Below are positions 1 to 64,000 of a stretch of DNA of 64,000 nt, piece after piece; position 1 is the stretch's first letter; the number at the start of each line of letters is the position of its first letter. The notes beneath the pieces were generated by a model. The model made no database searches. It was not told the origin of the DNA and saw only the letters and a list, made by a program, of their open reading frames with translations. Position numbers and translations under genes: made by a program. Origin of the DNA: Bacillota bacterium. Lineage in GTDB: Bacteria > Bacillota_I > Bacilli_A > Acholeplasmatales > Acholeplasmataceae. The stretch is from positions 4,778 through 68,777 of the forward strand of contig JAHIRQ010000171.1 of the NCBI GenBank assembly GCA_018818645.1. Direction: 5' to 3'.

Positions 1-930
1 GCAAATGATATTGACTTTACAGGTTTCACATGGACAGTAACAGGAAATGGAACATCATTTGGTGGTGTTTTGAATGGTAATGGGAAGACCATATCAAATA
101 TCACGATTACTGGAGAAGGAACTGGTGTCTATGGTGGTATCTTCCAAAGAACCAATGGTGCAGTCATTCATGATTTAACTATTGATAATGCAAATGTAAA
201 CGCAGTTGGTAGAGTTGGTGTCTTAATTGGTAGAATTGAGACTGCTGAAACTACAATTAACAATGTAGTTATTAAAAACTCATCAGCAGCTGGTACAGCA
301 GGCGAAGGTGTTGGTGTCGTTATCGGTAATGCATCATTGTCATTTACGATTACTAACTTACAAGTTCTTAATTCAACAGCTACGAATACAAATAAGAATG
401 TCGCATTCATTGCTGGTCGTTCAGATCATGCAGCTACAATGACAGATGTTTATATCTTTGGATCGACAGCAGAATCAACAAACTTTTCTACTGATGCTGG
501 TGTTGGTGGAATTATTGGTTATACTAACGCAGCAACTTCAGCAGTTACATTAACAAGAGTAGTGATTGAAGACTCTATTCTTAAGGGAAGATCTGCAGGT
601 TCACTTATTGGATATTTTAGATTTGGTGCTTTAACAGCAACAGATGTTTTAACAGATATAGAGTTTATTTATGCAGGTTCTGATGGACAACATGGTGTTA
701 TCGGTCGTAGAAATGTCGATGCAAATACTACAGACCCAGTATTCACAAATGTTTTTGCACATTTTGTTACTCAACAAGCAGGTGCTGCTATTCAACTTCT
801 ACCAGCATTTGTATTGGCTAACTTAACAGGTTTAGATCAAGCATGGTGGTCAACAAATCTTGGTGGTATTCATAATAGTGCAGCTTGGGAATTTGATTTG
901 GTATCAAAATTCTTCCAGCTACTTCAATAG
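1..930 (+). CDS. C-terminal part of a secreted/surface repeat protein (parallel beta-helix or GLUG-like repeats); the 5' end lies outside the window
   Basis: Frame 1 is open from base 1 (ANDIDFTGFTW...) into tracked ORF 70..930. Periodic G-rich repeat units (GVLIG, GVVIG, AFIAG, GGIIG, GSLIG) occur every ~40-50 aa. A hairpin terminator follows. Confidence 0.5.
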   Translation, partial: ANDIDFTGFTWTVTGNGTSFGGVLNGNGKTISNITITGEGTGVYGGIFQRTNGAVIHDLTIDNANVNAVGRVGVLIGRIETAETTINNVVIKNSSAAGTAGEGVGVVIGNASLSFTITNLQVLNSTATNTNKNVAFIAGRSDHAATMTDVYIFGSTAESTNFSTDAGVGGIIGYTNAATSAVTLTRVVIEDSILKGRSAGSLIGYFRFGALTATDVLTDIEFIYAGSDGQHGVIGRRNVDANTTDPVFTNVFAHFVTQQAGAAIQLLPAFVLANLTGLDQAWWSTNLGGIHNSAAWEFDLVSKFFQLLQ

Positions 931-950
931 AATGAATTAACGATAATAAG

Positions 951-981
951 GGATACCAAAATTCTTGGTATCCCTTTTTTT
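951..981 (+). terminator. Rho-independent terminator
   Basis: GGATACCAA / TTGGTATCC stem followed by a T-run. Confidence 0.65.
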
Positions 982-1081
982 GTAAGTTTCATCTAAAATT
1001 GATTTTCAAAAGAAATCATATTCAAAAAAACATGCTATAATATTTTTAACGATTTGAAAAAAATGAAGATAGGGTGAAGAT

Positions 1082-2686
1082 ATGAAACTCGATTACAAAA
1101 AGACGTTCTACGTTGGTTTAGCATTTTTCATTATCACAATTTTCTGGCAGACATACGATTCAATTATTACAAAGATTCTAATTGACAAATTTGGTCTAAA
1201 CCAAACATGGTCAGGTGTTGTCATGGCACTAGATAACGTACTTGCTTTATTTATGTTACCTTTATTTGGTGCGATATCAGATAGAACCAATCACAAATTA
1301 GGAAGAAGAACTCCTTATGTGATTATAGGGACAGTTGTAGCAGCTTTCGCATTCATCGGCTTATCATTTGTTGATAACTTACAAACCAATAGAATAGAAG
1401 ATACAACGATTATTCAAAGATATGAACTCATTGTTGATTCTCCTGATGAAGTCAAGGAACTTGAGGTTTTCTGGAAAGGTCTCACTCTAGAAATGAGATT
1501 AGAAAGAGTGACTGCACTTGCAGATAGCGAAATTACTCAAGCTAGATTTGATAGTTGGGAATCTAACGTTTACGAGCCCATGAATGAAATTCTAGCGAAT
1601 AATACCGCTTCAACATTAACTGGAATTGATCAGTCTTATCTTGATGGTTATTATCACACCTATTTAAGTGATTTAGCGTGGATGGTAACTGTTGCAAATC
1701 CATTCAATTTTGTTGTTTTCGTTGGAATCTTATTGATAGCGTTAATTGCTATGTCAATATTTAGATCACCAGCTGTATCCTTAATGCCTGATGTCACTAT
1801 GAAGCCATTAAGAAGTAAAGCAAACGCAATCATTAATCTAATGGGAGCAGCTGCTGGTGTGACCTCATTAGTGCTATTGACAGTCTTTGGACTTGGTGGT
1901 AGATCTTATGTGAATTACACAATGGCATTCATTAGTGTAGGGATTATCATGTTATTGGTTCTAGTATTCTTCTTATGGAAGGTTAAGGAACCTAAGTTGG
2001 TTGCTGAAAGAGTAGCACTTGATATTCAACATGGTTTATCTGAAGATGATGATGATGTTCATGACATGAATGATCTTCCAAAAGACAAGAAACTATCTCT
2101 ATATTTAATTTTAATCTCAGTATTCTTATGGTTTATGGGCTATAATGCAGTCATGACGAAGGTATCCGATTATGCACCAAAGATTTTACAACTTCCTTCA
2201 TTCACATTACCATTATTGGTCGCTAATGTTACTGCAATTATTGCATTCATTCCTATTGGTATATTATCAACTAAGTTCGGAAGAAGAAAAACAATTCTTG
2301 CTGGTATCGTCTTATTGACATTATGCTTTGGTTCAGTATTCTTCCTGACAAAAGATACTGGTTGGTTGATGTTTATCATCTTTGGCCTAACTGGTATTGG
2401 TTGGGCAACCATTAACGTCAACTCATATCCGATGGTTGTAGAACTTGCAAAAGGTTCAAATGTTGGGAAATACACAGGGTATTATTACTCATTTTCAATG
2501 GCAGCACAAATTCTAACTCCAATCCTATCCGGATTCTTGATGGATTCTATTCATCAAAAAGCATTATTTCCTTACGCTACATTCTTTGTAGCAACTGCAT
2601 TTATAACCATGTTCTTCACTAAGCATGGTGATTCAAAAGCAGAGAAGAAAACTATTTTAGAAAGTTTCGATGTAGATATGGATTAA
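1082..2686 (+). CDS. MFS-type transporter (GPH/sugar-cation symporter-like) with large hydrophilic insertions
   Basis: Multiple hydrophobic helices. Loop motif GAISDRTNHKLGRRTPY (D-R-x-G-R-R type MFS loop 2-3). RBS AGGGTGAAG lies before the ATG. Confidence 0.7.
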   Translation: MKLDYKKTFYVGLAFFIITIFWQTYDSIITKILIDKFGLNQTWSGVVMALDNVLALFMLPLFGAISDRTNHKLGRRTPYVIIGTVVAAFAFIGLSFVDNLQTNRIEDTTIIQRYELIVDSPDEVKELEVFWKGLTLEMRLERVTALADSEITQARFDSWESNVYEPMNEILANNTASTLTGIDQSYLDGYYHTYLSDLAWMVTVANPFNFVVFVGILLIALIAMSIFRSPAVSLMPDVTMKPLRSKANAIINLMGAAAGVTSLVLLTVFGLGGRSYVNYTMAFISVGIIMLLVLVFFLWKVKEPKLVAERVALDIQHGLSEDDDDVHDMNDLPKDKKLSLYLILISVFLWFMGYNAVMTKVSDYAPKILQLPSFTLPLLVANVTAIIAFIPIGILSTKFGRRKTILAGIVLLTLCFGSVFFLTKDTGWLMFIIFGLTGIGWATINVNSYPMVVELAKGSNVGKYTGYYYSFSMAAQILTPILSGFLMDSIHQKALFPYATFFVATAFITMFFTKHGDSKAEKKTILESFDVDMD

Positions 2687-2691
2687 CAAAT

Positions 2692-2721
2692 AAGGGTGCC
2701 AATCGGCACCCTTAATTTTTT
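2692..2721. terminator. Bidirectional hairpin terminator between convergent genes
   Basis: AAGGGTGCC aatc GGCACCCTT stem flanked by an A-run and a T-run. Confidence 0.6.
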
Positions 2722-3449
2722 GGTTCAAAATATTCAAATACTGAATTGTGATATCTAGATCTTACGAAATCAAGTTCTTCTTGAGTTCTTGCTGCATAAC
2801 TGATGATAGTCATGCCCTTTTTCATTAATTTATCTAAGTACTTGTTTGGCATGTCATAAATTCCATAGCTTACAAAATCTGGTTTCGTAAACCGATTGAA
2901 AAACATTGATTTCATTAAATATTTTGAGATGAAGTTCATTTGCTGATTGTCTTTAAAATACTCTGCGATTTGACCACGAATGACTTCTGGATGGTTATTC
3001 TTAAACCATTGAACTACTTTTGGATGAAATGAAAATACTGCATAAACACCTTGATAATTATTCATAATCTTCATAAAGGATTCGCATAAAAATACTACAT
3101 TTCCATGAGGCTTTAGCTCAATTAACAAGGGGACTTTATTGTCAACCAAGAAGATAACCTCTTCAAGTGTTGCGATATGCTCATTAGTATTAAGCAATTT
3201 TAAGCCTTGAATATCGTCTTTTGTTAAATCAGATAGATCTCTTGGATCATTACATAATCTTTTTAAATTGATATCATGAAATGAAACTACTGTCCCATCC
3301 TTTAATACATTTAAATCAAGTTCAATCGAGTATCCTTTTTCTATCGCTTTGTTAAAGGCTAATAGAGAGTTTTCAGGAATGCTTTTATCTTTTTTATGTA
3401 GTCCGCGATGCGCAATATTATCATGTCTTAGCCAGGTTAAATCTTTCAT
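2712..3449 (-). CDS. Glycerophosphodiester phosphodiesterase family protein
   Basis: N-terminal IAHRGLH...PENSLLAF...IELDL...FHD motifs typical of GDPD enzymes. Confidence 0.8.
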   Translation of the reverse strand: MKDLTWLRHDNIAHRGLHKKDKSIPENSLLAFNKAIEKGYSIELDLNVLKDGTVVSFHDINLKRLCNDPRDLSDLTKDDIQGLKLLNTNEHIATLEEVIFLVDNKVPLLIELKPHGNVVFLCESFMKIMNNYQGVYAVFSFHPKVVQWFKNNHPEVIRGQIAEYFKDNQQMNFISKYLMKSMFFNRFTKPDFVSYGIYDMPNKYLDKLMKKGMTIISYAARTQEELDFVRSRYHNSVFEYFEPKN

Positions 3450-3460
3450 ATCGTCACCCT

Positions 3461-4060
3461 CTAAAAGATACTATAGACTATCATTCCCAAAATAGAAGAT
3501 AGCAATATGATTTTAATTGGTGAAAGTTTCTTGTAGAATATCCCAGCTAGAATAACGATTGTTAAGATGATTAAACTCTTATAATTGAAACCTGTTAAAT
3601 CAAATATCAGCTCATCAAATTTGATGTTTGGAAATATAGCGCGTACAGTTAATCCAATTGAAACGCTAAAGATCAGTCCAATAACAGCAGGTTTAAGTCC
3701 TCTAAATGCTTCAGAAACGAATTTGCTCTGTAAAAATTTACTGCCTAATGAAGCGATGAGTAATATGATAATAAATGAAGGTAGTGCAACTCCTATGGTA
3801 GTTGCCATAGAACCAAGAATTCTAGCTATAAAACCATATTCTCTCATCGCATCGTTGCCGATGAATGTAGCCATATTGATTGCAATTGGTCCTGGTGTGG
3901 ATTCACTAATACCGATGAAATCATAAAGCAGTTCCATCGTAATATATCCTCTACCTACAAGCTCATATTGAATGAGTGGAATCATTGCATACCCACCACC
4001 AAAGGTGAATAGACCTATCTTAAAGAAAATCCAAAATAATTGTAGTAACTCAATTATCAT
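3461..4060 (-). CDS. Chromate transporter (ChrA/CHR family) short-form subunit
   Basis: FTFGGGYAMIPLI motif, polytopic membrane protein, paired with the upstream paralog. Confidence 0.8.
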   Translation of the reverse strand: MIIELLQLFWIFFKIGLFTFGGGYAMIPLIQYELVGRGYITMELLYDFIGISESTPGPIAINMATFIGNDAMREYGFIARILGSMATTIGVALPSFIIILLIASLGSKFLQSKFVSEAFRGLKPAVIGLIFSVSIGLTVRAIFPNIKFDELIFDLTGFNYKSLIILTIVILAGIFYKKLSPIKIILLSSILGMIVYSIF

Positions 4061-4619
4061 CGTTTTTCGCCTCCTTAAGATGAATCACAAAACCATAAAG
4101 GATACCAAAAACAGCACCAAATAATAAAATATATAATACACTGATACTTGTAAAAGTAGCAATTAAAATAGAAAACGATAATATCAAGATACTGAATAGT
4201 GTAAAATGAATCTTTTTTGAAAGTTTGAGTGCAGCCCTAAAGATTAAAACTGCGACACCTGCTTGAATACCGTAAAATGCATAGGAGACAAGTGTTATTT
4301 CTTTAAATTGAATAATAAAGAATGATATAACGGATATAATCAAAAAAGAGGGGATGATTACACCTAAAGTAGCTACAAGTGCTCCCATAAATCCAGCAAT
4401 TTTATAGCCGATAAAGGTTGCAGAGTTGACTGCGAAAACACCAGGAGTAGATTCGGAAATAACAAGAATCCTTAGGATATCCTCGTCATCTACCCAACCT
4501 TCTTTTTCGACAACTTCCTTTCTCATGATGGGCATCATCGCCAATCCACCACCGAAAGTCATTGCTCCAATTTTGAAAAAAACCCAAAAAAGTTCGAATA
4601 AATTATGTTGTTTTTTCAT
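4050..4619 (-). CDS. Chromate transporter (ChrA/CHR family) short-form subunit
   Basis: MTFGGGLAMMPIM motif. Start moved to the internal ATG at 4619 (MKKQHN...), which is preceded by GAGG. It overlaps the downstream paralog by 11 nt. Confidence 0.8.
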   Translation of the reverse strand: MKKQHNLFELFWVFFKIGAMTFGGGLAMMPIMRKEVVEKEGWVDDEDILRILVISESTPGVFAVNSATFIGYKIAGFMGALVATLGVIIPSFLIISVISFFIIQFKEITLVSYAFYGIQAGVAVLIFRAALKLSKKIHFTLFSILILSFSILIATFTSISVLYILLFGAVFGILYGFVIHLKEAKNDDN

Positions 4620-4711
4620 TTTTGATACCTCACAAATATGATTATAACACAAATAAAATAGTTATAATCTTAGATTATGTTATAATACTTTTACCAAAGG
4701 ACGGTAATATC

Positions 4712-6766
4712 ATGAAGAGACTATTCCATATATTTATTATGCTTATCACTATCTTTGCTTTATCAGCTTGCACGGATCAAACTGAAATCAAAGATTTAGT
4801 TCCACCAAACATAACAGTTACTAAAGAATTCACTTATACAATTGGAGACCCTGTCCCTGATTTTTTAGATGGTGTTCAAGCATTGGATTCTGTGGATGGG
4901 GATCTTTCAGATTCAATTATAGTTGATGATACCGATATTGATTACGAAACCTCTGGTATTTATAACCTTAGATATATAGTGAGTGATTTATCAGGAAACA
5001 AAGCTACAAAAACTGTGCAAGTCATAGTCATCGATTCAAATCAAGAAATTGATACTATACCACCAGTTATAATAGGAGCCTCTCATATGACTTATTATAT
5101 TGGTGATCCTGAACCTGATTTTTTAATTAACCTTTCAGCATATGATAATATCGAAGGCAATATTACTTCAAGAATTAGTGTTGAATCCAGTCGAGTAAAA
5201 TATGATACCGAAGGAGACTATCCTGTCACCTACACCGTTACTGATAGTTCAGGCAATACATTTTCGATTACCATTAATATTACAGTATTACATCCAGATA
5301 GCTTAGATAATATTACAAATCTAAACATATTCTATATCAATGATACACATGGAGCGATTTTAAATAATAGCAGTCAACTAGGGCTTGCAAGAATTGGTAA
5401 CCTAATACTAGATGAAAAGGAATTGAATCCAGATAACACTTTATTTATAACAGGCGGAGATATTTTACAAGGCTCTGTCCTATCCAATTATTTCAAAGGG
5501 AGTTCAATGATTGATGTGCTCAATCAAATGTCTTTGGATGCATTTGTCTTAGGGAATCATGAATTCGATTGGGGATTATCAACAGTTACTGAATATTTTA
5601 ATCCAGAAACTTTAGGCATGAAAGCAGAATTTCCATTGCTTGCTGCTAATGTTTTCCTAAAGAACACAACGACAAGACCTGAACATATTGATCCTTATAC
5701 TATTATTCAAAAAGGTAATCTTAAAGTAGGGATTATAGGGCTTATGGGTTATGGATTAGAAAATAGTATTGCAACATCGATGGTAGAAGATTACTACTTC
5801 GATGATCCAATTACTTGGGCAGGTCATTACGCACAACAATTGAGAACAAATCATGATGTGGATGTAGTTTTAGTGGTAGTTCATGGTTCAAGTGGAACAA
5901 CCAACACAGGAATTGGTAATCTTACAGGAAGTCAAAGAGTGGATGCAGTTTTCAATGGGCACTCCCATCAAAGCTATGTCAACAATTTCTTAAGAAGTGG
6001 TGTGACTATGCCAATCATTCAATCAGGAGCGAATGGCACAGCAGTAGGTAGAGTACAAATAGAACTCAATTTAGCAGGTGAGGTTATTGGAGCGACCGCT
6101 AAAAATCTATATCCCGCTACTGTCTATGGAGCAGATCAAGCATTTGAACCAAGATTAACTACAAGCAATCAAGTAATTGCAGACTTAATCTTGACCTATG
6201 TAGAAGAAATATCTCCTCTCTTAAATGAAGTCATTATACAATCAGGAGCTAGTTATTCTAGAGATCAACTCACATATTATATGGCTGAATTGATTCGAGT
6301 ATCAGCAAATGCAGATATTGGTTTCCATAATTTTGGTGGAACTAGAGATAGCCTATCAAGTCTTGAAAATATTACAGTTGCTACACTTTATGATATTTTC
6401 CCATTTGATAATAAGGTAAAAACAGTTTCTTTACTTGGTTCAGATATTAAAGATTTTATTGGTCAAACAGGTGGCGATGTAGCTGCAGCCTACAAGGCAG
6501 GTTTCAGCTATCAGATGATATTAGATAATGAGTATTATTTCGTCTCAACCAATGAGTATATCTTTGACAAAGTAGATAATCCTTTCATTTATGGTGCAAA
6601 CCCTATCGACACTGGAGTTGTCATTCGAGATGTATTAGAGGATGTACTCAGAAATCAAGCAGAAGTTCACGATTATTTCTATATTGAAAATCCAATAGTA
6701 TTATCGAATTCCTATCATACTTATCTCTTTATCGGAGAAGAAAAAAGATTATATTCAGTTATATAA
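4712..6766 (+). CDS. Lipoprotein 5'-nucleotidase/metallophosphoesterase with two N-terminal Ig-like (DUF5011-like) modules
   Basis: Lipobox LSAC after MKRLFHIFIMLITIF. Metallophosphatase motifs NDTHG, GGDILQGS, GNHEFD, GHSH. The tracked start at 4622 was rejected in favour of the ATG at 4712. Confidence 0.75.
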   Translation: MKRLFHIFIMLITIFALSACTDQTEIKDLVPPNITVTKEFTYTIGDPVPDFLDGVQALDSVDGDLSDSIIVDDTDIDYETSGIYNLRYIVSDLSGNKATKTVQVIVIDSNQEIDTIPPVIIGASHMTYYIGDPEPDFLINLSAYDNIEGNITSRISVESSRVKYDTEGDYPVTYTVTDSSGNTFSITINITVLHPDSLDNITNLNIFYINDTHGAILNNSSQLGLARIGNLILDEKELNPDNTLFITGGDILQGSVLSNYFKGSSMIDVLNQMSLDAFVLGNHEFDWGLSTVTEYFNPETLGMKAEFPLLAANVFLKNTTTRPEHIDPYTIIQKGNLKVGIIGLMGYGLENSIATSMVEDYYFDDPITWAGHYAQQLRTNHDVDVVLVVVHGSSGTTNTGIGNLTGSQRVDAVFNGHSHQSYVNNFLRSGVTMPIIQSGANGTAVGRVQIELNLAGEVIGATAKNLYPATVYGADQAFEPRLTTSNQVIADLILTYVEEISPLLNEVIIQSGASYSRDQLTYYMAELIRVSANADIGFHNFGGTRDSLSSLENITVATLYDIFPFDNKVKTVSLLGSDIKDFIGQTGGDVAAAYKAGFSYQMILDNEYYFVSTNEYIFDKVDNPFIYGANPIDTGVVIRDVLEDVLRNQAEVHDYFYIENPIVLSNSYHTYLFIGEEKRLYSVI

Positions 6767-6802
6767 AATGAAATGGCCAATTTTGGCCTTTTCTATTTAT
6801 GA

Positions 6803-6816
6803 TGCAAACGGTTTCA
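6803..6816. promoter_or_regulatory. LacI/MalR-type operator candidate (TGCAAACGGTTTCA), next to an extended -10 (TGaTATAAT, 6828-6836)
   Basis: Matches the TGnAAnCGnTnnCA pattern that recurs in this locus. Lies upstream of the RDD/GH13/DUF1189 operon. Confidence 0.4.
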
Positions 6817-6868
6817 CAAATTGATTATGATATAATGAATTGAAGACTTGAAAAGAGGTATAGGCTAT

Positions 6869-7321
6869 ATGGTTCCATCATTTGAAAAAAGAGTAAGAGC
6901 ATTTTCAATCGATACTTCAGGGGTCACCTTGTTTATCATTTTATCCATTTTTATGGGACAAATAGCACCATTTCTACCATGGGTAGTCAGTGGAGGTGCT
7001 TTCATAGGCTTTTATTTTCTTCCATACTTTATCTCATCTGGACAAACATTTGGAAAAAGAATTCAAAAGATTAAATTAACAAATTTAGATGGTAGTGATG
7101 TAGTGATTTGGCGTGTCATTTTAAGAGAATTGTTTAAACTAACTCTTTCAGCTGCTACATTTGGACTATATCTTGTCATCGCATTTTTCGTTATGAATGA
7201 TAAGACGAGTCGAACTATTCATGACTACATATTTAAAACTAAGGTTATTGACTTAGAAAAGCCAACTGGCAAAAGTAATATTTTAGGCAAGTCTGAATCC
7301 ATGAAAAAAAGAGGTTTCTAA
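6869..7321 (+). CDS. RDD family membrane protein
   Basis: Small 3-TM protein with RAFSIDTSG...GQTFGKRI pattern. The ATG at 6869 follows AAAGAGG. The tracked TTG start at 6848 is less likely. Confidence 0.55.
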   Translation: MVPSFEKRVRAFSIDTSGVTLFIILSIFMGQIAPFLPWVVSGGAFIGFYFLPYFISSGQTFGKRIQKIKLTNLDGSDVVIWRVILRELFKLTLSAATFGLYLVIAFFVMNDKTSRTIHDYIFKTKVIDLEKPTGKSNILGKSESMKKRGF

Positions 7322-8871
7322 TGAAAAAAATAATATCTATATTTACGATAATCTTTCTGCTGATTTTGATGACTGCGTGTGATCAAAATCCAACAGAACC
7401 CAATGAACCAACACCGACACCAACAGAACCAGCAATCAACTTAAGTGAAGTTAATCCAACCAACGATGTTTATTATCAAATCTTTGTAAGATCATTTGCT
7501 GATAGTAATGAAGACGGTATTGGAGACTTAAACGGAATTACAGAAAACCTAGATTACCTAGAAGAACTAGGAATCACTGCTTTATGGTTATTACCAGTCA
7601 ATCCATCGCCTTCTTATCATGGTTATTCAGTCACCGATTATTATGGTATAGAGTCGGATTATGGCACGATGGAGGATTTTGAGAATTTAATTGATGCTGC
7701 TGCATTAAGAAATATAAAGATTGTAATTGATTTAGTCATCAATCATACCTCTGATCAGCATCCTTGGTATCAATCTGCACTTGCATCAACAACTAGCCCA
7801 TATCGTAATTATTATATATGGCAAGGAAATACTGCCTTTGAATCCTTTGTTGGTGGAATGAAGGACTTAAACTTTAAAAATGAAGCAGTCATTGATGAAG
7901 TTAAGAATATTATGGATTTTTATCTTGAAAAAGGTGTTCATGGCTTTAGAGTAGATGCTGCTAAGCATTTACTAGAAGGTATTAATGCTCCATTTGAAAA
8001 TACATTATTATTGCTGGATTTAAATCTTCATATCAAAGAAGAATATCCAAACAGCTTTATTGTTTCTGAAGTATTTGATTATAATTATCTTGCATATGCT
8101 GATTATTATATCGGATCAGATTCAGTATTCAATTTCAATGCTGCATCAAATATATGGGATAAGGTTGGAAACGGAAATAGTAGATATTTACTTGTTTCTA
8201 ATTTGAAAAAAGGATACGATGCATATCGTTATATCGATCCTGAATTCGTTGATTCTCCATTTATTGGAAATCATGATTTAGATCGTTTAGCATCTATGGG
8301 TGGTTTTAGTATTTTCAATACAAAAGAGAAAATCACACTTGCAGCAAGAATCCTCTTAACCCTACCAGGAAGTCCATTCATTTATTATGGTGATGAACTC
8401 GGTATGAAGGGATATCGCTATGAAGGAACTAACATTCCTGGATATGGCATAGTCTATGATGAATATCGCCGTCAACCATTTTTATGGGGGAACTCAGAGG
8501 TTCAAACAACATGGCTACCAAGCGATGGATCGAATGACGATACAGATAACTTAATCGAGCAAAGAGAAGATCAAGATTCTTTATTCAATGCATATAAAGA
8601 AATGATTGAAATTAGAAAGAATAACCCTGCATTGATGTATGGAAATGATTTTTCTGCATATAAAAACAATAATTCCAGCATTCAAGGATATATCAGACAT
8701 TACCAATATGAAACCATCAATCAAGCAGTTTTAGTCATTCATAATCTTTCTTCAGATGCTACATCTATCACTCTCGATTATGAAGAACTTCTTTATGGAA
8801 GTTTAGACATTCCTGCATATGGAACACTGATTGTTACGATTAATCCATCAGAAATAGAGGACTACCGTTAA
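7321..8871 (+). CDS. Extracellular lipoprotein GH13 alpha-amylase/alpha-glucosidase family enzyme
   Basis: Lipobox LMTAC. GH13 regions DLVINHTS, GFRVDAAKH, SEVFD, GNHDLDR. Confidence 0.8.
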   Translation: MKKIISIFTIIFLLILMTACDQNPTEPNEPTPTPTEPAINLSEVNPTNDVYYQIFVRSFADSNEDGIGDLNGITENLDYLEELGITALWLLPVNPSPSYHGYSVTDYYGIESDYGTMEDFENLIDAAALRNIKIVIDLVINHTSDQHPWYQSALASTTSPYRNYYIWQGNTAFESFVGGMKDLNFKNEAVIDEVKNIMDFYLEKGVHGFRVDAAKHLLEGINAPFENTLLLLDLNLHIKEEYPNSFIVSEVFDYNYLAYADYYIGSDSVFNFNAASNIWDKVGNGNSRYLLVSNLKKGYDAYRYIDPEFVDSPFIGNHDLDRLASMGGFSIFNTKEKITLAARILLTLPGSPFIYYGDELGMKGYRYEGTNIPGYGIVYDEYRRQPFLWGNSEVQTTWLPSDGSNDDTDNLIEQREDQDSLFNAYKEMIEIRKNNPALMYGNDFSAYKNNNSSIQGYIRHYQYETINQAVLVIHNLSSDATSITLDYEELLYGSLDIPAYGTLIVTINPSEIEDYR

Positions 8872-9683
8872 TGTTTTTGTTTCGTTATTTTAAATATTCT
8901 TTTCAATTTAAAAAAATACTAACCATACGAAATGAAAAATTTTGGAAAATTGGTATCTATTTTATCATTCTTTCCTTAGTTAATTTATTCCCGATGAATT
9001 ATTTAATAGTTCGAGAACAAGGTTGGAGACTTGACTTCATTGAACAATCGTTTACAAATGAAACTCCAAATTGGGATTTACCTGAGGAATGTGGAATTTC
9101 ATCAAACAAACTTTATTGTATGCAAGAAGATGAGGAATACAATTATACACATCAAGGAATTGACTATATTTTCAATTATCAAGGAACTGATTACGATACT
9201 TCAGTCAAGCAAGTATTATTCACCAAAGATAATATTATTTATACCAATGGTGAAGGTGCTCAAATGATTGGATACGATTATAAAGGCTTTACAGAAGATG
9301 TCAATTTCAGATCTATTAATTTAATGGATAATGAGGATCGAGCAGATGCTTATATAAAGCTTGGAACACAAATTGAGCAAACCTTTGGTCCATATATCAT
9401 TTTTTATACAATCATGGTAAATACACTCATTTCCTTAGGATTAAACATATTATTCATTCTATTACTTTCCTTAGTCCTTCAACTCTTTAGATTTGGATAC
9501 TCTACATTTTTTACCTACAAAGAATCACTTAAATTCTTAGTCTTAATGATGGGATTACCAGCATTATTAAGCTTTTTAGTTGGTTTAATTGAACCAGCAT
9601 TCTCCCCTGTTTTCTTCCAGTTTGGAATGGGTCTAGCGACGATGCTAACCATGTTAATCTACGGTAAAAAAGTTTTCGCTTAA
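8871..9683 (+). CDS. Polytopic membrane protein, DUF1189/YvdJ-like (maltodextrin-operon associated)
   Basis: Gene context and topology resemble the YvdJ-type protein of Bacillus maltodextrin operons. The start overlaps the upstream stop (TAATG). Confidence 0.45.
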   Translation: MFLFRYFKYSFQFKKILTIRNEKFWKIGIYFIILSLVNLFPMNYLIVREQGWRLDFIEQSFTNETPNWDLPEECGISSNKLYCMQEDEEYNYTHQGIDYIFNYQGTDYDTSVKQVLFTKDNIIYTNGEGAQMIGYDYKGFTEDVNFRSINLMDNEDRADAYIKLGTQIEQTFGPYIIFYTIMVNTLISLGLNILFILLLSLVLQLFRFGYSTFFTYKESLKFLVLMMGLPALLSFLVGLIEPAFSPVFFQFGMGLATMLTMLIYGKKVFA

Positions 9684-9740
9684 AAAATAAAAAAGAAGGA
9701 AACCTAAGTTCCCTTCATAAGGCGCTTCATGCGTCTTTTT

Positions 9741-10142
9741 TTATGCTAATTTTAAGGCGTTTGTACCAAGTGATAATCCAGGATTTTCAAGGGATTGATT
9801 GATATTGAACAAATGATTGCCATAGGAATTATTATTTGCTGTAAAATCTGCTTCACTTGCATAAAGATAAACTCTTAAAGTGAAAGATCTTCCATCAATC
9901 ATATCGAAATGCTTTTCATAGGTTTGACTTGCTATCGATAAAGTAATTTCTAATAATTCATCTAAGGTTTCAATTTCAATACCAACAACGACATGAACTT
10001 GAATCATCGTACCAATAACAGTTTCTTCTTGAATTTCTACTGTGATATCTTCTGGTTCTAATATTGGAGTTTCATCTGGTTTACAAGAGATAAGACTAAA
10101 GATGAGAGCCAACATAAATAGTAATATAGTTATTTTTCTCAT
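9741..10142 (-). CDS. Small lipoprotein, unknown function, co-transcribed downstream of the pullulanase
   Basis: Signal plus lipobox LISC. Lies 4 nt after the pullulanase stop. Confidence 0.5.
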   Translation of the reverse strand: MRKITILLFMLALIFSLISCKPDETPILEPEDITVEIQEETVIGTMIQVHVVVGIEIETLDELLEITLSIASQTYEKHFDMIDGRSFTLRVYLYASEADFTANNNSYGNHLFNINQSLENPGLSLGTNALKLA

Positions 10143-10146
10143 TGTC

Positions 10147-13080
10147 TTAACCTCCTATCTTCGTGTCATCAAGTGTGACATTGAACAAGTTACCACCAAC
10201 ATGTAAGGTGTAATAATAATGTTTGACTTCACCATAGGATTCTCTAACTGCAACAGTGATCGTGTAACGACCTGGACGGTTAATGTCATGATAATTTGAG
10301 TAATATACTTGAGCAGAAATATTATTGATGGTCACATTGGATGCTGGATTAAATGCTTCGCCTTTTTCAATAGTTACGCTAGATTCTTTGATCTCAATGG
10401 AATCATCCATTACTTCAACTAAAATGATTGAAACATTTGCTGGTGCAAATAGAGTTCCAGAAACAATTTCAAGACCATCTGTATTCGTTTCATTCACATA
10501 GGTAAGCATTTTATAATTCTTACCAGGAGTTAAATCGACTTGAGCCAATCCTCCAGCAGGGTTTCCACTATGTAATACGACGATTTCAGGTTCACCAGCC
10601 TTACCATCAATACGATAGGCAATTGCTTGATTTCCTGAATTTGCATTGATAAATTCAAGTCTAGCAAGAATTTCAGCTGCATTATTGATTCTAAAATGAT
10701 TATAGGTAGTTCTAATTTCAATTAAAGCTTTATAATATTCGAAAACATCGACATATTGTGTTTTTCTATCCCAACGCAATTGGTTCACAGAGTCAGGAGA
10801 CTCATAGGAGTTGTGATCATAGCCACCAGTTGGTAGTGGTTTTGATCTCATCATTTCAACTCCTGCATGTAGGAATGGAATACCTTGAGAGGTCAAGATG
10901 ATTGCATTAGACTGAATTTGTAAAGCCTTTGTATTTGCAATCGAAATGCCAGTAAGTCTTAATTTATCGTATAACGTGTTGTTATCGTGAGCTGAAACAT
11001 AGTTAATGGTTTGGTTAGGATTTAAATGCCATTCAGCCATTTCAGTAATACCTGGAAATTCGATTCCACCAACAATACCATACATTAAGCCTTGGAAAGT
11101 ATAATTGGTTGCATTACCTTGAACCCAACCTCTTTCAGTTGATTGGAACACTGAACCCTTGACTGCATCTCTGGTGTAGTCATTGAATGCGCCAACCAAA
11201 TTCATATTTTTAATATTATCTTTACCTGCAGCTTCTGAATTGGATAGAGGAGTTGATCCACCATTCCATGGTTCACCATAAACGACGATGGTTGGATCAA
11301 TATCTTCAAGCATTTCTTGAATCATATTCATGGTTTCATAATCATGAAGTGCCATTAGGTCAAATCTAAATCCTGAAAGGTTATATTCTGTTGCCCAAAA
11401 CTCAATAGAATCCAGCATGAAATTTCTCATCATTGAGCGCTCAGATGCTGTTTCATTTCCAGTTCCTGAACCATTAGAGAATCCACCTTCAGCAGTCATT
11501 CTATGATAATAACCAGGAACAATCTTATGGAAATTAGAGGTTTGAGACTCACCAGTATGGTTATAGACCACATCCATAATGACTCTGATATCTCTTTCAT
11601 GGAATGCTTGAACTACTTGTTTGAATTCATTGATTCTGACTCTTCCATCAAATGGATTGGTAGCAAATGAACCTTCTAATGTATTGAAATGATATGGCAT
11701 GTAGCCCCAATTGAATAAGTTGGTATAATTCGGATTATTTGCAACTTGAACTTCATCAACATAACCAAAATCGAAGATTGGAAGAAGTTGAACTGCATTG
11801 ACACCAAGTTCATCAATATGATCTAATCCTGTGGTAACTGTGACATCATTACCGGTATAAGTTGTACCACCTTGAGTAAGTCCCATGAATTTTCCACGGT
11901 AAGTCTCATTTCCATTCCATGAACTGTGTGTTGTTAAATCTCTAACATGAAGTTCATAGACTACATAATCTGTCAAATTGGTAATTGTATTTGGACGATC
12001 ATTATAAGTCCAACCTGTTGGGTTAGTTTCTTCAAAATTAACAATCATTGCACGCATACCATTCGCGCCAGTTGAATAAGCATATGGATCAGTGACTTCA
12101 TGCGTGATACTATTATTTGTAACACTAAACGTATAATATTTAAAATCGAAATCTCCAGTTAATTTGACTTCCCATGCGCCATTTTCAATCTTATACATCT
12201 CTTCAGTTCGATAAGCAGTTAGTTCATTACTTGCTTGTCCCATATCATTATAATTTGGATGGCCTTGATTATAAAGATTGAGTGTGACATCAGATGATAA
12301 TGGAGCCCATAATCTAAATATTGTAAATTCTTCTTCAAAACTGACACCTAAATTTCCTTCATAGGTATATAGACTTTCAAAAGCAGGAGTATCATATAAG
12401 TTTTGAAGTGATACGATTTGTTCTGATGTTCTACCTTCAGCAAAGAAAACTTTTAAGGAATATGTTTTAGAAATATTTACATTTGGTACAGTTATGAGAA
12501 GTGTTTTTGTTGTTGGAGCAACTGAACTTGTTAAAATACTCACATCATTCTCAAAAACCTCATAACTTAAAGGAACGTGCGTGAGCTTAGCAGAAATTCT
12601 TTGAGAAGTATCAAAAGCAACCGTCAATATCTTTTCGCGATAATCAGGAATATTTAATGCTAAGTCAGCCTCTGATAAACCGATTTTGATATCTTGCTCA
12701 ACAAAATATGCATGACCAACTCCATTGATGACTTCAACTTCACTCAATTCAATGAATCGATCGCCACCAATTTCACGATATCCATCCCATCCACCTTGTT
12801 TGATAATAATACCAAGCTTAGTTGCAGTTGGATAACTCAAGGATAAATCAATTGTGTAATGTACACCTTTAGCATCCTTTTGTAGTGGATCAAAATCATG
12901 TTGAATTCCACCTCTAGATGTTGGTTCAGCTTCCCAAACCCACATATTAAAATTTGTATAAGTGTCATCATATCTATAGTAATGAACGACAAGTGATGTT
13001 GGCAACTCATTTGCCACTGTGGTTAGTCCAATCGTAAATATGGAAAGTACTAATAATAAAATTGCGATTATTTTTTTCAT
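10147..13080 (-). CDS. pulA: Secreted type I pullulanase (GH13) with N-terminal CBM41/PUD-like modules and a C-terminal Ig-like module
   Basis: FNWGYMPYHF, DVVYNHTG, GFRFDLMALH, YGEPWNG, SAHDNNT motifs. Start set at ATG 13080 (MKKIIAILLL..., GGAGG upstream) rather than 13155. Confidence 0.85.
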   Translation of the reverse strand: MKKIIAILLLVLSIFTIGLTTVANELPTSLVVHYYRYDDTYTNFNMWVWEAEPTSRGGIQHDFDPLQKDAKGVHYTIDLSLSYPTATKLGIIIKQGGWDGYREIGGDRFIELSEVEVINGVGHAYFVEQDIKIGLSEADLALNIPDYREKILTVAFDTSQRISAKLTHVPLSYEVFENDVSILTSSVAPTTKTLLITVPNVNISKTYSLKVFFAEGRTSEQIVSLQNLYDTPAFESLYTYEGNLGVSFEEEFTIFRLWAPLSSDVTLNLYNQGHPNYNDMGQASNELTAYRTEEMYKIENGAWEVKLTGDFDFKYYTFSVTNNSITHEVTDPYAYSTGANGMRAMIVNFEETNPTGWTYNDRPNTITNLTDYVVYELHVRDLTTHSSWNGNETYRGKFMGLTQGGTTYTGNDVTVTTGLDHIDELGVNAVQLLPIFDFGYVDEVQVANNPNYTNLFNWGYMPYHFNTLEGSFATNPFDGRVRINEFKQVVQAFHERDIRVIMDVVYNHTGESQTSNFHKIVPGYYHRMTAEGGFSNGSGTGNETASERSMMRNFMLDSIEFWATEYNLSGFRFDLMALHDYETMNMIQEMLEDIDPTIVVYGEPWNGGSTPLSNSEAAGKDNIKNMNLVGAFNDYTRDAVKGSVFQSTERGWVQGNATNYTFQGLMYGIVGGIEFPGITEMAEWHLNPNQTINYVSAHDNNTLYDKLRLTGISIANTKALQIQSNAIILTSQGIPFLHAGVEMMRSKPLPTGGYDHNSYESPDSVNQLRWDRKTQYVDVFEYYKALIEIRTTYNHFRINNAAEILARLEFINANSGNQAIAYRIDGKAGEPEIVVLHSGNPAGGLAQVDLTPGKNYKMLTYVNETNTDGLEIVSGTLFAPANVSIILVEVMDDSIEIKESSVTIEKGEAFNPASNVTINNISAQVYYSNYHDINRPGRYTITVAVRESYGEVKHYYYTLHVGGNLFNVTLDDTKIGG

Positions 13081-13157
13081 TTTCAAATAACCTCCCTCAT
13101 AAACAATATAACACGTATTTACTACAAAACTCCTTATATATGATAGCGATTTCAAAA

Positions 13158-13171
13158 GGAAAACGGTTGCA
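13158..13171. promoter_or_regulatory. LacI/MalR-type operator candidate (GGAAAACGGTTGCA)
   Basis: Lies in the divergent pullulanase / ABC-operon intergenic region. Shares the AAACGGT core with the sites at 6803 and 20373. Confidence 0.35.
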
Positions 13172-13184
13172 CATTGCAGTAATT

Positions 13185-13199
13185 TGTAAAGCGTTTACA
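13185..13199. promoter_or_regulatory. Palindromic operator candidate (TGTAAA-GCG-TTTACA)
   Basis: Perfect 6-bp inverted arms in the same divergent promoter region. Confidence 0.35.
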
Positions 13200-13273
13200 T
13201 TTCTCATATTTATATGATATGATTTAGGTGTCAAGGATGGTTTAGCATTCTTTAAACAAATAGGAGGAAAAAA

Positions 13274-15106
13274 ATGAAGAAAGTGTTTTTAGCTTTAATT
13301 CTTTTGGCAACAGCATTGGTGTTCTTTGGAACTAGATCCTATGCTGCTGGTACAGGGAATTTAGTAGTCCATTTCAAAGCATGGGATGGAGATTACGACG
13401 ATCTAGGCTCATGGGCTTGGGGAAGCACTGCCGCTGGTAAACTTAAAGACGGCGTAGATGATTTTGGTGCTTATTTTAATTTTAATGATGTCGCTGTAGG
13501 TACAAGCGTAGGATTTATCGCTGTTGACTGGGTTGGAGCTGGTCCTGACTGGGATGGACTTCAAACTCGTGGTAAGTTAACAGGAGATATCAATATCGAT
13601 GCAAGTGCTATCGTGGAAGATCAAACAACTCACGTTTATGTATTCCAAGGTGCTGCTACAGCAACTGACAACCCTGGTCATTTTATTGCTAAGAATGATG
13701 CATTCAACATGTTGGTTGTTTATTTCGACCCATCAGGTGCATACGAAGAAACATTAGGTGTTCATTCTTGGGGATGGCAAGGTACTGGTCCAGAATGGGG
13801 AACTCCAGCACAAGTATTTTCTAAAGCTGGTTTAGCTCCTTCAGGAGTTGAAGTTAAAGGTTTCATGGCATATGCAGATGCTGCTGGCGCAGGTTTATTA
13901 ATTTATGCTGGTGCTGATGCAAACAAGAAGACAGGTGACGTATCTCTTAACTTATCAGGTGCTGAAGCTGTCGGTGAAGTTGGTATTGCTTATGTAGTTA
14001 GCAAAGGCGATGCTTATACATCTGGCGATAACGTTTATTATAACGATTTTGCTAGTTTCAAAGAAGAAGCATTTACATTTAAATTAATGCCTTTCGGTAA
14101 CGAAGACAAGAGCGGTACTTATGCTGTTGATCCAACTACCATTATCGTGAAGACAAGTGCTCAAATTACATCACCTTATCCAGAAGCAACAGATAAGGAT
14201 GCAGCAAGAGCAACTATTGAAAGTTGGTTTACAGTTCGTGAAATTACTGGTACAGACACTTATGGTGATCCACTAGCAATTGAAAGAGTTGACTTTGCAA
14301 CTTCGAATGCAACTCTGAACGCATTTGTTATTATTTTAGAAGATGAATTAGATAATACAAAAGAATATGAAGTGTTCTTTAGTTTATTTAACACATTAGC
14401 AGTCGCTAAGGATGTTGAAGTAACACTCAATGTTACAGTTCCTGCTAACACTCCTACTGATGCTGTATTAAGTATTGCAGGTTCTGGTTTAGATCCAGCT
14501 TGGACTCCAGGTGCAGCTGCTTATGTTGCAACAAGAGTTGGAACTACACAAGTTTACACTTTAACTTTCACAGTTAGTGTTACTGAACCATTTACAAACT
14601 TAGAATACAAGTGGACAAGAGGTAGTTGGGATAATGATGAATATGTCGCAACAAACCGTCCTTTAGTTATTCCTAACAATGTAGATGCAATTACTTTTGA
14701 AGATGTTGTATTATCTTGGAAAGATATTGATGCACCAGTAGACAAATATCCAGCTCCAGTTCGTGAAGCAGAAGTTAATGTTGAAGCTTCAATTGAATTA
14801 GCAATGGATACTGAAGCTCCAGTTCTTACATTTATTTCACCATCAGGAATCGTTGGTAAAGTTCCTGCTGAAAGAATTATTGATGTAGCTTGGGGTCAAC
14901 CATTTAATCAAAACTTATTCCCAAGATTTAGAGTAGTTGATGACCGTGATGGCGATATTACACCATTCGTTTATGTACCAAAGGGCACAAATTCAGTCCT
15001 AGATACAAGAACAGTTGGTAATTATACAATCATGTTGCGTGTTGTTGACAAATGGGGCAATGTAACTGAAGAAACGTTTATCTTCAGAGTTGCCAAGAGT
15101 TCTTAA
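13274..15106 (+). CDS. Secreted non-catalytic alpha-glucan/starch-binding surface protein (CBM41/PUD-like repeats plus a C-terminal Ig-like module)
   Basis: Signal peptide ending SYA|AG. Pullulanase-associated-domain-like motifs LVVHFKAWDGDYDDLGSWAWG and LVVYFDPSGAYEETLGVHSWGW. No GH catalytic motifs. It is the first gene of the malEFG-type operon. Confidence 0.55.
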   Translation: MKKVFLALILLATALVFFGTRSYAAGTGNLVVHFKAWDGDYDDLGSWAWGSTAAGKLKDGVDDFGAYFNFNDVAVGTSVGFIAVDWVGAGPDWDGLQTRGKLTGDINIDASAIVEDQTTHVYVFQGAATATDNPGHFIAKNDAFNMLVVYFDPSGAYEETLGVHSWGWQGTGPEWGTPAQVFSKAGLAPSGVEVKGFMAYADAAGAGLLIYAGADANKKTGDVSLNLSGAEAVGEVGIAYVVSKGDAYTSGDNVYYNDFASFKEEAFTFKLMPFGNEDKSGTYAVDPTTIIVKTSAQITSPYPEATDKDAARATIESWFTVREITGTDTYGDPLAIERVDFATSNATLNAFVIILEDELDNTKEYEVFFSLFNTLAVAKDVEVTLNVTVPANTPTDAVLSIAGSGLDPAWTPGAAAYVATRVGTTQVYTLTFTVSVTEPFTNLEYKWTRGSWDNDEYVATNRPLVIPNNVDAITFEDVVLSWKDIDAPVDKYPAPVREAEVNVEASIELAMDTEAPVLTFISPSGIVGKVPAERIIDVAWGQPFNQNLFPRFRVVDDRDGDITPFVYVPKGTNSVLDTRTVGNYTIMLRVVDKWGNVTEETFIFRVAKSS

Positions 15107-15117
15107 GGAGGCCGCCC

Positions 15118-16518
15118 ATGAAAAAACTATTATCTGTATTATTTATTTTCTTAGCTGTATTCTCATTGGCTGCGTGTAAACCTGATGAAGGCGAACCAAC
15201 AGTTGAACCAACAGTAGTTCCTACTGAAGAAGTAAACAATGGTCAACGTATAGACTTTGGTGATACATTTACTCAAAAATCTAAGATTACTGTTTGGATC
15301 GACGATGAAGCTGGTGAATATATGACTGCTGTTATCGCTGAATTCAACAAATTATATCCAAATATCGTTGTTGAACATCAACATTACGGTTCTGTAGATG
15401 CTCGTGAAATGTTAAAGACATTCGGTCCTTCAGGAAATGGTGCTGACGTATTCCAATTCCCTCATGACCATTTAGCTCAAGCAGTTCTAGAAGATTTAGT
15501 TTACCCACTTCCAACTGCAACAAAGACTAAATTAGAAGCTCGTGCTCATGAACTAGGATTAAGTATTGCTACATTGACTTATGATGAAGGTGCTAAATCA
15601 TTTGATCCAAGCAGCCCAAATGCTGTTGAAGGTCTATATGCTGTTCCAATGTCAATTGAATCTGTTGGTTTATTCTACAACACTGATTTAGTTACAACTC
15701 CACATACAACTTATGAAGCTTTATTAGCTCAAGCTGCTATATGGAATGCACAACCTGCTGCTGACAATGCAGCTGGTGACACACGTACAAATGCTCAAAA
15801 AGGTTACTTCTACCTTGGTACATCAAGCCATTGGGGAGATAGTTACTTCAATCAACATATTTACTCAGCATTTGGATTCTATCCATTTGGTGCAACTCTT
15901 GATGATCCATCAGCAGTTGGATTCGTGAATGCAGTTCCTGCATTAACATGGATGGTAAACACATTGAAGCCTCAAGTCACAGGAACTGGTGCTCATAACT
16001 CAGTTACTGCTGGTGCAAACTTCGAATTAGGTAAGACTCCTTACATTATTGCTGGTCCATGGAATCATGAAGCTTATCAGAAGTCAGCTACATTAAATTA
16101 TGCAGTTGCTCCAATGCCTTCAATCAATGGCAATCCAACAAAGACATTTGCTGGTGCAATGATGGCTGCAGTTTACAAGTATTCAGATCATAAAGAAGAT
16201 GCAATTAAGTTTGTTGAATTCTTAAATACTGATATCGCTATGGAATTGCAATATGAATACAAAGGTAAATTACCTGCTCTTAAGACTGATTTACTAGAAA
16301 ATATCGAAGGCGTTAATGAAGACGTATTGTTGATGGCTATGGCTGCTCAACTTGAAACTTCAGTTCCAATGCCAACAATCCCACAAGTAACTTATTACTG
16401 GGGACCAGGCGAAACAATGATTATTCAAGTTTGGAATAACGCTATCGCTCCAGCAACTGCTGCTGCAACTGCTGAAGCTTCCTACCGCACAAGCGCAGGC
16501 TTGGGCGAAGGGAACTAA
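15118..16518 (+). CDS. malE: Maltodextrin/maltose ABC transporter substrate-binding lipoprotein
   Basis: Lipobox LAAC. MalE/MdxE-like sequence (ITVWIDDEAG..., FPHDHLAQ, PWNHEAY). Confidence 0.85.
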   Translation: MKKLLSVLFIFLAVFSLAACKPDEGEPTVEPTVVPTEEVNNGQRIDFGDTFTQKSKITVWIDDEAGEYMTAVIAEFNKLYPNIVVEHQHYGSVDAREMLKTFGPSGNGADVFQFPHDHLAQAVLEDLVYPLPTATKTKLEARAHELGLSIATLTYDEGAKSFDPSSPNAVEGLYAVPMSIESVGLFYNTDLVTTPHTTYEALLAQAAIWNAQPAADNAAGDTRTNAQKGYFYLGTSSHWGDSYFNQHIYSAFGFYPFGATLDDPSAVGFVNAVPALTWMVNTLKPQVTGTGAHNSVTAGANFELGKTPYIIAGPWNHEAYQKSATLNYAVAPMPSINGNPTKTFAGAMMAAVYKYSDHKEDAIKFVEFLNTDIAMELQYEYKGKLPALKTDLLENIEGVNEDVLLMAMAAQLETSVPMPTIPQVTYYWGPGETMIIQVWNNAIAPATAAATAEASYRTSAGLGEGN

Positions 16519-16555
16519 TCATAATTAAAGCATTATAAATTTAAACTTAGGTGAA

Positions 16556-16577
16556 GGCGGCAGATATACTTGCCGCC
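16556..16577 (+). other. GC-rich intercistronic hairpin between the binding-protein and permease genes
   Basis: GGCGGCA ... TGCCGCC stem in an otherwise AT-rich spacer, followed by CTCATTTGGTTT. Confidence 0.45.
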
Positions 16578-16604
16578 CTCATTTGGTTTAATTTGGAGGA
16601 CAAT

Positions 16605-18947
16605 ATGAAGATTATAAGCATCATTAAGGCTATAGCCTCGGGTATCATTTGGGGACTCGGGCAAGTACTAAACGGGCAATTTCTAAAAGCCTTATTCTTT
16701 TTTGTTTTTTTCGCATCACTCGTAACGATTGAGTTAGTTTCAAGTAGCTATTTTGAGGAAATTGATCCCTATGACAAAATGGTTGGTAATGATTTAGGCG
16801 ATTTATGGTACATCAATGGTTTTTATCCAGAATATCAATTTGATGGATTGGTGTATCAACCTTTTGAGGACCTTTTACTTGAAATTGGTGGACCAGATAA
16901 CTTAACGGAAGAAATCTTTATTGAATTCATGGCGAAAGATTTAAAAGATAATAACCCGATTGTGTATACAAACCTTGATACACAAGAGGTATTTTTAGCT
17001 GATGGATTTGACGACACAGGAAAGATTCACATCTTTAGAAGACAAACACTTTATAAAGATTTTGACAATAAATACTATGTTGAAAGAGATGTTACACAAT
17101 TAGACGGAAGCAACAAAAAAGAATATGTAGAAACGACAGTTCTCACTGGAGAACTCAATGAAAACAATATATTGTCTTCAAGAGAAGGATTGACAACATT
17201 TGTAAAAAATGGTGAAATCTATCGCAACTCAGGCATCTATTTTGTTAGAGCATCAGATAATGGTGTCAATGTTTTGATCAATATTTTAACACAAGAAGTC
17301 GTACCAAATATATCATCCAGCCGTATAACTGTTTCAGGACCATTATACGTAATTAATGGCGTTATATTTGAATATTTTGAACCTGGACTTATTTATAATT
17401 CAGCACGCTTGCAATATAAAGAAACTCCGTTATTTGTGTCATTTAGACATGCTATGCTCAATACCTATTCATTTTCATGGAATCAATACACAAAGAGTGA
17501 CTTTACACGATTGATGATGAAGGTTTATTTTGAAATGAACCCCAACATCAAAGATGCTTTTGAAAGAGACTTTAATAACTTTTTCTACGATCAAGCTGGT
17601 GTATTTGTAAGAGGTTATTGGGCAGTTACAACTTTAGGTACTACCTATAAAGTCAATTATACAGGGCATATGGCTCTTTATGAAGCGATGGTAGGGAATT
17701 CAACTTCACAGTATACAATGTTTAATTTATTGGAGGTTCAGCCTCTAGAAGAAGTACCAATTCGTGGACACGTTTCAACGATGTTATTGCTAGAAGGTCT
17801 CATTGGTGTAATCGGATCATTACTATTATCGATATTTATGATTTGGAGTATTGCTGATGCCTATAAGGTATCAGAAGCTAAGAGATTAGAACAAAAAGTT
17901 CTAAAAGATATTCCATATTTCAGGGATGTTTATGAACGTAGTTTTGAATATATCATTTTATTTCCTGCCGTCATTGTTCTTGCATTTATCTCCATTATGC
18001 CAATTGTGTTCGGTTTCGTTATCGCATTCACCAATATTTCAGGGAATGCTTCGATGGTAGACACATTTGACTGGGTGGGATTAAAAAATTTCTTTGCCTT
18101 ATTTAATTTTGCATCAGGACTCGGGTCTTCTTTCGGACAAGCCTTTTGGCGTGTACTTGGTTGGACTGTAGTTTGGGCTATTTTATCAACATTTACAGTG
18201 TTCTTCGGAGGATTCTTCCAAGCACTTATCTTAAATAGTGAAAGTGTTGTATTTAGAAAATTCTGGCGTACCATTCTAATTCTTCCATGGGCGATACCAG
18301 CCTTATTATCACAAATGGTGTTCTCAGTTATGTTTAATGAATTTGGATTTATCAACGCATTACTTCAAGATATTGGGGTCTATGATCTTTTAATTAATTT
18401 GGGAATGTTAAGAGTACCATTTGACTCACTAACTGGTTTAGCTAAATTCTTTTATTTAGGTCAAGACAATATCCAATGGTTTACGAATCCTTTTAATCCA
18501 ACTTTTGTTAGAACGGCTTTAGTTGTTGTCAATATTTGGTTAGGATTCCCATATTTCATGGCATTGATGACAGGTGTTATGACTGCAATTGATGCGACAC
18601 TCTATGAAGCCGCAGATATTGATGGAGCCAATCGATTCCAGAAGATTTTTCAAATTACAATGCCTCTCGTTTTATATTCTACAGCTCCAATCTTAATTAT
18701 GACTTTCTCAGGTAATTTCAATAATTTCGGGGTCATCTACTTTATCACAGGTGGTGGACCAAATGCTGGGGTTGCTAGTAGGGGGTTTGCAGGTGATACA
18801 GATATCTTGATCTCATGGATGTATAAACTAACCGTTGACTACTCCATTTACAACATGGCATCTGTATTCTCAGTACTCATATTCTTGTTCGTAGGATCCA
18901 TCACTGCATGGAACTTATCTAGAACTAGAGCATTCCAGGAGGACTAA
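16605..18947 (+). CDS. malF: MalF-type ABC permease with a very large (~340 aa) extracytoplasmic insertion
   Basis: The C-terminal half carries the MalF/binding-protein-dependent permease core (EAADIDGANRFQKFFQITMP EAA loop). Start at ATG 16605 after GGAGG. Confidence 0.8.
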   Translation: MKIISIIKAIASGIIWGLGQVLNGQFLKALFFFVFFASLVTIELVSSSYFEEIDPYDKMVGNDLGDLWYINGFYPEYQFDGLVYQPFEDLLLEIGGPDNLTEEIFIEFMAKDLKDNNPIVYTNLDTQEVFLADGFDDTGKIHIFRRQTLYKDFDNKYYVERDVTQLDGSNKKEYVETTVLTGELNENNILSSREGLTTFVKNGEIYRNSGIYFVRASDNGVNVLINILTQEVVPNISSSRITVSGPLYVINGVIFEYFEPGLIYNSARLQYKETPLFVSFRHAMLNTYSFSWNQYTKSDFTRLMMKVYFEMNPNIKDAFERDFNNFFYDQAGVFVRGYWAVTTLGTTYKVNYTGHMALYEAMVGNSTSQYTMFNLLEVQPLEEVPIRGHVSTMLLLEGLIGVIGSLLLSIFMIWSIADAYKVSEAKRLEQKVLKDIPYFRDVYERSFEYIILFPAVIVLAFISIMPIVFGFVIAFTNISGNASMVDTFDWVGLKNFFALFNFASGLGSSFGQAFWRVLGWTVVWAILSTFTVFFGGFFQALILNSESVVFRKFWRTILILPWAIPALLSQMVFSVMFNEFGFINALLQDIGVYDLLINLGMLRVPFDSLTGLAKFFYLGQDNIQWFTNPFNPTFVRTALVVVNIWLGFPYFMALMTGVMTAIDATLYEAADIDGANRFQKIFQITMPLVLYSTAPILIMTFSGNFNNFGVIYFITGGGPNAGVASRGFAGDTDILISWMYKLTVDYSIYNMASVFSVLIFLFVGSITAWNLSRTRAFQED

Positions 18948-18951
18948 GACA

Positions 18952-20340
18952 ATGACAATAACAATAACTTTTTCATTACTTGGTTATATACTTTTATTGG
19001 CAATCTTAGTGAACTATGGAACAGTATATGATTATGCAGTTAAAAAAGGATATGAAGGTTTTCGTACAAGATTAATCGCTTTGATTCCTATTTTTGGATA
19101 TCTATATTTTCATAAAAAAGAATCATTGAAGATAGTATCAGATCGTGAACTTAAACACTTAGTAAGCCCTGAGATTTTAGGGAAGAGAATTGCTTTATAT
19201 GGCCTTTTACTGATTGTAGCAATTCTGATTATCGTTCCTGTTTCTTTCTTAATCTTTACATCGATTAATAACAATTTATTACAAACAATGTTTACAGTTT
19301 ATGCAATTATTATTTCATTTATGTTGCATCAAGGGCTTGTTGTTGATTATGCAAGTAAAAAGGGATATGGAGGAATTAAACCAGGCTTAATTGGATTGAT
19401 CCCTGTATATGGTTTTGTTTACTATAATTATCAACCCAAGAGAAGAAACGTCTCAAAACAAGCAATACGTGAGGTTTTCAAGTTCTCAAGTATCATTCAA
19501 AAAATATTCGTTTATGCGCAAATCACATTAGTTGCTGTGGTCGTCATCGTTCCAGTTATCTATATCTTTGGTATGGCATTCTCGAATCTTCGAACAGATA
19601 TTCCAAATCAAATTTGGCCAGATACACCAAGTTGGGAAGCATTTAGATACTTATTTGACGAGACTAACTTTGCAAGATGGTATTGGAATACACTTAAGAT
19701 TGCATTGATTAATATGACAGTTGGTACCTTCTTAATTACTGGTGCTGCTTATGTATTTGCAAGATTTTCATTTAAAGGTAAAAAAGCTGGTCTACTTACT
19801 ATTTTAGTACTACAAGCATTCCCATCATTTATGGGGTTGATTGCGATGTATGTATTGTTCTGGAAATTTAAGCTACTTGGTGAACCGACTTATCTATCTA
19901 TTCTCTATATCGGTGGATCGATACCAGGTAATCTGTGGTTAATTAAAGGATTCCTATCGCAAATACCTAAGGACCTAGATGAGTCAGCAATGATTGATGG
20001 AGCCTCAAAATTCCAAATATTTGTCAAAATCATTTTACCGTTATCAGTTCCAATTCTAACATTCGTTGCAGTTTCAATGTTTATGGGACCTTGGATGGAT
20101 TACTTACTACCAGGTTATTTACTCAGATTCAAACCTGAAGGAGCTGCACCGGATTATGATATTACTCAGCAATGGACACTCGCTGTTGGTTTATTCAAAT
20201 TTATTAATGATTTGAACTATCAGCATTATTCAGCATTTGCTGCAGGAGCACTTATGGTGGGTATTCCGATTACAATCTTATACATGCTCTTCCAACGTTA
20301 CCTTATTGAGGGTATTATGGCAGGGGCTACAAAAGGATGA
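18952..20340 (+). CDS. malG: MalG-type ABC permease with an N-terminal ~190-aa extension containing an internal duplication
   Basis: EAA loop ESAMIDGASKFQIFVKIILP. The N-terminal repeats at 19024-19119 and 19339-19434 share the motif DYAxKKGYxG...LIxLIPxxGxxY. Confidence 0.8.
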   Translation: MTITITFSLLGYILLLAILVNYGTVYDYAVKKGYEGFRTRLIALIPIFGYLYFHKKESLKIVSDRELKHLVSPEILGKRIALYGLLLIVAILIIVPVSFLIFTSINNNLLQTMFTVYAIIISFMLHQGLVVDYASKKGYGGIKPGLIGLIPVYGFVYYNYQPKRRNVSKQAIREVFKFSSIIQKIFVYAQITLVAVVVIVPVIYIFGMAFSNLRTDIPNQIWPDTPSWEAFRYLFDETNFARWYWNTLKIALINMTVGTFLITGAAYVFARFSFKGKKAGLLTILVLQAFPSFMGLIAMYVLFWKFKLLGEPTYLSILYIGGSIPGNLWLIKGFLSQIPKDLDESAMIDGASKFQIFVKIILPLSVPILTFVAVSMFMGPWMDYLLPGYLLRFKPEGAAPDYDITQQWTLAVGLFKFINDLNYQHYSAFAAGALMVGIPITILYMLFQRYLIEGIMAGATKG

Positions 20341-20358
20341 GAAATCATCCTTTTTTTT
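20335..20358 (+). terminator. Rho-independent terminator after malG
   Basis: GGATGA gaaa TCATCC stem plus T8. Confidence 0.6.
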
Positions 20359-20372
20359 CACATAATGTTATA

Positions 20373-20386
20373 TGAAAACGGTAGCA
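20373..20386. promoter_or_regulatory. LacI/MalR-type operator candidate (TGAAAACGGTAGCA)
   Basis: Upstream of the phosphorylase operon. Same motif family as 6803 and 13158. Confidence 0.4.
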
Positions 20387-20448
20387 CACGCATTTTTACT
20401 AAAAAACATGATAAAATAATAATATACATTATTATAAGGAGCACAAGC

Positions 20449-22827
20449 ATGCAAAATCAATTTGTCGACAAAGAAGCCTTTAAAAAGGCATTTTTACATG
20501 AACTCAGCACGCAGTTTCATGTTGAATTAAAGGATTCTTCCATATACCAAAGATATACTGTTTTAGCGACTATGCTGGATAGCGAATTAGAGGATTCTAG
20601 CCAAAAAACTTTAGCATATATAAAGCAAAATAACATGAAAAAAACCATCTATTTTTCGATGGAGTTTTTAATGGGACGCTTAATTACAAATAACTTACAA
20701 AATTCTGGCTACTATGACATAGTCAAAGCTGCATTCCATGATCTAGAATTGGATCTTAATGAGGTTGAACATGCAGAAACTGATGCAGGTTTGGGAAATG
20801 GTGGTCTAGGAAGACTAGCTGCTTGTTTCTTAGATTCAGCAGCTTCTCTAGGTTTACCACTGTTTGGAAATAGCTTAAGATACCAGCATGGGTTCTTCGT
20901 TCAAGAAATTAAAAACCATAGACAAGTTGAGCATCAGGATCCATGGTTAAAAGAACCGTTTATTTGGGAAAAAAGAGTTGATAGTGAAGCCATTCATATT
21001 CCAATATTTGGATATGTTCAAAACACGAAATTAATCAATCCTCAATGGATTAAAGCTGTTCCCTATGATGTTAAAATTGTAGGTGACCAAAATGGAGTAG
21101 TAACGAACCTAAGACTTTGGTCAACAGAACCAAGTGAAAAACAAGAAGTACAAAGTGATGAATATGTTCATATGACAAGAATGATTTCAGATTCATTATA
21201 TCCTGATGATTCTACAGAAGATGGAAAAACCTTGAGATTAATGCAATCTTATGTCTTTTCAGCAGCTGGAGTGAAAGCAGCTTTAAATGAACATAAAGCA
21301 TTGGGAAGAGATGTAAGAGAACTTCCAAATTACTTTACATTTCAAATCAATGATACACACCCAACCCTAATTATTCCGGAATTGATGAGAATTTTGATGG
21401 ATGAAGAACATATCAGTTATGAAGAAGCATGGCATATTACTCAAAGAACTTGTGCGTTTACAAATCATACAATTTTATCTGAAGCATTAGAAAAATGGAA
21501 TATTTTAATTTTTAGAAATCTTTTACCTAGAATTTATGAAATTGTTGCTGAAATGAATAGAAGATTTAAATTCATTTTAGAATCTGATGGTAGATTCAAT
21601 AAGGAACAGATATATTTAATGAGTTTGATTGGACAAAACCATGTAAGAATGGCACATATTTGTATTTATGGATCATTTAGCATCAATGGTGTAGCAGAAC
21701 TACACACAAGTATCCTTAAAAATATAGAAATGAAAAATTTCTATCACTTATATCCATTAAAATTTAATAATAAAACCAATGGGATTACCCATCGTCGTTG
21801 GTTAATTCACACAAATCCAGAACTTGTATCAATCCTAGATGAAAAAATTGGTACATATTGGAGAAAAGACTTAACAACACTTGTTAAATTTGATCAATTT
21901 AGATTTGATCGTGATGTTCAATTCAAAGTAGATTTAATGAAACGTGCAAAAAAACAAGCTTTAGCGGATAAAATCTACAAAGAACAAGGCGTTCTACTCA
22001 ATGTTGATAGTATTTTTGATATTCAAGTGAAGAGACTTCATGAATATAAGCGTCAGCTGATGAATATACTTCATATTATTTATGTCTATCAAAGATTAAA
22101 AACGGATGCTGACTTCAAAGAAAGTTATTTCCCTCATTCATTTATTTTTGGCGCAAAGGCTGCACCAAGCTATCATATGGCAAAAGCTATCATCGAATTA
22201 ATTGATACATTCGCTGAAATCGCAAATAATGACCCAGATACAAAGGATTTACTAAAGGTAGTATTTGTTAGAAATTATAACGTTACCTATGCAGAATACA
22301 TCATGCCAGCAGCAGATTTATCAGAACAAATTTCAACTGCAACCAAAGAAGCAAGTGGAACAGGAAATATGAAGTTTATGATGAATGGTGCAATCACAAT
22401 CGGTACAATGGATGGAGCAAACGTTGAAATCGTTGAAAAAGCAGGATTTGAAAATGAAATTATCTTTGGATTATCTGCAGAAGAAGTAACAAAACTTTAT
22501 ACATTTAATGGCTACAAACCAAGAGAAATATATGATCGTGATCCAAGATTGCAAAATGTATTCCAATTTATTAGAAAATTACATCATAACCCTCAACATT
22601 TTGATTACATCTTAAATGCTCTACTCAATAGTGACTACTTCTTAGTAATGAAAGACTTTGATGCATATGTCAAGGCACATGAAGTTGCGAATAGTGCCTA
22701 TAAGAATAGAACACGTTGGCTTGCGATGTCGATTGCCAACATTGCTAATTCAGGATTCTTTACATCAGATAGAACAATTGAACAGTACAACAATGAAATT
22801 TGGAAGCTTAAGAAAATTATTTTTTAA
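20449..22827 (+). CDS. glgP: Glycogen/maltodextrin phosphorylase (GT35)
   Basis: Conserved GLGNGGLGRLAACF, EASGTGNMKFMMNG (PLP-Lys region). Start at ATG 20449 after AAGGAG. Confidence 0.9.
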   Translation: MQNQFVDKEAFKKAFLHELSTQFHVELKDSSIYQRYTVLATMLDSELEDSSQKTLAYIKQNNMKKTIYFSMEFLMGRLITNNLQNSGYYDIVKAAFHDLELDLNEVEHAETDAGLGNGGLGRLAACFLDSAASLGLPLFGNSLRYQHGFFVQEIKNHRQVEHQDPWLKEPFIWEKRVDSEAIHIPIFGYVQNTKLINPQWIKAVPYDVKIVGDQNGVVTNLRLWSTEPSEKQEVQSDEYVHMTRMISDSLYPDDSTEDGKTLRLMQSYVFSAAGVKAALNEHKALGRDVRELPNYFTFQINDTHPTLIIPELMRILMDEEHISYEEAWHITQRTCAFTNHTILSEALEKWNILIFRNLLPRIYEIVAEMNRRFKFILESDGRFNKEQIYLMSLIGQNHVRMAHICIYGSFSINGVAELHTSILKNIEMKNFYHLYPLKFNNKTNGITHRRWLIHTNPELVSILDEKIGTYWRKDLTTLVKFDQFRFDRDVQFKVDLMKRAKKQALADKIYKEQGVLLNVDSIFDIQVKRLHEYKRQLMNILHIIYVYQRLKTDADFKESYFPHSFIFGAKAAPSYHMAKAIIELIDTFAEIANNDPDTKDLLKVVFVRNYNVTYAEYIMPAADLSEQISTATKEASGTGNMKFMMNGAITIGTMDGANVEIVEKAGFENEIIFGLSAEEVTKLYTFNGYKPREIYDRDPRLQNVFQFIRKLHHNPQHFDYILNALLNSDYFLVMKDFDAYVKAHEVANSAYKNRTRWLAMSIANIANSGFFTSDRTIEQYNNEIWKLKKIIF

Positions 22828-22835
22828 GGAGAAAA

Positions 22836-24131
22836 ATGATGGCAAAACAGACTGATCTTAATTTAAGATCGTATACGTTTTATCAAGTCTTTGCAAGACA
22901 ACATTCAAAATCTAAAGACTTTAAAGGAGTCATTCAGGATTTAGATAGAATTAAAGCCTTGGGAACCGATGTTATCTATTTTTTACCAATACATCCTATT
23001 GGTAAAAAAGCTAGAAAAGGAAGCGAAGGATCACCATATTCAATCGTTGATTATATGGAAGTACATGATAAATTAGGCACGATTGATGATTTTAAAGAAC
23101 TCGTGGATAAGGCACATGATTTAAACATGAAAGTAATGATTGATATCGTATTCAATCATACCTCTAGAGATTCAAAACTCGTTAAGGAAAAACCAGATTG
23201 GTTCTATAAAAATGATCAAGGTGAATTCGCCAATCGAATTGGTGATTGGAGTGATATTACCGATTTAGATTTTTCAAAACGTCCTGTTTGGGACTACCTA
23301 ATCGATGTTTTAAAATACTGGGGTTCTATAGTTGATGGCTTCAGATGTGATGTCGCACCACTTCTTCCTATCGATTTTTGGAAGGAAGCAAGACATGAAG
23401 TTGAAAAAATTAACCCCAATCTAATCTGGTTGACAGAATCTGTACATCCTGGCTTCATTAAATACCTTAGAGATATGGGATATGATTGCTCAAGTGATTC
23501 ACAGATGTATGAAGCCTTTGATATTTGTTATGATTATGACATATTTGATTATATGAATGATTATTTAAAGGATGGTAAAAAGCTTTCTAGATGGCTCGAA
23601 GAAGTAGCAAGACAAGATGTTACATACCCTAGAAACTATGTTAAACTCAGAAGCTTTGAGAACCATGACCAACCAAGATTGAGAAGTAAAGTAAGAGATC
23701 AAGAGCATTTTATGCAAATGATTGCCCTCATGTTCTTTTTAAAGGGTTCTGCCTTCATTTATGCAGGACAAGAGCATTCAATCAGTCACGCACCTACTCT
23801 ATTCGAAGATGACTTAATTCCATGGAACAAAGAAACTTCGATTGAGTCCTTCATTCAAAGATTATCTGCACTTAAAAAACAACCTATATTCATAACTGGT
23901 AACTATAATATGCACCACAGTGTTGATGTTGCAGTACTATCCTATACCTATCAGAATCAATTTTTAGTCGGTATTTTCAATTTAGAACTTCAAAAATCTG
24001 TTGAAGTTCCTTTGATCGATGGAATCTATACAAATTTCATCAATGAAGAGGATATTGAAGTAAAAAATGGTAAAATAGAGTTAAATAGTACACCTATTAT
24101 CATAGACACATTAAAGGAACATATTAAATGA
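22836..24131 (+). CDS. Cytoplasmic GH13 alpha-amylase-family enzyme
   Basis: DIVFNHTS, GFRCDVAPLL, WLTESVH, FENHDQPR. No signal peptide. Confidence 0.75.
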   Translation: MMAKQTDLNLRSYTFYQVFARQHSKSKDFKGVIQDLDRIKALGTDVIYFLPIHPIGKKARKGSEGSPYSIVDYMEVHDKLGTIDDFKELVDKAHDLNMKVMIDIVFNHTSRDSKLVKEKPDWFYKNDQGEFANRIGDWSDITDLDFSKRPVWDYLIDVLKYWGSIVDGFRCDVAPLLPIDFWKEARHEVEKINPNLIWLTESVHPGFIKYLRDMGYDCSSDSQMYEAFDICYDYDIFDYMNDYLKDGKKLSRWLEEVARQDVTYPRNYVKLRSFENHDQPRLRSKVRDQEHFMQMIALMFFLKGSAFIYAGQEHSISHAPTLFEDDLIPWNKETSIESFIQRLSALKKQPIFITGNYNMHHSVDVAVLSYTYQNQFLVGIFNLELQKSVEVPLIDGIYTNFINEEDIEVKNGKIELNSTPIIIDTLKEHIK

Positions 24132-26086
24132 AAATATTCATCGATGGTTTTCAGTTAGTCCGTGTAGAATCAGATACCTATATTTATAAGATAGAGATTG
24201 AAAATAATTCATTGAACTGGTTAAAAAACGAAGGTTTTAATCAGTTTTTTGTCTGTGAAAAGCCTATTGAACTGCATAAGAGTGATAAAATCTATATTAA
24301 TGACAAGGAATACCCTCTAGAAATAGGGTTGGTAACACTTTCTAAAGAGTTCGAATTAAGATTTCGATATGATGGTAAGCTAGGTTATGAGTATAGCCCT
24401 GAATCCACTAAATTCAGTTTGTTTTCACCAGTAGCTAAAGAAGTTTTTGTTGTGATTGAAAATATTGAATACCCTATGGAATATATAGATCCAATTTGGA
24501 CTACAACGGTTATGTCTAACCTAGAAGGCCTACCTTATCACTACAAAATCCGTTTAGTTAATCAATTTGTCGATGTAAAAGATCCATATACCAACGCTTG
24601 CTCAACAACAGATTCATTTATTGTCGACTTTAACAAAGCAGAACCAATTGAAAAAACACCAATTCTTGTCAAAAATTATGTAGATACAGTTATTTATGAA
24701 GGACATATTAGAGATTTATCCATTCATCTTGATGTAGAATCTAAAGGTTTATTTGAGGGCATACTAGAAAATAGCAAGCTTTTAAAAACCAATGTTTTAG
24801 GATACATCAAAAAACTAGGGATGACACATCTTCAGTTACTACCAGTTTATGATTTTGAAGGTGTTGATGATCTAAACAAAGAAAAATTATACAATTGGGG
24901 ATATAATCCAAGTCAATACTTTGCAGTAGAAGGCTGGTTTTCTAAGCATCCTGATGATCCTTATGATCGGATCAATGGGCTTAGAAAAATTGTCAATCAT
25001 GCGCATTCTATTGGATTAGGGATCAATATGGATGTCGTTTATAACCACGTCTATAATCATCTGACATTTCCATATGACAAGATTGTTCCTGGTTATTTTT
25101 ACCGCCATGATAGTAAGAATAAAATGACAAATGCTTCCTATTGTGGTAATGATCTTGAAACAAGAAATTATATGGTCAGAAAGCTTATTGTAGATAGTCT
25201 TGTTCATTTTGCAGAATTCTATCAAATAGATGGATTTAGATTCGATTTAATGGGACTTCTAGATCTAGACACAATGCATATGATTGAAGCAGAACTTAAA
25301 AAAAGAAATCCTTACATCATGTTATATGGTGAAGGATGGAATATGAATACAGAAGTCAAACATAGTCATCGAAGTAATATGAATAACCAAGCCTCTTTTA
25401 CATCATATGCACACTTTAATGATTTCTATCGGAATACAATGAAGGGTGAACTTCATGGTCCAGGTCTTGGATATACGATGGGAAATAAACACATGGCAAA
25501 TAAAGCAATGGATTCAATCATTGGTTCACCACATATGTTTACTTCACCCAATCAATCTATTAATTACGTGGAATGTCATGATAATTTAACTTACTATGAT
25601 AAAATGCTACTATCTTGTGGCTTTGAAAAGGAATCATTTAAAGAGTGTCAAGATTTTGTTAACCATTTAATAGCAATTTCTCAAGGTGTACCTTTTTATC
25701 ATGCAGGACAAGAGTTTTATCGCTCAAAAATGGGAGTTGAAAACTCATATAACAGTCCTGATGAGATAAATCAGATTCACTGGAATATAAAAGTAGATGC
25801 AGTGGATAAATTGAGAAAGCTTCTTAAACTCAGAAAAAAGTATAAATTATACAGACAAACGACTTTTAATGATTCAGTTACTATCAAAAAAGAAAATAAC
25901 ACCATTATTTATAAGCTTGAAAATGATAAGGAAATATTGTTGCACTATATTAAAAATCATTATGATATCGAAAAGTTTCCTTTGAATAATGGCAAGTTGA
26001 TATTTCCATCACAAAAAGCACTATCAGAAGATCAAGATTTTTATGTAGATAAACCAGGTATTTATATTATTCATATCAAGAAATAG
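24128..26086 (+). CDS. Cytoplasmic type I pullulanase/debranching enzyme (GH13)
   Basis: YNWGYNP, DVVYNHV, GFRFDLMGLL, YGEGWN, VECHDNLT. No signal peptide. 4-nt overlap with the upstream gene. Confidence 0.8.
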   Translation: MKIFIDGFQLVRVESDTYIYKIEIENNSLNWLKNEGFNQFFVCEKPIELHKSDKIYINDKEYPLEIGLVTLSKEFELRFRYDGKLGYEYSPESTKFSLFSPVAKEVFVVIENIEYPMEYIDPIWTTTVMSNLEGLPYHYKIRLVNQFVDVKDPYTNACSTTDSFIVDFNKAEPIEKTPILVKNYVDTVIYEGHIRDLSIHLDVESKGLFEGILENSKLLKTNVLGYIKKLGMTHLQLLPVYDFEGVDDLNKEKLYNWGYNPSQYFAVEGWFSKHPDDPYDRINGLRKIVNHAHSIGLGINMDVVYNHVYNHLTFPYDKIVPGYFYRHDSKNKMTNASYCGNDLETRNYMVRKLIVDSLVHFAEFYQIDGFRFDLMGLLDLDTMHMIEAELKKRNPYIMLYGEGWNMNTEVKHSHRSNMNNQASFTSYAHFNDFYRNTMKGELHGPGLGYTMGNKHMANKAMDSIIGSPHMFTSPNQSINYVECHDNLTYYDKMLLSCGFEKESFKECQDFVNHLIAISQGVPFYHAGQEFYRSKMGVENSYNSPDEINQIHWNIKVDAVDKLRKLLKLRKKYKLYRQTTFNDSVTIKKENNTIIYKLENDKEILLHYIKNHYDIEKFPLNNGKLIFPSQKALSEDQDFYVDKPGIYIIHIKK

Positions 26087-26096
26087 GAGTGATTTC

Positions 26097-27947
26097 ATGC
26101 GACTGTTATCAGATCATGATGTTAATGAGTTCTTGCTCGGTAGAGCATCTAATCTTCATGAGTTCATGGGTTCCCATCTTCTAAAAGATGAAAATGGGGA
26201 TATTTACGCAACTGAATTTACTGTCTACGCTCCAAATGCTGTTGAGGTTAGATTAATATCTAGCTTCAATAATTATGAGGGATGGAAGCATGTATTAACT
26301 AAAATCCATCACATGGGTTTCTTTAGAATTGAAGTTTTAGGAAATCATGAATGGGCAACCTATAAATATGAAATACACACTACAAAGGGTAGAACTATTT
26401 TTAAGGCAGACCCTTTTGCACATTTCGCTGAGGTTAGACCACAAACTGCGTCTAAAGTCACCGATATTGACGGATACATTTGGAATGATTCAAATTGGCT
26501 TTATACTAAAAAGAAGAGCTATGAACAACCTCTTCTTATCTATGAAGTACATCTTGGATCTTGGAGAAGAAAGTTTGGAGCATTTAAACCATATAATGAA
26601 GTCGTTGATGAACTCATCACTTATGTATTAGATCAAGGATTTACCCATATCGAATTTTTGCCGATCTATGAATACCCATTAGATGATTCATGGGGTTATC
26701 AAGGTACAGGATATTTTGCATCTACTTCACGTTTTGGTGTTCCAAAAGATTTAATGTATATGATTGATCGCTTGCATCAAGCAGGTATTGGTGTCATTTT
26801 TGATTGGGTTTTAGGACATATTTGCAAAGATGCACATGGGCTATCATTTTTTGATGGTACACCATTATATGAGTTTAATGATAAAGAGAGACGTGAAAAT
26901 ATAACATGGGGCACCGATAATCTAGATTTCTCAAAGGGGATTACGAGAAGCTTTATGCTTTCTGCATTAACTTACTGGATGGATTATTTCCACGCAGATG
27001 GATATAGAATTGATGCAGTATCCAATCTTATTTACTACCTTGGTAATAAACAAAAAGGTGTGAATCAAGATGCAATCAATTTTATTAGACAAGCTAGTTT
27101 CCATTTATTTGGAAAAGATGATCGTATTTTGTTCATGGCAGAAGACTCAACGGATTATCCTTATGTTACACATCCAGTTTCTACTGGTGGTATGGGGTTT
27201 AATTATAAATGGAATATGGGGTTTATGAATGATGTACTTCGCTATTTCAAAGAAGACCCAATACATCGTAAGTTCCATCACGATAAAATCACTTTTGGTT
27301 TAGTCTATGCCTTTAATGAACAATTTGTTCTCCCTTTCTCACATGATGAAGTAGTTCATATGAAAGGATCACTTGTTAATAAAATGCCAGGTGATTATTT
27401 TCAAAAGATGGCGAATTGGAGACTACTCTTAACCTTATGGATGACACATCCTGGTAAGAAATTACTCTTCATGGGACAAGAATTTGCATCATTTTCGGAA
27501 TGGGCATTTAATAAAGAGCTAGATTGGAATCTCTTCACATTCCCTGCACACCAAAAAGCGAATCGATTCTTCAAGGATCTTGCACAAATCTATCGTCATC
27601 ATGATGCCCTATATCTTTATGATCATCATCCAAAAGGATTTGAGTGGTCAGTAGTTGATGATTATGATCAATCCGTATTCGCATTCATTAGAAGAAGCGA
27701 TACTGAAACATTAATCATAATCTTAAATATGACACCTAATGTTCATGAATTCTATGAAGTCGGAGTACCTCTTCATGGAACCTATGAAGAAATATTAAAT
27801 AGCGATAAAGAAATTTACTTCGGTTCTGATTTATACAATGGTGTGCCGTTGAAAACAACAAAACAAGATAAAAATCAATTTCATTACATTATTAAACCCA
27901 CCTTGGGACCATTATCAGGAATCATCTTAAGACATATAAAAAAATAG
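26097..27947 (+). CDS. glgB: 1,4-alpha-glucan branching enzyme
   Basis: DWVLGHICKD, GYRIDAVSNL, FMAEDST, LPFSHDEVVH motifs. Confidence 0.9.
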   Translation: MRLLSDHDVNEFLLGRASNLHEFMGSHLLKDENGDIYATEFTVYAPNAVEVRLISSFNNYEGWKHVLTKIHHMGFFRIEVLGNHEWATYKYEIHTTKGRTIFKADPFAHFAEVRPQTASKVTDIDGYIWNDSNWLYTKKKSYEQPLLIYEVHLGSWRRKFGAFKPYNEVVDELITYVLDQGFTHIEFLPIYEYPLDDSWGYQGTGYFASTSRFGVPKDLMYMIDRLHQAGIGVIFDWVLGHICKDAHGLSFFDGTPLYEFNDKERRENITWGTDNLDFSKGITRSFMLSALTYWMDYFHADGYRIDAVSNLIYYLGNKQKGVNQDAINFIRQASFHLFGKDDRILFMAEDSTDYPYVTHPVSTGGMGFNYKWNMGFMNDVLRYFKEDPIHRKFHHDKITFGLVYAFNEQFVLPFSHDEVVHMKGSLVNKMPGDYFQKMANWRLLLTLWMTHPGKKLLFMGQEFASFSEWAFNKELDWNLFTFPAHQKANRFFKDLAQIYRHHDALYLYDHHPKGFEWSVVDDYDQSVFAFIRRSDTETLIIILNMTPNVHEFYEVGVPLHGTYEEILNSDKEIYFGSDLYNGVPLKTTKQDKNQFHYIIKPTLGPLSGIILRHIKK

Positions 27948-27970
27948 CACCTCCGAAGAGGTGCTTTTTG
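27946..27970. terminator. Bidirectional terminator between glgB and malR
   Basis: AGCACCTC cgaa GAGGTGCT stem with flanking A- and T-runs. Confidence 0.7.
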
Positions 27971-27971
27971 C

Positions 27972-28943
27972 TTATTTGGTTGTTTCTCTTTCAATCAATT
28001 TGACATCGATGATATCATGTAAACTCTCTAACTCAACACCACGAATCAATCTTGTTAAGTTGATGAAAGATTGCTTTCCCATGAAGTTGACCGATTGATG
28101 GATAGTTGTAATCGATGGAGTTACCCATTTTGAATATGGGGTATTATCATAACCGATTAGCGATACATCTTCTGGTACCTTACGACCTAGCTTTTGTAAT
28201 ATATTGAGTGTTGCAAAGGCTAGCGTGTCTGAGAATGTAAAGATACCATCAACATTAGGATTATTCTTTAGGATTTCTTCAATCAATTTAAAATCAGGAT
28301 TGATTAAATCAAAATCAAAGATATCTGCAAATAAGTCGTGTTGCTTAAGCTCATTTAGAAAACCAATAGTTCTTTCCATTGTAGTAAGTAGGAAAGAAGG
28401 ACCTCTAAATATGATGAGATTTTTAGCTCCAGTAGCAATTAGTTTTTGAGCAGCAAGTGCTCCACCTTTGACATTGTCAGAAGTAATAGATGGTATGTTT
28501 TCATCTAAAATGTGGTCTACAGTAACTACAGGAATATTAAGCTCGACCAACTTATCACGGTTAGAGAAGTTTGATGCGATAATCAAACCTTCGATATTAT
28601 ACTGTTCAAAGAATTTCAGATATTCAAGTTCACGATCAGGATCATCTTGTGTATGACAAAACATGATTTTATATCCATACGCTGCAGCTTGGGATTCAAT
28701 GCCTTCTAGAAGTTCACCATAGAACGATGGTCCTATATGAGGGACAATGACACCAATGATTTTAGAACTTCTACTGGTAAGACTTCTAGCAAGTTGATTG
28801 GGGATAAATCCCAAGTCTTCAATAATCTTATTGACTAAAACCTTAGTATCATCATGAACATATCCTTTTTGGTTAATAACTCTAGAGACAGTAGATACAC
28901 TGACATTAGCTTTTTTTGCTACATCACGAATCGTTGGCTTCAT
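27972..28943 (-). CDS. malR: LacI-family transcriptional regulator (MalR-like)
   Basis: N-terminal HTH TIRDVAKKANVSVSTVSRVIN plus a periplasmic-binding-like sugar domain. ATG 28943 preferred over the GTG at 28946. Confidence 0.85.
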   Translation of the reverse strand: MKPTIRDVAKKANVSVSTVSRVINQKGYVHDDTKVLVNKIIEDLGFIPNQLARSLTSRSSKIIGVIVPHIGPSFYGELLEGIESQAAAYGYKIMFCHTQDDPDRELEYLKFFEQYNIEGLIIASNFSNRDKLVELNIPVVTVDHILDENIPSITSDNVKGGALAAQKLIATGAKNLIIFRGPSFLLTTMERTIGFLNELKQHDLFADIFDFDLINPDFKLIEEILKNNPNVDGIFTFSDTLAFATLNILQKLGRKVPEDVSLIGYDNTPYSKWVTPSITTIHQSVNFMGKQSFINLTRLIRGVELESLHDIIDVKLIERETTK

Positions 28944-28945
28944 CA

Positions 28946-30739
28946 CTAGTCCTCCTTTTGAAGAAGTAAAAATTGGTATTCTTCTAAATTGATTGTATCA
29001 TGAAGTTCAACTTTCTTGTTAGTAAATAAATCAGTATAAGTGCCAAAAATTGAGGAATCTAGATTAACTTTAGTTTCTTTTCCATTGTTAATAATGACTA
29101 AAATATGATCATTTTCTTTATGTTTCGTAAAAATTAATATATTAGATTCAATAAAATGATAGTCATAATCGCTAAATGATGGGTGTATATTTCTGAGTTC
29201 GATAAGCTTTTTTGTAAAGTCAAAGAAGTCTATGTCTTGATCCTTTTTATTCCAAAGCATACAACGTCTATTGTCTGGATCATGTTCACCAGTAATACCA
29301 ATCTCATCACCATAATAAATATTAGGTGCTCCAGCTGATAAAAACATAAGTAGATAGCTTAATTTTACACGTCTGGAATCATCGGATAATCTTCTTTTAA
29401 TACGAATCGTATCATGTGAGCCAACAAGGTTAAACATATTTTCCATAACGTTTTTTGGAGTCGTAGCAAGATAAGTTGTAACTACATTTTTAAATGTATT
29501 TAAGTCAATTTGGTGTTCTAAATATTTCCAAATTGGATACGATAAATCATAATTCATAACTGAATCTAATTGATCACCATGTAGCCAAGGATATGAAGAA
29601 TCCCAGTTTTCACCTAAGATAAATGTATCTTTTTTTGCTTGTCTGGAAACCTTTTTGATCTGTCTTAAGAAGTCATGCGATATCTCGTTTGAAACATCAA
29701 GTCTCCATCCATCGATATCATATTCATTAATCCAAAACTGGATACAATCTAATAAATGCTTTTCAGCTATAGGGTTAGATGTGTTCCATTTTGGCATGTG
29801 CGGAGTAAACGCAAATGTCTTTAAATTGAGTTCAATACCATAGTAGTTCGTTGGCTTACCTTGGCTATTTAAAGGAAAATTAATGACCGGGAATTTATCA
29901 ATAAAGAAACAATCCTTGTAGATTGAATTCTCCCCATTTTTAACTACATCCTGGAAAAACGGATGATCAAAACCTGAGTGGTTGAACACGCCATCTAGCA
30001 TCACCTTAATACCAAGTTCATGTGCCTTTTTTACCAAAAGACCAAAGTCTTCATTCGTTCCAAACTGAGGGTCGATTAAAAAATAATCAGCAGTATCGTA
30101 TTTATGTGCTGTAGGAGCTAAAAAGATTGGTGTAAAGTATATACCAGTTACACCCAAGTCATTTAGGTAAGGAAGCTTTTCAATAACACCTTTTAAATCT
30201 CCACCATATAATTCGTGATTATTGACTGGGAGTTTACCCCATTTCAAACCACTTTTTTTATGAAAGCTATTGAATCGATCAGGAAAGATTTGATACCAAA
30301 CAGTATTTTTAACCCAATCTGGAGTATGATGCAAATCCTCATGATTCAAGTAAGGGAAATTATAGTATTCACTTAAATCAAACTTTTCATAAAGTTTTGA
30401 TTCATCAGTAATCAAACGAACACGCTTTGAACCATAAACATATCGAGAACTTTCCGATTCAAGAATAAAAGCATACTTTGTTCTCAAATATGGTGGTTTA
30501 ATTTCGATAAAATAAAAATCGAAGTCATCGGATTGATAACGACACTTCATTTCTAGTACTTCATGCTTCCAAAAAGGTTTTCCAAATTGATCTCCACCCC
30601 ATGAGAATGGATCTCCATAGATTATTTGGACCCTATCTAGATCATTTTTTGCAGTTCTTAATGTAATGTGGAGTGTCTCTTGATCATAAGCGTAAGAGAA
30701 CTCTGATTTGGCATTGTGCCATAATGCTAATTTATTCAT
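28946..30739 (-). CDS. Neopullulanase/cyclomaltodextrinase/maltogenic amylase (GH13_20-like)
   Basis: N-terminus MNKLALWHNAKSEFSYAYDQETLHITLRT is typical of this family. DGVFNHSG, GWRLDVSNE, LGENWD, GSHDTIR. ATG 30739 preferred over the TTG at 30751. Confidence 0.85.
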   Translation of the reverse strand: MNKLALWHNAKSEFSYAYDQETLHITLRTAKNDLDRVQIIYGDPFSWGGDQFGKPFWKHEVLEMKCRYQSDDFDFYFIEIKPPYLRTKYAFILESESSRYVYGSKRVRLITDESKLYEKFDLSEYYNFPYLNHEDLHHTPDWVKNTVWYQIFPDRFNSFHKKSGLKWGKLPVNNHELYGGDLKGVIEKLPYLNDLGVTGIYFTPIFLAPTAHKYDTADYFLIDPQFGTNEDFGLLVKKAHELGIKVMLDGVFNHSGFDHPFFQDVVKNGENSIYKDCFFIDKFPVINFPLNSQGKPTNYYGIELNLKTFAFTPHMPKWNTSNPIAEKHLLDCIQFWINEYDIDGWRLDVSNEISHDFLRQIKKVSRQAKKDTFILGENWDSSYPWLHGDQLDSVMNYDLSYPIWKYLEHQIDLNTFKNVVTTYLATTPKNVMENMFNLVGSHDTIRIKRRLSDDSRRVKLSYLLMFLSAGAPNIYYGDEIGITGEHDPDNRRCMLWNKKDQDIDFFDFTKKLIELRNIHPSFSDYDYHFIESNILIFTKHKENDHILVIINNGKETKVNLDSSIFGTYTDLFTNKKVELHDTINLEEYQFLLLQKED

Positions 30740-30785
30740 ATTGATCACCAAAAATATTATAACATACCAAAAATTTTATAAAATA

Positions 30786-30799
30786 TGAAACCGCTAACA
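30786..30799. promoter_or_regulatory. LacI/MalR-type operator candidate (TGAAACCGCTAACA)
   Basis: Lies in the divergent neopullulanase-malR / malL-malQ intergenic region. Confidence 0.35.
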
Positions 30800-30856
30800 T
30801 TATTTATTCTATACTATATATATGTTAAAATATAGATGTGAAAAGGAGTCGTTAAG

Positions 30857-32557
30857 ATGACGAAAAAATGGTGGATGGAATCTGTTGGATATCAGATTTA
30901 TCCCAAAAGTTTTTATGACAGTAATGGTGATGGCATCGGTGATCTTAATGGCATATATGAAAAACTGGATTACCTCAAGGATTTAGGAGTTAATCTCATT
31001 TGGATTTGCCCATTTTATGACTCTCCGATGGATGATAACGGTTATGATGTTCGTAACTTTTTTGATGTCTCTAAAGAGTTTGGTACGATGGAAGATGTTA
31101 AAAAATTAATTGCTCGTGCAAAAGAACTAGGAATCAAAATCATTTTAGATTTTGTTTTAAATCATACCTCTGATGAACATCCATGGTTTATTGAATCGAA
31201 ATCAGCTAAGGATAATCCCTATAGAGACTATTATATTTGGCATGACGGAAAAATTGTTGATGGTAAAAAGGTTGAACCAACAAATTGGGGTTCATTTTTT
31301 GGCGGAAGTGCCTGGAATTATGATGAGGCAACTGATAGCTACTACATGAAGATATTTTCGAATAAAATGCCTGATCTAAACTGGAAAAATGAAAAAGTTC
31401 AACAAGAAATGATTGAAATTGCCAAAAAGTGGCTTGATTATGGAATCGATGGATTTAGAATTGATGCTGTGTCACACTTAGACCGAGATGAGTTGATAGA
31501 TGCTAAAGTCTATGACGGTGAAAAGTATCCACTAGACTGGAACAAATTCTCTAATCTTCCAAAAGTTCATGATTATTTAAAACTGTTGAATAAAGAAGTT
31601 TTTTCCAAGTATGAATGTTTAACTATTGGTGAAGTTGGTGGAGCAGCATCCATTGATCAAGGAATCAAATATGCTGCATTTGACTCCAATGAGTTATCCA
31701 TGGTCTTTAATTTTGATCATAACTGGTGTAATAATCTACACGAGGTTACCAATCCCAAGAAACTTGTAACCAATGTTGTTGCACTAAAGAAAGTCTTTCA
31801 TCGATGGCAGGAATCATTTAAAGATATTGGATGGCTTCCACTCAATTGGTTAAATCACGACCAACCAAGATTAATGAGTCAGTATGGCAGTTATAAATAT
31901 CCTCTAGAGTCAGGAAAGATGCTTGCAACTGCGCTTCATATGATGCGTGGGACTCCCTTTATTTATCAAGGTGAAGAAATTGGGATGACAAATTTCCCAT
32001 TTGAAGATGTTTCTCAGTTTAATGATATATCAAGTAAGAGTGCTTATGGCTATCATTTGGAAAAGGAACCAGATGATCCAGTAAAAGCTTTAAGAAAGGC
32101 AGCACTTCGCTCAAGAGATAATCCTAGAACTCCAATGCAATGGTCTACGGAGCTTCATGCTGGATTTTCTACTGTTCAACCTTGGATGTATGTAAATCCA
32201 AATTACAAGAAAATTAACGTAGAAAAAAATTTAAATCATCAAAATTCATTATGGCATCATTATCAAAAATTAATTGATTTAAGAAAAAATAGTATCTATA
32301 GCAATACCATTATTTATGGGACTTATCATCCGTTAGATTTGGAAGATGAAAATCATTACTCGTATTTAAGAAAAGATGAAAATCATACACTACTCGTCAT
32401 CAACTCATTCTCTAAGAAAAAGACAAGTTATGATTTAAGTATGTACAATGTGCTAGAGGTTTTAATTTCTAATTATCAAAAACAAAACATCAAAGAAAAC
32501 AAACTAACATTAAAACCTTTTGAATCCATAGTATTCAAGGTTGAGGAGAAATTATGA
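30857..32557 (+). CDS. malL: Oligo-1,6-glucosidase / alpha-glucosidase (GH13_31-like)
   Basis: WWMESVGYQIYPKSF, DFVLNHTSDEHPWF, GFRIDAVSHL, IGEVGG, NHDQPR. Confidence 0.85.
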   Translation: MTKKWWMESVGYQIYPKSFYDSNGDGIGDLNGIYEKLDYLKDLGVNLIWICPFYDSPMDDNGYDVRNFFDVSKEFGTMEDVKKLIARAKELGIKIILDFVLNHTSDEHPWFIESKSAKDNPYRDYYIWHDGKIVDGKKVEPTNWGSFFGGSAWNYDEATDSYYMKIFSNKMPDLNWKNEKVQQEMIEIAKKWLDYGIDGFRIDAVSHLDRDELIDAKVYDGEKYPLDWNKFSNLPKVHDYLKLLNKEVFSKYECLTIGEVGGAASIDQGIKYAAFDSNELSMVFNFDHNWCNNLHEVTNPKKLVTNVVALKKVFHRWQESFKDIGWLPLNWLNHDQPRLMSQYGSYKYPLESGKMLATALHMMRGTPFIYQGEEIGMTNFPFEDVSQFNDISSKSAYGYHLEKEPDDPVKALRKAALRSRDNPRTPMQWSTELHAGFSTVQPWMYVNPNYKKINVEKNLNHQNSLWHHYQKLIDLRKNSIYSNTIIYGTYHPLDLEDENHYSYLRKDENHTLLVINSFSKKKTSYDLSMYNVLEVLISNYQKQNIKENKLTLKPFESIVFKVEEKL

Positions 32558-34044
32558 GAAGAAGTGGTGTATTACTTCATATATCAAGTTTACCGAGCAA
32601 TTACGGTATCGGAACTTTTGGAAAAGCAGCATATGATTTTGTTGATTTCTTAAAAGCTTCTGAACAATCATTTTGGCAAATTCTACCATTAGGTCCTACG
32701 TCCTATGGTGATTCGCCTTACCAAACATTTTCAGCTTTCGCGAACAACCCTTACTTTATTGATTTAGACTTACTCATAGAACAAGGTCTACTTTATAAGA
32801 ATGAGATTTTATCTACCTTTCATTCACCACGCTATGTTGAATATAAAGAGCTTTATGATGAAAGATTTCTTGTCTTAAAGAAAGCATTTCACCGGTTTGA
32901 TACGAAAAACAGTAAATATCTTAAGTTTGTAAAAGATAATCATTATTGGCTAGAAGATTATGCATTTTTCATGGCACTCAAAGTTCATCATGGTGGTGAA
33001 TCATGGTTAACTTGGGATAAAGAACTTAGACTTAGAAAGATAGAGACTTTAGGTCTATATAGAAATCTTCTTCTAGAAGATATCGAATTCTATCAATTTT
33101 TACAATATGAAGCCTATGAACAATGGTTCAACTTAAAGAAATATGCAAATGCTAAGGGTATAGAATTTGTTGGTGATATGCCAATTTATGTATCCTATGA
33201 CTCTAGTGATGTTTGGGCAAATCCTAGATTCTTTGATTTAGATCAAGAAAGATTACCCTATCATGTTGCAGGTGTTCCACCAGATAACTTTTCCAAAGAC
33301 GGACAATTATGGGGAAATCCTCTCTACAATTGGGAACAATTAGAAAAAGAAGATTTTGCTTGGTGGGTAGAAAGAATTTCACAAGCAATTCACGCTTTTG
33401 ACTGGATTCGTATTGATCACTTTATTGGATTTCAAAACTTTTACTCTATTCCTTACGGGCACTTAACCGCTGCAAAAGGAGAATGGAAAAAGGGTCCTGG
33501 AATCAAGTTGTTCAACGTGATCAAAGAAAAATTAGGTTGTGTTAATATTATTGCTGAAGACTTAGGTGTTATTACTGATGATGTTAGAAAACTGCTAAAG
33601 AGCACTGGATTTCCTGGAATGAAGCTACTACAATTCGCATTTGACTCAAGAGAGGAAAGTGATTATCTTCCTCATCTTTACACAAATAATTCTATAGCAT
33701 ACACAGGAACACATGATAATGAAACTACTGAAACATGGTTTAAAAAACTTCCTAAAAAGGATTTAGAATATTGCTTGAATTATATCAATCATTCAGGTGA
33801 CCAAAACCCAGTAGATAGCCTTATTAAAGCAACTCTAGCATGTGTCGCTGACACTGCAATTATTCCGATGCAAGATTATCTTGGACTTGGTGATGAAGGT
33901 AGAATGAACATTCCATCCACTACCGGTAACAATTGGAAATGGAGAATGCTGCCTGAAGAAATGAATAAAGACTTGCTAAAAAAGATTAAATCATTTACAC
34001 TATTATATGGTAGAGGACAATCAAAACATAAGAAGGATAGTTAA
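32554..34044 (+). CDS. malQ: 4-alpha-glucanotransferase (amylomaltase, GH77)
   Basis: RRSGVLLHISSLPS, SPYQTFSAFAGNPYFID-like, IRIDHFIGF, IIAEDLG, TGTHDN motifs. Confidence 0.9.
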   Translation: MRRSGVLLHISSLPSNYGIGTFGKAAYDFVDFLKASEQSFWQILPLGPTSYGDSPYQTFSAFANNPYFIDLDLLIEQGLLYKNEILSTFHSPRYVEYKELYDERFLVLKKAFHRFDTKNSKYLKFVKDNHYWLEDYAFFMALKVHHGGESWLTWDKELRLRKIETLGLYRNLLLEDIEFYQFLQYEAYEQWFNLKKYANAKGIEFVGDMPIYVSYDSSDVWANPRFFDLDQERLPYHVAGVPPDNFSKDGQLWGNPLYNWEQLEKEDFAWWVERISQAIHAFDWIRIDHFIGFQNFYSIPYGHLTAAKGEWKKGPGIKLFNVIKEKLGCVNIIAEDLGVITDDVRKLLKSTGFPGMKLLQFAFDSREESDYLPHLYTNNSIAYTGTHDNETTETWFKKLPKKDLEYCLNYINHSGDQNPVDSLIKATLACVADTAIIPMQDYLGLGDEGRMNIPSTTGNNWKWRMLPEEMNKDLLKKIKSFTLLYGRGQSKHKKDS

Positions 34045-34057
34045 TCTATCCTTTTTC
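34034..34057 (+). terminator. Hairpin terminator overlapping the malQ stop
   Basis: AGGATAG ttaat CTATCCT plus a T-run. Confidence 0.5.
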
Positions 34058-34070
34058 ATTAGGAGTATAT

Positions 34071-35084
34071 ATGGATAAGGTCAAAGGGGTAAATTTTGGT
34101 GGATGGTTTGTTTTAGAGTATTGGATGAAACCAGCTTTATTTGATGGAATCGATTCGAAGGATGAAACTGGATTTTCAACCAAGAACTCAAATGCGAAGC
34201 AGGATTTAAAAAAGCATTGGGAAACATTTATTACAAGAGAAGATTTTTTTTACATTAAAAGTTTAGGAATGAACTCAATTCGACTTCCAATTCCATGGTG
34301 GCTTGAAGGAGTTTCTCCATACTTTTCAGCACTCCCTTATATTCATCAAGCGATGCAATGGGCATCTGATGCTGAGTTGAATATTCTCCTAGATTTGCAT
34401 ACCGCACCAGGTTGTCAAAATGGATTTGATAATGGTGGTATTCAAGATGTAATGACTTGGCATCTCGATCAAAAAAATATTAAACTTACTGTTGATAAGC
34501 TTGAGTTTATTGTTAAGGAATTCAAAAATTACCCATCATTTTGGGGTATTGAAGTTCTCAATGAGCCACACGCAACCATTGATATAAACATAGTTCAATC
34601 GTTTTATAAAAGTGCCTATCAACGTATTAGAAAGCATACCGATAAAGTCATTGTTTTTCATGATGCATTTAGACCAGATCATGAATCATGGAAAAACTTT
34701 TTTAACTCCAATCGGATGAAAAATATTGTTTTTGATCTCCATCTTTATCATTGCTTTGACCATAGGTTAGTGACTGGAGATTTTGATCTGCATATAAAAA
34801 CTATTATAGATAAAAGAATTCCCCTAATTCGTGAACTTCAAAAATTCATCAGAGTCGTTGTCGGTGAATGGTCGCTTGGGATCAATTATGAGAAACTTCA
34901 AAAAAATGATTCGTTTAATGAAGCACTATATAACAAAATATTAGCTGATCTTCAACTTTATGCATATACACAAGGTTATGGTTATTATTTCTGGAGTTAT
35001 AAGATAGAAAGAGAATCACATGAGAATTGGGATTTTAGAAGATTAGTTCAAAAAGGTATATTACCAAACCAATACAATGATTAG
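34071..35084 (+). CDS. GH5 glycoside hydrolase, exo-beta-1,3-glucanase-like, no signal peptide
   Basis: NFGGWFVLEYWMKP, SIRLPIPWW, LDLHTAPGCQNGFDNGG, EVLNEPH (acid/base Glu), VGEWS (nucleophile Glu). Confidence 0.7.
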   Translation: MDKVKGVNFGGWFVLEYWMKPALFDGIDSKDETGFSTKNSNAKQDLKKHWETFITREDFFYIKSLGMNSIRLPIPWWLEGVSPYFSALPYIHQAMQWASDAELNILLDLHTAPGCQNGFDNGGIQDVMTWHLDQKNIKLTVDKLEFIVKEFKNYPSFWGIEVLNEPHATIDINIVQSFYKSAYQRIRKHTDKVIVFHDAFRPDHESWKNFFNSNRMKNIVFDLHLYHCFDHRLVTGDFDLHIKTIIDKRIPLIRELQKFIRVVVGEWSLGINYEKLQKNDSFNEALYNKILADLQLYAYTQGYGYYFWSYKIERESHENWDFRRLVQKGILPNQYND

Positions 35085-35205
35085 TATTTTTAGATTAGAA
35101 GATTAATAATTGAGCGAAAACTACTACCTATTATGAAATGAGAACGTTAACATTTCCAGATTAATCTTAAAAATGCTTTGAAGTTCAAAAAGAATTGAAA
35201 ATCGA

Positions 35206-35234
35206 TTGACATTTGGTAAAAAAAAGCATATAAT
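35206..35234 (+). promoter_or_regulatory. Consensus sigma-A promoter for acpP
   Basis: TTGACA, 17-nt spacer, TATAAT. Confidence 0.6.
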
Positions 35235-35264
35235 TACATTGCTGAAATAAGGAGGATATTGAAC

Positions 35265-35492
35265 ATGATATTTGAGCGTATTAAAGAAATGATTATTGAA
35301 GAACTTAATGTTCCTGAAGAAAAAGTAACAATGCAAGCAAGATTGGCAGAAGACCTTGGTGCAGATTCAATCGATGCTGTTGAACTCATTATGAACATCG
35401 AAGATGAATTCTCTGTCCAAGTCAGTGATGAAGAAGCACAAAACATAAAAACGGTTGGGGACTTAGTTAAGTACGTTGAAGCACTAAACTAA
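35265..35492 (+). CDS. acpP: Acyl carrier protein
   Basis: LGADSIDAVELIM phosphopantetheine-Ser motif. The ATG at 35265 lies 9 nt after GGAGG. Confidence 0.85.
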   Translation: MIFERIKEMIIEELNVPEEKVTMQARLAEDLGADSIDAVELIMNIEDEFSVQVSDEEAQNIKTVGDLVKYVEALN

Positions 35493-35497
35493 AACAA

Positions 35498-35523
35498 AAA
35501 GGGAACAGAATTTCCCTTTTTTT
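35498..35523 (+). terminator. Rho-independent terminator after acpP
   Basis: AAAGGGAA ... TTCCCTTT stem plus a T-run. Confidence 0.65.
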
Positions 35524-35524
35524 G

Positions 35525-35553
35525 TTGGAAAAATTCTTTTTTTTATATATAAT
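35525..35553 (+). promoter_or_regulatory. Sigma-A-like promoter for leuS (TTGGAA, 17-nt spacer, TATAAT)
   Basis: Spacing and hexamers were read directly from the sequence. The leader is only ~25-30 nt, so no T-box fits. Confidence 0.5.
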
Positions 35554-35582
35554 AGATATAGCGTCGAAAGAAGGTACAAATT

Positions 35583-37991
35583 ATGTTTTATGACTACAAA
35601 CGTATAGAAAAGAAATGGCAATCCTATTGGTATGAGCAAAAGCTCTTCAAGACTCAAGAGGATCGATTGAAAGAGAAGTATTATGTCTTAGATATGTTTC
35701 CATATCCATCCGCAAGTGGACTCCATGTAGGACATATTGAAGGATATACTGCAACAGACATTATTTCAAGATTTAAGAGAATGCAAGGATACAACGTTCT
35801 TCATCCAATGGGATGGGACGCTTTTGGTCTTCCTGCGGAACAATATGCATTATCCACTGGTAAGGATCCCAGATCCTTTACCTATGAAAATATTAAAAAT
35901 TTCAAGCGTCAAATCATTGAAGCAGGTAAAGGAATCGACTGGGATAGAGAGTTCGCTACAGCAGATCCTGCTTATTTCAAATGGACTCAATGGATTTTTA
36001 AGAAAATGTATGAGCATGGACTAGCAGTGTTAAAAGATGTTGAAGTGAACTGGTGCGAAGGTTTAGGCACAGTTCTTGCTAACGATGAAATTGAACTTGT
36101 TGAAGGTCGTATGGTTTCTGAAAGAGGAAACTATCCTGTTGTTAAAAAAGCGATGAGACAATGGGTTCTTCGAATCACTGCATATGCAGATCGTTTATTA
36201 GGAGACCTAGATTCAATTGATTGGCCAGAGCATCTCAAAGAAATGCAAAGAAATTGGATTGGTAAATCAAATGGGGCAATGATGACATTTGAAGTGGATC
36301 AGTCATCTGAAACATTTGAGATATTTACAACACGTCCAGATACGATTTATGGAGCAACCTATTGTGTACTCGCTCCAGAGCATCCTTTGGTACTCCATAT
36401 TACAACAGATGATGAGCTTGCTTCTGTCAAACAATATATAGATATTACAAAAAGTAAGAATGATATGGACCGCGCACTCGATAAATCGAAATCAGGTGTT
36501 TTTACTGGTTCCTATGCAATCAATCCTTTAAATCATAAAAAAATTCCAATATGGATTGCTGATTATGTCCTACCTCATTATGGAACTGGAGCGGTTATGG
36601 CAGTTCCTGCTCATGATGATAGAGACTTTGAGTTTGCACAAGTTCATGGACTTGATATTGTTGAAGTGATACAAGGTGAATCAGAAGGCGCATTTACTGG
36701 AGACGGTATTCATTTCAATAGTGGAATTATTGATGGACTATATAATGAAGATGCAATTCACAAAATCATTGACTTCCTTGAAAAAACAAAACAAGGCTAT
36801 GGTCATAACACCTATAAATTAAGAGATTGGGTTTTTTCCAGACAACGCTATTGGGGTGAACCGTTTCCTGTTTTCTACGATAAAGATCAAAATATTTATC
36901 TACTAGATGATGAAGATCTACCATTAGACTTACCTGTATTAAAAAATATACGTCCAAGTGGAACTGGTGAATCACCACTTGCGAATGCATTTGACTGGCT
37001 TCATGTTAGTGATCATGGCATAGAAGGAAGAAGAGATACCAATACAATGCCGCAGTTGGCAGGTTCATCATGGTATTTTATTGGCTATATTCTAAAGAAT
37101 CATTTAGGTATTCTACCTCTTGATTCAGCAGAGGCTAAGAAATTATTAGATAAATGGCTTCCTATTGATCTCTATATTGGTGGTTCTGAACATGCAGTTG
37201 GACATCTACTTTATGCAAGATTCTGGACGAAGTTCTTATATGATTTAGGGCTTGTTTCTGTCAATGAACCATTTAAAAAATACTTTAATGTCGGTATGAT
37301 TTTAGGTGATGACCATTCCAAGATGAGTAAATCAAAGGGAAATGGAGTAAACCCAGATGACATTATCGAATCCCATGGCGCAGATTCCTTACGTCTTTAT
37401 GAGATGTTTATGGGTCCACTCGATGCAGAAAAGCCTTGGTCAACAGATTCATTAAACGGTTCTAAGAAATTTTTAGATCGTGTATGGCGTATGTTTGAAT
37501 TTCCAATTGTTAAAGAAGAAGTTAAAGAACTTAGACAAATATATCATCAGACCATTAAAAAGGTTACTGAAGACTATGAAAAGCTTGCATTTAACACTGC
37601 AATTTCTCAAATGATGATTTTTGTCAATGAAGTCTATAAGAAACAAACCATATCAAAGGAACAAGCAAGAGGATTCTTGAAACTTTTAAATCCGATTTGT
37701 CCACATATCACTGAAGAAATCAATTCTAAAATCTTAGAATACAATGAAGAACTGATTTATTCTGAGTGGCCAATATATAATGAACATTATTTAAAGGTTG
37801 ATGAAGTCGAAATCGTTGTTCAAGTGAATGGAAAGCTACGTGCTAGATTTATAGCACCTTTTGACGAGGATCAAGAAAAAGTCAAAAAGGAAGCACTAGA
37901 AAATCCAAACGTGATGAAACACCTTGAAGGGTTAACCATTAGAAAAGTAGTCGTTATTCCTAATAAGTTAGTGAATATTGTAGCAAATTAA
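35583..37991 (+). CDS. leuS: Leucyl-tRNA synthetase
   Basis: HVGH (HIGH) and KMSKS motifs; full-length class I LeuRS. Confidence 0.95.
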
Positions 37992-38006
37992 AAATGATAC
38001 CTTAAA

Positions 38007-38035
38007 ATACTCTACTTATGTAGGGTATTTTTTTG
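38007..38035 (+). terminator. Rho-independent terminator after leuS
   Basis: ATACTCTAC ttat GTAGGGTAT stem plus T-run. Confidence 0.6.
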
Positions 38036-38065
38036 AATATGTAAATAGATGGTAAAATTAAAATA

Positions 38066-38104
38066 TACCAATAAAAAGGTGTCATCACTTGTATATTAAG
38101 TGTA
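38066..38104 (+). promoter_or_regulatory. Candidate ECF-sigma-dependent promoter, copy 1 (TACCAATAAAAA, 11-nt spacer, TTGTATATTAAGTGTA)
   Basis: Near-identical bipartite motif repeated at 39746-39784. Lies immediately upstream of the sigma factor gene. Confidence 0.5.
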
Positions 38105-38114
38105 AGGGGAACTT

Positions 38115-38627
38115 ATGGATCAGATCAATTTGATTATTCAAGAACTAAAGACAAGAAATTATCAATCATTTGATACTTTTTACAACTTGACAAAGAATCA
38201 AGTTTTTTACGCGATTATCTCAGTTGTTAAGGACAAGGACTTAGCTGAAGATATTATGCAAGATACTTATGTCAAGTTTTTAGAAAAGATTGATCAATAT
38301 AAAGATGGGGCGAACCCCTATGCTTATTTATCGACAATCGCAAGAAATCTAGCAATTAATCTTTATAATCAAAGAAAACGAGAGGTTTACTCTGAGGAGA
38401 TATTTGAAACCATTGCTTCTCCTGAAGTCAAAGATGATGAGGAAGATATCTTCAAGATACTCGATCTATTAGAGCCTGATGAAAAAGAAGTTGTTACACT
38501 TCATATTGTAAATGATCTTAAGTTTAGAGAAATCGCACCAATTGTAGATAAGCCACTAGGCACTGTGTTATGGATATATAATAAAGCAATAAAAAAACTA
38601 AAAGAAAAGGTAGGTGACATTCTATGA
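38115..38627 (+). CDS. ECF-type RNA polymerase sigma-70 family factor
   Basis: Region 2 (DIMQDTYVKF...ARNLAINLYNQRKRE) and region 4 HTH (LKFREIAPIVDKPLGTVLWIYNKAIKKLK). Confidence 0.8.
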   Translation: MDQINLIIQELKTRNYQSFDTFYNLTKNQVFYAIISVVKDKDLAEDIMQDTYVKFLEKIDQYKDGANPYAYLSTIARNLAINLYNQRKREVYSEEIFETIASPEVKDDEEDIFKILDLLEPDEKEVVTLHIVNDLKFREIAPIVDKPLGTVLWIYNKAIKKLKEKVGDIL

Positions 38628-39730
38628 AGAAAAAAGAATTGATTAAGCTTATAAAAACTAAATCACAAGAAGTAGAAATCAAGAATTTTTCAAGTTCAAT
38701 TTTAGAAAGAGTCAAAAATCTACCTCATATAGAGACTATTGAAGCTCAAAAACGAGTATTTAGATTAAAACCAGTATTATTTGTCACATTGGGTACGCTC
38801 GCAAGTGTTCTACTATTGATGGTGCTATACAATCCAGCTTCTCCAATCATACCAACTGATCCAATCACTCCAACTCTTGAAAATATGGATCAAGTGATTG
38901 CATTATCAACTGTTTCAACCGCTTCACTTATTGACTTGGTAGATACTGAAATACAAGCAAGTGAAAATTATATTCTAAAATATGGTAATGAACAAGAAAG
39001 TTATCGAATAGATGAAGAATTACCAGATGTTTCAAAATATATGGAAACGATAGAGAAACTGTTTTCAAGTCAAAGTGATTTTGGAATAGAAAAAGAAATT
39101 ATATCGAACGGAAATTTTGGTAATCGTATGTTATTTAAAACCAAAGACTTAATGAATGAAGAAGCAAGTTATAAGTTTGACTATAACCAAACAGCACTTG
39201 CAAATCCAAAGCATTTTGAATTGAATGGCGAACTCGAAATTGGTGAAAAACAATACCATATCAGTGGACTAGCAAAAACCGATGTAAATGAACTATACTT
39301 AAAAGCAGAAAAAGATGTGGCGAACTATATTACAATTGATTATGAGCTTATTGGTACAACCCATCAGTTTATCGTTGAAACAATTAGAGATAATGAATCA
39401 ATTCAAAAGGTTAGTTTTCAACTTGAGCGAACAGAAGAAAATCAATTGATTAAACTTGAATTTATAGAAGGAGAATCTATTGGATCCTATGAATTTGAGA
39501 TCGAAGTCGAAGATAATGTTAAGGTCATCAAATCAAGATATAACATTACGACTAACGATGTCGAAGAAAAAGGTGAGTTTGTAGTTAGAGTGATTACTAT
39601 TCAAAATCAAACCAGATACTCAGTTTTAATCAAACCTGAAGGGCGAACTCCTTATGTTATCCAACAAGGAAGAGTCATGACAGAACGTAGACCTCGTCTT
39701 CAAACTTCACTCGATTATAGCAATTTATAA
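38624..39730 (+). CDS. Putative single-pass membrane anti-sigma factor with a ~300-aa extracytoplasmic domain
   Basis: ATGA overlap with the sigma gene. One TM segment (PVLFVTLGTLASVLLLMVLY). No recognisable zinc-finger anti-sigma motif. Confidence 0.45.
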   Translation: MKKKELIKLIKTKSQEVEIKNFSSSILERVKNLPHIETIEAQKRVFRLKPVLFVTLGTLASVLLLMVLYNPASPIIPTDPITPTLENMDQVIALSTVSTASLIDLVDTEIQASENYILKYGNEQESYRIDEELPDVSKYMETIEKLFSSQSDFGIEKEIISNGNFGNRMLFKTKDLMNEEASYKFDYNQTALANPKHFELNGELEIGEKQYHISGLAKTDVNELYLKAEKDVANYITIDYELIGTTHQFIVETIRDNESIQKVSFQLERTEENQLIKLEFIEGESIGSYEFEIEVEDNVKVIKSRYNITTNDVEEKGEFVVRVITIQNQTRYSVLIKPEGRTPYVIQQGRVMTERRPRLQTSLDYSNL

Positions 39731-39745
39731 CATAATTTCACAATT

Positions 39746-39784
39746 TACCAATAAAAACGAATCCTCTTTTGTACATTAAGTGTA
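39746..39784 (+). promoter_or_regulatory. Candidate ECF-sigma-dependent promoter, copy 2 (TACCAATAAAAA, 11-nt spacer, TTGTACATTAAGTGTA)
   Basis: 27 of 28 motif positions are identical to copy 1, with the same 11-nt spacer length. Confidence 0.5.
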
Positions 39785-39801
39785 TAAAGGAGGATTTAAT
39801 A

Positions 39802-40836
39802 ATGAAAAAAGTAAAATTTATGTTAAGTTTCGTATTCATGTTATTCGCAGTAGTTGCAATCGTGGGGTGTGCAAGTTCAGTTTCAGCTAATGATACTTAT
39901 GTTACATTAGATATCAATCCAAGTATTGAACTGATTGTTACACCAAGAGAAAAAGTTGTGTATGCAAATCCACTCAACGCTGATGGCGAAGTTCTATTAG
40001 AAGAACTCGATTTGATTGGACTTGATTTAGATGATGCAATAGCATTGATTATTCAAACAGCTACAGAGTTAGGTTATATCGATGTTGAATCAGAAGAAAC
40101 AATCGTATCAGTTACAGCTGTTTCAAATGATCCTGAAATCGGTGAAAAAATTAGAACTCAAGTTAAAGAACATGTCAACAATGCATTTAAAGATCGTCTT
40201 ATGATGGGTCGCGCTGAAGATAAGGGCTTTACTCCTGAATTCTTAGCAGAAGCTGAAGGTTATGGTGTTACACCAGGATTCTTACGCATGGCATATTCAG
40301 TTGTAGAAAATAATGATGAAATTCTATTAGGAGACGCATTATTATTAACTGTTCAAGAACTACAAGCACTTTTAAGAGAAGCAAAAGAAGCTCATAAAGA
40401 AGTTGTATTCGCATTGAGAACAGAATTCTTTGAAGATAGACAAACTATAATTGATGAATACAAGCCTCAAATTGAAGCACTAGAAGCATCAATTGTTACA
40501 GCAAATGAAGAAATCGCTGCACTAGAATTAGAACTTGCTGAAGCTTTAGAAGCAGATCAACCTGCGATTCAAGCAGAACTTGATTTAGCTTTAGAAAACC
40601 TAGTTACACTTGAAGCAGATCTTGAAGCAATTAAGACTCTATTCCATGATGAAATGTCAGTATTAAGAAATGAATTCCATGATCAATCTGAAGTTTTAAG
40701 AGCAGAAATTAAAGAAATGTTTCAACACAGAAAAGAAATTAATGAAGAAAAAGTTCAACAATTTATGAATCAAATGCAAGAACGCAAAGAAGAAATGAAA
40801 GAAAAGGTTGAAGAGTACCAAAATAAGCGCCCATAA
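39802..40836 (+). CDS. Lipoprotein with an N-terminal globular domain (LDINPSIEL motif) and a long acidic coiled-coil tail
   Basis: Lipobox IVGC. Start at ATG 39802 after AAAGGAGGA. The C-terminal half is E/A/L-rich heptad-like. Confidence 0.6.
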   Translation: MKKVKFMLSFVFMLFAVVAIVGCASSVSANDTYVTLDINPSIELIVTPREKVVYANPLNADGEVLLEELDLIGLDLDDAIALIIQTATELGYIDVESEETIVSVTAVSNDPEIGEKIRTQVKEHVNNAFKDRLMMGRAEDKGFTPEFLAEAEGYGVTPGFLRMAYSVVENNDEILLGDALLLTVQELQALLREAKEAHKEVVFALRTEFFEDRQTIIDEYKPQIEALEASIVTANEEIAALELELAEALEADQPAIQAELDLALENLVTLEADLEAIKTLFHDEMSVLRNEFHDQSEVLRAEIKEMFQHRKEINEEKVQQFMNQMQERKEEMKEKVEEYQNKRP

Positions 40837-40874
40837 TTCCCCTTATGGGAAATCATAAAAAAAGACGAGAGCAT

Positions 40875-41432
40875 TTAGCTTTCGTCTTTTACTTTATGTA
40901 CCATCAAAATATGTGGTGGATGATTATCTTGATATGGAAGATTTATTTTGATAACTTTATAGGTATCTGTATCTAAATGATTTAGGAAATGATGGAGAGC
41001 TTCTGACTCTCTTTTTCCCTCTTCATGACCCGTATATGAAACGATTTGTATAAAACCACCTATGGATAATTTAGGTAAAATAGATGAAATAGTGGACATT
41101 GTGGATTCAGTACGTGTTGTTATCGATTTATCACTATTTGGTAGATAACCTAAATTAAAGATTACAGCTTTATAGGATTTGCAATAGTGATTGATATTTT
41201 CATGTGAATCCAAAATGAGTTCTACATTATTCACTTGATTTTCACTTAACTTTTTTGCTGTTTCCTCGATTGCTTTTTCTTGAATATCAAATGCATAAAC
41301 TTTTTTGCTTAGGGAAGACAGATATAATGTATCATAACCATTTCCCATGGTTGCGTCGACTACAATATCACTACTTGTGATATATTCTTTTAGAAGATGA
41401 TGCGCATAATCAAGAATGAAGTTCTTTTTCAT
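40875..41432 (-). CDS. Class I SAM-dependent methyltransferase, YtqB/MnmM-like
   Basis: VVDATMGNGYDTLYLS SAM-binding motif. Adjacent to a ytqA-like radical SAM gene, as in Bacillus. Confidence 0.65.
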   Translation of the reverse strand: MKKNFILDYAHHLLKEYITSSDIVVDATMGNGYDTLYLSSLSKKVYAFDIQEKAIEETAKKLSENQVNNVELILDSHENINHYCKSYKAVIFNLGYLPNSDKSITTRTESTMSTISSILPKLSIGGFIQIVSYTGHEEGKRESEALHHFLNHLDTDTYKVIKINLPYQDNHPPHILMVHKVKDES

Positions 41433-42354
41433 AATAGTCCCCTTGAAATAATCCTAGCTTTCTTAATTTTTTATCAATTTCATTAGTTACCACAAATTTT
41501 TTTCTCGTCCAATTGGGTGCAATCAGCATATGACTTGGTGCATCCCCTGTAAGTCTATGAATGATAATATCTTTTCTTAACCACAATATCTGATCCACTG
41601 TTACATCAACATATTCTTCTAGAGTCATCATTTTCCATGGATTTTTGTTATAATCATGTCCCATTTTAGTTTTTTCCATCAAATGCAGCATATGAATTTT
41701 AATTCCTTGAATATCAAGAGTATTGATATGCTTCACAGTTTCAACCATCATATCCTTTGTTTCAAATGGAAGACCATTGATAATATGAACGACAACTTCA
41801 AGGTTTTTCTCTCTTAACCTTTTGACAGCATCATCAAAGATTGTTAAATCATGTGCTCTATTGATTAAATCTGAGGTGCTTTGATGGATGGTCTGTAGAC
41901 CTAGCTCGATTTGGACTGGCATCCTTGTGTTGAGCTCAGCAAGATATTCTAAAACATCATTTGGTAGAACATCTGGTCTTGTAGCAATCGATAGCATGAC
42001 AATATTCGGATCTAAAGTAATTGCCTCTTCATATAAGGCTTTTAATCTTTCTAGAGGAGCATGAGTATTCGTATTCGCTTGAAAGTAAGCGATATAATAT
42101 CCATCCTCCCATTTTTGATGCATCATGCTTTTAATCTTATCAAATTGAGACTTAAGTGGCTCTAATTTGTTACCAGCAAAATCTCCACTTCCCATAAATG
42201 AGCAAAAAGTGCAGCCACCACTAGCAACCGTTCCATCAATATTAGGACAAGTAAAACCACCATTTAGGGCGATTTTAAATACCTTCTTATTGTATTTTTG
42301 TAAATAATAATTATTCAATGTATTATAATGCTTTTCATGATTCATTAAGTTCAT
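41410..42354 (-). CDS. TIGR01212-family radical SAM protein (YtqA-like)
   Basis: CPNIDGTVASGGCTFCS cluster motif characteristic of this family. Confidence 0.8.
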   Translation of the reverse strand: MNLMNHEKHYNTLNNYYLQKYNKKVFKIALNGGFTCPNIDGTVASGGCTFCSFMGSGDFAGNKLEPLKSQFDKIKSMMHQKWEDGYYIAYFQANTNTHAPLERLKALYEEAITLDPNIVMLSIATRPDVLPNDVLEYLAELNTRMPVQIELGLQTIHQSTSDLINRAHDLTIFDDAVKRLREKNLEVVVHIINGLPFETKDMMVETVKHINTLDIQGIKIHMLHLMEKTKMGHDYNKNPWKMMTLEEYVDVTVDQILWLRKDIIIHRLTGDAPSHMLIAPNWTRKKFVVTNEIDKKLRKLGLFQGDYYEKELHS

Positions 42355-42425
42355 CTTTTTTCACCACTTACATTTTATCATATGGGAGATTATTATGATA
42401 TAATAAGACACAAGGAGTTGAAGGC

Positions 42426-43205
42426 ATGTTCAAGAGAATGACAACAAGTTTATCGAAGCCCCCGCTTGCGGTTTTTTTTATGAAAGATTCGTGGGTTAGA
42501 GCATTATTATATCTCTTTTTTCTTCCTTTATTGTTGATTATTCCACTTTTGATTCAGTCGACGATTCAAAAAGGAATGAGCATTTCAAGATATGATGCTT
42601 TAGTTCAAGTGATTCAAAAGGAATTTACAACCCAAAACACGTCCATATCAAATGGGATTTTAACATATGAGTCCAGTCTTAAAATCAATATCGATTATTT
42701 CTTTATCCACTTAGGAGATCAAGAAACAGAACGTTCACAAATCGTACTCAAGTTTGAAACAGAAGATATTGTACTTTATATGAGCAATACTGAATTTGCT
42801 CGAAAGAGCTATGAAGATATCAATTTGACGGATCACGATTTTTCTGATTATTCTTTAGAGAACTCAAGAAAATTAGCAAATTCTATTAAGGTTTTTTACG
42901 ATGAACAAGATATCTTTTTCATGGCAGATTTAATTATTATCTATAGAGATGGTCTCTATAATTATGTTTTCTATGTATTCTTAATGGTAATTATGATGAT
43001 GCTATTTGTTCCACAAATCCAAATTCCATATCGATATCGCTTTAAACTATCTATTTATCTATCCACTATATTGATTTTTATCCAATTGATCTTAGCGTTA
43101 TTTGGATTGAGTCAACTCGAATTCATCAGCATTTTTGCTCTCTATTTTTATCATATTTGGGCATATCGTTCCATGAAAACGATACAGAAAGGGGTTATAC
43201 TGTGA
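42426..43205 (+). CDS. Polytopic membrane protein, possibly a second DUF1189-like paralog
   Basis: N-terminal layout similar to the 8871 gene (short basic N-terminus, TM, soluble insert, C-terminal TM bundle). The stop overlaps the polC GTG start. Confidence 0.35.
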   Translation: MFKRMTTSLSKPPLAVFFMKDSWVRALLYLFFLPLLLIIPLLIQSTIQKGMSISRYDALVQVIQKEFTTQNTSISNGILTYESSLKINIDYFFIHLGDQETERSQIVLKFETEDIVLYMSNTEFARKSYEDINLTDHDFSDYSLENSRKLANSIKVFYDEQDIFFMADLIIIYRDGLYNYVFYVFLMVIMMMLFVPQIQIPYRYRFKLSIYLSTILIFIQLILALFGLSQLEFISIFALYFYHIWAYRSMKTIQKGVIL

Positions 43206-46200
43206 GTAAAGACAAATTTACGTTATTTTTAGAACAATCGAAATTTGTATCACCAGTTTTAAACAGTGCGAGCCTCGATCAGGTTTCCATCAATCTTGAT
43301 AAAAAAATCTGGGAGTTTTCAATTACACTCTCTGAATGTGTAGAACCAGAGGTCATTCTACCATTTATCACAAATCTAAAGAGTTATTTCTATGTTTCAA
43401 GAGTACTTTCATCGATACAGGTTCGCTTTAACTACAAGTCCATTCAGGATTTTGAGAAGTATGCGATGAGTTATTTTGATTATGCAATCATTGAACTATC
43501 AAAAGAAAAAGCAAGATACTTAGTATTAAAGAATTTTAAAACCCGTTTTGAGAAGGGGTCCTATATCCTTTCGATTGATCAAGATTCAACCTATATTCAA
43601 GAGTACTTTAAAGATGTTGAATCTGTATTTCAAGGCTTTGGATTACCTGCAAAGTTTAAGCTAGAAGTGATTCATACCCTTACACCAACATCAAAACTTA
43701 TCGAATCTTCGATTACAGAGCAAGATAAAGCAAACGAACAAAAACAAGAGTATGCTAAAAAAACAATTAAACAACAAAACATCAAGACATTTACAAAGAA
43801 GAGTAGCCCTCAAGCTATTTCCATCAAGGAAATACCACTTGATCAATATCGCCTAGATCAATATATGAATGAAAAAGGCGATACGAACTTTTTAATCGAA
43901 GGGGTCATTTCGAAGCTTGAAGTGAAGCAATTAACCAATACAACTCTCATGAGCTTTGTCTTAGGTGATGATGATGACGCAATTTATATCAAGCAATTTG
44001 TAAAAACAGATAAGGATAGAGATGTTGTCGCATCCCTGCATGATGGAGATTTAGTTCAAGTTAGAGGAAAAGCAAAATTCGATACATTTCAAAAGGATGT
44101 TGTTGTCTTTGCTGATGCAATCAATTTTATTGAAAAGAATAAAAAAGAAGAGCGATTAGATAAAGCTAAAGAAAAAAGAATTGAATTTCATGTCCATACG
44201 AAGATGTCCAATATGGATGCTGTAAATGATGCGACTGAATATGTTGAACAAGCAATCAAATGGGGTCATGAAGCAATCGCCTTTACGGATCATAATGGCT
44301 TATATGCATATCCTGAAATCTATAAAGCAACAAAAGGTAAAGATATCAAACCTATATATGGAGTTGAACTTGATTTTGTTGATGAAACCAATTTTGCAAT
44401 TACAACACATACTGAACAAACGATATTATTAAAAGATGCTAAATATGTAGTCTTTGATATTGAAACGACAGGTTTATCAGCAACTAGAGATAAAATTATC
44501 GAAATTGGTGCTGTTAAAATAGAATCTGGAGCAATTACAGAACGATATCAAACCTTTGTAAATCCTGGGGAATCCTTATCTCACTTTACAACTGAGCTTA
44601 CAGATATCACCGACGAAATGCTTGAACAAGCACCTACTATTGAAGCTGCACTTCCTGGATTCCTAAAATTCATTGAAGGTAGTATTTTAGTTGCACATAA
44701 TGCATTATTTGATATAGGTCATATCAGAGAAAATTCAAAAAGACTAGGTCTTGAGTTTGATGATTCTTTAGTCATCGATACACTCAATATGGCTAGATAT
44801 TTTTATAACAATGAGCTTAAACGGTTTAATTTAAAAGCTGTAGCAAAGCTTTTTAAAGTCAAACAAGAACAACACCATAGAGCTGATGATGATGCATTCG
44901 TCACCTCACAAATCTGGTTAAACATGTTAAATGATTTACTTCAAAAAGGAATTAAAGTCTACACAGAAATCAATGAAGCGATTGACTTAAAAGAAGCATG
45001 GAAGCATATCATGCCCTATCATATCAACATACTTACACAAACCCAAGTAGGATATAAAAACCTATTTAGAATTATTAGTGAATCCTTAACCACTAATTTT
45101 TATGGTGGACCAAGAGCCTTAAAATCTGTATTGAATAAATATAGAGAAGGCATTTTAGTCGGTAGTGGTTGCGCAAATGGAAACGTATTTGAAGCAGCAT
45201 TAAATCAAGGAGATGATAGCTTAAAGCAAGCAATCTCTTTCTATGATTATATCGAGGTTCAACCCCCTCAAGCCTACAAGCATTTAAAGGATGGATTGGG
45301 GCCTCTTGGTGCTGAAATTATAGAAGCAGTTATTGCGAAAATAGTTCGATTTGCTAAGGAACAGAATAAAATTGTGATTGCTTCAGGTGATGTTCATTAC
45401 CTAGAGAAAAAGGATGTACTCTACCGCGAAATTTATATTCGTACACCACTTGTTGGTGGAGGAATTCATACACTTTCTAAATACAATACCATGCCAGAAC
45501 AATACTTTTTGACTACTGAAGAAATGCTAAAATCTATGGCTTTTTTGGGCAAAGACTTAGCACATGAAATCGTTGTCAAAAATACAAATCTATTAAACAG
45601 CATGATTGAAAAAATTCAAGCGTTTCCTAAAACATTATATTCTCTTCCTAATGATGCTTTTAAGGATCTTTTAGGTATTGAATCCATCTCTGATGAAGTG
45701 AAAAGACTTGTTTATGATAAGATGCAATACCTTTATGGCAATGTGCCTCATCAACTCGTTACCGAACGTGTATCAAGGGAATTGAAAAATATTATTGATA
45801 ATGAGTTCGCACCAAATTACTACATTTCACATTTACTTGTTAAAAAATCACTAGATGATGGATACCTGGTTGGGTCTCGTGGATCTGTTGGTTCATCTTT
45901 TGTTGCCACACTGCTAGATATCACTGAAGTTAACCCATTAAAACCTCACTATAGATGTCCAAATGGCGATTTTACGGCTTTTTATCTAACAGATGAAGAG
46001 ATACATCACTTCGGAATTACGAAGGAACAAAAGGATTTTCAGCCCTTTTTAAAAGGTATTCAATCCGGTTATGATCTACCTACCAAAGATTGTCCAATCT
46101 GTAAAGCTAGATTGATTAAAGATGGTCATGATATACCATTTGAAACCTTCTTAGGCTTTGATGGAGATAAAGTACCTGATATCGATTTAAACTTTTCAGG

Positions 46201-47659
46201 CGATTATCAATCGATTGCACATAACTATGTCAAAGATCTTATTGGTGAAGACCATACATTTAGAGCAGGAACCATATCAACTGTTGCTGAAAGAAATGCC
46301 TATGGTTATGTCAAAGGCTATTTAGAAGATAAAAATATACAAGCAAGAAGTGCACAAGTGGAAAGACTTGCTAAAAAAATCGAAGGTGTCAAGCGTTCGA
46401 CAGGTCAACATCCAGGAGGTATTGTTGTTGTTCCTAAATCGAAGACCATTTATGATGTAACACCAATTCAATATCCAGCAGATGATGTCAATTCGGAATG
46501 GAAGACTACACACTTTGATTATCACTCATTTGAATCCAATTTATTAAAATTAGATATACTTGGACATGATGATCCAACCATGATTAAATTCTTAATGGAT
46601 TATGTATTTGAGCATCCAAGTGAGTTTCCATTTGAACGTGCTCAAGATATTCCACTAGATGATCCTAAGGTTTATGAACTATTTTCAGGTACAGATGTCA
46701 TTAATGTCAAATCTCATGAAATTATGAGTGAGGTTGCATCCTATGCAATCCCAGAATTTGGGACACCATTTACAAGACAAATGCTCATCGATACAAAGCC
46801 TAAAACGTTTGCTGGTTTAGTTAAAATTTCAGGGCTATCCCATGGAACAGATGTTTGGATTAAGAATGCACAAGCACTAGTTTCTGGTAATACAGAATAT
46901 GGTAAAATTCCTTTTAACGATATCATTGCGTGTCGTGATGATATTATGGTTCAACTGACTGAGCGTGGTCTTCAACCACTCAAAGCATTTGATATTATGG
47001 AGTTTGTGAGAAAAGGTAAACCAAGTAAGGATCGTGCAACTTGGTTAGATTATGAACAAGAAATGAGAAGAAATAATGTGCCTGACTGGTACATTTGGTC
47101 GGCAAGTCAAATTAAGTATATGTTTCCTAAGGCTCATGCGACTGCATATGTCATCATGGCAATGAGAATCGCTTGGTTTAAAGTGTATAAGCCTTTACTA
47201 TTCTACAGTGGATTCTTTTCTAAGAGAGCTGTACAATTCGAATATGAAGTCATGATAGCTGGAGCAAATGCGATTAGAAATAAGTTGGTAACCTTAAATG
47301 AAGGTTATAATTTAAAGGTTAAGGATGAAAACTTAATTGTTACATTAGGTGTTGCGCTAGAAATGACAAAGCGTGGATTTCAATTTTTACCCATCGATAT
47401 TAATAAATCGGATGCAACAACATTCACCATGGAAGAAAAGGGATTAAGAATGCCGTTTTCTGCAATCGATGGATTAGGTGAAAGTGTTGCCCATGATATT
47501 ATTGAAAAGAGATTAGACAAACCCTTTACATCTAGAGATGATGTGAAGGAAAGAACTAGAATTAATAAGACAGTATTTGAAAAACTCGAATCTTTTGGAG
47601 CTTTTAAAGATTTAAAATCGGAAAATAATGTAATTGATGCGGGTTTGTTTGCACTTTAA
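43202..47659 (+). CDS. polC: DNA polymerase III alpha subunit, PolC type (with an internal 3'-5' exonuclease)
   Basis: PHP (FHVHTKMS), Exo motifs (VVFDIETTGLS, HNALFDIGH, HRADDDA) and the polymerase core. The GTG start at 43202 (VSKDKFTLFLEQ) follows AAAGGGG. Confidence 0.95.
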   Translation: MSKDKFTLFLEQSKFVSPVLNSASLDQVSINLDKKIWEFSITLSECVEPEVILPFITNLKSYFYVSRVLSSIQVRFNYKSIQDFEKYAMSYFDYAIIELSKEKARYLVLKNFKTRFEKGSYILSIDQDSTYIQEYFKDVESVFQGFGLPAKFKLEVIHTLTPTSKLIESSITEQDKANEQKQEYAKKTIKQQNIKTFTKKSSPQAISIKEIPLDQYRLDQYMNEKGDTNFLIEGVISKLEVKQLTNTTLMSFVLGDDDDAIYIKQFVKTDKDRDVVASLHDGDLVQVRGKAKFDTFQKDVVVFADAINFIEKNKKEERLDKAKEKRIEFHVHTKMSNMDAVNDATEYVEQAIKWGHEAIAFTDHNGLYAYPEIYKATKGKDIKPIYGVELDFVDETNFAITTHTEQTILLKDAKYVVFDIETTGLSATRDKIIEIGAVKIESGAITERYQTFVNPGESLSHFTTELTDITDEMLEQAPTIEAALPGFLKFIEGSILVAHNALFDIGHIRENSKRLGLEFDDSLVIDTLNMARYFYNNELKRFNLKAVAKLFKVKQEQHHRADDDAFVTSQIWLNMLNDLLQKGIKVYTEINEAIDLKEAWKHIMPYHINILTQTQVGYKNLFRIISESLTTNFYGGPRALKSVLNKYREGILVGSGCANGNVFEAALNQGDDSLKQAISFYDYIEVQPPQAYKHLKDGLGPLGAEIIEAVIAKIVRFAKEQNKIVIASGDVHYLEKKDVLYREIYIRTPLVGGGIHTLSKYNTMPEQYFLTTEEMLKSMAFLGKDLAHEIVVKNTNLLNSMIEKIQAFPKTLYSLPNDAFKDLLGIESISDEVKRLVYDKMQYLYGNVPHQLVTERVSRELKNIIDNEFAPNYYISHLLVKKSLDDGYLVGSRGSVGSSFVATLLDITEVNPLKPHYRCPNGDFTAFYLTDEEIHHFGITKEQKDFQPFLKGIQSGYDLPTKDCPICKARLIKDGHDIPFETFLGFDGDKVPDIDLNFSGDYQSIAHNYVKDLIGEDHTFRAGTISTVAERNAYGYVKGYLEDKNIQARSAQVERLAKKIEGVKRSTGQHPGGIVVVPKSKTIYDVTPIQYPADDVNSEWKTTHFDYHSFESNLLKLDILGHDDPTMIKFLMDYVFEHPSEFPFERAQDIPLDDPKVYELFSGTDVINVKSHEIMSEVASYAIPEFGTPFTRQMLIDTKPKTFAGLVKISGLSHGTDVWIKNAQALVSGNTEYGKIPFNDIIACRDDIMVQLTERGLQPLKAFDIMEFVRKGKPSKDRATWLDYEQEMRRNNVPDWYIWSASQIKYMFPKAHATAYVIMAMRIAWFKVYKPLLFYSGFFSKRAVQFEYEVMIAGANAIRNKLVTLNEGYNLKVKDENLIVTLGVALEMTKRGFQFLPIDINKSDATTFTMEEKGLRMPFSAIDGLGESVAHDIIEKRLDKPFTSRDDVKERTRINKTVFEKLESFGAFKDLKSENNVIDAGLFAL

Positions 47660-47711
47660 GAAAAGTATTATATAATAATATTGTATTTTAGAAAAAAGGA
47701 GTTGTTCATTT

Positions 47712-48431
47712 ATGCGTAGTTCAAATCCAGTATTCAGATCGATTGAAAGAAGTGAAGCTTATGCAAGTACTGAGGCTGCATCCTATAGAGGGATAGTCAT
47801 TAAGACTGGTGGTCTATTACTAACTGCAGTTTTAAGTGGATATCTAGCACTTGCTTATCTTCCAATTGAGCAATTGTATCCTTTATTTATCGCATCTATC
47901 TTTATCGCATTGATTGCTGTTCTGGTTGCATCATTTGTACCAAGAATTGCAGCACCTTTCGCGATATTATATGCACTTGCTGAAGGGGTAGTTTTAGGTC
48001 TAGTCACTATCATCTTTGATTCCATGGCACCCGGTGTTGCACTTGCAGCAGTTGTTGCTACAGGAGCTATATTTACTGTGATGTTATTCCTTTACTCAAG
48101 TAGAACGATTCGTGTGACTCCTCGATTTAGAAAAATCATGTATGGTGTTCTTCTAGGATTCCTATTATTTATTGTGATTGGATTTATTATGAGTCTTGCT
48201 GGCGTTGCTATTGCATTCAGTGATCCAATGCTACTAGGAATTAGTGCAATATTTATTATCTTTGGAGCACTCATGTTAACACTTGACTTTGATCGTGCTG
48301 AAATGATCGTTGAAAGTGGAGCAGATAGACACTATGAATGGGTAGTTGCTGTTGGTCTTATGGTAACAATCGTTTGGATTTATTTAGAATTACTTAGATT
48401 TTTAGTTATCCTTATGGGGAATAGAAACTAA
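47712..48431 (+). CDS. Bax inhibitor-1/YccA family membrane protein
   Basis: 7-TM protein with MRSSNPVF N-terminus typical of this family. Confidence 0.7.
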   Translation: MRSSNPVFRSIERSEAYASTEAASYRGIVIKTGGLLLTAVLSGYLALAYLPIEQLYPLFIASIFIALIAVLVASFVPRIAAPFAILYALAEGVVLGLVTIIFDSMAPGVALAAVVATGAIFTVMLFLYSSRTIRVTPRFRKIMYGVLLGFLLFIVIGFIMSLAGVAIAFSDPMLLGISAIFIIFGALMLTLDFDRAEMIVESGADRHYEWVVAVGLMVTIVWIYLELLRFLVILMGNRN

Positions 48432-48450
48432 AGATATAATCAAATATAAA

Positions 48451-48667
48451 ATCGTTGATGGGAAGTAGTACTTAAGGTTAACCCTGTTTTAGAGAGCGTA
48501 GGATGGTGAAATCTATGCCAGGAACTTTAACGAATTCATCCCAAAGAGATGCTAATCACATCCGTCTTGCCTGCGTTAAGGGTTTTGAGGGCTAGAAATA
48601 TTCTAGAACTAAGGTGGTACCGCGTAAACTTACGTCCTTAGCATTTGTTAAGGACTTTTATTTTTTT
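48451..48667 (+). promoter_or_regulatory. T-box riboswitch leader (Phe) controlling pheST
   Basis: Stem I GA motif (TTGATGGGAAGTAGTA), AGAGAG box, candidate UUC specifier at 48535-48537 followed by A, T-box sequence AAGGTGGTACCGCG at 48611-48624, and terminator GTCCTTA...TAAGGAC plus T-run at 48634-48667. A TATAAT lies at 48435-48440. Confidence 0.8.
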
Positions 48668-48685
48668 ATTGAAGGAGAAGAAAAA

Positions 48686-49702
48686 ATGATCAATGAACTG
48701 ATTGAATTAAAAAAACAGGCACTTAGTGAAATTGAAGTATCGAAAACCTTGCAGGAGGTTGAAGATATTCGCGTTCAGTATTTAAGTAAGAAGGGATCTA
48801 TTTCTCTGATGATGGGAAAGCTTAGAGAGCTTTCTCCAGAGGAAAGACCTTTATTTGGTGCTGAAGTCAACAATGCAAAAGCAGAGATTGAAAACGCACT
48901 TTATCAAAAGAAAACAGAGTTAGAAAATATCGAATTACTTCAAGTACTTGCAAGTGAGAAAATCGATGTTACCCTACCGGGTTATCAGTTTTATCAAGGT
49001 AGCATTCATCCTTTGCATCAAGTCATTGAAGATCTTGAGGATTTATTTGTCGGTATGGGTTATGATGTTGCTGAAGGACCAGAGTTAGAAAATGATCATT
49101 ATAATTTCGAAATGATGAATCTAGCTAAGGATCACCCAGCAAGAGGGATGCAAGATTCCTTTTATACCGATGAAAACACATTGCTTAGAACACATACTTC
49201 ACCTGTACAAGCTAGAACGATGCTAGAAAAAAAAGGTAAACCATTAAGAATCATCTGTCCTGGAAAAGTCTATCGTAGAGATGATGATGATCCAACACAC
49301 AGTCATCAATTTACTCAAATCGAAGGATTAGTCGTTGATGAACAAATCACTTTTGCAAACTTAAAGGATGCATTACTTAAAATGGTAAGACATTTATTTG
49401 GAGAAGATAGAGTTATCCGTCTTAGACCATCTTATTTTCCATTCACTGAGCCATCAGTAGAGGTTGATGTCTCCTATGTCAAAAAGGATGGAACACTAGG
49501 GTTTATTGAAATTCTAGGTGCCGGTAGAGTACATCCTAATGTCTTGAAGATGGGTGGATATGATCCAAAACAATTCCAAGGCTTCGCATTTGGTATCGGT
49601 GTTGAACGTATCGCAATTTTAAAATATAACATTGACGATATTCGTCATTTCTATACCAATGACTTAAGATTCTTGAGTCAATTCAAGGGGGTCAACCGAT
49701 GA
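48686..49702 (+). CDS. pheS: Phenylalanyl-tRNA synthetase alpha subunit
   Basis: Class II motifs ([24 protein letters not shown]). Start at ATG 48686 after GAAGGAG. The tracked start at 48614 lies inside the T-box terminator. Confidence 0.95.
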
Positions 49703-52062
49703 TTATTCTAGAAAGCATGCTCAAAAAATGGATATCAATTCCAGAAAATATTTTAGAATTAACCAATCAAAAGATTATCGAAGTGGATGATTTTGGACCA
49801 CTCAATAGCTCAACCAATTTAGTGGTTGGTCATGTTTTAACATGCGTTGACCATCCAAACTCCGATCACCTTCATGTTACGACCGTTGATTTAGGAGATC
49901 GAGTCGAGCAAATTGTTTGTGGGGCAACCAATGTTGCAGCAGGACAATATGTTATCGTTGCTCAAGTTGGTTCAGTGCTTCCTGGTGATTTTAAAATTAA
50001 AGCATCTAATATTCGTGGGGAATCATCTAATGGAATGATTTGTTCTCTAAAAGAGCTTGATATTGATGATAAAAATGCACCAATTGAGTTTAAAGAAGGA
50101 ATTTATCATTTTGATGGACCAAGAGAAATTGGTTCATCAGGACTCAATGCATTATCCTTAGATGGTTGGAAGATGACTTTAGGTCTCACTCCAAATCGTG
50201 CAGACTTAATGTCTCATTTAGGATTTGCTTATGATGTAGCGTCAATGACTGGTCAAAAGGTAAGTATACCTGCAATAAAAATCAAAGAATCGAGCAAAAC
50301 GAATCCAATCTCTGTTGATATAAAAACAGATGGCTGTGCGAGATATTATGCAAGACACTTTGAAAGCCTAGAAGTTAAGGAATCACCTTGGTGGTTAAAG
50401 AGTGCGTTAATCGCATCTGATATTAAGCCAATCAATAATATTGTTGATATCTCAAATTATGTTCTAATTGAATATGGGACACCACTCCATATGTTTGACT
50501 ATAATAAGATTGGATCCAACCAAATTTTGGTTAGATATGCTAAAGCAAAAGAAAAAGTCGTTACATTAGATGAAATAGAGCGAGAATTAAGCAAAGAAGA
50601 TGTAGTGATTACCAATGGCAAAGAAGTGATTGCAGTTGGTGGTGTCATGGGATTATATAACACCATGATTGATGAAAAAACCACTTCAGTTGTTCTAGAA
50701 GCTGCATATTTTGATCCAAAGCATATTTTAAAAACAAGTAAGAGACTGGGGCTTAGAAGTGATTCCTCGATTCGTTTTGAAAGAGGAATTGATCCAGAGC
50801 GTGTCTATTTGGGACTAGAGAGAGCAACTGAACTTCTTGTTGAACTTGCAAATGCGAAAGTCTCAAAAGGAGTTGCTACAAAGATTCAATATGAAATCAA
50901 AAATCCTGCAGTTAAGGTCAATAAAAACTATTTTAATGAATCCCTTGGAGTTGATATTCCAGAAAATGATTTATTATCATATTTTGATGCATATAATTAC
51001 AATTATAATTTTATTACGACGGGTGACTCGTATGAAATCACCGCACCAAGCTACCGCAGAGATTTATTAATTGATGCAGATTTCCTAGAAGAAATCGCTA
51101 GAATCTATGGTCTAGACTTAATACCAATGAAATCCATCGATAAACCATTACCTGGAAAACTAACCTTTAAACAAAAGAGATTAAGAGCACTCAGACACCA
51201 TTTAGCAAACCTAGGATTAAATGAAGTAATTACTTACTCATTAATCGCACCAAGTGAGGTGTATCGCTATAATAAAATGGGTGAATCTGTATCGATTTTA
51301 ATGCCTCTTTCAGAAGATAAAAAAACTTTAAGACAAAGCTTAGTTCATGGCTTACTTGAAACAATTAACTACAATCAATCTAGACAGCTAGATTCTGTTG
51401 CAGTCTTCGAAATGGGAAACTGTTTTGCTCAGGATATAGAGCATATGCATTTAGGTCTTGCAATGTCTGGTGCTTGGCATAAAAACCCTTGGAAAAAGGA
51501 ATCATTAACACCAGACTACTACACAGTCAAGGGTATTGTCGACAGTTTATTTCTACCACTGGATATTGAACTTGAATATAAAGAGACCTCTAAGGTTGAG
51601 GGATATCATCCTTATCGTCAAGCTAGTGTATTCTATAAGAACCTAGAAATTGGAATTCTTGCTGAACTTCATCCAAATGAAGCCAAGCGCTTGAATATTG
51701 ATGCTACAGTCATATTTGAAATCAATCTAACTCCATTACTCGAAAACCCAGTCCAAGTACGTTATACCCCAACCACTAAATATCCGAATATTACTAGAGA
51801 TTTAGCAATCGTTGTTGATGAATTGGTTACTGCCTCTGAGTTGATTTCAATCATCAAGCAAACTGTCAAAAAGAATTTAGTTCAAATCGATGTCTTTGAT
51901 GTATATCAAGGGACACATATTGAAAAAGGTAAAAAATCAATCGCATTCAATCTCGTTTTTAATGACTCTGAAAAGACATTAAGTGCTGAAGATGTTGACC
52001 AATTGATGAAAAAAATAACAGGTAGACTGAGTTTTACTTACAAGGCAGTCATTCGTAGCTAA
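49699..52062 (+). CDS. pheT: Phenylalanyl-tRNA synthetase beta subunit
   Basis: tRNA-binding, B3/4, B5 and FDX-ACB domain order. ATGA overlap with pheS. Confidence 0.95.
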
Positions 52063-52064
52063 AA

Positions 52065-52087
52065 ACCTGATTCGTCAGGTTTTTTTC
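52065..52087 (+). terminator. Rho-independent terminator after pheT
   Basis: ACCTGA ttcg TCAGGT stem plus T7. Confidence 0.7.
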
Positions 52088-52132
52088 ATGGTTTTTAACT
52101 GTTTTCGTGTATAATACTATATAGGTGATAAT

Positions 52133-53149
52133 ATGCTAATCTATGATCTGACTCTAGAAGAGTTAGTTGAATTTCTAAATAAACACGGACATAAAAAGTA
52201 CCGTGCTGACCAAGTATGGAATTGGTTATATAAACAAAAGGTACTGAGCTTCAAGGAAATGAATAACCTTCCTGATGATCTCATTACTCTTCTTGAAGAA
52301 AATTTTAAGATTGAAGCTTTAGAGCTTGTCCTTAAACACATCAGTCAAGATGGAACTGTCAAGGCTTTGTATAGTCTACATGATGGACATTTAATTGAAT
52401 CGGTTTTAATGAAACATCATTATGGAAATTCAATTTGTGTAACTACACAAGTTGGATGTAATATTGGTTGCTCATTTTGTGCATCAGGTCTTCTCAAGAA
52501 GAAAAGAGATTTGACTTCAGGTGAAATCATTGCTCAAATCATTGAAACAGAAAAGATATTGAAGGAAAGAATTTCTTATGTGGTTGTAATGGGTATTGGT
52601 GAACCACTCGATAACTATCAAAACTTGATCAAATTCTTATCAACGATAAATAGCCCAAAAGGATTAGCCATAGGTGCAAGACACATTACTGTATCTACTT
52701 CAGGAATTGTTCCTAAAATTAAAGAATATGCCCAAATGGGTCTTCAAGTGAATTTAGCAATTAGCTTGCATGCTCCAAACAATGAGATTAGAACTAAACT
52801 CATGAAAATCAATCAAGCATACCCAGTCGAAGAAGTGATTGGAGCGATTAAATATTATTTAAGTGTAGCTAACCGCAGAGTCACGATTGAATACATCCTA
52901 ATCGATGGATTAAATGATACTCCTGAGGTCGCTATAGAGCTTTGTAAGGTGCTTAGAGGGTTAAATGTGTATGTGAACTTAATCCCATACAATGAGGTCT
53001 TAGAGGCCCCATATAAGCGTTCAAAAACAGAAACCATGGTAGCATTTTATGATATACTCATGAAGAATAAAATTCAAGTTACATTAAGAAAAGAACAAGG
53101 CCATGACATCAATGCTGCCTGCGGACAGCTTAGAAGTCAACACCTGTAG
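52133..53149 (+). CDS. rlmN: 23S rRNA/tRNA adenine-C2 methyltransferase RlmN (radical SAM)
   Basis: CVTTQVGCNIGCSFCASG and C-terminal GHDINAACGQL motifs. Confidence 0.9.
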   Translation: MLIYDLTLEELVEFLNKHGHKKYRADQVWNWLYKQKVLSFKEMNNLPDDLITLLEENFKIEALELVLKHISQDGTVKALYSLHDGHLIESVLMKHHYGNSICVTTQVGCNIGCSFCASGLLKKKRDLTSGEIIAQIIETEKILKERISYVVVMGIGEPLDNYQNLIKFLSTINSPKGLAIGARHITVSTSGIVPKIKEYAQMGLQVNLAISLHAPNNEIRTKLMKINQAYPVEEVIGAIKYYLSVANRRVTIEYILIDGLNDTPEVAIELCKVLRGLNVYVNLIPYNEVLEAPYKRSKTETMVAFYDILMKNKIQVTLRKEQGHDINAACGQLRSQHL

Positions 53150-53158
53150 GAGGTAAAT

Positions 53159-54115
53159 TTGAAAAAAGGCTTTATCAAAAAAATGATATCCAATCAGTAC
53201 ACATTAATTGATCAAGATTCCCATGAAGAAGTCATCGCTACTGCTAGAGGCAAACTGCGTTACATGAAAGTAACGGAAGACTCAGCTTTTTCGAAGCAAT
53301 TGACTAAAAAGACAAAAATCGAACAAAAAATAACAACCATCAGTCCGAAGGTTGGAGATTATGTCTTATATGATGATTCAGAGGATCAAATCATCATCCA
53401 AGAAATACTACCAAGAAAAAATGATTTGACACGTCCTGATGTCTGTAATGTTGATCAAGTACTCCTTGTTTTTTCAGCTATAAATCCTGAATTCAGCTTT
53501 CATCTCTTAGATAAATTCTTAATCATTATGAATCAGGAGCATTTAACTCCTGTCATTATTATTTCTAAGATTGACTTGATTGAAAAAGAACCGCTCGATC
53601 GATTAAAAGAAGACTTAAAGTATTACGAAAAAATGGGTTATGAAGTCTTTTATGTCAACTCCAAACAGCGTATTGGAATCGATGTTCTTGCCCATATATT
53701 TAAAGGCAAATTAACCGTACTTGCTGGACAAACAGGAGTCGGGAAGTCAACTTTATTAAACGCATTAATGCCTGAACTACACCTAAAAACTCAAGAGATA
53801 TCTAAGGCTTTAGGAAGAGGTAAACACACGACTAGACATACAGAATTATATAGTTATAATGGTGGATATATTGTAGATACTCCAGGGTTCTCTAAAATAG
53901 AGTTTGTAATCTTTCATGTCGATGAGATGAAAACATTTTATCCTGATTTTGAATTTCTATCACCATCCTGCAGATTTACTTCGAGTTGCTTGCATCTTAA
54001 TGAGCCCTCTTGTGCTGTTAAGGAAGGCGTAGAGTCAAAAGAAATATTACAATCTAGATATGATAATTATGTTCAGTTTTGTGAGGAAGTAAAAAATCAA
54101 AAAGAAAGATATTAG
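53159..54115 (+). CDS. rsgA: Ribosome small-subunit-dependent GTPase A
   Basis: Circularly permuted GTPase (ISKIDL ... GQTGVGKSTLLNAL ... GRGKHTTRH) and a C-terminal Cys cluster. The TTG start lies 5 nt after AGGAGG. Confidence 0.85.
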   Translation: MKKGFIKKMISNQYTLIDQDSHEEVIATARGKLRYMKVTEDSAFSKQLTKKTKIEQKITTISPKVGDYVLYDDSEDQIIIQEILPRKNDLTRPDVCNVDQVLLVFSAINPEFSFHLLDKFLIIMNQEHLTPVIIISKIDLIEKEPLDRLKEDLKYYEKMGYEVFYVNSKQRIGIDVLAHIFKGKLTVLAGQTGVGKSTLLNALMPELHLKTQEISKALGRGKHTTRHTELYSYNGGYIVDTPGFSKIEFVIFHVDEMKTFYPDFEFLSPSCRFTSSCLHLNEPSCAVKEGVESKEILQSRYDNYVQFCEEVKNQKERY

Positions 54116-54127
54116 GAGGGTTTCATA

Positions 54128-54757
54128 ATGAAAATTGCACCTTCAGTACTAACTGCAGATTTTGCAAATTTAAGAAGTGAACTCGATTCTATTTCGAATG
54201 CTGATCTTATCCATTTAGATATTATGGATGGTCATTTCGTCCCAAATATCTCATTTGGACCAGCAATTGCTAAGGAAATCGAGAAAAATACACATCTACC
54301 ACTTGATATTCATTTAATGGTAACAGATCCACTCCAATGGATCCCTAAATTTTCATTTCCTAAAACGAAATATATTACCATTCATACAGAATCAAACCAC
54401 GTCTCAGAGACAATACAAGCAATTCAAAAACAAAATATAGGGGTTGGGTTATCCATTAAACCAAAAACCCCAGTTCGTGCATTAATTCCTTACCTAAATG
54501 AAGTGAAGTTGATATTGATTATGACGGTTGAACCTGGCTTTGGTGGGCAATCCTTTATGTCTGAAATGCTTGAGAAAGTGAAGGAATTGGTCAAATTAAG
54601 AAAAGAAAATGGTCTAACATTCTCAATTGAAGTTGATGGTGGTATCAATAATCAAACCATTCTACTTTGCAAAGAAGTAGGAGTCGATATCGTTGTTATT
54701 GGTAGTCACTTATTTAACATGGAAGACCGTAAGAAAGGAATTGATTCTTTAAGATGA
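54128..54757 (+). CDS. rpe: Ribulose-phosphate 3-epimerase
   Basis: HLDIMDGHFVPN, MTVEPGFGGQ motifs. Confidence 0.9.
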   Translation: MKIAPSVLTADFANLRSELDSISNADLIHLDIMDGHFVPNISFGPAIAKEIEKNTHLPLDIHLMVTDPLQWIPKFSFPKTKYITIHTESNHVSETIQAIQKQNIGVGLSIKPKTPVRALIPYLNEVKLILIMTVEPGFGGQSFMSEMLEKVKELVKLRKENGLTFSIEVDGGINNQTILLCKEVGVDIVVIGSHLFNMEDRKKGIDSLR

Positions 54758-55359
54758 GAGTATTAGTTGTCACACATCCAACTCCTAAAAATATCAAAGA
54801 AATCATGCCTCTAAAAGACTCTGATTATATAATCGCAGTGGATCAGGCAGTTTTTTCTCTATATAAACAAAGAATCCCCATTCACCTCGCGGTTGGGGAC
54901 TTTGATAGCTTAACCAATCATGGTATGCTTGTCAATTTAAACGTGATTAGACTCAACCCTATTAAGGATGTAACAGACACCCATCAGGCATTAGTAGAAG
55001 CCGTGAAAATTAATCCAGATGAACTATACTTAATCGGTGGGATTGGTGGGGAACGCATAGAGCATTTTATGGTACATACGATGTTTTTTAATGAGTTTCC
55101 TGATTTGATTATTAAGGATGAAAATTCGACGATTTATGTTCTAGATAAAGGTATACATGAGTTTGGAGTTCAAAACCATTTTGTTTCAATCTTTGCTTAC
55201 CCAAAAGCAGTATTAACCTTAGTTGGATTTAAGTACGATTTGACTGAATATATCTTAAACACTTATGATCCATTATGCATCAGTAATGAGTTAGCTGAAG
55301 ATAAAGGATTCATAGATGTAAAAGAGGGTAAAGTGATTGTTGTTATTTCAAAGAAATAA
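54754..55359 (+). CDS. Thiamine pyrophosphokinase
   Basis: AVDQAV...AVGDFDS motif, ~200 aa, conserved position after rpe. Confidence 0.8.
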   Translation: MRVLVVTHPTPKNIKEIMPLKDSDYIIAVDQAVFSLYKQRIPIHLAVGDFDSLTNHGMLVNLNVIRLNPIKDVTDTHQALVEAVKINPDELYLIGGIGGERIEHFMVHTMFFNEFPDLIIKDENSTIYVLDKGIHEFGVQNHFVSIFAYPKAVLTLVGFKYDLTEYILNTYDPLCISNELAEDKGFIDVKEGKVIVVISKK

Positions 55360-55377
55360 GCATTTAAATAAAAAAAA

Positions 55378-55401
55378 TAAAAGGCTTGGGCCTTTTTATT
55401 T
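55378..55401. terminator. Bidirectional terminator between the thiamine pyrophosphokinase gene and rpmB
   Basis: AAAAGGC ttgg GCCTTTT stem with A- and T-runs. Confidence 0.6.
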
Positions 55402-55590
55402 TTAAACGCGTTCTAAATTGTTCTTTTTTAAAGCACGAGCAGAAACTTTTACCTTAAGTACATTCCCGTTTTCGTCCTTAATACGTACTGTCTGAAGATT
55501 GCTCTTCCATGTACGGCGAGTCGCGTTTAACGCGTGACTGCGTTTATTACCAAAAATAGTCTTTTTACCTGTTACGTAGCATTCAGCCAT
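55402..55590 (-). CDS. rpmB: 50S ribosomal protein L28
   Basis: [33 protein letters not shown] is a typical L28 sequence. Confidence 0.9.
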
Positions 55591-55890
55591 ATTCTCACTC
55601 CTAACTGCACAACCTAATTTAACATAAAAAAATTAAAAAAGCAACCAGAAAAGCAATAATCAATTAAATATTTGTTAAATCGTCTTCAGATGGATGAACT
55701 ATCTATGATTTGACTATTTTTAGCAGTAATATGATATAATATGAATGTATATGAAGCAGCATAAAAATCATTGCTTTTTGATATTTTAAATGCTATACTA
55801 GAAAAGTATAAAATTGAATTAAATTAAACTATAATATTAATCTATATTTACATACAAAACATTTTTCCCAAATATGAGGAGGATCATTTA

Positions 55891-57564
55891 ATGGCGAATC
55901 AAACAGTCAGTGGAACTCTATTTAAGAAAATGGTAACTAACGGAGCAGTAAACTTAAAAAACAATCACAAAGAAATTGATCATTTGAACGTTTTCCCAGT
56001 ACCCGATGGAGACACCGGTACGAATATGCAAATGACAATGATGGCAGGCATTAAAGAAGTAAACAGTTTGGATTCACAATCAATAGTTGATATTTCAAAA
56101 ATCTTATCACGTGGACTACTAATGGGAGCAAGAGGTAACTCTGGAGTTATACTTTCCCAATTTTTCCGTGGAGTTTATTCAGAAATAGCAAAAATTGATA
56201 ATGGATCAGCAACAGTTCAAGAATTCATCCAAGCATTAGTTGGTGGATATCAAATGGCATATCGTGCTGTCATGGATCCTGTTGAAGGAACTATCCTTAC
56301 TGTTGTTAGAGAATCTGCTGAAAAAGTACTCCGTGAATCATCCAGTCTAAATAGTGTTGAAGAAGTATTAAAATTATATTTAGAACAAGCAAAAGAAACT
56401 TTAATCAAAACCCCAGATTTACTTCCAGTATTAAAAGAAGCTGGAGTCGTAGATAGTGGTGGTGCTGGTTTCATTAAAATTATCGAAGGCTGGGTCATGG
56501 CATTAGAAGGTCAGATGCTTAATGAATCTGAAGCTTCATTTACACCATCTAAGAAAGAACATTATCATGGTGCTGAAAATTTAGGTGCTGTTGATATTAA
56601 GTTTGGATTCTGTACAGAATTTATTGTCAAACTACATAAACCTGAAAAGTTCAACGAAAACTTTATGAAAGACCCACTTTCACAAATGGGCGATTCACTT
56701 GTTGTAGTGACTGATGATGATTTACTGAAGGTCCATGTCCATACCAATCAACCAGGTGTTGCATTAACACTTGCTCAAAAGTATGGAGATTTACAAACGA
56801 TTAAAATTGAAAACATGAGAATTCAACATTCAAACATCATGGAAAATGCAGATACACCATTACACCAAGAAGAAAACCAACTGAAGATGCCTAAGAAGCC
56901 AAAAGCTAAATTTGGTATCATTGCAGTTGCTTCTGGAACTGGTATTCAAGATGCATTTAAAGAATTAGGCGTTGATTTGATTATTGATGGTGGTCAAACG
57001 ATGAATCCATCAACAGAATCATTTGTAAAAGCAATTGAATCCTTAAATTGTGAACATATCATTATCTTACCAAATAACAAAAATATCATTTTATCAGCAG
57101 AACAAACATTAGACTTATGTCCTGATCGTTCCATTAGAGTCCTAAAGACAAAGAGTATCGCTCAAGGATATTCATCACTCATGGCATTTGATCCTACACA
57201 AGAATTAGATGAAAACTTTGAATCGATGACAGAGATAGTATCCAACATGCGTTCAGGTGAAGTGACTTATGCAGTTAGAGATACAGAATTGAATGGAGTT
57301 TCCATTAAAAATGGTGATTTCATAGGGATCACTAAAGGTGAAATCAAGCTATCCACCCCTTCTAGATTAGATACTGCACTAGGATTACTTAATGATATGG
57401 TTGATATGGATCGTGAAATTATAACGATTTTCTATGGTAACGATGCAGATGAAGATGAGCTCGATAATATTGTTGCTCATGCTAAGAAATTAAACCCAGA
57501 CATTGAAGTAGAAACGATCGAAGGTAAGCAAGACATTTACACCTATATCTTCGCTGTCGAATAA
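55891..57564 (+). CDS. DAK2 (DhaL-like) domain protein, YloV family
   Basis: FPVPDGDTGTNM DhaL motif plus a C-terminal DegV-like/YloV extension. Conserved divergent arrangement with rpmB. Confidence 0.85.
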   Translation: MANQTVSGTLFKKMVTNGAVNLKNNHKEIDHLNVFPVPDGDTGTNMQMTMMAGIKEVNSLDSQSIVDISKILSRGLLMGARGNSGVILSQFFRGVYSEIAKIDNGSATVQEFIQALVGGYQMAYRAVMDPVEGTILTVVRESAEKVLRESSSLNSVEEVLKLYLEQAKETLIKTPDLLPVLKEAGVVDSGGAGFIKIIEGWVMALEGQMLNESEASFTPSKKEHYHGAENLGAVDIKFGFCTEFIVKLHKPEKFNENFMKDPLSQMGDSLVVVTDDDLLKVHVHTNQPGVALTLAQKYGDLQTIKIENMRIQHSNIMENADTPLHQEENQLKMPKKPKAKFGIIAVASGTGIQDAFKELGVDLIIDGGQTMNPSTESFVKAIESLNCEHIIILPNNKNIILSAEQTLDLCPDRSIRVLKTKSIAQGYSSLMAFDPTQELDENFESMTEIVSNMRSGEVTYAVRDTELNGVSIKNGDFIGITKGEIKLSTPSRLDTALGLLNDMVDMDREIITIFYGNDADEDELDNIVAHAKKLNPDIEVETIEGKQDIYTYIFAVE

Positions 57565-57578
57565 GAAAAAACTCTCTT

Positions 57579-57602
57579 AAAAAGGTGCTTGCACCTTTTT
57601 TA
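57579..57602 (+). terminator. Rho-independent terminator
   Basis: AAAAGGTGC tt GCACCTTTT plus T-run. Confidence 0.7.
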
Positions 57603-57605
57603 ATG

Positions 57606-57693
57606 GCGGACGTGGTGGAATGGTAGACACGCATGTTTGAGGGGCATGTGGCCGCGTTAGGCCGTGTGAGTTCAAATCTCATCGTCCGCACCA
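57606..57693 (+). tRNA. tRNA-Leu (anticodon GAG), class II with a long variable arm, encoded CCA
   Basis: Acceptor GCGGACG/CGTCCGC. Anticodon stem CATGT/GCATG with loop TTGAGGG. T-arm GTGAG-TTCAAAT-CTCAT. 3' ACCA. Confidence 0.9.
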
Positions 57694-57901
57694 AAGTTAT
57701 CTTTGATTACTCCCCGAAACCAGGGGATAATAGCGATATTTTAATGAAAAGCGACCTTATTTCTTTTGAAATAGGGTCATTTTCGTTTATCGAGTCATAC
57801 CGAGAGCAAATTTGCTTTCTCGGAAGTGACATGTTTAATTTGGGGGTAATGTGGTTCCGAACTAACCTAAACGTCAAATATTAACACTGTATCAAAAGAA
57901 A

Positions 57902-57940
57902 ACCACTTAGAGAATAGATTGCTCTAGGTGGTGTTTTTGT
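57902..57940 (+). terminator. Terminator-like hairpin in the tRNA-proximal spacer
   Basis: ACCACTTAGAG ... CTCTAGGTGGT stem (one G:T pair) followed by GTTTTTGT. Confidence 0.4.
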
Positions 57941-58053
57941 ATATGGAGTTTAAATCTCACCTGGTGGAAAATGGCGGATTTTATGTGTTTCTAAGCGACT
58001 TATCAAGTTATGATGAGTAAGGAAGTAGATCTTTGATATCCTTTGTTTGAATA

Positions 58054-58170
58054 TTGTCTATTGTCGATAATAGGTTTTCTGATTTAAAAACACGAGTCGC
58101 AATCCTAGAAAGTGATGTTAAAAACTTATTCAAAAGACATAATCCAGCAAAGGAGACCAGGAACATATGA
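58054..58170 (+). CDS. Small coiled-coil ORF (38 aa, TTG start), possibly a remnant of a phage lysis-module protein (XhlA-like pattern)
   Basis: Hand translation gives SIVDNRFSDLKTRVAILESDVKNLFKRHNPAKETRNI. The stop overlaps the holin ATG (ATATGA). The ORF is open only from 58051. Not in the ORF track. Confidence 0.3.
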   Translation: MSIVDNRFSDLKTRVAILESDVKNLFKRHNPAKETRNI

Positions 58171-58543
58171 ACGAAATAGTTACATCAATTATCGGAATTA
58201 TTGTTACTACAGTGGTCTTACCACTAGTTACACTTGGTGGGACAAAACTTATTCACTACCTCAATAGTAAGATTAAAGATGAATACGCAAGAAGAATATT
58301 GACATCAATAACATCAAGCGTAGAACGTGCTGTAAGGGTTGTTTTTCAGACCTATGTAGAGTCTTTAAAGAAGAGTGGAACATTCGATAAGGAAGCACAG
58401 AAAACCGCTCTAATCCTTGCCAAGAGGTTACAAAAGAACTTAATATAGAAGCAAAAGAGTTTATAGTTAACAACTATGTTGATTTGAATGCATATATTAT
58501 TAATCAAATAGAGGCAACAATAAGCCAGATAAAGAGCAAATAA
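58167..58543 (+). pseudogene. Phage holin, LL-H-like family, interrupted by a frameshift near 58431-58436
   Basis: The N-terminal TM (IIGIIVTTVVLPLVTLGGTKLIHYL) and AVRVVFQTYVESLKKSGTFDKEAQK match the LL-H holin pattern. The frame stops at 58448, but a shifted frame continues as ELNIEAKEFIVNNYVDLNAYIINQIEATISQIKSK to the TAA at 58541-58543. Confidence 0.55.
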
Positions 58544-58739
58544 AAAAAACGGACTAATTATTGAACCTGTCCGTTTAGCCATTATTTTTTTTAGACTGGA
58601 ATAGAATAAGAAGTTTTATCATTTTATAAAAGTTTTGTCATTTGAAGTTTATTTAAGATTCCATCAGATGTTCTAAACACTTCATTTTTTTCTATACCTA
58701 TAATCAATACTGTTGTTATTCATAACAATTTAATCTAGA

Positions 58740-60674
58740 TTAATTTGATTCCTTGTATGCTTGATAAAGTTTTGAATAGAACCCTTCAGTTTTAATCAAA
58801 TCATCATGAGATCCCTGTTCCATTAGTATACCTTCATTTAGAACCAAAAGTTCATCTGACATATATTTTGTAATATTTAGTTTATGAGAAATTATTATAC
58901 CATTTGAAGAATGTAAGTATTTTTTCATTGATTCAAGACAAGTTTTTTCTAAATATGCATCCACACTAGTCAAAGGTTCATCCAGTATGAAAGGGAACTC
59001 ACTTTCTGGTAACAAAAATCTACATAGTGCAATACGATTCTTCTCTCCACCAGATATTTTATCACCTCTTTGTCCGAGATTTCGATTATTCAATTCAACT
59101 AATTTAAAATCCGATACTAAATTATTATACTTCTCAATTAAAAAATATTCTCTCGAGATAATAAGCTTACTCATATGAAAAGCAAGCGCTTTAGTGTCGA
59201 CTTCAATGAAAAAATTAGAGATTTTCTCATATAAATTATACTTAATGAACTCAGATGGTTCTACATTGTAAATTTTTCCTAGTATCGTTAGTTCTGTATT
59301 ATTGATGTTTGAATATAGTTTGTTTGCTATTTTATTGAAAATTATTAAAAGCTCAATACTAAGAGATTCTATCAAATCCTCATAAACGCTATGTGAGACT
59401 GGTTTTTTACCCAAGGTTATGTTGAAATCTAAATTTGCATCAAATATTTCTTGTTCTTGCCCATAATACCTGATAGATGAAAATACTAAAGGTCGTGGTA
59501 TATTAGTTAAGTCAATAGTCCCCAACTTAACAAAACCAGTTTCAGGCACATTTTCACCAAGAAATAACTTGATTATTGAAGATTTTCCTTCGCCAGATAA
59601 TCCAACCAAACCGTATTTTTTGTTTAGAGATAAAGAAAAATTCTTGATTAAGTCCTTTTTAGTATGAGAAATCGTGCAGTTTGAGACTTCAAACGTATGG
59701 TTAATTGGTAAACAATGTTTTGGGTGAATATCAAGTGATTCATCTATTCTATTTTTAAAAACATTAAAGGCTTTAATATTTTCTAATAGTTCCTGAATTG
59801 ATGATAGTGGTATAAAAACTATTTGGAAATACATTAATAGAGCTAGAAATTCTGAGATAAGCAGTGATCCATTGTTGATTTCAATTACTGCAACCAAAAA
59901 GAAAATTGTGATTGCAAAACTCTTAATTGCAGTAATAGAATTTTTCCCAATAGCACTATAAGCAAACGCTTTTTTAAAAAAACCATCTCTATTATACAGT
60001 CGTTTCCTAATATTTGTCTCATGTTCTTGCACGCTAGAATAACCCATTATTGAACGACGATTCTCTATATATTCTAATACTTTTGGATTAACCTCATAAA
60101 CTACTTCACGTGCATGATTAAAATTCTTCTCGTATTTTTTATTGGTTATATGAATAATCGCAAAAATAACAATATACGACACAATTACAATTACACCGAA
60201 AGTCATTGTCCATTTTAAAGATATAATAAGTGTAGCAATTGCGGCTAATGAGATAAATATAGTATTAAAGTAATTAATAGACATGATTGTTGCTAATTGC
60301 TCAGTATCTCCAAACATACTGACCATAAAAGCACCAGATCCTCTTGATTTAAGAATACTGGAGTCTTTCTTTGAAATTGATGATAATAGTTCGTCCTCTA
60401 ATATCCTCTTTGTATTCATAAAATAAGAATTAGATATTATAGAAATTATAACTGTCAAAGCCACAAACAAAACCGCAAGTATAAAGTAATATAGGATATA
60501 TACATTATTCAATGTTAATATATTATCTATTAGATTTTTTTGTAGTAAAGGCAAAGCAAAAGAAATGACACTTAAAATAAGGCTAATTAGCGAAATAACA
60601 ATCAGTGAAAGTCGAGTTTTGTGATTTAGTTTTGATTTAACAAATGTAAAAAATTGTAGTAGTTTTTTTGTCAT
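58740..60674 (-). CDS. Fused TMD-NBD ABC exporter (no peptidase domain) with an enlarged helical subdomain in the NBD
   Basis: Six N-terminal TM helices. Walker A GLSGEGKSS, Q-loop YYGQEQ, signature ISGGEKNR, Walker B FILDEP. ATGA overlap with the upstream radical SAM gene. Confidence 0.8.
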   Translation of the reverse strand: MTKKLLQFFTFVKSKLNHKTRLSLIVISLISLILSVISFALPLLQKNLIDNILTLNNVYILYYFILAVLFVALTVIISIISNSYFMNTKRILEDELLSSISKKDSSILKSRGSGAFMVSMFGDTEQLATIMSINYFNTIFISLAAIATLIISLKWTMTFGVIVIVSYIVIFAIIHITNKKYEKNFNHAREVVYEVNPKVLEYIENRRSIMGYSSVQEHETNIRKRLYNRDGFFKKAFAYSAIGKNSITAIKSFAITIFFLVAVIEINNGSLLISEFLALLMYFQIVFIPLSSIQELLENIKAFNVFKNRIDESLDIHPKHCLPINHTFEVSNCTISHTKKDLIKNFSLSLNKKYGLVGLSGEGKSSIIKLFLGENVPETGFVKLGTIDLTNIPRPLVFSSIRYYGQEQEIFDANLDFNITLGKKPVSHSVYEDLIESLSIELLIIFNKIANKLYSNINNTELTILGKIYNVEPSEFIKYNLYEKISNFFIEVDTKALAFHMSKLIISREYFLIEKYNNLVSDFKLVELNNRNLGQRGDKISGGEKNRIALCRFLLPESEFPFILDEPLTSVDAYLEKTCLESMKKYLHSSNGIIISHKLNITKYMSDELLVLNEGILMEQGSHDDLIKTEGFYSKLYQAYKESN

Positions 60675-61954
60675 AATGTTTTATACGACTCCTCACCAAC
60701 ACAAAGAATTTTCGCAATAGTATTTTCGTTTAGATTTGCACATAACGCTAAAGATAATTCTGTCATTTTTTGTGAGTACATGCACCAATACTGGTTTTTT
60801 TCAACTGTATTTTCACTTAACATTATATCATTATATTTACATCCATGTGAGCAAGTATATCTATTCCAGCAAGATTTGCATTTGTTGGAGTATTCAGACT
60901 CTTTTACGACACGCACTGTGTGAAAAACATTACCGATTTTTGATTCTTCGATTGAAGAAAATCTATGACATGGGTACACATCTCCATGTATATCAACAGA
61001 AAATGTTGATTCACCAATTCCGCAACCAAAAGAACTGTTAATCTTTGGAATGAACAAACGACGAATATGTTCAATAAAAAGTCCAAAGGGAAAATCCTCA
61101 TGATCAATAGAATACTCTAAAACAAACAAGTATAAGTAATCTAACTGTTTTAATACTTTGTCAAAATTAACATTACTAATAGGATTAAGTATATCAGGTG
61201 GAATATTAACTTCTTTAAACCCTAAATTTAACAAGTCTTTATATAAAGTTACTAGTGAGTAGTTAAAATCGGTATAAGTTCCTCTTGCATGGACATTAGG
61301 TATATTCTCTAACAAATATGATAAATTAGATTTTATAGCATCATAAGAACTTTTTCCAGACGCCATTGGTCTTTGAGTATCTTGAATGGATTTTCCTCCA
61401 TCGATACTTACAGCCACACCAAAATCGTTTTCTTTAAAAAAATCTATAACATTTTTTTTAAAGAGGGTACCATTAGTAACAATGTGAAATTTGAACTTTT
61501 TTCTTGAATATGTTGCCTTCACATATGAACAAACTTTTTCTATTATATCGTATGACAGCATAGGTTCTCCACCGAAGAAAATAATATATGCATCACAATT
61601 TTCAGGAACCTGTTCCATATAAAAATCAATTGATTTCTTAGCAGTATCGATATCCATTAAACCTTTGCTTTTTCCATAATCTCCTTGATGAGCAAAACAA
61701 TAAGAACATCTAAGGTTACATGTATTAGCGACACATAAAAATAAACCATATCTATAGTTTTTTGGATTTGTTAGTTCATAGAAATCTTCTTCATTTGAAA
61801 CTTGTTTATACTTCACTAAGAGAGATTCCATTGCTTTGGAGTCAATATTAGTTTTGAATATATTGTATTCGTCTGCGGGAATCAAAAACAACTGTTTAAT
61901 GTCAGTAATGTATAAGTAGTAATCTTTTGAATTTTGAAAAACGTGGTATTCCAT
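60671..61954 (-). CDS. Radical SAM / SPASM-domain peptide-modifying enzyme with an N-terminal RRE-like pre-domain
   Basis: CNLRCSYC (CX3CX2C), GGEPML, and a C-terminal Cys-rich region (FGCGIG, VYPCH, CKSCWNRYTCSHGC, YWC). AAGGAGGA RBS. Confidence 0.85.
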   Translation of the reverse strand: MEYHVFQNSKDYYLYITDIKQLFLIPADEYNIFKTNIDSKAMESLLVKYKQVSNEEDFYELTNPKNYRYGLFLCVANTCNLRCSYCFAHQGDYGKSKGLMDIDTAKKSIDFYMEQVPENCDAYIIFFGGEPMLSYDIIEKVCSYVKATYSRKKFKFHIVTNGTLFKKNVIDFFKENDFGVAVSIDGGKSIQDTQRPMASGKSSYDAIKSNLSYLLENIPNVHARGTYTDFNYSLVTLYKDLLNLGFKEVNIPPDILNPISNVNFDKVLKQLDYLYLFVLEYSIDHEDFPFGLFIEHIRRLFIPKINSSFGCGIGESTFSVDIHGDVYPCHRFSSIEESKIGNVFHTVRVVKESEYSNKCKSCWNRYTCSHGCKYNDIMLSENTVEKNQYWCMYSQKMTELSLALCANLNENTIAKILCVGEESYKTL

Positions 61955-61980
61955 TAACGTAAATCCTCCTTAAGAGTATT

Positions 61981-62009
61981 GGAAGAAAGAAACACAGTTT
62001 CTTTCTTCC
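61981..62009 (-). other. Perfect 13-bp stem / 3-nt loop hairpin between the precursor ORF and the maturase gene
   Basis: GGAAGAAAGAAAC aca GTTTCTTTCTTCC. No U-tract follows it on the coding (minus) strand. Confidence 0.7.
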
Positions 62010-62015
62010 GTATTT

Positions 62016-62138
62016 TTATGCTATTACCTTTGGCCAACTATCAGCAGATCCACAACCAGCATAATTACATGCCAAAACTAGCTGATTATCTCTCACAGCT
62101 GACTTAAACTTTTGCAACAATAAAGGTATTCCCTTCAT
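62016..62138 (-). CDS. 40-aa candidate RiPP precursor peptide (MKGIPLLLQKFKSAVRDNQLVLACNYAGCGSADSWPKVIA)
   Basis: Translated by hand from the minus strand. Strong SD (GGAAGGAGGGGAGAG, 62141-62155). Lies 61 nt upstream of the radical SAM gene. Absent from the ORF track, which lists nothing shorter than 60 aa. Confidence 0.6.
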   Translation of the reverse strand: MKGIPLLLQKFKSAVRDNQLVLACNYAGCGSADSWPKVIA

Positions 62139-62366
62139 GTCTCTCCCCTCCTTCCACTTGAATTATATGAAATAATAACAACACTACAGTTATCATTACC
62201 ATATTAATCTGTGTGAAACCCCCAAAACGTTATTTATATGATTTATTTTTATCACAAGAGTACAAGATTGTCAATAAAAAACTTAAAATATATCTATTTA
62301 TTAATAAAAAAATATATCTGTTTGATTTGAATTTTATCCATTAATTTAATCAAATCTTAATCTATA

Positions 62367-62389
62367 AAGACCTCAACAGGTCTTTTTTT
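62367..62389 (+). terminator. Orphan plus-strand intrinsic terminator in a divergent intergenic region
   Basis: AAGACCT caac AGGTCTT stem plus T7. No plus-strand gene ends here. Confidence 0.4.
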
Positions 62390-62510
62390 AATATATCTAT
62401 CTGTATATTGTGTTGAGTGATATAATTAGTGTACATGGCGACGTAGAAGTTATTATTTTTTTGAATGAAAAAATGGTTTTTACTATTTTAATAAAAGGAG
62501 GGATAATTTT

Positions 62511-64000
62511 TTGAACAGTGACAACTCTGCAAAAGATGAACTATGTGAATTATCAAAAAGAGTAAAAGATAGGCTAGAAAAAAATAGATTCCCCTTTTTG
62601 CATATATTAGTACAAAATATAATGGACTTCCATTTTGTTAAAGTTTTCGCTGAAAAGGATAAGACAAGCTATCAAATACTTGAGAATGATATAACTTCTT
62701 ATCCTGCTATATTGTATTCAATGAAGGGATTAATAACTTATGGTCACGGATTACCTTTAGTTCACAGAGACAAACATTACCCAAAGACAGTTTTCGATTA
62801 TATATTTGAGTTTAACACTTCCAAAATGATAGATAGAATAATAGACATTTATAATGACGGTCAAATTGATATATTAAAAACAGATATTAACACATTTTTT
62901 TGCAAAAGAAAATATGATATTTTTTATGAAATATTTGATGTTTGGGATGCCTTAGAATATATAAAACCTGCTTTTGAAATACTAACACAAAGTCAATTAT
63001 TACTAGAACAAATGAGTATCGTTGTACATAAGTTTGATCAGCACTGGATCCAGTATTCACCAAATGATGATATAGATGAGTATTTCTTAGAACGAGCAAA
63101 CCAATATGTTGATTCATTTGATGAAACATCGTTTTTTAGTGATGATACCATTTTTGATGGAATTACATTTAAAGAAATAAAGGAAGTTCTAACAGTTATT
63201 GTTATGATGTGCTTTCGAAACATAAATTATGCCTATGTTTCTAAGCGAAAGTACCCTAATTTACATTTAGTTGATTTGCTACCACTTAGTGTACAAATAA
63301 TTACTTTGATTAAAAACATAAATTTAGCATTTGATATAGATGCTAATAAAGTGGATCAATTCATGCGAATATTATTAGTAGATTTGGCAGAGGATAATAA
63401 TTTTACTGAACCTTTGAAGTATCCAATTCTTCTTAAAGTCTCCGATGATTTTGTTTTGGTGACTGCTTCATCAATACTTACAAACCCTTTTCCCTCACTC
63501 TTTCAAATGCTTCAATCAAGATGCACTAAAGATTGGAGTAAAGCAATATTAATGCGTGAGAAAATATTTAGAGATAAACTATATGATATTTTTAACGATA
63601 CCCAATTTATGAAGATAAACCAACCAATAAAAATAAGTAAGAACACCATGATAATTACCGATATTGATGCATTAATTTTTGACAAAAAACATAAAGTGTT
63701 AGCACTGTTTCAATTGAAATGGAATGAAGAATTTAGCAACTCCATGAGAGCAAGAAAGAGCAAAATGAAGAACTATATAAACGAAGGAAATACATGGGTT
63801 GAGCGAGTAAGCGGTATAATAGACAATTCAAATGTAGAGTATTTGTCTAAAACATTTGGAATAAAAAAATCCGATTTACAACATTGCAGTAAGTATTTAT
63901 TTGTAATAGGAATGTATGCAAATGAATTTACAACTGATATTGAATATGATTCGAGAGCTTGTTGGCTAAGTTTTTCTAGAATTAAACTAATTAAGAAATT
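62511..64000 (+). CDS. Large orphan protein (over 496 aa, 3' end outside the window) with a C-terminal PD-(D/E)xK / NERD-like nuclease motif
   Basis: No stop codon was found by hand translation across 1490 nt, in AT-rich DNA. The TTG start lies 9 nt after GGAGG (62497-62501). An extended -10 (TGaTATAAT) is at 62418-62426. The motif is REKIFRDKL...ITDIDALIFDKKHKVLALFQLKW. The ORF is missing from the track because it has no in-window stop. Confidence 0.55.
   Translation, partial: MNSDNSAKDELCELSKRVKDRLEKNRFPFLHILVQNIMDFHFVKVFAEKDKTSYQILENDITSYPAILYSMKGLITYGHGLPLVHRDKHYPKTVFDYIFEFNTSKMIDRIIDIYNDGQIDILKTDINTFFCKRKYDIFYEIFDVWDALEYIKPAFEILTQSQLLLEQMSIVVHKFDQHWIQYSPNDDIDEYFLERANQYVDSFDETSFFSDDTIFDGITFKEIKEVLTVIVMMCFRNINYAYVSKRKYPNLHLVDLLPLSVQIITLIKNINLAFDIDANKVDQFMRILLVDLAEDNNFTEPLKYPILLKVSDDFVLVTASSILTNPFPSLFQMLQSRCTKDWSKAILMREKIFRDKLYDIFNDTQFMKINQPIKISKNTMIITDIDALIFDKKHKVLALFQLKWNEEFSNSMRARKSKMKNYINEGNTWVERVSGIIDNSNVEYLSKTFGIKKSDLQHCSKYLFVIGMYANEFTTDIEYDSRACWLSFSRIKLIKK

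What the first reader, a model, noticed from the sequence alone, without database searches (positions are those of the whole stretch)
58740..62138. Unannotated precursor / radical-SAM-SPASM / ABC-exporter cassette: candidate novel RiPP system
About 1 kb past tRNA-Leu, in clearly accessory DNA, three minus-strand genes are tightly packed.

- A 40-codon ORF (62138->62016) is invisible in the supplied ORF track. It has a very strong SD.
- 61 nt downstream is a 427-aa radical SAM enzyme. It has the CX3CX2C motif CNLRCSYC, a ~70-aa N-terminal pre-domain where RiPP recognition elements sit, and a C-terminal SPASM-type Cys cluster region.
- A 644-aa ABC exporter is translationally coupled to it (ATGA overlap at 60671-60674).

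This precursor-maturase-exporter layout is that of sactipeptide, ranthipeptide and streptide operons. The precursor does not resemble the families I can recall: it is not SCIFF-like, subtilosin/thuricin-like or streptide-like.

There is no sulfatase, and neither Cys sits in a C-x-P-x-R context (CNYAG, CGSAD). That argues against an anaerobic sulfatase maturase role for the enzyme. No protease, immunity gene or regulator is visible in the cassette.
Basis: partly seen in the sequence, partly recalled or inferred. Interest (0 to 1): 0.85.

Follow-up and report, generated by a model that had tools for sequence, protein, structure and literature searches.

The report
Uncharacterised radical-SAM peptide cassette on mobile island
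The 40-codon ORF is a real, conserved precursor peptide that a CteB/PapB-like radical-SAM enzyme probably cross-links before a dedicated ABC pump exports it; this natural-product family is genuine but so far undescribed, and here it rides a recently transferred island in a Mollicutes-type bacterium.

Summary
The short ORF is not chance. 32 distinct homologous peptides share an invariant C-terminal core, C-x-Y-x-G-C-G-x-x-D-[S/G]-W-P. All 11 independent family loci with upstream DNA encode one just upstream of an orthologous radical SAM/SPASM gene. About 155 loci of other rSAM/SPASM enzymes have none.

The maturase has CX3CX2C and the same 7-Cys SPASM ligand set as CteB/PapB/Tte1186, which leaves one open Fe site on auxiliary cluster 1. 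Its predicted N-terminus has the RRE fold. Its closest relatives are thioether (ranthipeptide) synthases: CteB scores 244 bits with TM 0.80, and PapB, SCIFF and QhpD models score 198-240 bits. The sulfatase maturase scores about 90-100 bits. No curated family cut-off is met, the peptides are all labelled hypothetical, and no paper was found.

The ABC partner is an equally discrete exporter lineage with a conserved ~90-aa helical insertion.

Best model: leader-guided Cys-to-Asp thioether formation at the near-invariant C-X3-D, possibly a second link from the first Cys, then export. The chemistry and biological role are inferred, not shown.

The cassette sits on an island starting exactly at the tRNA-Leu 3' end. 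The island is 99.9-100% identical in a strain whose core genes are only 74-81% identical.

The parts
62245..62274 (-). Promoter-like site (TTGACA, 18 nt spacer, AAAAAT) about 105 nt upstream of the precursor ATG
   Evidence: Consensus scan, 10 of 12 matches. The number of such sites in the region is no higher than in shuffled sequence, so this is only a candidate.
62147..62153 (-). Shine-Dalgarno AAGGAGG of the precursor gene, 8 nt before the ATG
   Evidence: Read directly from the sequence.
62070..62138 (-). Leader region of the precursor (residues 1-23, MKGIPLLLQKFKSAVRDNQLVLA). It carries the semi-conserved P-L-L-x3-(I/L/F)-K-x2-V-x-D recognition motif at a near-fixed distance (~18-19 residues where counted) from the first Cys.
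   Evidence: Alignment of 32 precursors.
62019..62069 (-). Core region of the precursor (residues 24-40, CNYAGCGSADSWPKVIA). The family motif is C-x-Y-x-G-C-G-x-x-D-[S/G]-W-P followed by a short variable tail. The stop codon is at 62016-62018.
   Evidence: Y, G, C2, G, D and P are invariant in 32/32 peptides. C1 and W are each present in 31/32. The C2-X3-D spacing holds in 31/32.
61980..62010 (-). Perfect 13-14 bp stem-loop directly after the precursor stop codon and before the maturase Shine-Dalgarno. Likely an attenuator or mRNA-stabilising hairpin that sets the precursor:enzyme ratio.
   Evidence: dG -20 kcal/mol, z -3.5. An equivalent hairpin with an unrelated sequence sits at the same position in 6 other loci. 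The function is inferred.
60671..61954 (-). Radical SAM/SPASM peptide maturase (427 aa). N-terminal RRE-like domain at residues ~3-58. CX3CX2C at C79/C83/C86. SPASM Cys: C311, C329, C372 (auxiliary cluster 1, three ligands) and C359, C362, C368, C391 (auxiliary cluster 2).
   Evidence: Cys mapping to CteB uses PMC10177961.
58740..60674 (-). Dedicated ABC half-transporter (644 aa, TMD-NBD, type IV exporter fold), translationally coupled to the maturase by an ATGA overlap. It has no C39 peptidase domain. The signature motif is SGGEKN.
59109..59393 (-). Lineage-specific ~90-aa all-helical insertion in the NBD helical subdomain (residues ~428-522), between the Q-loop and the signature motif.
   Evidence: Conserved in all cognate transporters. 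Modelled at pLDDT 85-96. The listed PDB exporter matches are mostly ~565-620 aa (PCAT1/HlyB chains ~700 aa with their extra N-terminal domain); absence of the insertion in them was not checked residue by residue.
58542..58576 (-). Terminator-like hairpin followed by U8, about 165 nt after the ABC stop codon.
   Evidence: Read from the sequence. The fold gives dG -11.3 and z -1.7, which is weak.
57606..57693 (+). tRNA-Leu(GAG). Its 3' end is the left boundary of the island that carries the cassette (57694 to beyond 64000).
   Evidence: Homology to the cassette-free relative ends exactly at 57693.

Best explanation
This is a three-gene operon for a ribosomally made, post-translationally modified peptide (RiPP).

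1. The 40-aa precursor has a ~23-aa leader and a 17-aa core.
2. The leader's P-L-L...K..V.D motif is bound by the N-terminal RRE domain of the radical SAM/SPASM maturase.
3. A core cysteine thiolate ligates the open iron site of auxiliary cluster 1.
4. The 5'-deoxyadenosyl radical abstracts a hydrogen from an acceptor residue, and a sulfur-to-carbon thioether ring is closed.
5. The most likely ring joins the invariant Cys29 to the beta-carbon of the invariant Asp33. This is a C-X3-D motif, as in PapA/PapB and QhpC/QhpD.
6. The nearly invariant Cys24 may form a second ring.
7. The modified peptide is then exported by the translationally coupled, family-specific ABC exporter.
8. A hairpin after the precursor gene keeps precursor mRNA in excess over enzyme mRNA.

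Shown here: the gene set, its conservation, the motifs, the cluster ligands, and the fold and family relationships. Inferred: the thioether chemistry and its site, the role of the hairpin, export as the ABC's role, how the leader is removed, and the peptide's biological activity (antimicrobial or signal).
For: Precursor conservation and position:
- 32 precursors share the core motif, and every family locus with upstream DNA has one. About 155 other rSAM/SPASM loci do not.
- C2, D and the C-X3-D spacing are invariant or 31/32. C1 is lost in one member, so C2 is the essential donor.

Maturase:
- The nearest relatives are all Cys-thioether synthases: CteB at E 2e-71 and 244 bits, with TM 0.80 over the full length including the RRE; PapB 240, SCIFF 210, QhpD 198 bits.
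- The 7 conserved SPASM Cys align one-to-one with CteB AC1 (3 Cys, open site) and AC2 (4 Cys). In Tte1186 and PapB the substrate Cys binds an auxiliary cluster, assigned to AC1 (PMC10177961).
- PapB links the Cys sulfur to the Asp beta-carbon in C-X3-D motifs (PMC9413430).

Export and secretion:
- The ABC partner is a discrete lineage that co-occurs with the maturase and has the exporter fold.
- Two relatives have double-glycine leaders, and one locus adds a C39-peptidase ABC and a HlyD-like protein. These are hallmarks of secreted peptides.

Operon design:
- A hairpin follows the precursor gene in all 7 loci examined.
Against: - No chemistry was measured.
- Full-length similarity is a poor predictor of rSAM-RiPP chemistry. 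StsB resembles MftC yet makes sactionines (PMC10288494).
- The enzyme fails every curated cut-off, including PapB (240 vs 340 bits).
- The invariant Tyr, Trp and Pro are unexplained by a simple Cys-Asp ring and could be the real reaction sites.
- One member has C-X4-D.
- No protease, immunity gene or regulator is present in the window cassette, so leader removal and function are open.
- In L172 the family ABC persists alongside a PCAT exporter, so its role might be immunity rather than export.
Confidence: 0.6

Rival explanations
1. The product is a sactipeptide. The same enzyme and precursor are involved, but the thioethers go to alpha-carbons, for example a nested hairpin in which Cys24 and Cys29 link to C-alpha of residues in the D-S/G-W-P segment.
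For: - Sactisynthases are polyphyletic and cannot be recognised by overall similarity (PMC10288494).
- Donor Cys lying N-terminal to the acceptors is the classic sactipeptide layout.
- Two Cys followed by 3-4 invariant downstream residues fits two nested rings.
Against: - Known sactisynthase models score far lower and align only to the rSAM core: RumMC 89, GggB 76, StsB 63 bits; SkfB 31 bits.
- The top four full-length matches include three characterised non-alpha thioether formers (PapB, SCIFF/CteB, QhpD); the fourth, the nif11-like maturase, has no known chemistry.
- An invariant Asp at +4 from the invariant Cys matches the PapB/QhpD rule.
Confidence: 0.17
2. The enzyme makes a crosslink that involves the invariant aromatic residues. 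This could be C-C or C-O (streptide, darobactin or cyclophane-like) or an S-aryl Cys-Trp or Cys-Tyr bond, which would be new chemistry for this clade.
For: - Tyr26 is invariant in 32/32 peptides, Trp35 in 31/32 (replaced once, by Tyr), and Pro36 in 32/32.
- A Cys-Asp ring alone does not explain that conservation.
- rSAM/SPASM enzymes do catalyse Trp and Tyr crosslinks (SuiB; the DarE, WprB and YhhB families appear).
Against: - Those enzyme families are distant: SuiB TM 0.53; DynA 95 and YhhB 92 bits, aligned to the core only.
- The Omega-X-X cyclophane rule does not fit: in Y-A-G the third residue is Gly, and the residue two positions after Trp is not conserved.
- The aromatic residues may be conserved for target binding.
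Confidence: 0.15
3. The cassette is not a secreted natural product. It is a cofactor or protein-maturation system (PQQ, mycofactocin, QhpC or anSME type), or a phage-defence rSAM.
For: - The QhpD model scores 198 bits.
- The cassette lies on a mobile island next to unknown genes.
Against: - No sulfatase, qhp, pqq or mft genes are present in any locus.
- anSME scores only 89-103 bits, and this family has seven conserved SPASM Cys rather than eight; as recalled from the anSME literature (not tested here), anSME's auxiliary cluster 1 has a fourth Cys ligand.
- PADLOC gives only generic viperin-core and NBD hits.
- The partner is an exporter-fold ABC, and double-glycine leaders with a C39 PCAT occur in relatives.
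Confidence: 0.04

Closest known systems
PapA/PapB (freyrasin) ranthipeptide system of Paenibacillus polymyxa
   Same: - rSAM/SPASM maturase with the same 3+4 auxiliary-cluster Cys set.
- The PapB HMM aligns over residues 71-379 at 240 bits.
- The core contains a C-X3-D motif, the unit that PapB cross-links from the Cys sulfur to the Asp beta-carbon (PMC9413430).
   Different: - The score is below the family cut-off (340 bits).
- There is one C-X3-D unit instead of six.
- The core has additional invariant Tyr, Gly, Trp and Pro, plus a second Cys with no matching Asp.
- The leader motif is different.
- A dedicated ABC with an insertion accompanies the maturase.
CteA/CteB and Tte1186a/Tte1186 (SCIFF / thermocellin ranthipeptides)
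   Same: - Closest solved structure: 5WGG/5WHY at 244 bits and TM 0.80, including the N-terminal RRE.
- Identical Cys ligand pattern, with an open AC1 site.
   Different: - The SCIFF maturase model scores 210 against a cut-off of 425.
- SCIFF precursors have six Cys in about 45 residues and link Cys to the Thr gamma-carbon. Here there are two Cys and no conserved Thr.
- As far as I recall, SCIFF loci usually lack a dedicated ABC. That point is from my own knowledge and was not tested here.
QhpC/QhpD (quinohemoprotein amine dehydrogenase gamma-subunit maturation)
   Same: QhpD forms intrapeptide Cys-Asp/Glu thioethers. Its HMM matches at 198 bits over the full length. The substrate also contains functionally important Cys, Asp and Trp.
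   Different: - No qhpA, qhpB or qhpG genes are present.
- The substrate is a 40-aa exported peptide, not an enzyme subunit.
- The score is far below the cut-off (453).
Nif11-like peptide radical SAM maturase family (TIGR04064)
   Same: - Best-scoring HMM at 241 bits, and the match includes part of the N-terminal domain (residues 27-252).
- Relatives P0146 and P0150 have long leaders ending in GG that are processed by C39 transporters, as Nif11-type precursors are.
   Different: - The score is less than half the cut-off (518.7).
- The window precursor has a minimal 23-aa leader with no Nif11 domain.
- No chemistry is known for TIGR04064. The only paper found that mentions it is the 2011 bioinformatic description.

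Membership tests
rSAM/SPASM-dependent RiPP (sacti-/ranthipeptide kind) | Radical SAM CX3CX2C cluster motif | tested here: met
   C79/C83/C86 are invariant in 28 family members. PF04055 scores 66 bits.
rSAM/SPASM-dependent RiPP (sacti-/ranthipeptide kind) | SPASM domain with 7 Cys: AC1 with three Cys ligands (open site for the substrate thiolate) and AC2 with four | tested here: met
   C311-x12-G-x4-C329, C359-x2-C362-x5-C368-x3-C372 and C391 are conserved. They align to CteB C344/C362/C413 and C400/C403/C409/C432. The Pfam SPASM HMM itself is sub-threshold.
rSAM/SPASM-dependent RiPP (sacti-/ranthipeptide kind) | N-terminal RiPP recognition element (PqqD-like beta3-alpha3) | tested here: met
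   The AF2 model (pLDDT 90.5) has strands at 3-8, 11-16 and 21-25, then helices at 27-35, 39-50 and 55-58. The full-length superposition on RRE-containing CteB gives TM 0.80. This rests on a predicted fold only: there is no PqqD Pfam hit.
rSAM/SPASM-dependent RiPP (sacti-/ranthipeptide kind) | Adjacent, co-oriented, Cys-containing short precursor gene conserved with the enzyme | tested here: met
   Found in 11 of 11 independent loci, giving 32 distinct peptides.
Ranthipeptide (non-alpha thioether) | Thioether from the Cys sulfur to a beta- or gamma-carbon of the acceptor | not testable with these tools
   Requires MS/MS, NMR or a desulfurisation experiment.
PapB family (NF047865) | HMM score at or above the curated cut-off (340 bits) | tested here: not met
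   239.6 bits. No family member scores better.
PapB family (NF047865) | Precursor with Cys-X3-Asp/Glu motifs | tested here: met
   A single C-G-x-x-D is present in 31 of 32 peptides, and C-X4-D in one. PapA has six such motifs (PMC9413430).
SCIFF system (TIGR03974 maturase) | HMM score at or above 425 bits, and a six-Cys-in-45 precursor | tested here: not met
   210 bits. The precursor has two Cys and gives no NCBIfam hit.
Anaerobic sulfatase maturase (TIGR03942) | HMM score at or above 349 bits, a sulfatase substrate with C/S-x-P-x-R, and a fully Cys-ligated AC1 | tested here: not met
   103.5 bits, and 89 bits to 4K36/4K37. No sulfatase gene is present in any locus. There is no CxPxR in the peptide. 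The family has seven conserved SPASM Cys, not eight.
QhpD (TIGR03906) | HMM score at or above 453 bits, and a qhpABC context | tested here: not met
   197.7 bits. No qhp genes are present in any locus.
Known sactisynthases (RumMC, GggB, StsB, SkfB) | Family HMM score at or above the cut-off | tested here: not met
   89 against 720, 76 against 650, and 63 against 625 bits. SkfB scores 31 bits.
Peptidase-containing ABC transporter (PCAT, bacteriocin exporter) | N-terminal C39 peptidase domain | tested here: not met
   The window ABC has only ABC_membrane and ABC_tran. A separate PCAT exists only in the L172/L173 locus.

The most novel reading that the evidence does not exclude
The invariant Tyr, Trp and Pro may be reaction partners rather than binding residues. 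In that case the family would define a new RiPP class with a crosslink type not yet seen from the CteB/PapB clade, for example a bicyclic scaffold that combines a Cys-Asp ranthionine with an S-aryl or C-C link to Trp or Tyr. It would be exported by an ABC whose novel helical NBD insertion takes part in substrate handling. It would also be the first such system in a Mollicutes-type (Mycoplasmatota) host, spreading on a tRNA-Leu island.
Probability: 0.2. Interest if true: 0.8.

Novelty: new variant of a known kind. Interest (0 to 1): 0.55.

Why it matters
The cassette is a compact, self-contained system: one 40-aa precursor, one enzyme and one pump. Its 13-residue core is extremely well defined, and neither enzyme nor peptide belongs to any curated family. 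That makes it an easy target for heterologous expression and for learning what determines acceptor choice in thioether-forming radical SAM enzymes.

The single natural C-X3-D unit, flanked by invariant aromatic residues, is a minimal natural counterpart to the engineered PapB substrates now used for peptide macrocyclisation.

The ABC lineage, with its helical NBD insertion, is a second uncharacterised element.

There is also an ecological point. The same island is 100% identical in two species whose core genes are about 20-25% diverged at the nucleotide level. That indicates recent horizontal spread, which is consistent with, but does not show, a selectable (antagonistic or signalling) function.

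Tried and rejected
Searches that found nothing:
- Megablast of 57500-64000 against the plasmid and phage collections gave no match.
- Rfam found only the tRNA and a T-box elsewhere in the window.
- Literature searches for the motif words (DSWP, DGWP, YAGCG and others), for the host genera together with ranthipeptide, and for TIGR04064 found nothing describing this family. The supplement of the 15,000-enzyme compendium is not held, so I could not check whether members such as the Caloranaerobacter protein are nodes in that network.

Searches limited by saturation:
- The genome and metagenome locus scans with the maturase profile were saturated by generic rSAM/SPASM hits such as Collinsella and Ruminococcus. 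They yielded only three true members, but those generic loci served as a negative control for the peptide motif.

Interpretations rejected:
- Anti-phage defence: PADLOC gives only generic hits.
- The divergent 543-aa gene and the holin-like ORF as conserved parts of the system: neither is present in other family loci.
- A triceptide (Omega-X-X cyclophane) reading of the core: the third residue after Tyr is Gly.

Weak evidence:
- The promoter scan is not above background.
- The operon terminator is weak.


Full report
**1. Observation.**

ORF listing and direct reading of the minus strand confirm every coordinate in the finding.

- A 40-codon ORF runs 62138->62016 and encodes MKGIPLLLQKFKSAVRDNQLVLACNYAGCGSADSWPKVIA. 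An AAGGAGG Shine-Dalgarno lies 8 nt upstream.
- A 61-nt spacer follows.
- A 427-aa ORF runs 61954->60671 and contains CNLRCSYC.
- A 644-aa ORF runs 60674->58740 and overlaps the previous ORF by ATGA.
- tRNA-Leu(GAG) lies at 57606-57693, 1046 nt from the ABC stop.
- GC drops from about 0.34 to about 0.29 after the tRNA.
- Pfam assigns Radical_SAM/Fer4_12 to the 427-aa protein and ABC_membrane + ABC_tran to the 644-aa protein. The 40-aa peptide matches nothing in Pfam or NCBIfam.

**2. Is the short ORF real?**

The maturase has a discrete family of about 35 homologs (34-54% identity over the full length, 260-532 bits). Below these the scores fall to about 200 bits for generic rSAM/SPASM proteins.

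I fetched contigs for these homologs and scanned all six frames. A short ORF with the C-terminal motif C-x-Y-x-G-C-G-x-x-D-[S/G]-W-P lies immediately upstream of the maturase, on the same strand, in every family locus that has upstream DNA. These are the window, L003/4, L005, L006/L086, L007, L166/7, L172/3, L174, L175, L176 and L177. The motif is absent from about 155 loci of other rSAM/SPASM enzymes fetched in the same session.

A profile of these peptides was searched exhaustively against 1.84 billion representative proteins. It returned about 27 true representatives and only two obvious false positives.

Across 32 distinct peptides:

| Feature | Conservation |
|---|---|
| Tyr, Gly, second Cys (C2), Gly, Asp, Pro | 32/32 |
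| First Cys (C1) | 31/32 (Pro in P0136) |
| Trp | 31/32 (Tyr in P0138) |
| C2-X3-D spacing | 31/32 (X4 in L176) |
| Tail after W-P | 1-24 residues, mode 4 |

Two sub-types are visible, Y-A-G-C-G-x-x-D-S-W-P and Y-E-G-C-G-x-x-D-G-W-P.

The leader carries a semi-conserved P-L-L-x3-(I/L/F)-K-x2-V-x-D motif at a near-fixed distance from C1 (18-19 residues in the members counted). In the shortest members, including the window's, the leader is little more than this motif.

All database names for these peptides are "hypothetical protein". Gene callers missed the window's ORF on 2 of 4 contigs. The ORF is therefore a genuine, conserved gene.

**3. The maturase.**

The family alignment shows an invariant CX3CX2C (C79/C83/C86). 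It also shows the complete SPASM signature: C311-x12-G-x4-C329, then C359-x2-C362-x5-C368-x3-C372, then C391.

In the HMM alignment to CteB these Cys correspond one-to-one to CteB ligands:

| Cluster | CteB | This family |
|---|---|---|
| AC1 (three Cys, open Fe site) | C344, C362, C413 | C311, C329, C372 |
| AC2 (four Cys) | C400, C403, C409, C432 | C359, C362, C368, C391 |

This is the ligand set shared by CteB, PapB and Tte1186. In those enzymes selenium EXAFS shows the substrate (seleno)cysteine binding an auxiliary cluster, assigned to AC1 (PMC10177961). No eighth conserved Cys exists. By my recollection of the anSME literature, which was not tested here, anSME has one.

An AlphaFold2 model built on the family alignment is confident (pLDDT 90.5, pTM 0.90). 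It shows an N-terminal three-strand, three-helix module at residues 3-58, which is the RRE topology.

Foldseek against the PDB ranks CteB first (TM 0.80, 438 aligned columns, so the N-terminal domain is included). Then come anSME (0.66), TigE, ChlB and SuiB (0.53).

By sequence, CteB scores 244 bits against 89 for anSME.

NCBIfam ranks the families as follows:

| Model | Bits |
|---|---|
| nif11-type maturase | 241 |
| PapB | 240 |
| SCIFF maturase | 210 |
| QhpD | 198 |
| ScfB-related | 193 |
| CcpM | 156 |
| anSME | 103 |
| Sactisynthases | 63-89 |

None reaches its curated cut-off, and no other family member has a stronger best match (lowest E-value) than the window protein to the top models.

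The enzyme therefore belongs to the clade of leader-dependent Cys-thioether synthases but to no named family.

**4. The ABC protein.**

It follows the maturase in every complete locus except the most divergent one, L176.

Its homologs form a discrete set of about 20 proteins (334-502 bits). The next hit scores 118 bits. Several homologs lie on the very contigs that carry the maturases.

All share an insertion of about 90 residues between the Q-loop and an unusual SGGEKN signature. The model (pLDDT 87) renders the insertion as a confident helical bundle at residues ~428-522.

The overall fold is the type IV exporter fold. The best matches are Atm1, BmrCD, TmrAB, PCAT1 and McjD. Apart from the PCAT1 and HlyB chains (~700 aa, which carry an extra N-terminal domain), these are ~565-620 aa, shorter than the 644-aa query.

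There is no C39 peptidase domain.

**5. Secretion hallmarks in relatives.**

Two precursors carry canonical double-glycine leaders in front of the family leader: P0146 (...EDLSKVAGG) and P0150/L172 (...ELEAVNGG). The L172/L173 locus adds a C39-peptidase ABC transporter and a HlyD/AprE-like protein directly after the family ABC.

This supports a secreted product. It also raises a caveat: because the family ABC is kept alongside a PCAT, its role could be immunity rather than export.

**6. Operon signals.**

A perfect 13-14 bp hairpin (61980-62010, dG -20, z -3.5) sits between the precursor stop codon and the maturase Shine-Dalgarno. Six other loci have an equally strong hairpin at the same place. 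Their stems have unrelated sequences, and some are followed by U-tracts.

Hairpins like this are the usual way RiPP and bacteriocin operons keep precursor transcripts in excess. That function is an inference.

The promoter candidate at 62274-62245 and the terminator-like hairpin at 58576-58542 are weak.

**7. Mechanism.**

The best-supported model has five steps.

1. The RRE binds the leader.
2. The C2 thiolate ligates AC1.
3. 5'-dA* abstracts H from Asp C-beta.
4. A Cys29-Asp33 thioether closes a five-residue ring.
5. The ABC exports the product.

The link to Asp rests on three points.

- The C-X3-D arrangement is conserved in 31 of 32 peptides, and C2 and Asp themselves are invariant.
- PapB, the enzyme known to work on C-X3-D (PMC9413430), is one of the two best-scoring models (nif11 241, PapB 240 bits), and QhpD, which also forms Cys-Asp/Glu links, is fourth (198 bits).
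- The one member that lacks C1 retains C2-X3-D.

What C1, Tyr, Trp and Pro do is unexplained.

Caution is warranted because similarity does not reliably predict rSAM-RiPP chemistry (PMC10288494). I give about 0.9 to "genuine leader-dependent rSAM RiPP cassette", about 0.6 to "thioether product with C29 as donor", and about 0.5 to the specific Cys29-Asp33 beta-link.

**8. Context and host.**

The window's housekeeping proteins cluster at 90% identity or more with those of "Tenericutes bacterium HGW-Tenericutes-2", phylum Mycoplasmatota. The named relatives of the cassette are all Tissierellia (Bacillota): Ezakiella peruensis, Tepidimicrobium xylanilyticum, Caloranaerobacter azorensis, Sporanaerobacter, and a Tissierellia MAG.

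In HGW-Tenericutes-2 the synteny polC-pheST-rlmN-rsgA-rpe-thiN-rpmB-fakA is the same. Nucleotide homology to the window stops exactly at 57693, the 3' end of tRNA-Leu, and unrelated genes follow.

A second metagenomic strain (L168) has core genes only 74-81% identical to the window. Its island, from 57694 to the end of the window, is 99.9-100% identical.

The cassette is therefore cargo of a recently transferred island targeted to tRNA-Leu. The island also carries:

- a phage-type holin ORF (58167-58448, phrog_13712, E 1e-12);
- a divergent 543-aa gene with no recognisable family;
- beyond the window end in L168, a Big_2 protein and an Rce1/CPBP-like membrane protease, a type often linked to bacteriocin immunity (that link is from my own knowledge).

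**9. Novelty and score.**

The architecture (precursor, rSAM/SPASM maturase, ABC) is a known kind. This family fails all curated family thresholds. Its precursor has no model and no name. No paper in the searchable library mentions the motif. The ABC lineage has an undescribed insertion.

I could not inspect the supplementary networks of the large rSAM-RiPP surveys, so members may already exist there as anonymous nodes.

I rate it a new variant of a known kind, with interest 0.55. It is a clean, experimentally tractable, well-delimited new RiPP family with an open chemical question. It is also one of many uncharacterised rSAM-RiPP groups.

Noticed in passing
window 57694-64000 (island); L168, L180: The island carrying the cassette begins exactly at the 3' end of tRNA-Leu. 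It is 99.9-100% identical in a strain (L168) whose flanking core genes are only 74-81% identical to the window. A close relative of the host, HGW-Tenericutes-2, has unrelated genes at the same site. This indicates recent horizontal transfer of a tRNA-targeted element. No integrase is seen within the window.
   Followed up: partly
window 58167-58448 (+): A 93-aa ORF between the tRNA and the ABC gene matches a phage holin family (phrog_13712, E 1.3e-12; weak Pfam Phage_holin_6_1). This suggests the island is phage-derived or a prophage remnant.
   Followed up: partly
window 62511-64000 (+), continues beyond the window end (543 aa in L169 481-2112): A gene transcribed divergently from the cassette, with a TTG start and a strong Shine-Dalgarno, has no significant Pfam, PADLOC or PHROGs match. 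It is not found next to the cassette in other family loci.
   Followed up: partly
window 1-57600 (core genes); The host is a Mycoplasmatota (Tenericutes HGW-2-like) organism that reads with the standard code. All other named carriers of this RiPP family are Tissierellia, so the cassette probably crossed a phylum boundary.
   Followed up: partly
window 59109-59393 (-), ABC residues ~428-522: A helical insertion of about 90 aa in the NBD helical subdomain, together with an atypical SGGEKN signature. It is conserved across the whole cognate ABC lineage. The aligned PDB exporter cores are about 570-620 aa, too short to hold it. Its function is unknown.
   Followed up: partly
L007 4722-7849 (Sporanaerobacter sp. 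chromosome NZ_CP181252.1): The cassette appears decayed here. The precursor is intact, but the maturase is frameshifted and lacks its SPASM half, and the ABC gene is frameshifted.
   Followed up: partly
L166/L167 4270-6059 (Tepidimicrobium xylanilyticum): A second, different radical SAM gene (449 aa) with its own 41-48-aa upstream ORF lies divergently next to the family cassette. It is probably a second RiPP cluster.
   Followed up: no
L168 306-2884 (beyond the window end): Further along the island are a Big_2/Ig-domain protein with phage tail-like hits and an Rce1/CPBP-like membrane protease. CPBP proteins are often bacteriocin immunity factors, so this one could be the missing immunity gene.
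   Followed up: no
P0152 (83 aa, metagenomic): This peptide consists of three tandem copies of the family leader motif (SPLLPPFIKEV...RRI) without any core. It may be an assembly artefact or a decoy-like leader repeat.
   Followed up: no
window 48446-48642 (+): A T-box leader (108 bits) lies upstream of the pheS/pheT genes. This is ordinary and unrelated to the finding.
   Followed up: no
L003 261-1406 and 6603-7712: In this locus the cassette is flanked by a DDE transposase and an AbiH-like gene. L175 and L176 also have transposase or integrase genes nearby. The cassette is repeatedly associated with mobile DNA.
   Followed up: no

Follow-up and report, generated by a model that had tools for sequence, protein, structure and literature searches.

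Closest described systems

The gamma subunit of quinohemoprotein amine dehydrogenase, QhpC, has Cys, Asp, and Trp residues lying close together. The SPASM domain of CteB reportedly carries seven, not eight, cysteines, and the open iron site of one of its auxiliary clusters is said to bind the substrate Cys. PapB connects a Cys sulfur to the β-carbon of an Asp and tolerates spacers of n = 0-6 (PMC9413430, PMC12373016). The chemistry of radical SAM enzymes is not predictable without very high sequence identity; GggB and QmpB resemble ranthipeptide synthases in sequence, yet they form links to the α-carbon (PMC10288494).

The window (the whole 64-kb stretch of DNA that was analyzed) contains three minus-strand genes that code, in this order, for a precursor peptide, a radical SAM/SPASM maturase, and an ABC exporter. 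This operon type is well known, but the precursor family lacks a curated model. The reading that fits best, with a probability of roughly 0.55, is that the locus makes an exported ranthipeptide-like RiPP, in which a thioether between C29 and D33 would be the most likely crosslink and a second one would start from C24.

Precursor gene and its family

The precursor gene occupies positions 62016 to 62138 on the minus strand and encodes 40 amino acids followed by a stop codon; its translation is MKGIPLLLQKFKSAVRDNQLVLACNYAGCGSADSWPKVIA, and the plus-strand reading of the same interval is stop-ridden. The peptide and its coordinates stand as given in the initial annotation, which did not state the strand. 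The ATG (62138 to 62136) follows a Shine-Dalgarno sequence, AAGGAGG, at 62147 to 62153 on the minus strand, with a spacer of 8 nt. A consensus scan also detected a promoter-like site on the same strand (62245 to 62274), about 105 nt upstream of the ATG, which consists of TTGACA, an 18-nt spacer, and AAAAAT; this site is weak evidence because the scan finds no more sites in the region than expected from shuffled sequence. The exact peptide is found on four contigs, all from the same strain (nucleotide identity of at least 99.98%), and the other three (L001 to L003) therefore provide no evidence from synonymous changes. The core motif is present in a single copy within the window.

Alignment and position statistics divide the peptide into three parts. 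The leader (residues 1 to 23; 62070 to 62138, minus strand) contains the motif PLLxxxFK(S)xV with a near-invariant Lys12. The conserved core, CNYAGCGSADSWP, extends from C24 to P36 (62031 to 62069, minus strand) and has the form C-x-Y-x-G-C-G-x2-D-S-W-P. It is followed by four variable residues, K37 to A40 (KVIA; 62019 to 62030, minus strand), and in the family neither the sequence nor the length (1 to 34 residues) of this follower is conserved. The follower is never absent, and no family member ends at the Pro residue. The basic, amphipathic nature of the leader that was noted at the outset is borne out, with the family sharing the motif [LI][IL]xxx[LIV]-K-[EK]-x-[VL]; 29 of the 40 sequences have a Lys at position -12 relative to the first Cys.

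About 40 distinct homologous precursors were collected in three ways: from enzyme-anchored loci, by scanning metagenome contigs for a DNA pattern, and by searching with a profile made from the precursor alignment. The DNA pattern fixed the C, Y, G, C, G, D, and P residues of the core and the first two bases of the codon for residue 35, which also admits Cys. Among the named sources are Tepidimicrobium xylanilyticum, Butyrivibrio sp. INlla18, and a Desulfovibrionaceae genome. Among the enzyme-anchored loci with upstream DNA, all nine distinct ones have a short ORF containing this core upstream of the maturase gene. In eight of them, the ORF lies directly upstream, and in the remaining one (L093), a gene for a protein with a β-lactamase fold is located in between. 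The enzyme-anchored cores include CHYAGCGATDSWP from Caloranaerobacter azorensis and CYYAGCGVADSWP from a Tissierellia MAG, as well as CYYEGCGADDGWP, CTYAGCGSADSWP, CDYHGCGGSDSWP, CNYAGCGLINDGWP, CEYEGCGTQDSYP, and CYYEGCGSGDGWP. Databases annotate the family precursors as "hypothetical" throughout, and no curated Pfam or NCBIfam model matches the window precursor or the seven homologues that were compared with these collections. In the searchable literature, no relevant paper turned up for the core strings, and strain INlla18 goes unmentioned in the main text of the Hungate1000 bacteriocin paper.

Taken by itself, an ORF of merely 40 codons in AT-rich DNA, known here from sequence alone, might be a chance open frame that is neither translated nor modified. 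This explanation has to contend with the strong ribosome-binding site ahead of the ATG and with some 40 homologues from distant taxa, whose invariant 13-residue core is flanked by divergent leaders and followers. It also has to contend with the orthologous maturase gene that adjoins the homologous precursors wherever the contig is long enough. A chance frame has next to no probability, and the ORF very probably encodes a genuine modified-peptide precursor; the comparative data support its initial description as a RiPP precursor in which an N-terminal leader is followed by a C-terminal core.

Radical SAM/SPASM maturase

The maturase gene (60671 to 61954, minus strand) has its own Shine-Dalgarno sequence, AAGGAGG, at 61965 to 61971 on the same strand. 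It encodes a 427-residue enzyme, identified from Pfam and NCBIfam matches, alignment, and fold as a radical SAM/SPASM peptide maturase with an RRE-like N-terminal fold. Pfam detects the Radical_SAM (Pfam ID PF04055, E = 5.5e-18) and Fer4_12 domains, and the Pfam SPASM model scores below threshold on this protein. An alignment of 29 family enzymes shows an invariant C79-x3-C83-x2-C86 cluster motif and seven invariant SPASM cysteines (C311, C329, C359, C362, C368, C372, and C391) in the canonical arrangement, with a conserved G324 four residues before C329. The cysteine motifs and the fold support the initial assignment of this neighboring gene to radical SAM/SPASM maturases.

Protein database searches place the enzyme in a distinct family of about 48 clusters that are 32 to 54% identical to it (E ≤1e-68), the nearest homologue being 54% identical. 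Beyond this family, there is a steep fall in score, and the next matches are generic SCIFF-, PapB-, and nif11-like maturases with about 30% identity. A scan of genome contigs with the enzyme alignment, keyed on generic motifs such as FFGGEP, retrieved no family members and only SCIFF-like maturases of about 30% identity (L004 to L083).

The window maturase reaches the curated cut-off of no named NCBIfam family, and all 29 aligned family members give the same picture. The highest scores are those of the nif11-peptide maturase (241 bits; cut-off, 519), PapB (NF047865; 239.6 bits over residues 71 to 379; cut-off, 340), SCIFF maturase (TIGR03974; 210 bits; cut-off, 425), and QhpD (198 bits; cut-off, 453) models, all of which describe enzymes that act on Cys-containing peptides. 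The models for DynA, YhhB, and FxsB, which form carbon-carbon links or cyclophanes, score 95, 92, and 62 bits, respectively (cut-offs, 370 to 450), those for the sactisynthases RumMC, GggB, and StsB score 89, 76, and 63 bits (cut-offs, 625 to 720), and the anSME models score about 73 to 104 bits. The PapB model matches all 29 family members at E ≤1e-30, with the best match to the window protein (5.1e-71).

The closest solved structure by sequence is that of CteB (PDB ID 5WGG, E = 1.8e-46); SuiB is not among the PDB sequence matches of the maturase. The structure predicted by AlphaFold from the family alignment (mean pLDDT, 89.8; pTM, 0.90) superposes on CteB and anSME over its whole length. 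In the fold ranking, CteB (TM score, 0.80) is followed by anSME (0.67), ChlB, and TigE, and SuiB matches weakly (0.54, with an rmsd of 13 Å). Identity to CteB in the fold alignment is 23 to 24%. Residues 3 to 58 are modeled as strand-strand-strand-helix-helix-helix, with pLDDT above 90 in most blocks, and this fused N-terminal domain has the predicted fold of a leader-binding RRE, making it a putative RRE. With Foldseek, the alignment to CteB covers 440 columns, close to the full length, and probably includes the N-terminal domain of CteB. The Pfam and NCBIfam sequence models for RRE or PqqD have no match in the maturase.

The rank of anSME as the second-best fold match bears on radical SAM chemistry that leaves no crosslink, such as epimerization, methylation, or anSME-like oxidation of Cys to a formylglycine-like residue. 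The general difficulty of predicting radical SAM function (PMC10288494) also leaves some room for it. However, the anSME models score as low as given above, the core lacks the sulfatase C/S-x-P-x-R motif, and two invariant Cys residues together with an invariant Asp fit a donor/acceptor logic better. A crosslink-free product appears improbable.

Core conservation and predicted crosslinks

The family shares the core C-x-Y-x-G-C-G-x2(3)-D-[S/G]-[W/Y]-P. The initial annotation had proposed an alignment of homologues to show which of C24, C29, D33, W35, and K37 are invariant. Three of these residues, C24, C29, and D33, are present in 40 of 40 cores, and residue 35 is nearly so, being Trp in 38 and Tyr in 2, but K37 is not conserved. 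Y26, G28, G30, and P36, beyond those five, are also found in all 40 cores, and residue 34 is always Ser or Gly. The spacer in the Cys-X3-Asp motif (CGSAD in the window peptide), recognized from the start as a possible crosslinking site, is X3 in 38 cores and X4 in 2, with both end residues conserved throughout. These counts are partly biased, as many of the 40 cores were found with a pattern or profile that presupposes the motif; the nine enzyme-anchored loci form the unbiased set and show the same invariance. As C24 is just as invariant as C29, there are two sulfur donors to explain.

The window peptide also contains SWPK (W35-P36-K37), which had prompted the suggestion of a streptide-like carbon-carbon link between K37 and W35: the two residues are two positions apart, and StrB is a SPASM enzyme as well. 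This suggestion is not borne out. Only 5 of 40 cores have Lys after the Pro, the others having L, S, G, W, P, T, E, R, N, Q, M, or A in its place, and no other Lys is conserved in the core. The streptide motif, KxxxW, has its Lys upstream of the Trp, in the opposite order (PMC11851443). No streptide maturase model is found among the best 25 of 68 NCBIfam matches of the enzyme, which, as described above, resembles CteB far more than the streptide-type enzyme SuiB in fold. With Lys at position 37 in so few members, the streptide-like link is rejected as highly improbable. The conservation of two Cys, Tyr, Asp, Trp, and Pro residues, but not of Lys, favors a thioether over a Trp-Lys link, and the thioether (sacti/ranthi) option, which the initial annotation had placed beside the Trp-Lys carbocycle, gains support from the best matches of the enzyme, all to thioether-forming maturases, and from the conserved Cys-X3-Asp.

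A carbon-carbon cyclophane at the aromatic residue 35, alone or combined with a thioether, would join the Trp either to the side chain of X in W-P-X or to the Asp Cβ. Residue 35 is always aromatic and is followed by Pro and at least one more residue, W-P-K in the window. WprB links Trp-C5 to Arg-Cγ in W-P-R, and related precursors with a single WxR/K have been described (PMC11851443). In this family, however, X is highly variable, with Lys or Arg after W-P in 9 of 40 cores and Gly in one member. WprB is a twitch-domain enzyme that lacks the Aux I cysteines and needs WprC (PMC11851443), whereas the window maturase has seven SPASM cysteines and a fused RRE-like domain. The cyclophane-former models reach only 62 to 95 bits, compared to about 240 for the thioether group, and a cyclophane would leave the two invariant Cys residues without a role, all of which makes this chemistry quite unlikely. 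As the conserved chemistry of the family, Lys-Trp and W-P-K/R links are both rejected on the alignment of the 40 cores.

The invariant small residues G28 and G30, together with S/G34, flank the Cys and Asp residues and might serve as acceptors in a sactipeptide, in which the Cys sulfurs would be attached to α-carbons (e.g., of G28, G30, S/G34, or W35) and D33 would function in recognition or bioactivity. Cys-Gly sactionines are known (StsA), the sequences of GggB and QmpB resemble those of ranthipeptide synthases (PMC10288494), and the very title of the CteB structure entry refers to sactipeptide thioether formation. Nevertheless, the sactisynthase models (RumMC, StsB, and GggB) score far below those of PapB, SCIFF, and QhpD, and an Asp at a fixed distance from a Cys is a hallmark of PapB and QhpD substrates. 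Attachment to α-carbons is accordingly unlikely.

For the ranthipeptide-like product, the following pathway can be proposed. The N-terminal RRE-like domain of the maturase would bind leader residues 1 to 23 through their hydrophobic-Lys-Glu/Lys helix motif. Cleavage of SAM would generate a 5'-deoxyadenosyl radical, which would abstract a hydrogen from a side-chain carbon in the core, and a Cys sulfur would then be joined to the radical-bearing carbon. The likeliest link would run from the C29 sulfur to the D33 β-carbon, producing a five-residue C-G-x-x-D ring as in the PapB rings; judged from the sequence, the odds of this particular thioether are about even. C24 would probably form the second crosslink, with Y26 as the leading candidate partner and S/G34 or W/Y35 as alternatives.

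The spacings Y26-x-x-C29 and C24-x-Y26 both offer a possible basis for Tyr as a partner. With two invariant Cys residues and one invariant acidic residue, a pure PapB-type scheme leaves C24 over. That Y26, [W/Y]35, and P36 are invariant may point to further or different chemistry.

Operon organization and export

The exporter gene (58740 to 60674, minus strand) overlaps the maturase gene by 4 nt and encodes a 644-residue ABC transporter with transmembrane and ATPase domains (Pfam ABC_membrane and ABC_tran), the latter extended by an insertion of some 90 residues. In almost every related locus, the gene after that of the maturase encodes an orthologous exporter. The precursor-maturase-exporter operon is retained in Tissierellia, Lachnospiraceae, one Desulfovibrionaceae genome, and other hosts, and the Butyrivibrio locus has these three genes as well. 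A WprC-like small gene is absent from the operon. In a PADLOC search, only generic similarities to radical SAM (viperin) and ABC ATPase proteins were found, and nothing was found for the neighboring 543-aa protein.

The earlier remark that the window precursor has no double-glycine site holds, and the exporter, too, has no C39 peptidase domain detectable with Pfam. The product would be exported by the cotranscribed ABC transporter. Since the sequences before C24 and after P36 vary freely, the mature peptide probably consists of about 13 residues (C24 to P36). No leader peptidase is encoded in the window, so the trimming would fall to unlinked proteases.

Between the precursor and maturase genes, the minus strand contains a perfect 13-bp stem-loop (61980 to 62010; -20.1 kcal/mol, z = -3.5), which is not followed by a U-tract on the sense strand. 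Strong hairpins are found at the same position in 12 of 16 related loci; their sequences differ, and in several of them a U-run follows. Attenuating or stabilizing hairpins after precursor genes are common in bacteriocin and RiPP operons. The hairpin in the window probably stabilizes or attenuates the transcript and might in this way set the ratio of precursor to enzyme. An Rfam scan of positions 57000 to 64000 detected only tRNA.

Host and genomic setting

The host is an Acholeplasmataceae-like Mollicute: housekeeping proteins encoded in the window fall into clusters, at ≥90% identity, with those of "Tenericutes bacterium HGW-Tenericutes-2" and of an Acholeplasmataceae MAG. To our knowledge, there are few reports of radical SAM peptide clusters in Mollicutes. 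From 45883 to 57693, the window aligns with this Acholeplasmataceae MAG at 85% nucleotide identity. The alignment breaks off at precisely the 3' end of a tRNA-Leu(GAG) gene (57606 to 57693, plus strand), with nothing shared beyond, and the GC content drops from about 0.345 to about 0.29 across this boundary. The synteny break and the GC drop place the cluster in a low-GC variable region, of which the 3' end of the tRNA gene, as annotated by Rfam, is the left boundary. The region carrying the cluster was probably acquired horizontally, a reading beside which the merely 54% identity of the nearest maturase homologue may be noted. A search within the window revealed no convincing direct repeats that would mark the ends of an island.

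Related loci and biological role

Several related loci contain additional genes. Two of them (L100 and L094) encode extra ABC-2-type or ATPase transporters, as is typical of producer immunity, and L100 also encodes BlaI/BlaR1. Another locus (L139) has an additional ABC transporter with a C39 peptidase domain, and its precursor has an N-terminal double-glycine leader. A LytTR response regulator and a histidine kinase are encoded directly upstream in L087, and XRE and XRE-TPR regulators are found near the Butyrivibrio-type locus L157. These contexts point to a secreted and bioactive product, which might function as a bacteriocin or other antimicrobial or as a signaling peptide. The regulators near the homologues are of generic types and differ from locus to locus, so a role in quorum sensing is offered only as a suggestion. 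A more specific and rather doubtful proposal is a compact bicycle of about 13 residues spanning C24 to P36, which would combine the C29-D33 thioether with a C24 link new to the clade (for example, to Tyr26 or Trp/Tyr35). Acquired horizontally by a wall-less Mollicute, it would act as a secreted signal, in line with the LytTR/histidine kinase or XRE-type regulators beside some loci.

The tightly conserved 13-residue core and the minimal three-gene cluster make this family an easy target for heterologous reconstitution, and cultured carriers exist in Caloranaerobacter azorensis, Tepidimicrobium xylanilyticum, and Butyrivibrio sp. INlla18. Small peptides stapled by thioethers attract interest as stable scaffolds. 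The host, with its Acholeplasmataceae-like genome, is an unusual one, and the cluster lies next to a tRNA gene in a variable region.

Comparison with known systems

The PapA/PapB (freyrasin) system shares with this locus a radical SAM/SPASM maturase, for which the PapB model is a joint-best match, and the conserved Cys-X3-Asp; the n = 0-6 range of PapB spacers covers the X4 variants of the family as well (PMC9413430). However, the match of 240 bits stays below the cut-off of 340, and there is a single C-X3-D unit in place of the six repeats in PapA. The second invariant Cys has no acidic partner, and the invariant Tyr, Gly-Cys-Gly, and [W/Y]-Pro of the core are absent from PapA; the product would have about 13 residues. 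With two invariant Cys residues against one Asp, plus the Tyr and the Trp/Tyr-Pro, the product would not be a simple copy of freyrasin and might plausibly have a new ring topology or a new acceptor.

CteB, which acts on CteA (thermocellin) and belongs to the SCIFF systems, is the closest solved structure both by sequence and by fold. Both enzymes combine a radical SAM barrel and a seven-Cys SPASM domain, preceded by a fused N-terminal RRE in CteB and a putative one in the window protein. CteB forms a thioether from a substrate Cys, as is predicted for the window maturase. They differ in sequence, with 23 to 24% identity, and the SCIFF model, whose cut-off is 425, gives 210 bits. The window precursor has two Cys residues in its core rather than six and matches neither the SCIFF motif nor the SCIFF precursor model, and its operon includes a dedicated ABC exporter.

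QhpD forms Cys-to-Asp/Glu thioethers in QhpC, much as PapB joins Cys to Asp or Glu, and the QhpD model gives 198 bits with the window maturase, below the cut-off of 453. Neither dehydrogenase subunits nor a QhpG-like flavoprotein are encoded nearby, and the substrate is a small peptide with predicted export rather than an enzyme subunit. The WprA/WprB and streptide (StrA/StrB) systems resemble this one in the W-P-K of the window peptide and in using radical SAM peptide enzymes. They differ in that Lys or Arg follows W-P in just 9 of 40 family members, in the twitch architecture of WprB with its separate partner (PMC11851443), and, for streptide, in the low similarity of the window maturase to SuiB.

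The spacing and order of Y26-x-x-C29 are the same as in the N-x-x-C crosslink type of NxxcB (PMC11851443), so that the Tyr Cβ would be a conceivable acceptor. In contrast to NxxcB, the acceptor would be Tyr rather than Asn, and no shp/rgg context is found in the window. Genome-mining tools would probably file the cluster as ranthipeptide-like or RRE-containing.

Genomic setting of the peptide cluster

The peptide cluster lies in a variable region that comprises all of the window sequence to the right of the tRNA-Leu(GAG) gene (57606 to 64000 with the tRNA gene included). The region is delimited by two features: the alignment with the most closely related MAG, at 85% nucleotide identity, stops precisely where the tRNA gene has its 3' end, and the GC content falls across this boundary from ~0.345 to 0.29. 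Within the window, neither an integrase nor flanking repeats were seen for this region.

Divergently from the precursor gene, the plus strand encodes a 543-aa protein, whose gene runs from ~62511 to beyond 64000 and starts with TTG preceded by GGAGGG. A complete copy is available at positions 97 to 1728 (minus strand) of L001, a contig of the same strain. The protein had no match in Pfam or PADLOC; judged by eye, a stretch toward its C terminus (DIDALIF...LFQLKW) resembles a PD-(D/E)xK nuclease motif. None of the other family loci encodes this protein, so it probably has no connection with the peptide system. Between the promoter region of the precursor gene and this divergent gene, there is an 8-bp GC-containing hairpin (62366 to 62385) with an A-run on one side and a T-run on the other. 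It looks like a plus-strand terminator, and no plus-strand gene ends there.

The exporter (gene 58740 to 60674, minus strand) carries an insertion of ~90 residues in its ATPase domain (residues ~430 to 530), which separates Walker A from the signature motif. The Pfam ABC_tran match has 132 profile positions stretched over 224 residues, and the NCBIfam matches are broken into two stretches. Orthologous exporters at related loci are of similar length (634 to 656 aa), except for the 576-aa exporter of locus L093. Converging on the exporter gene is a plus-strand ORF of 93 aa (58167 to 58448) with a weak, subthreshold match to the phage holin family PF09682 (E = 0.0065).

Variation among related loci

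Two related loci have a broken or missing maturase. In the metagenomic locus L150 (426 to 4223), the precursor and exporter are intact, and the orthologous maturase gene is in two pieces (220 and 210 aa) separated by three reverse-strand ORFs of 540, 117, and 109 aa, which by their size and order look like an IS66-type insertion. L151 (302 to 3216), identical in sequence to L142, has a precursor with the core CNYAGCGSADSWPKFTP and an orthologous exporter; in the 815 nt separating them, neither a maturase gene nor any remnant of one could be detected. The cluster seems either to have decayed or to depend on an enzyme encoded elsewhere.

The N-terminal region is much longer, with the same core, in the 105-aa precursor P0153 from Desulfovibrionaceae and in the precursor of up to 151 aa encoded on the high-GC contig L096 (4503 to 4958), which has no exporter directly downstream. 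These two long regions share an (A/V)IRF(I/V)(R/K)G(M/L)L segment and match none of the family models. At L093 (3248 to 6302), the aromatic position of the core is occupied by Tyr (…DSYP), and a 476-aa beta-lactamase-fold/DUF3471 protein encoded between the precursor and the maturase could be a processing hydrolase. An obvious leader-cleavage device was found at a single locus among those seen, L139 (~4229 to 10030, minus strand). Its 102-aa precursor, P0134, has an additional N-terminal double-glycine leader (…LEAVNGG) and a long follower that includes LLGG, and the usual exporter is followed there by another ABC transporter, which contains a C39 peptidase domain.
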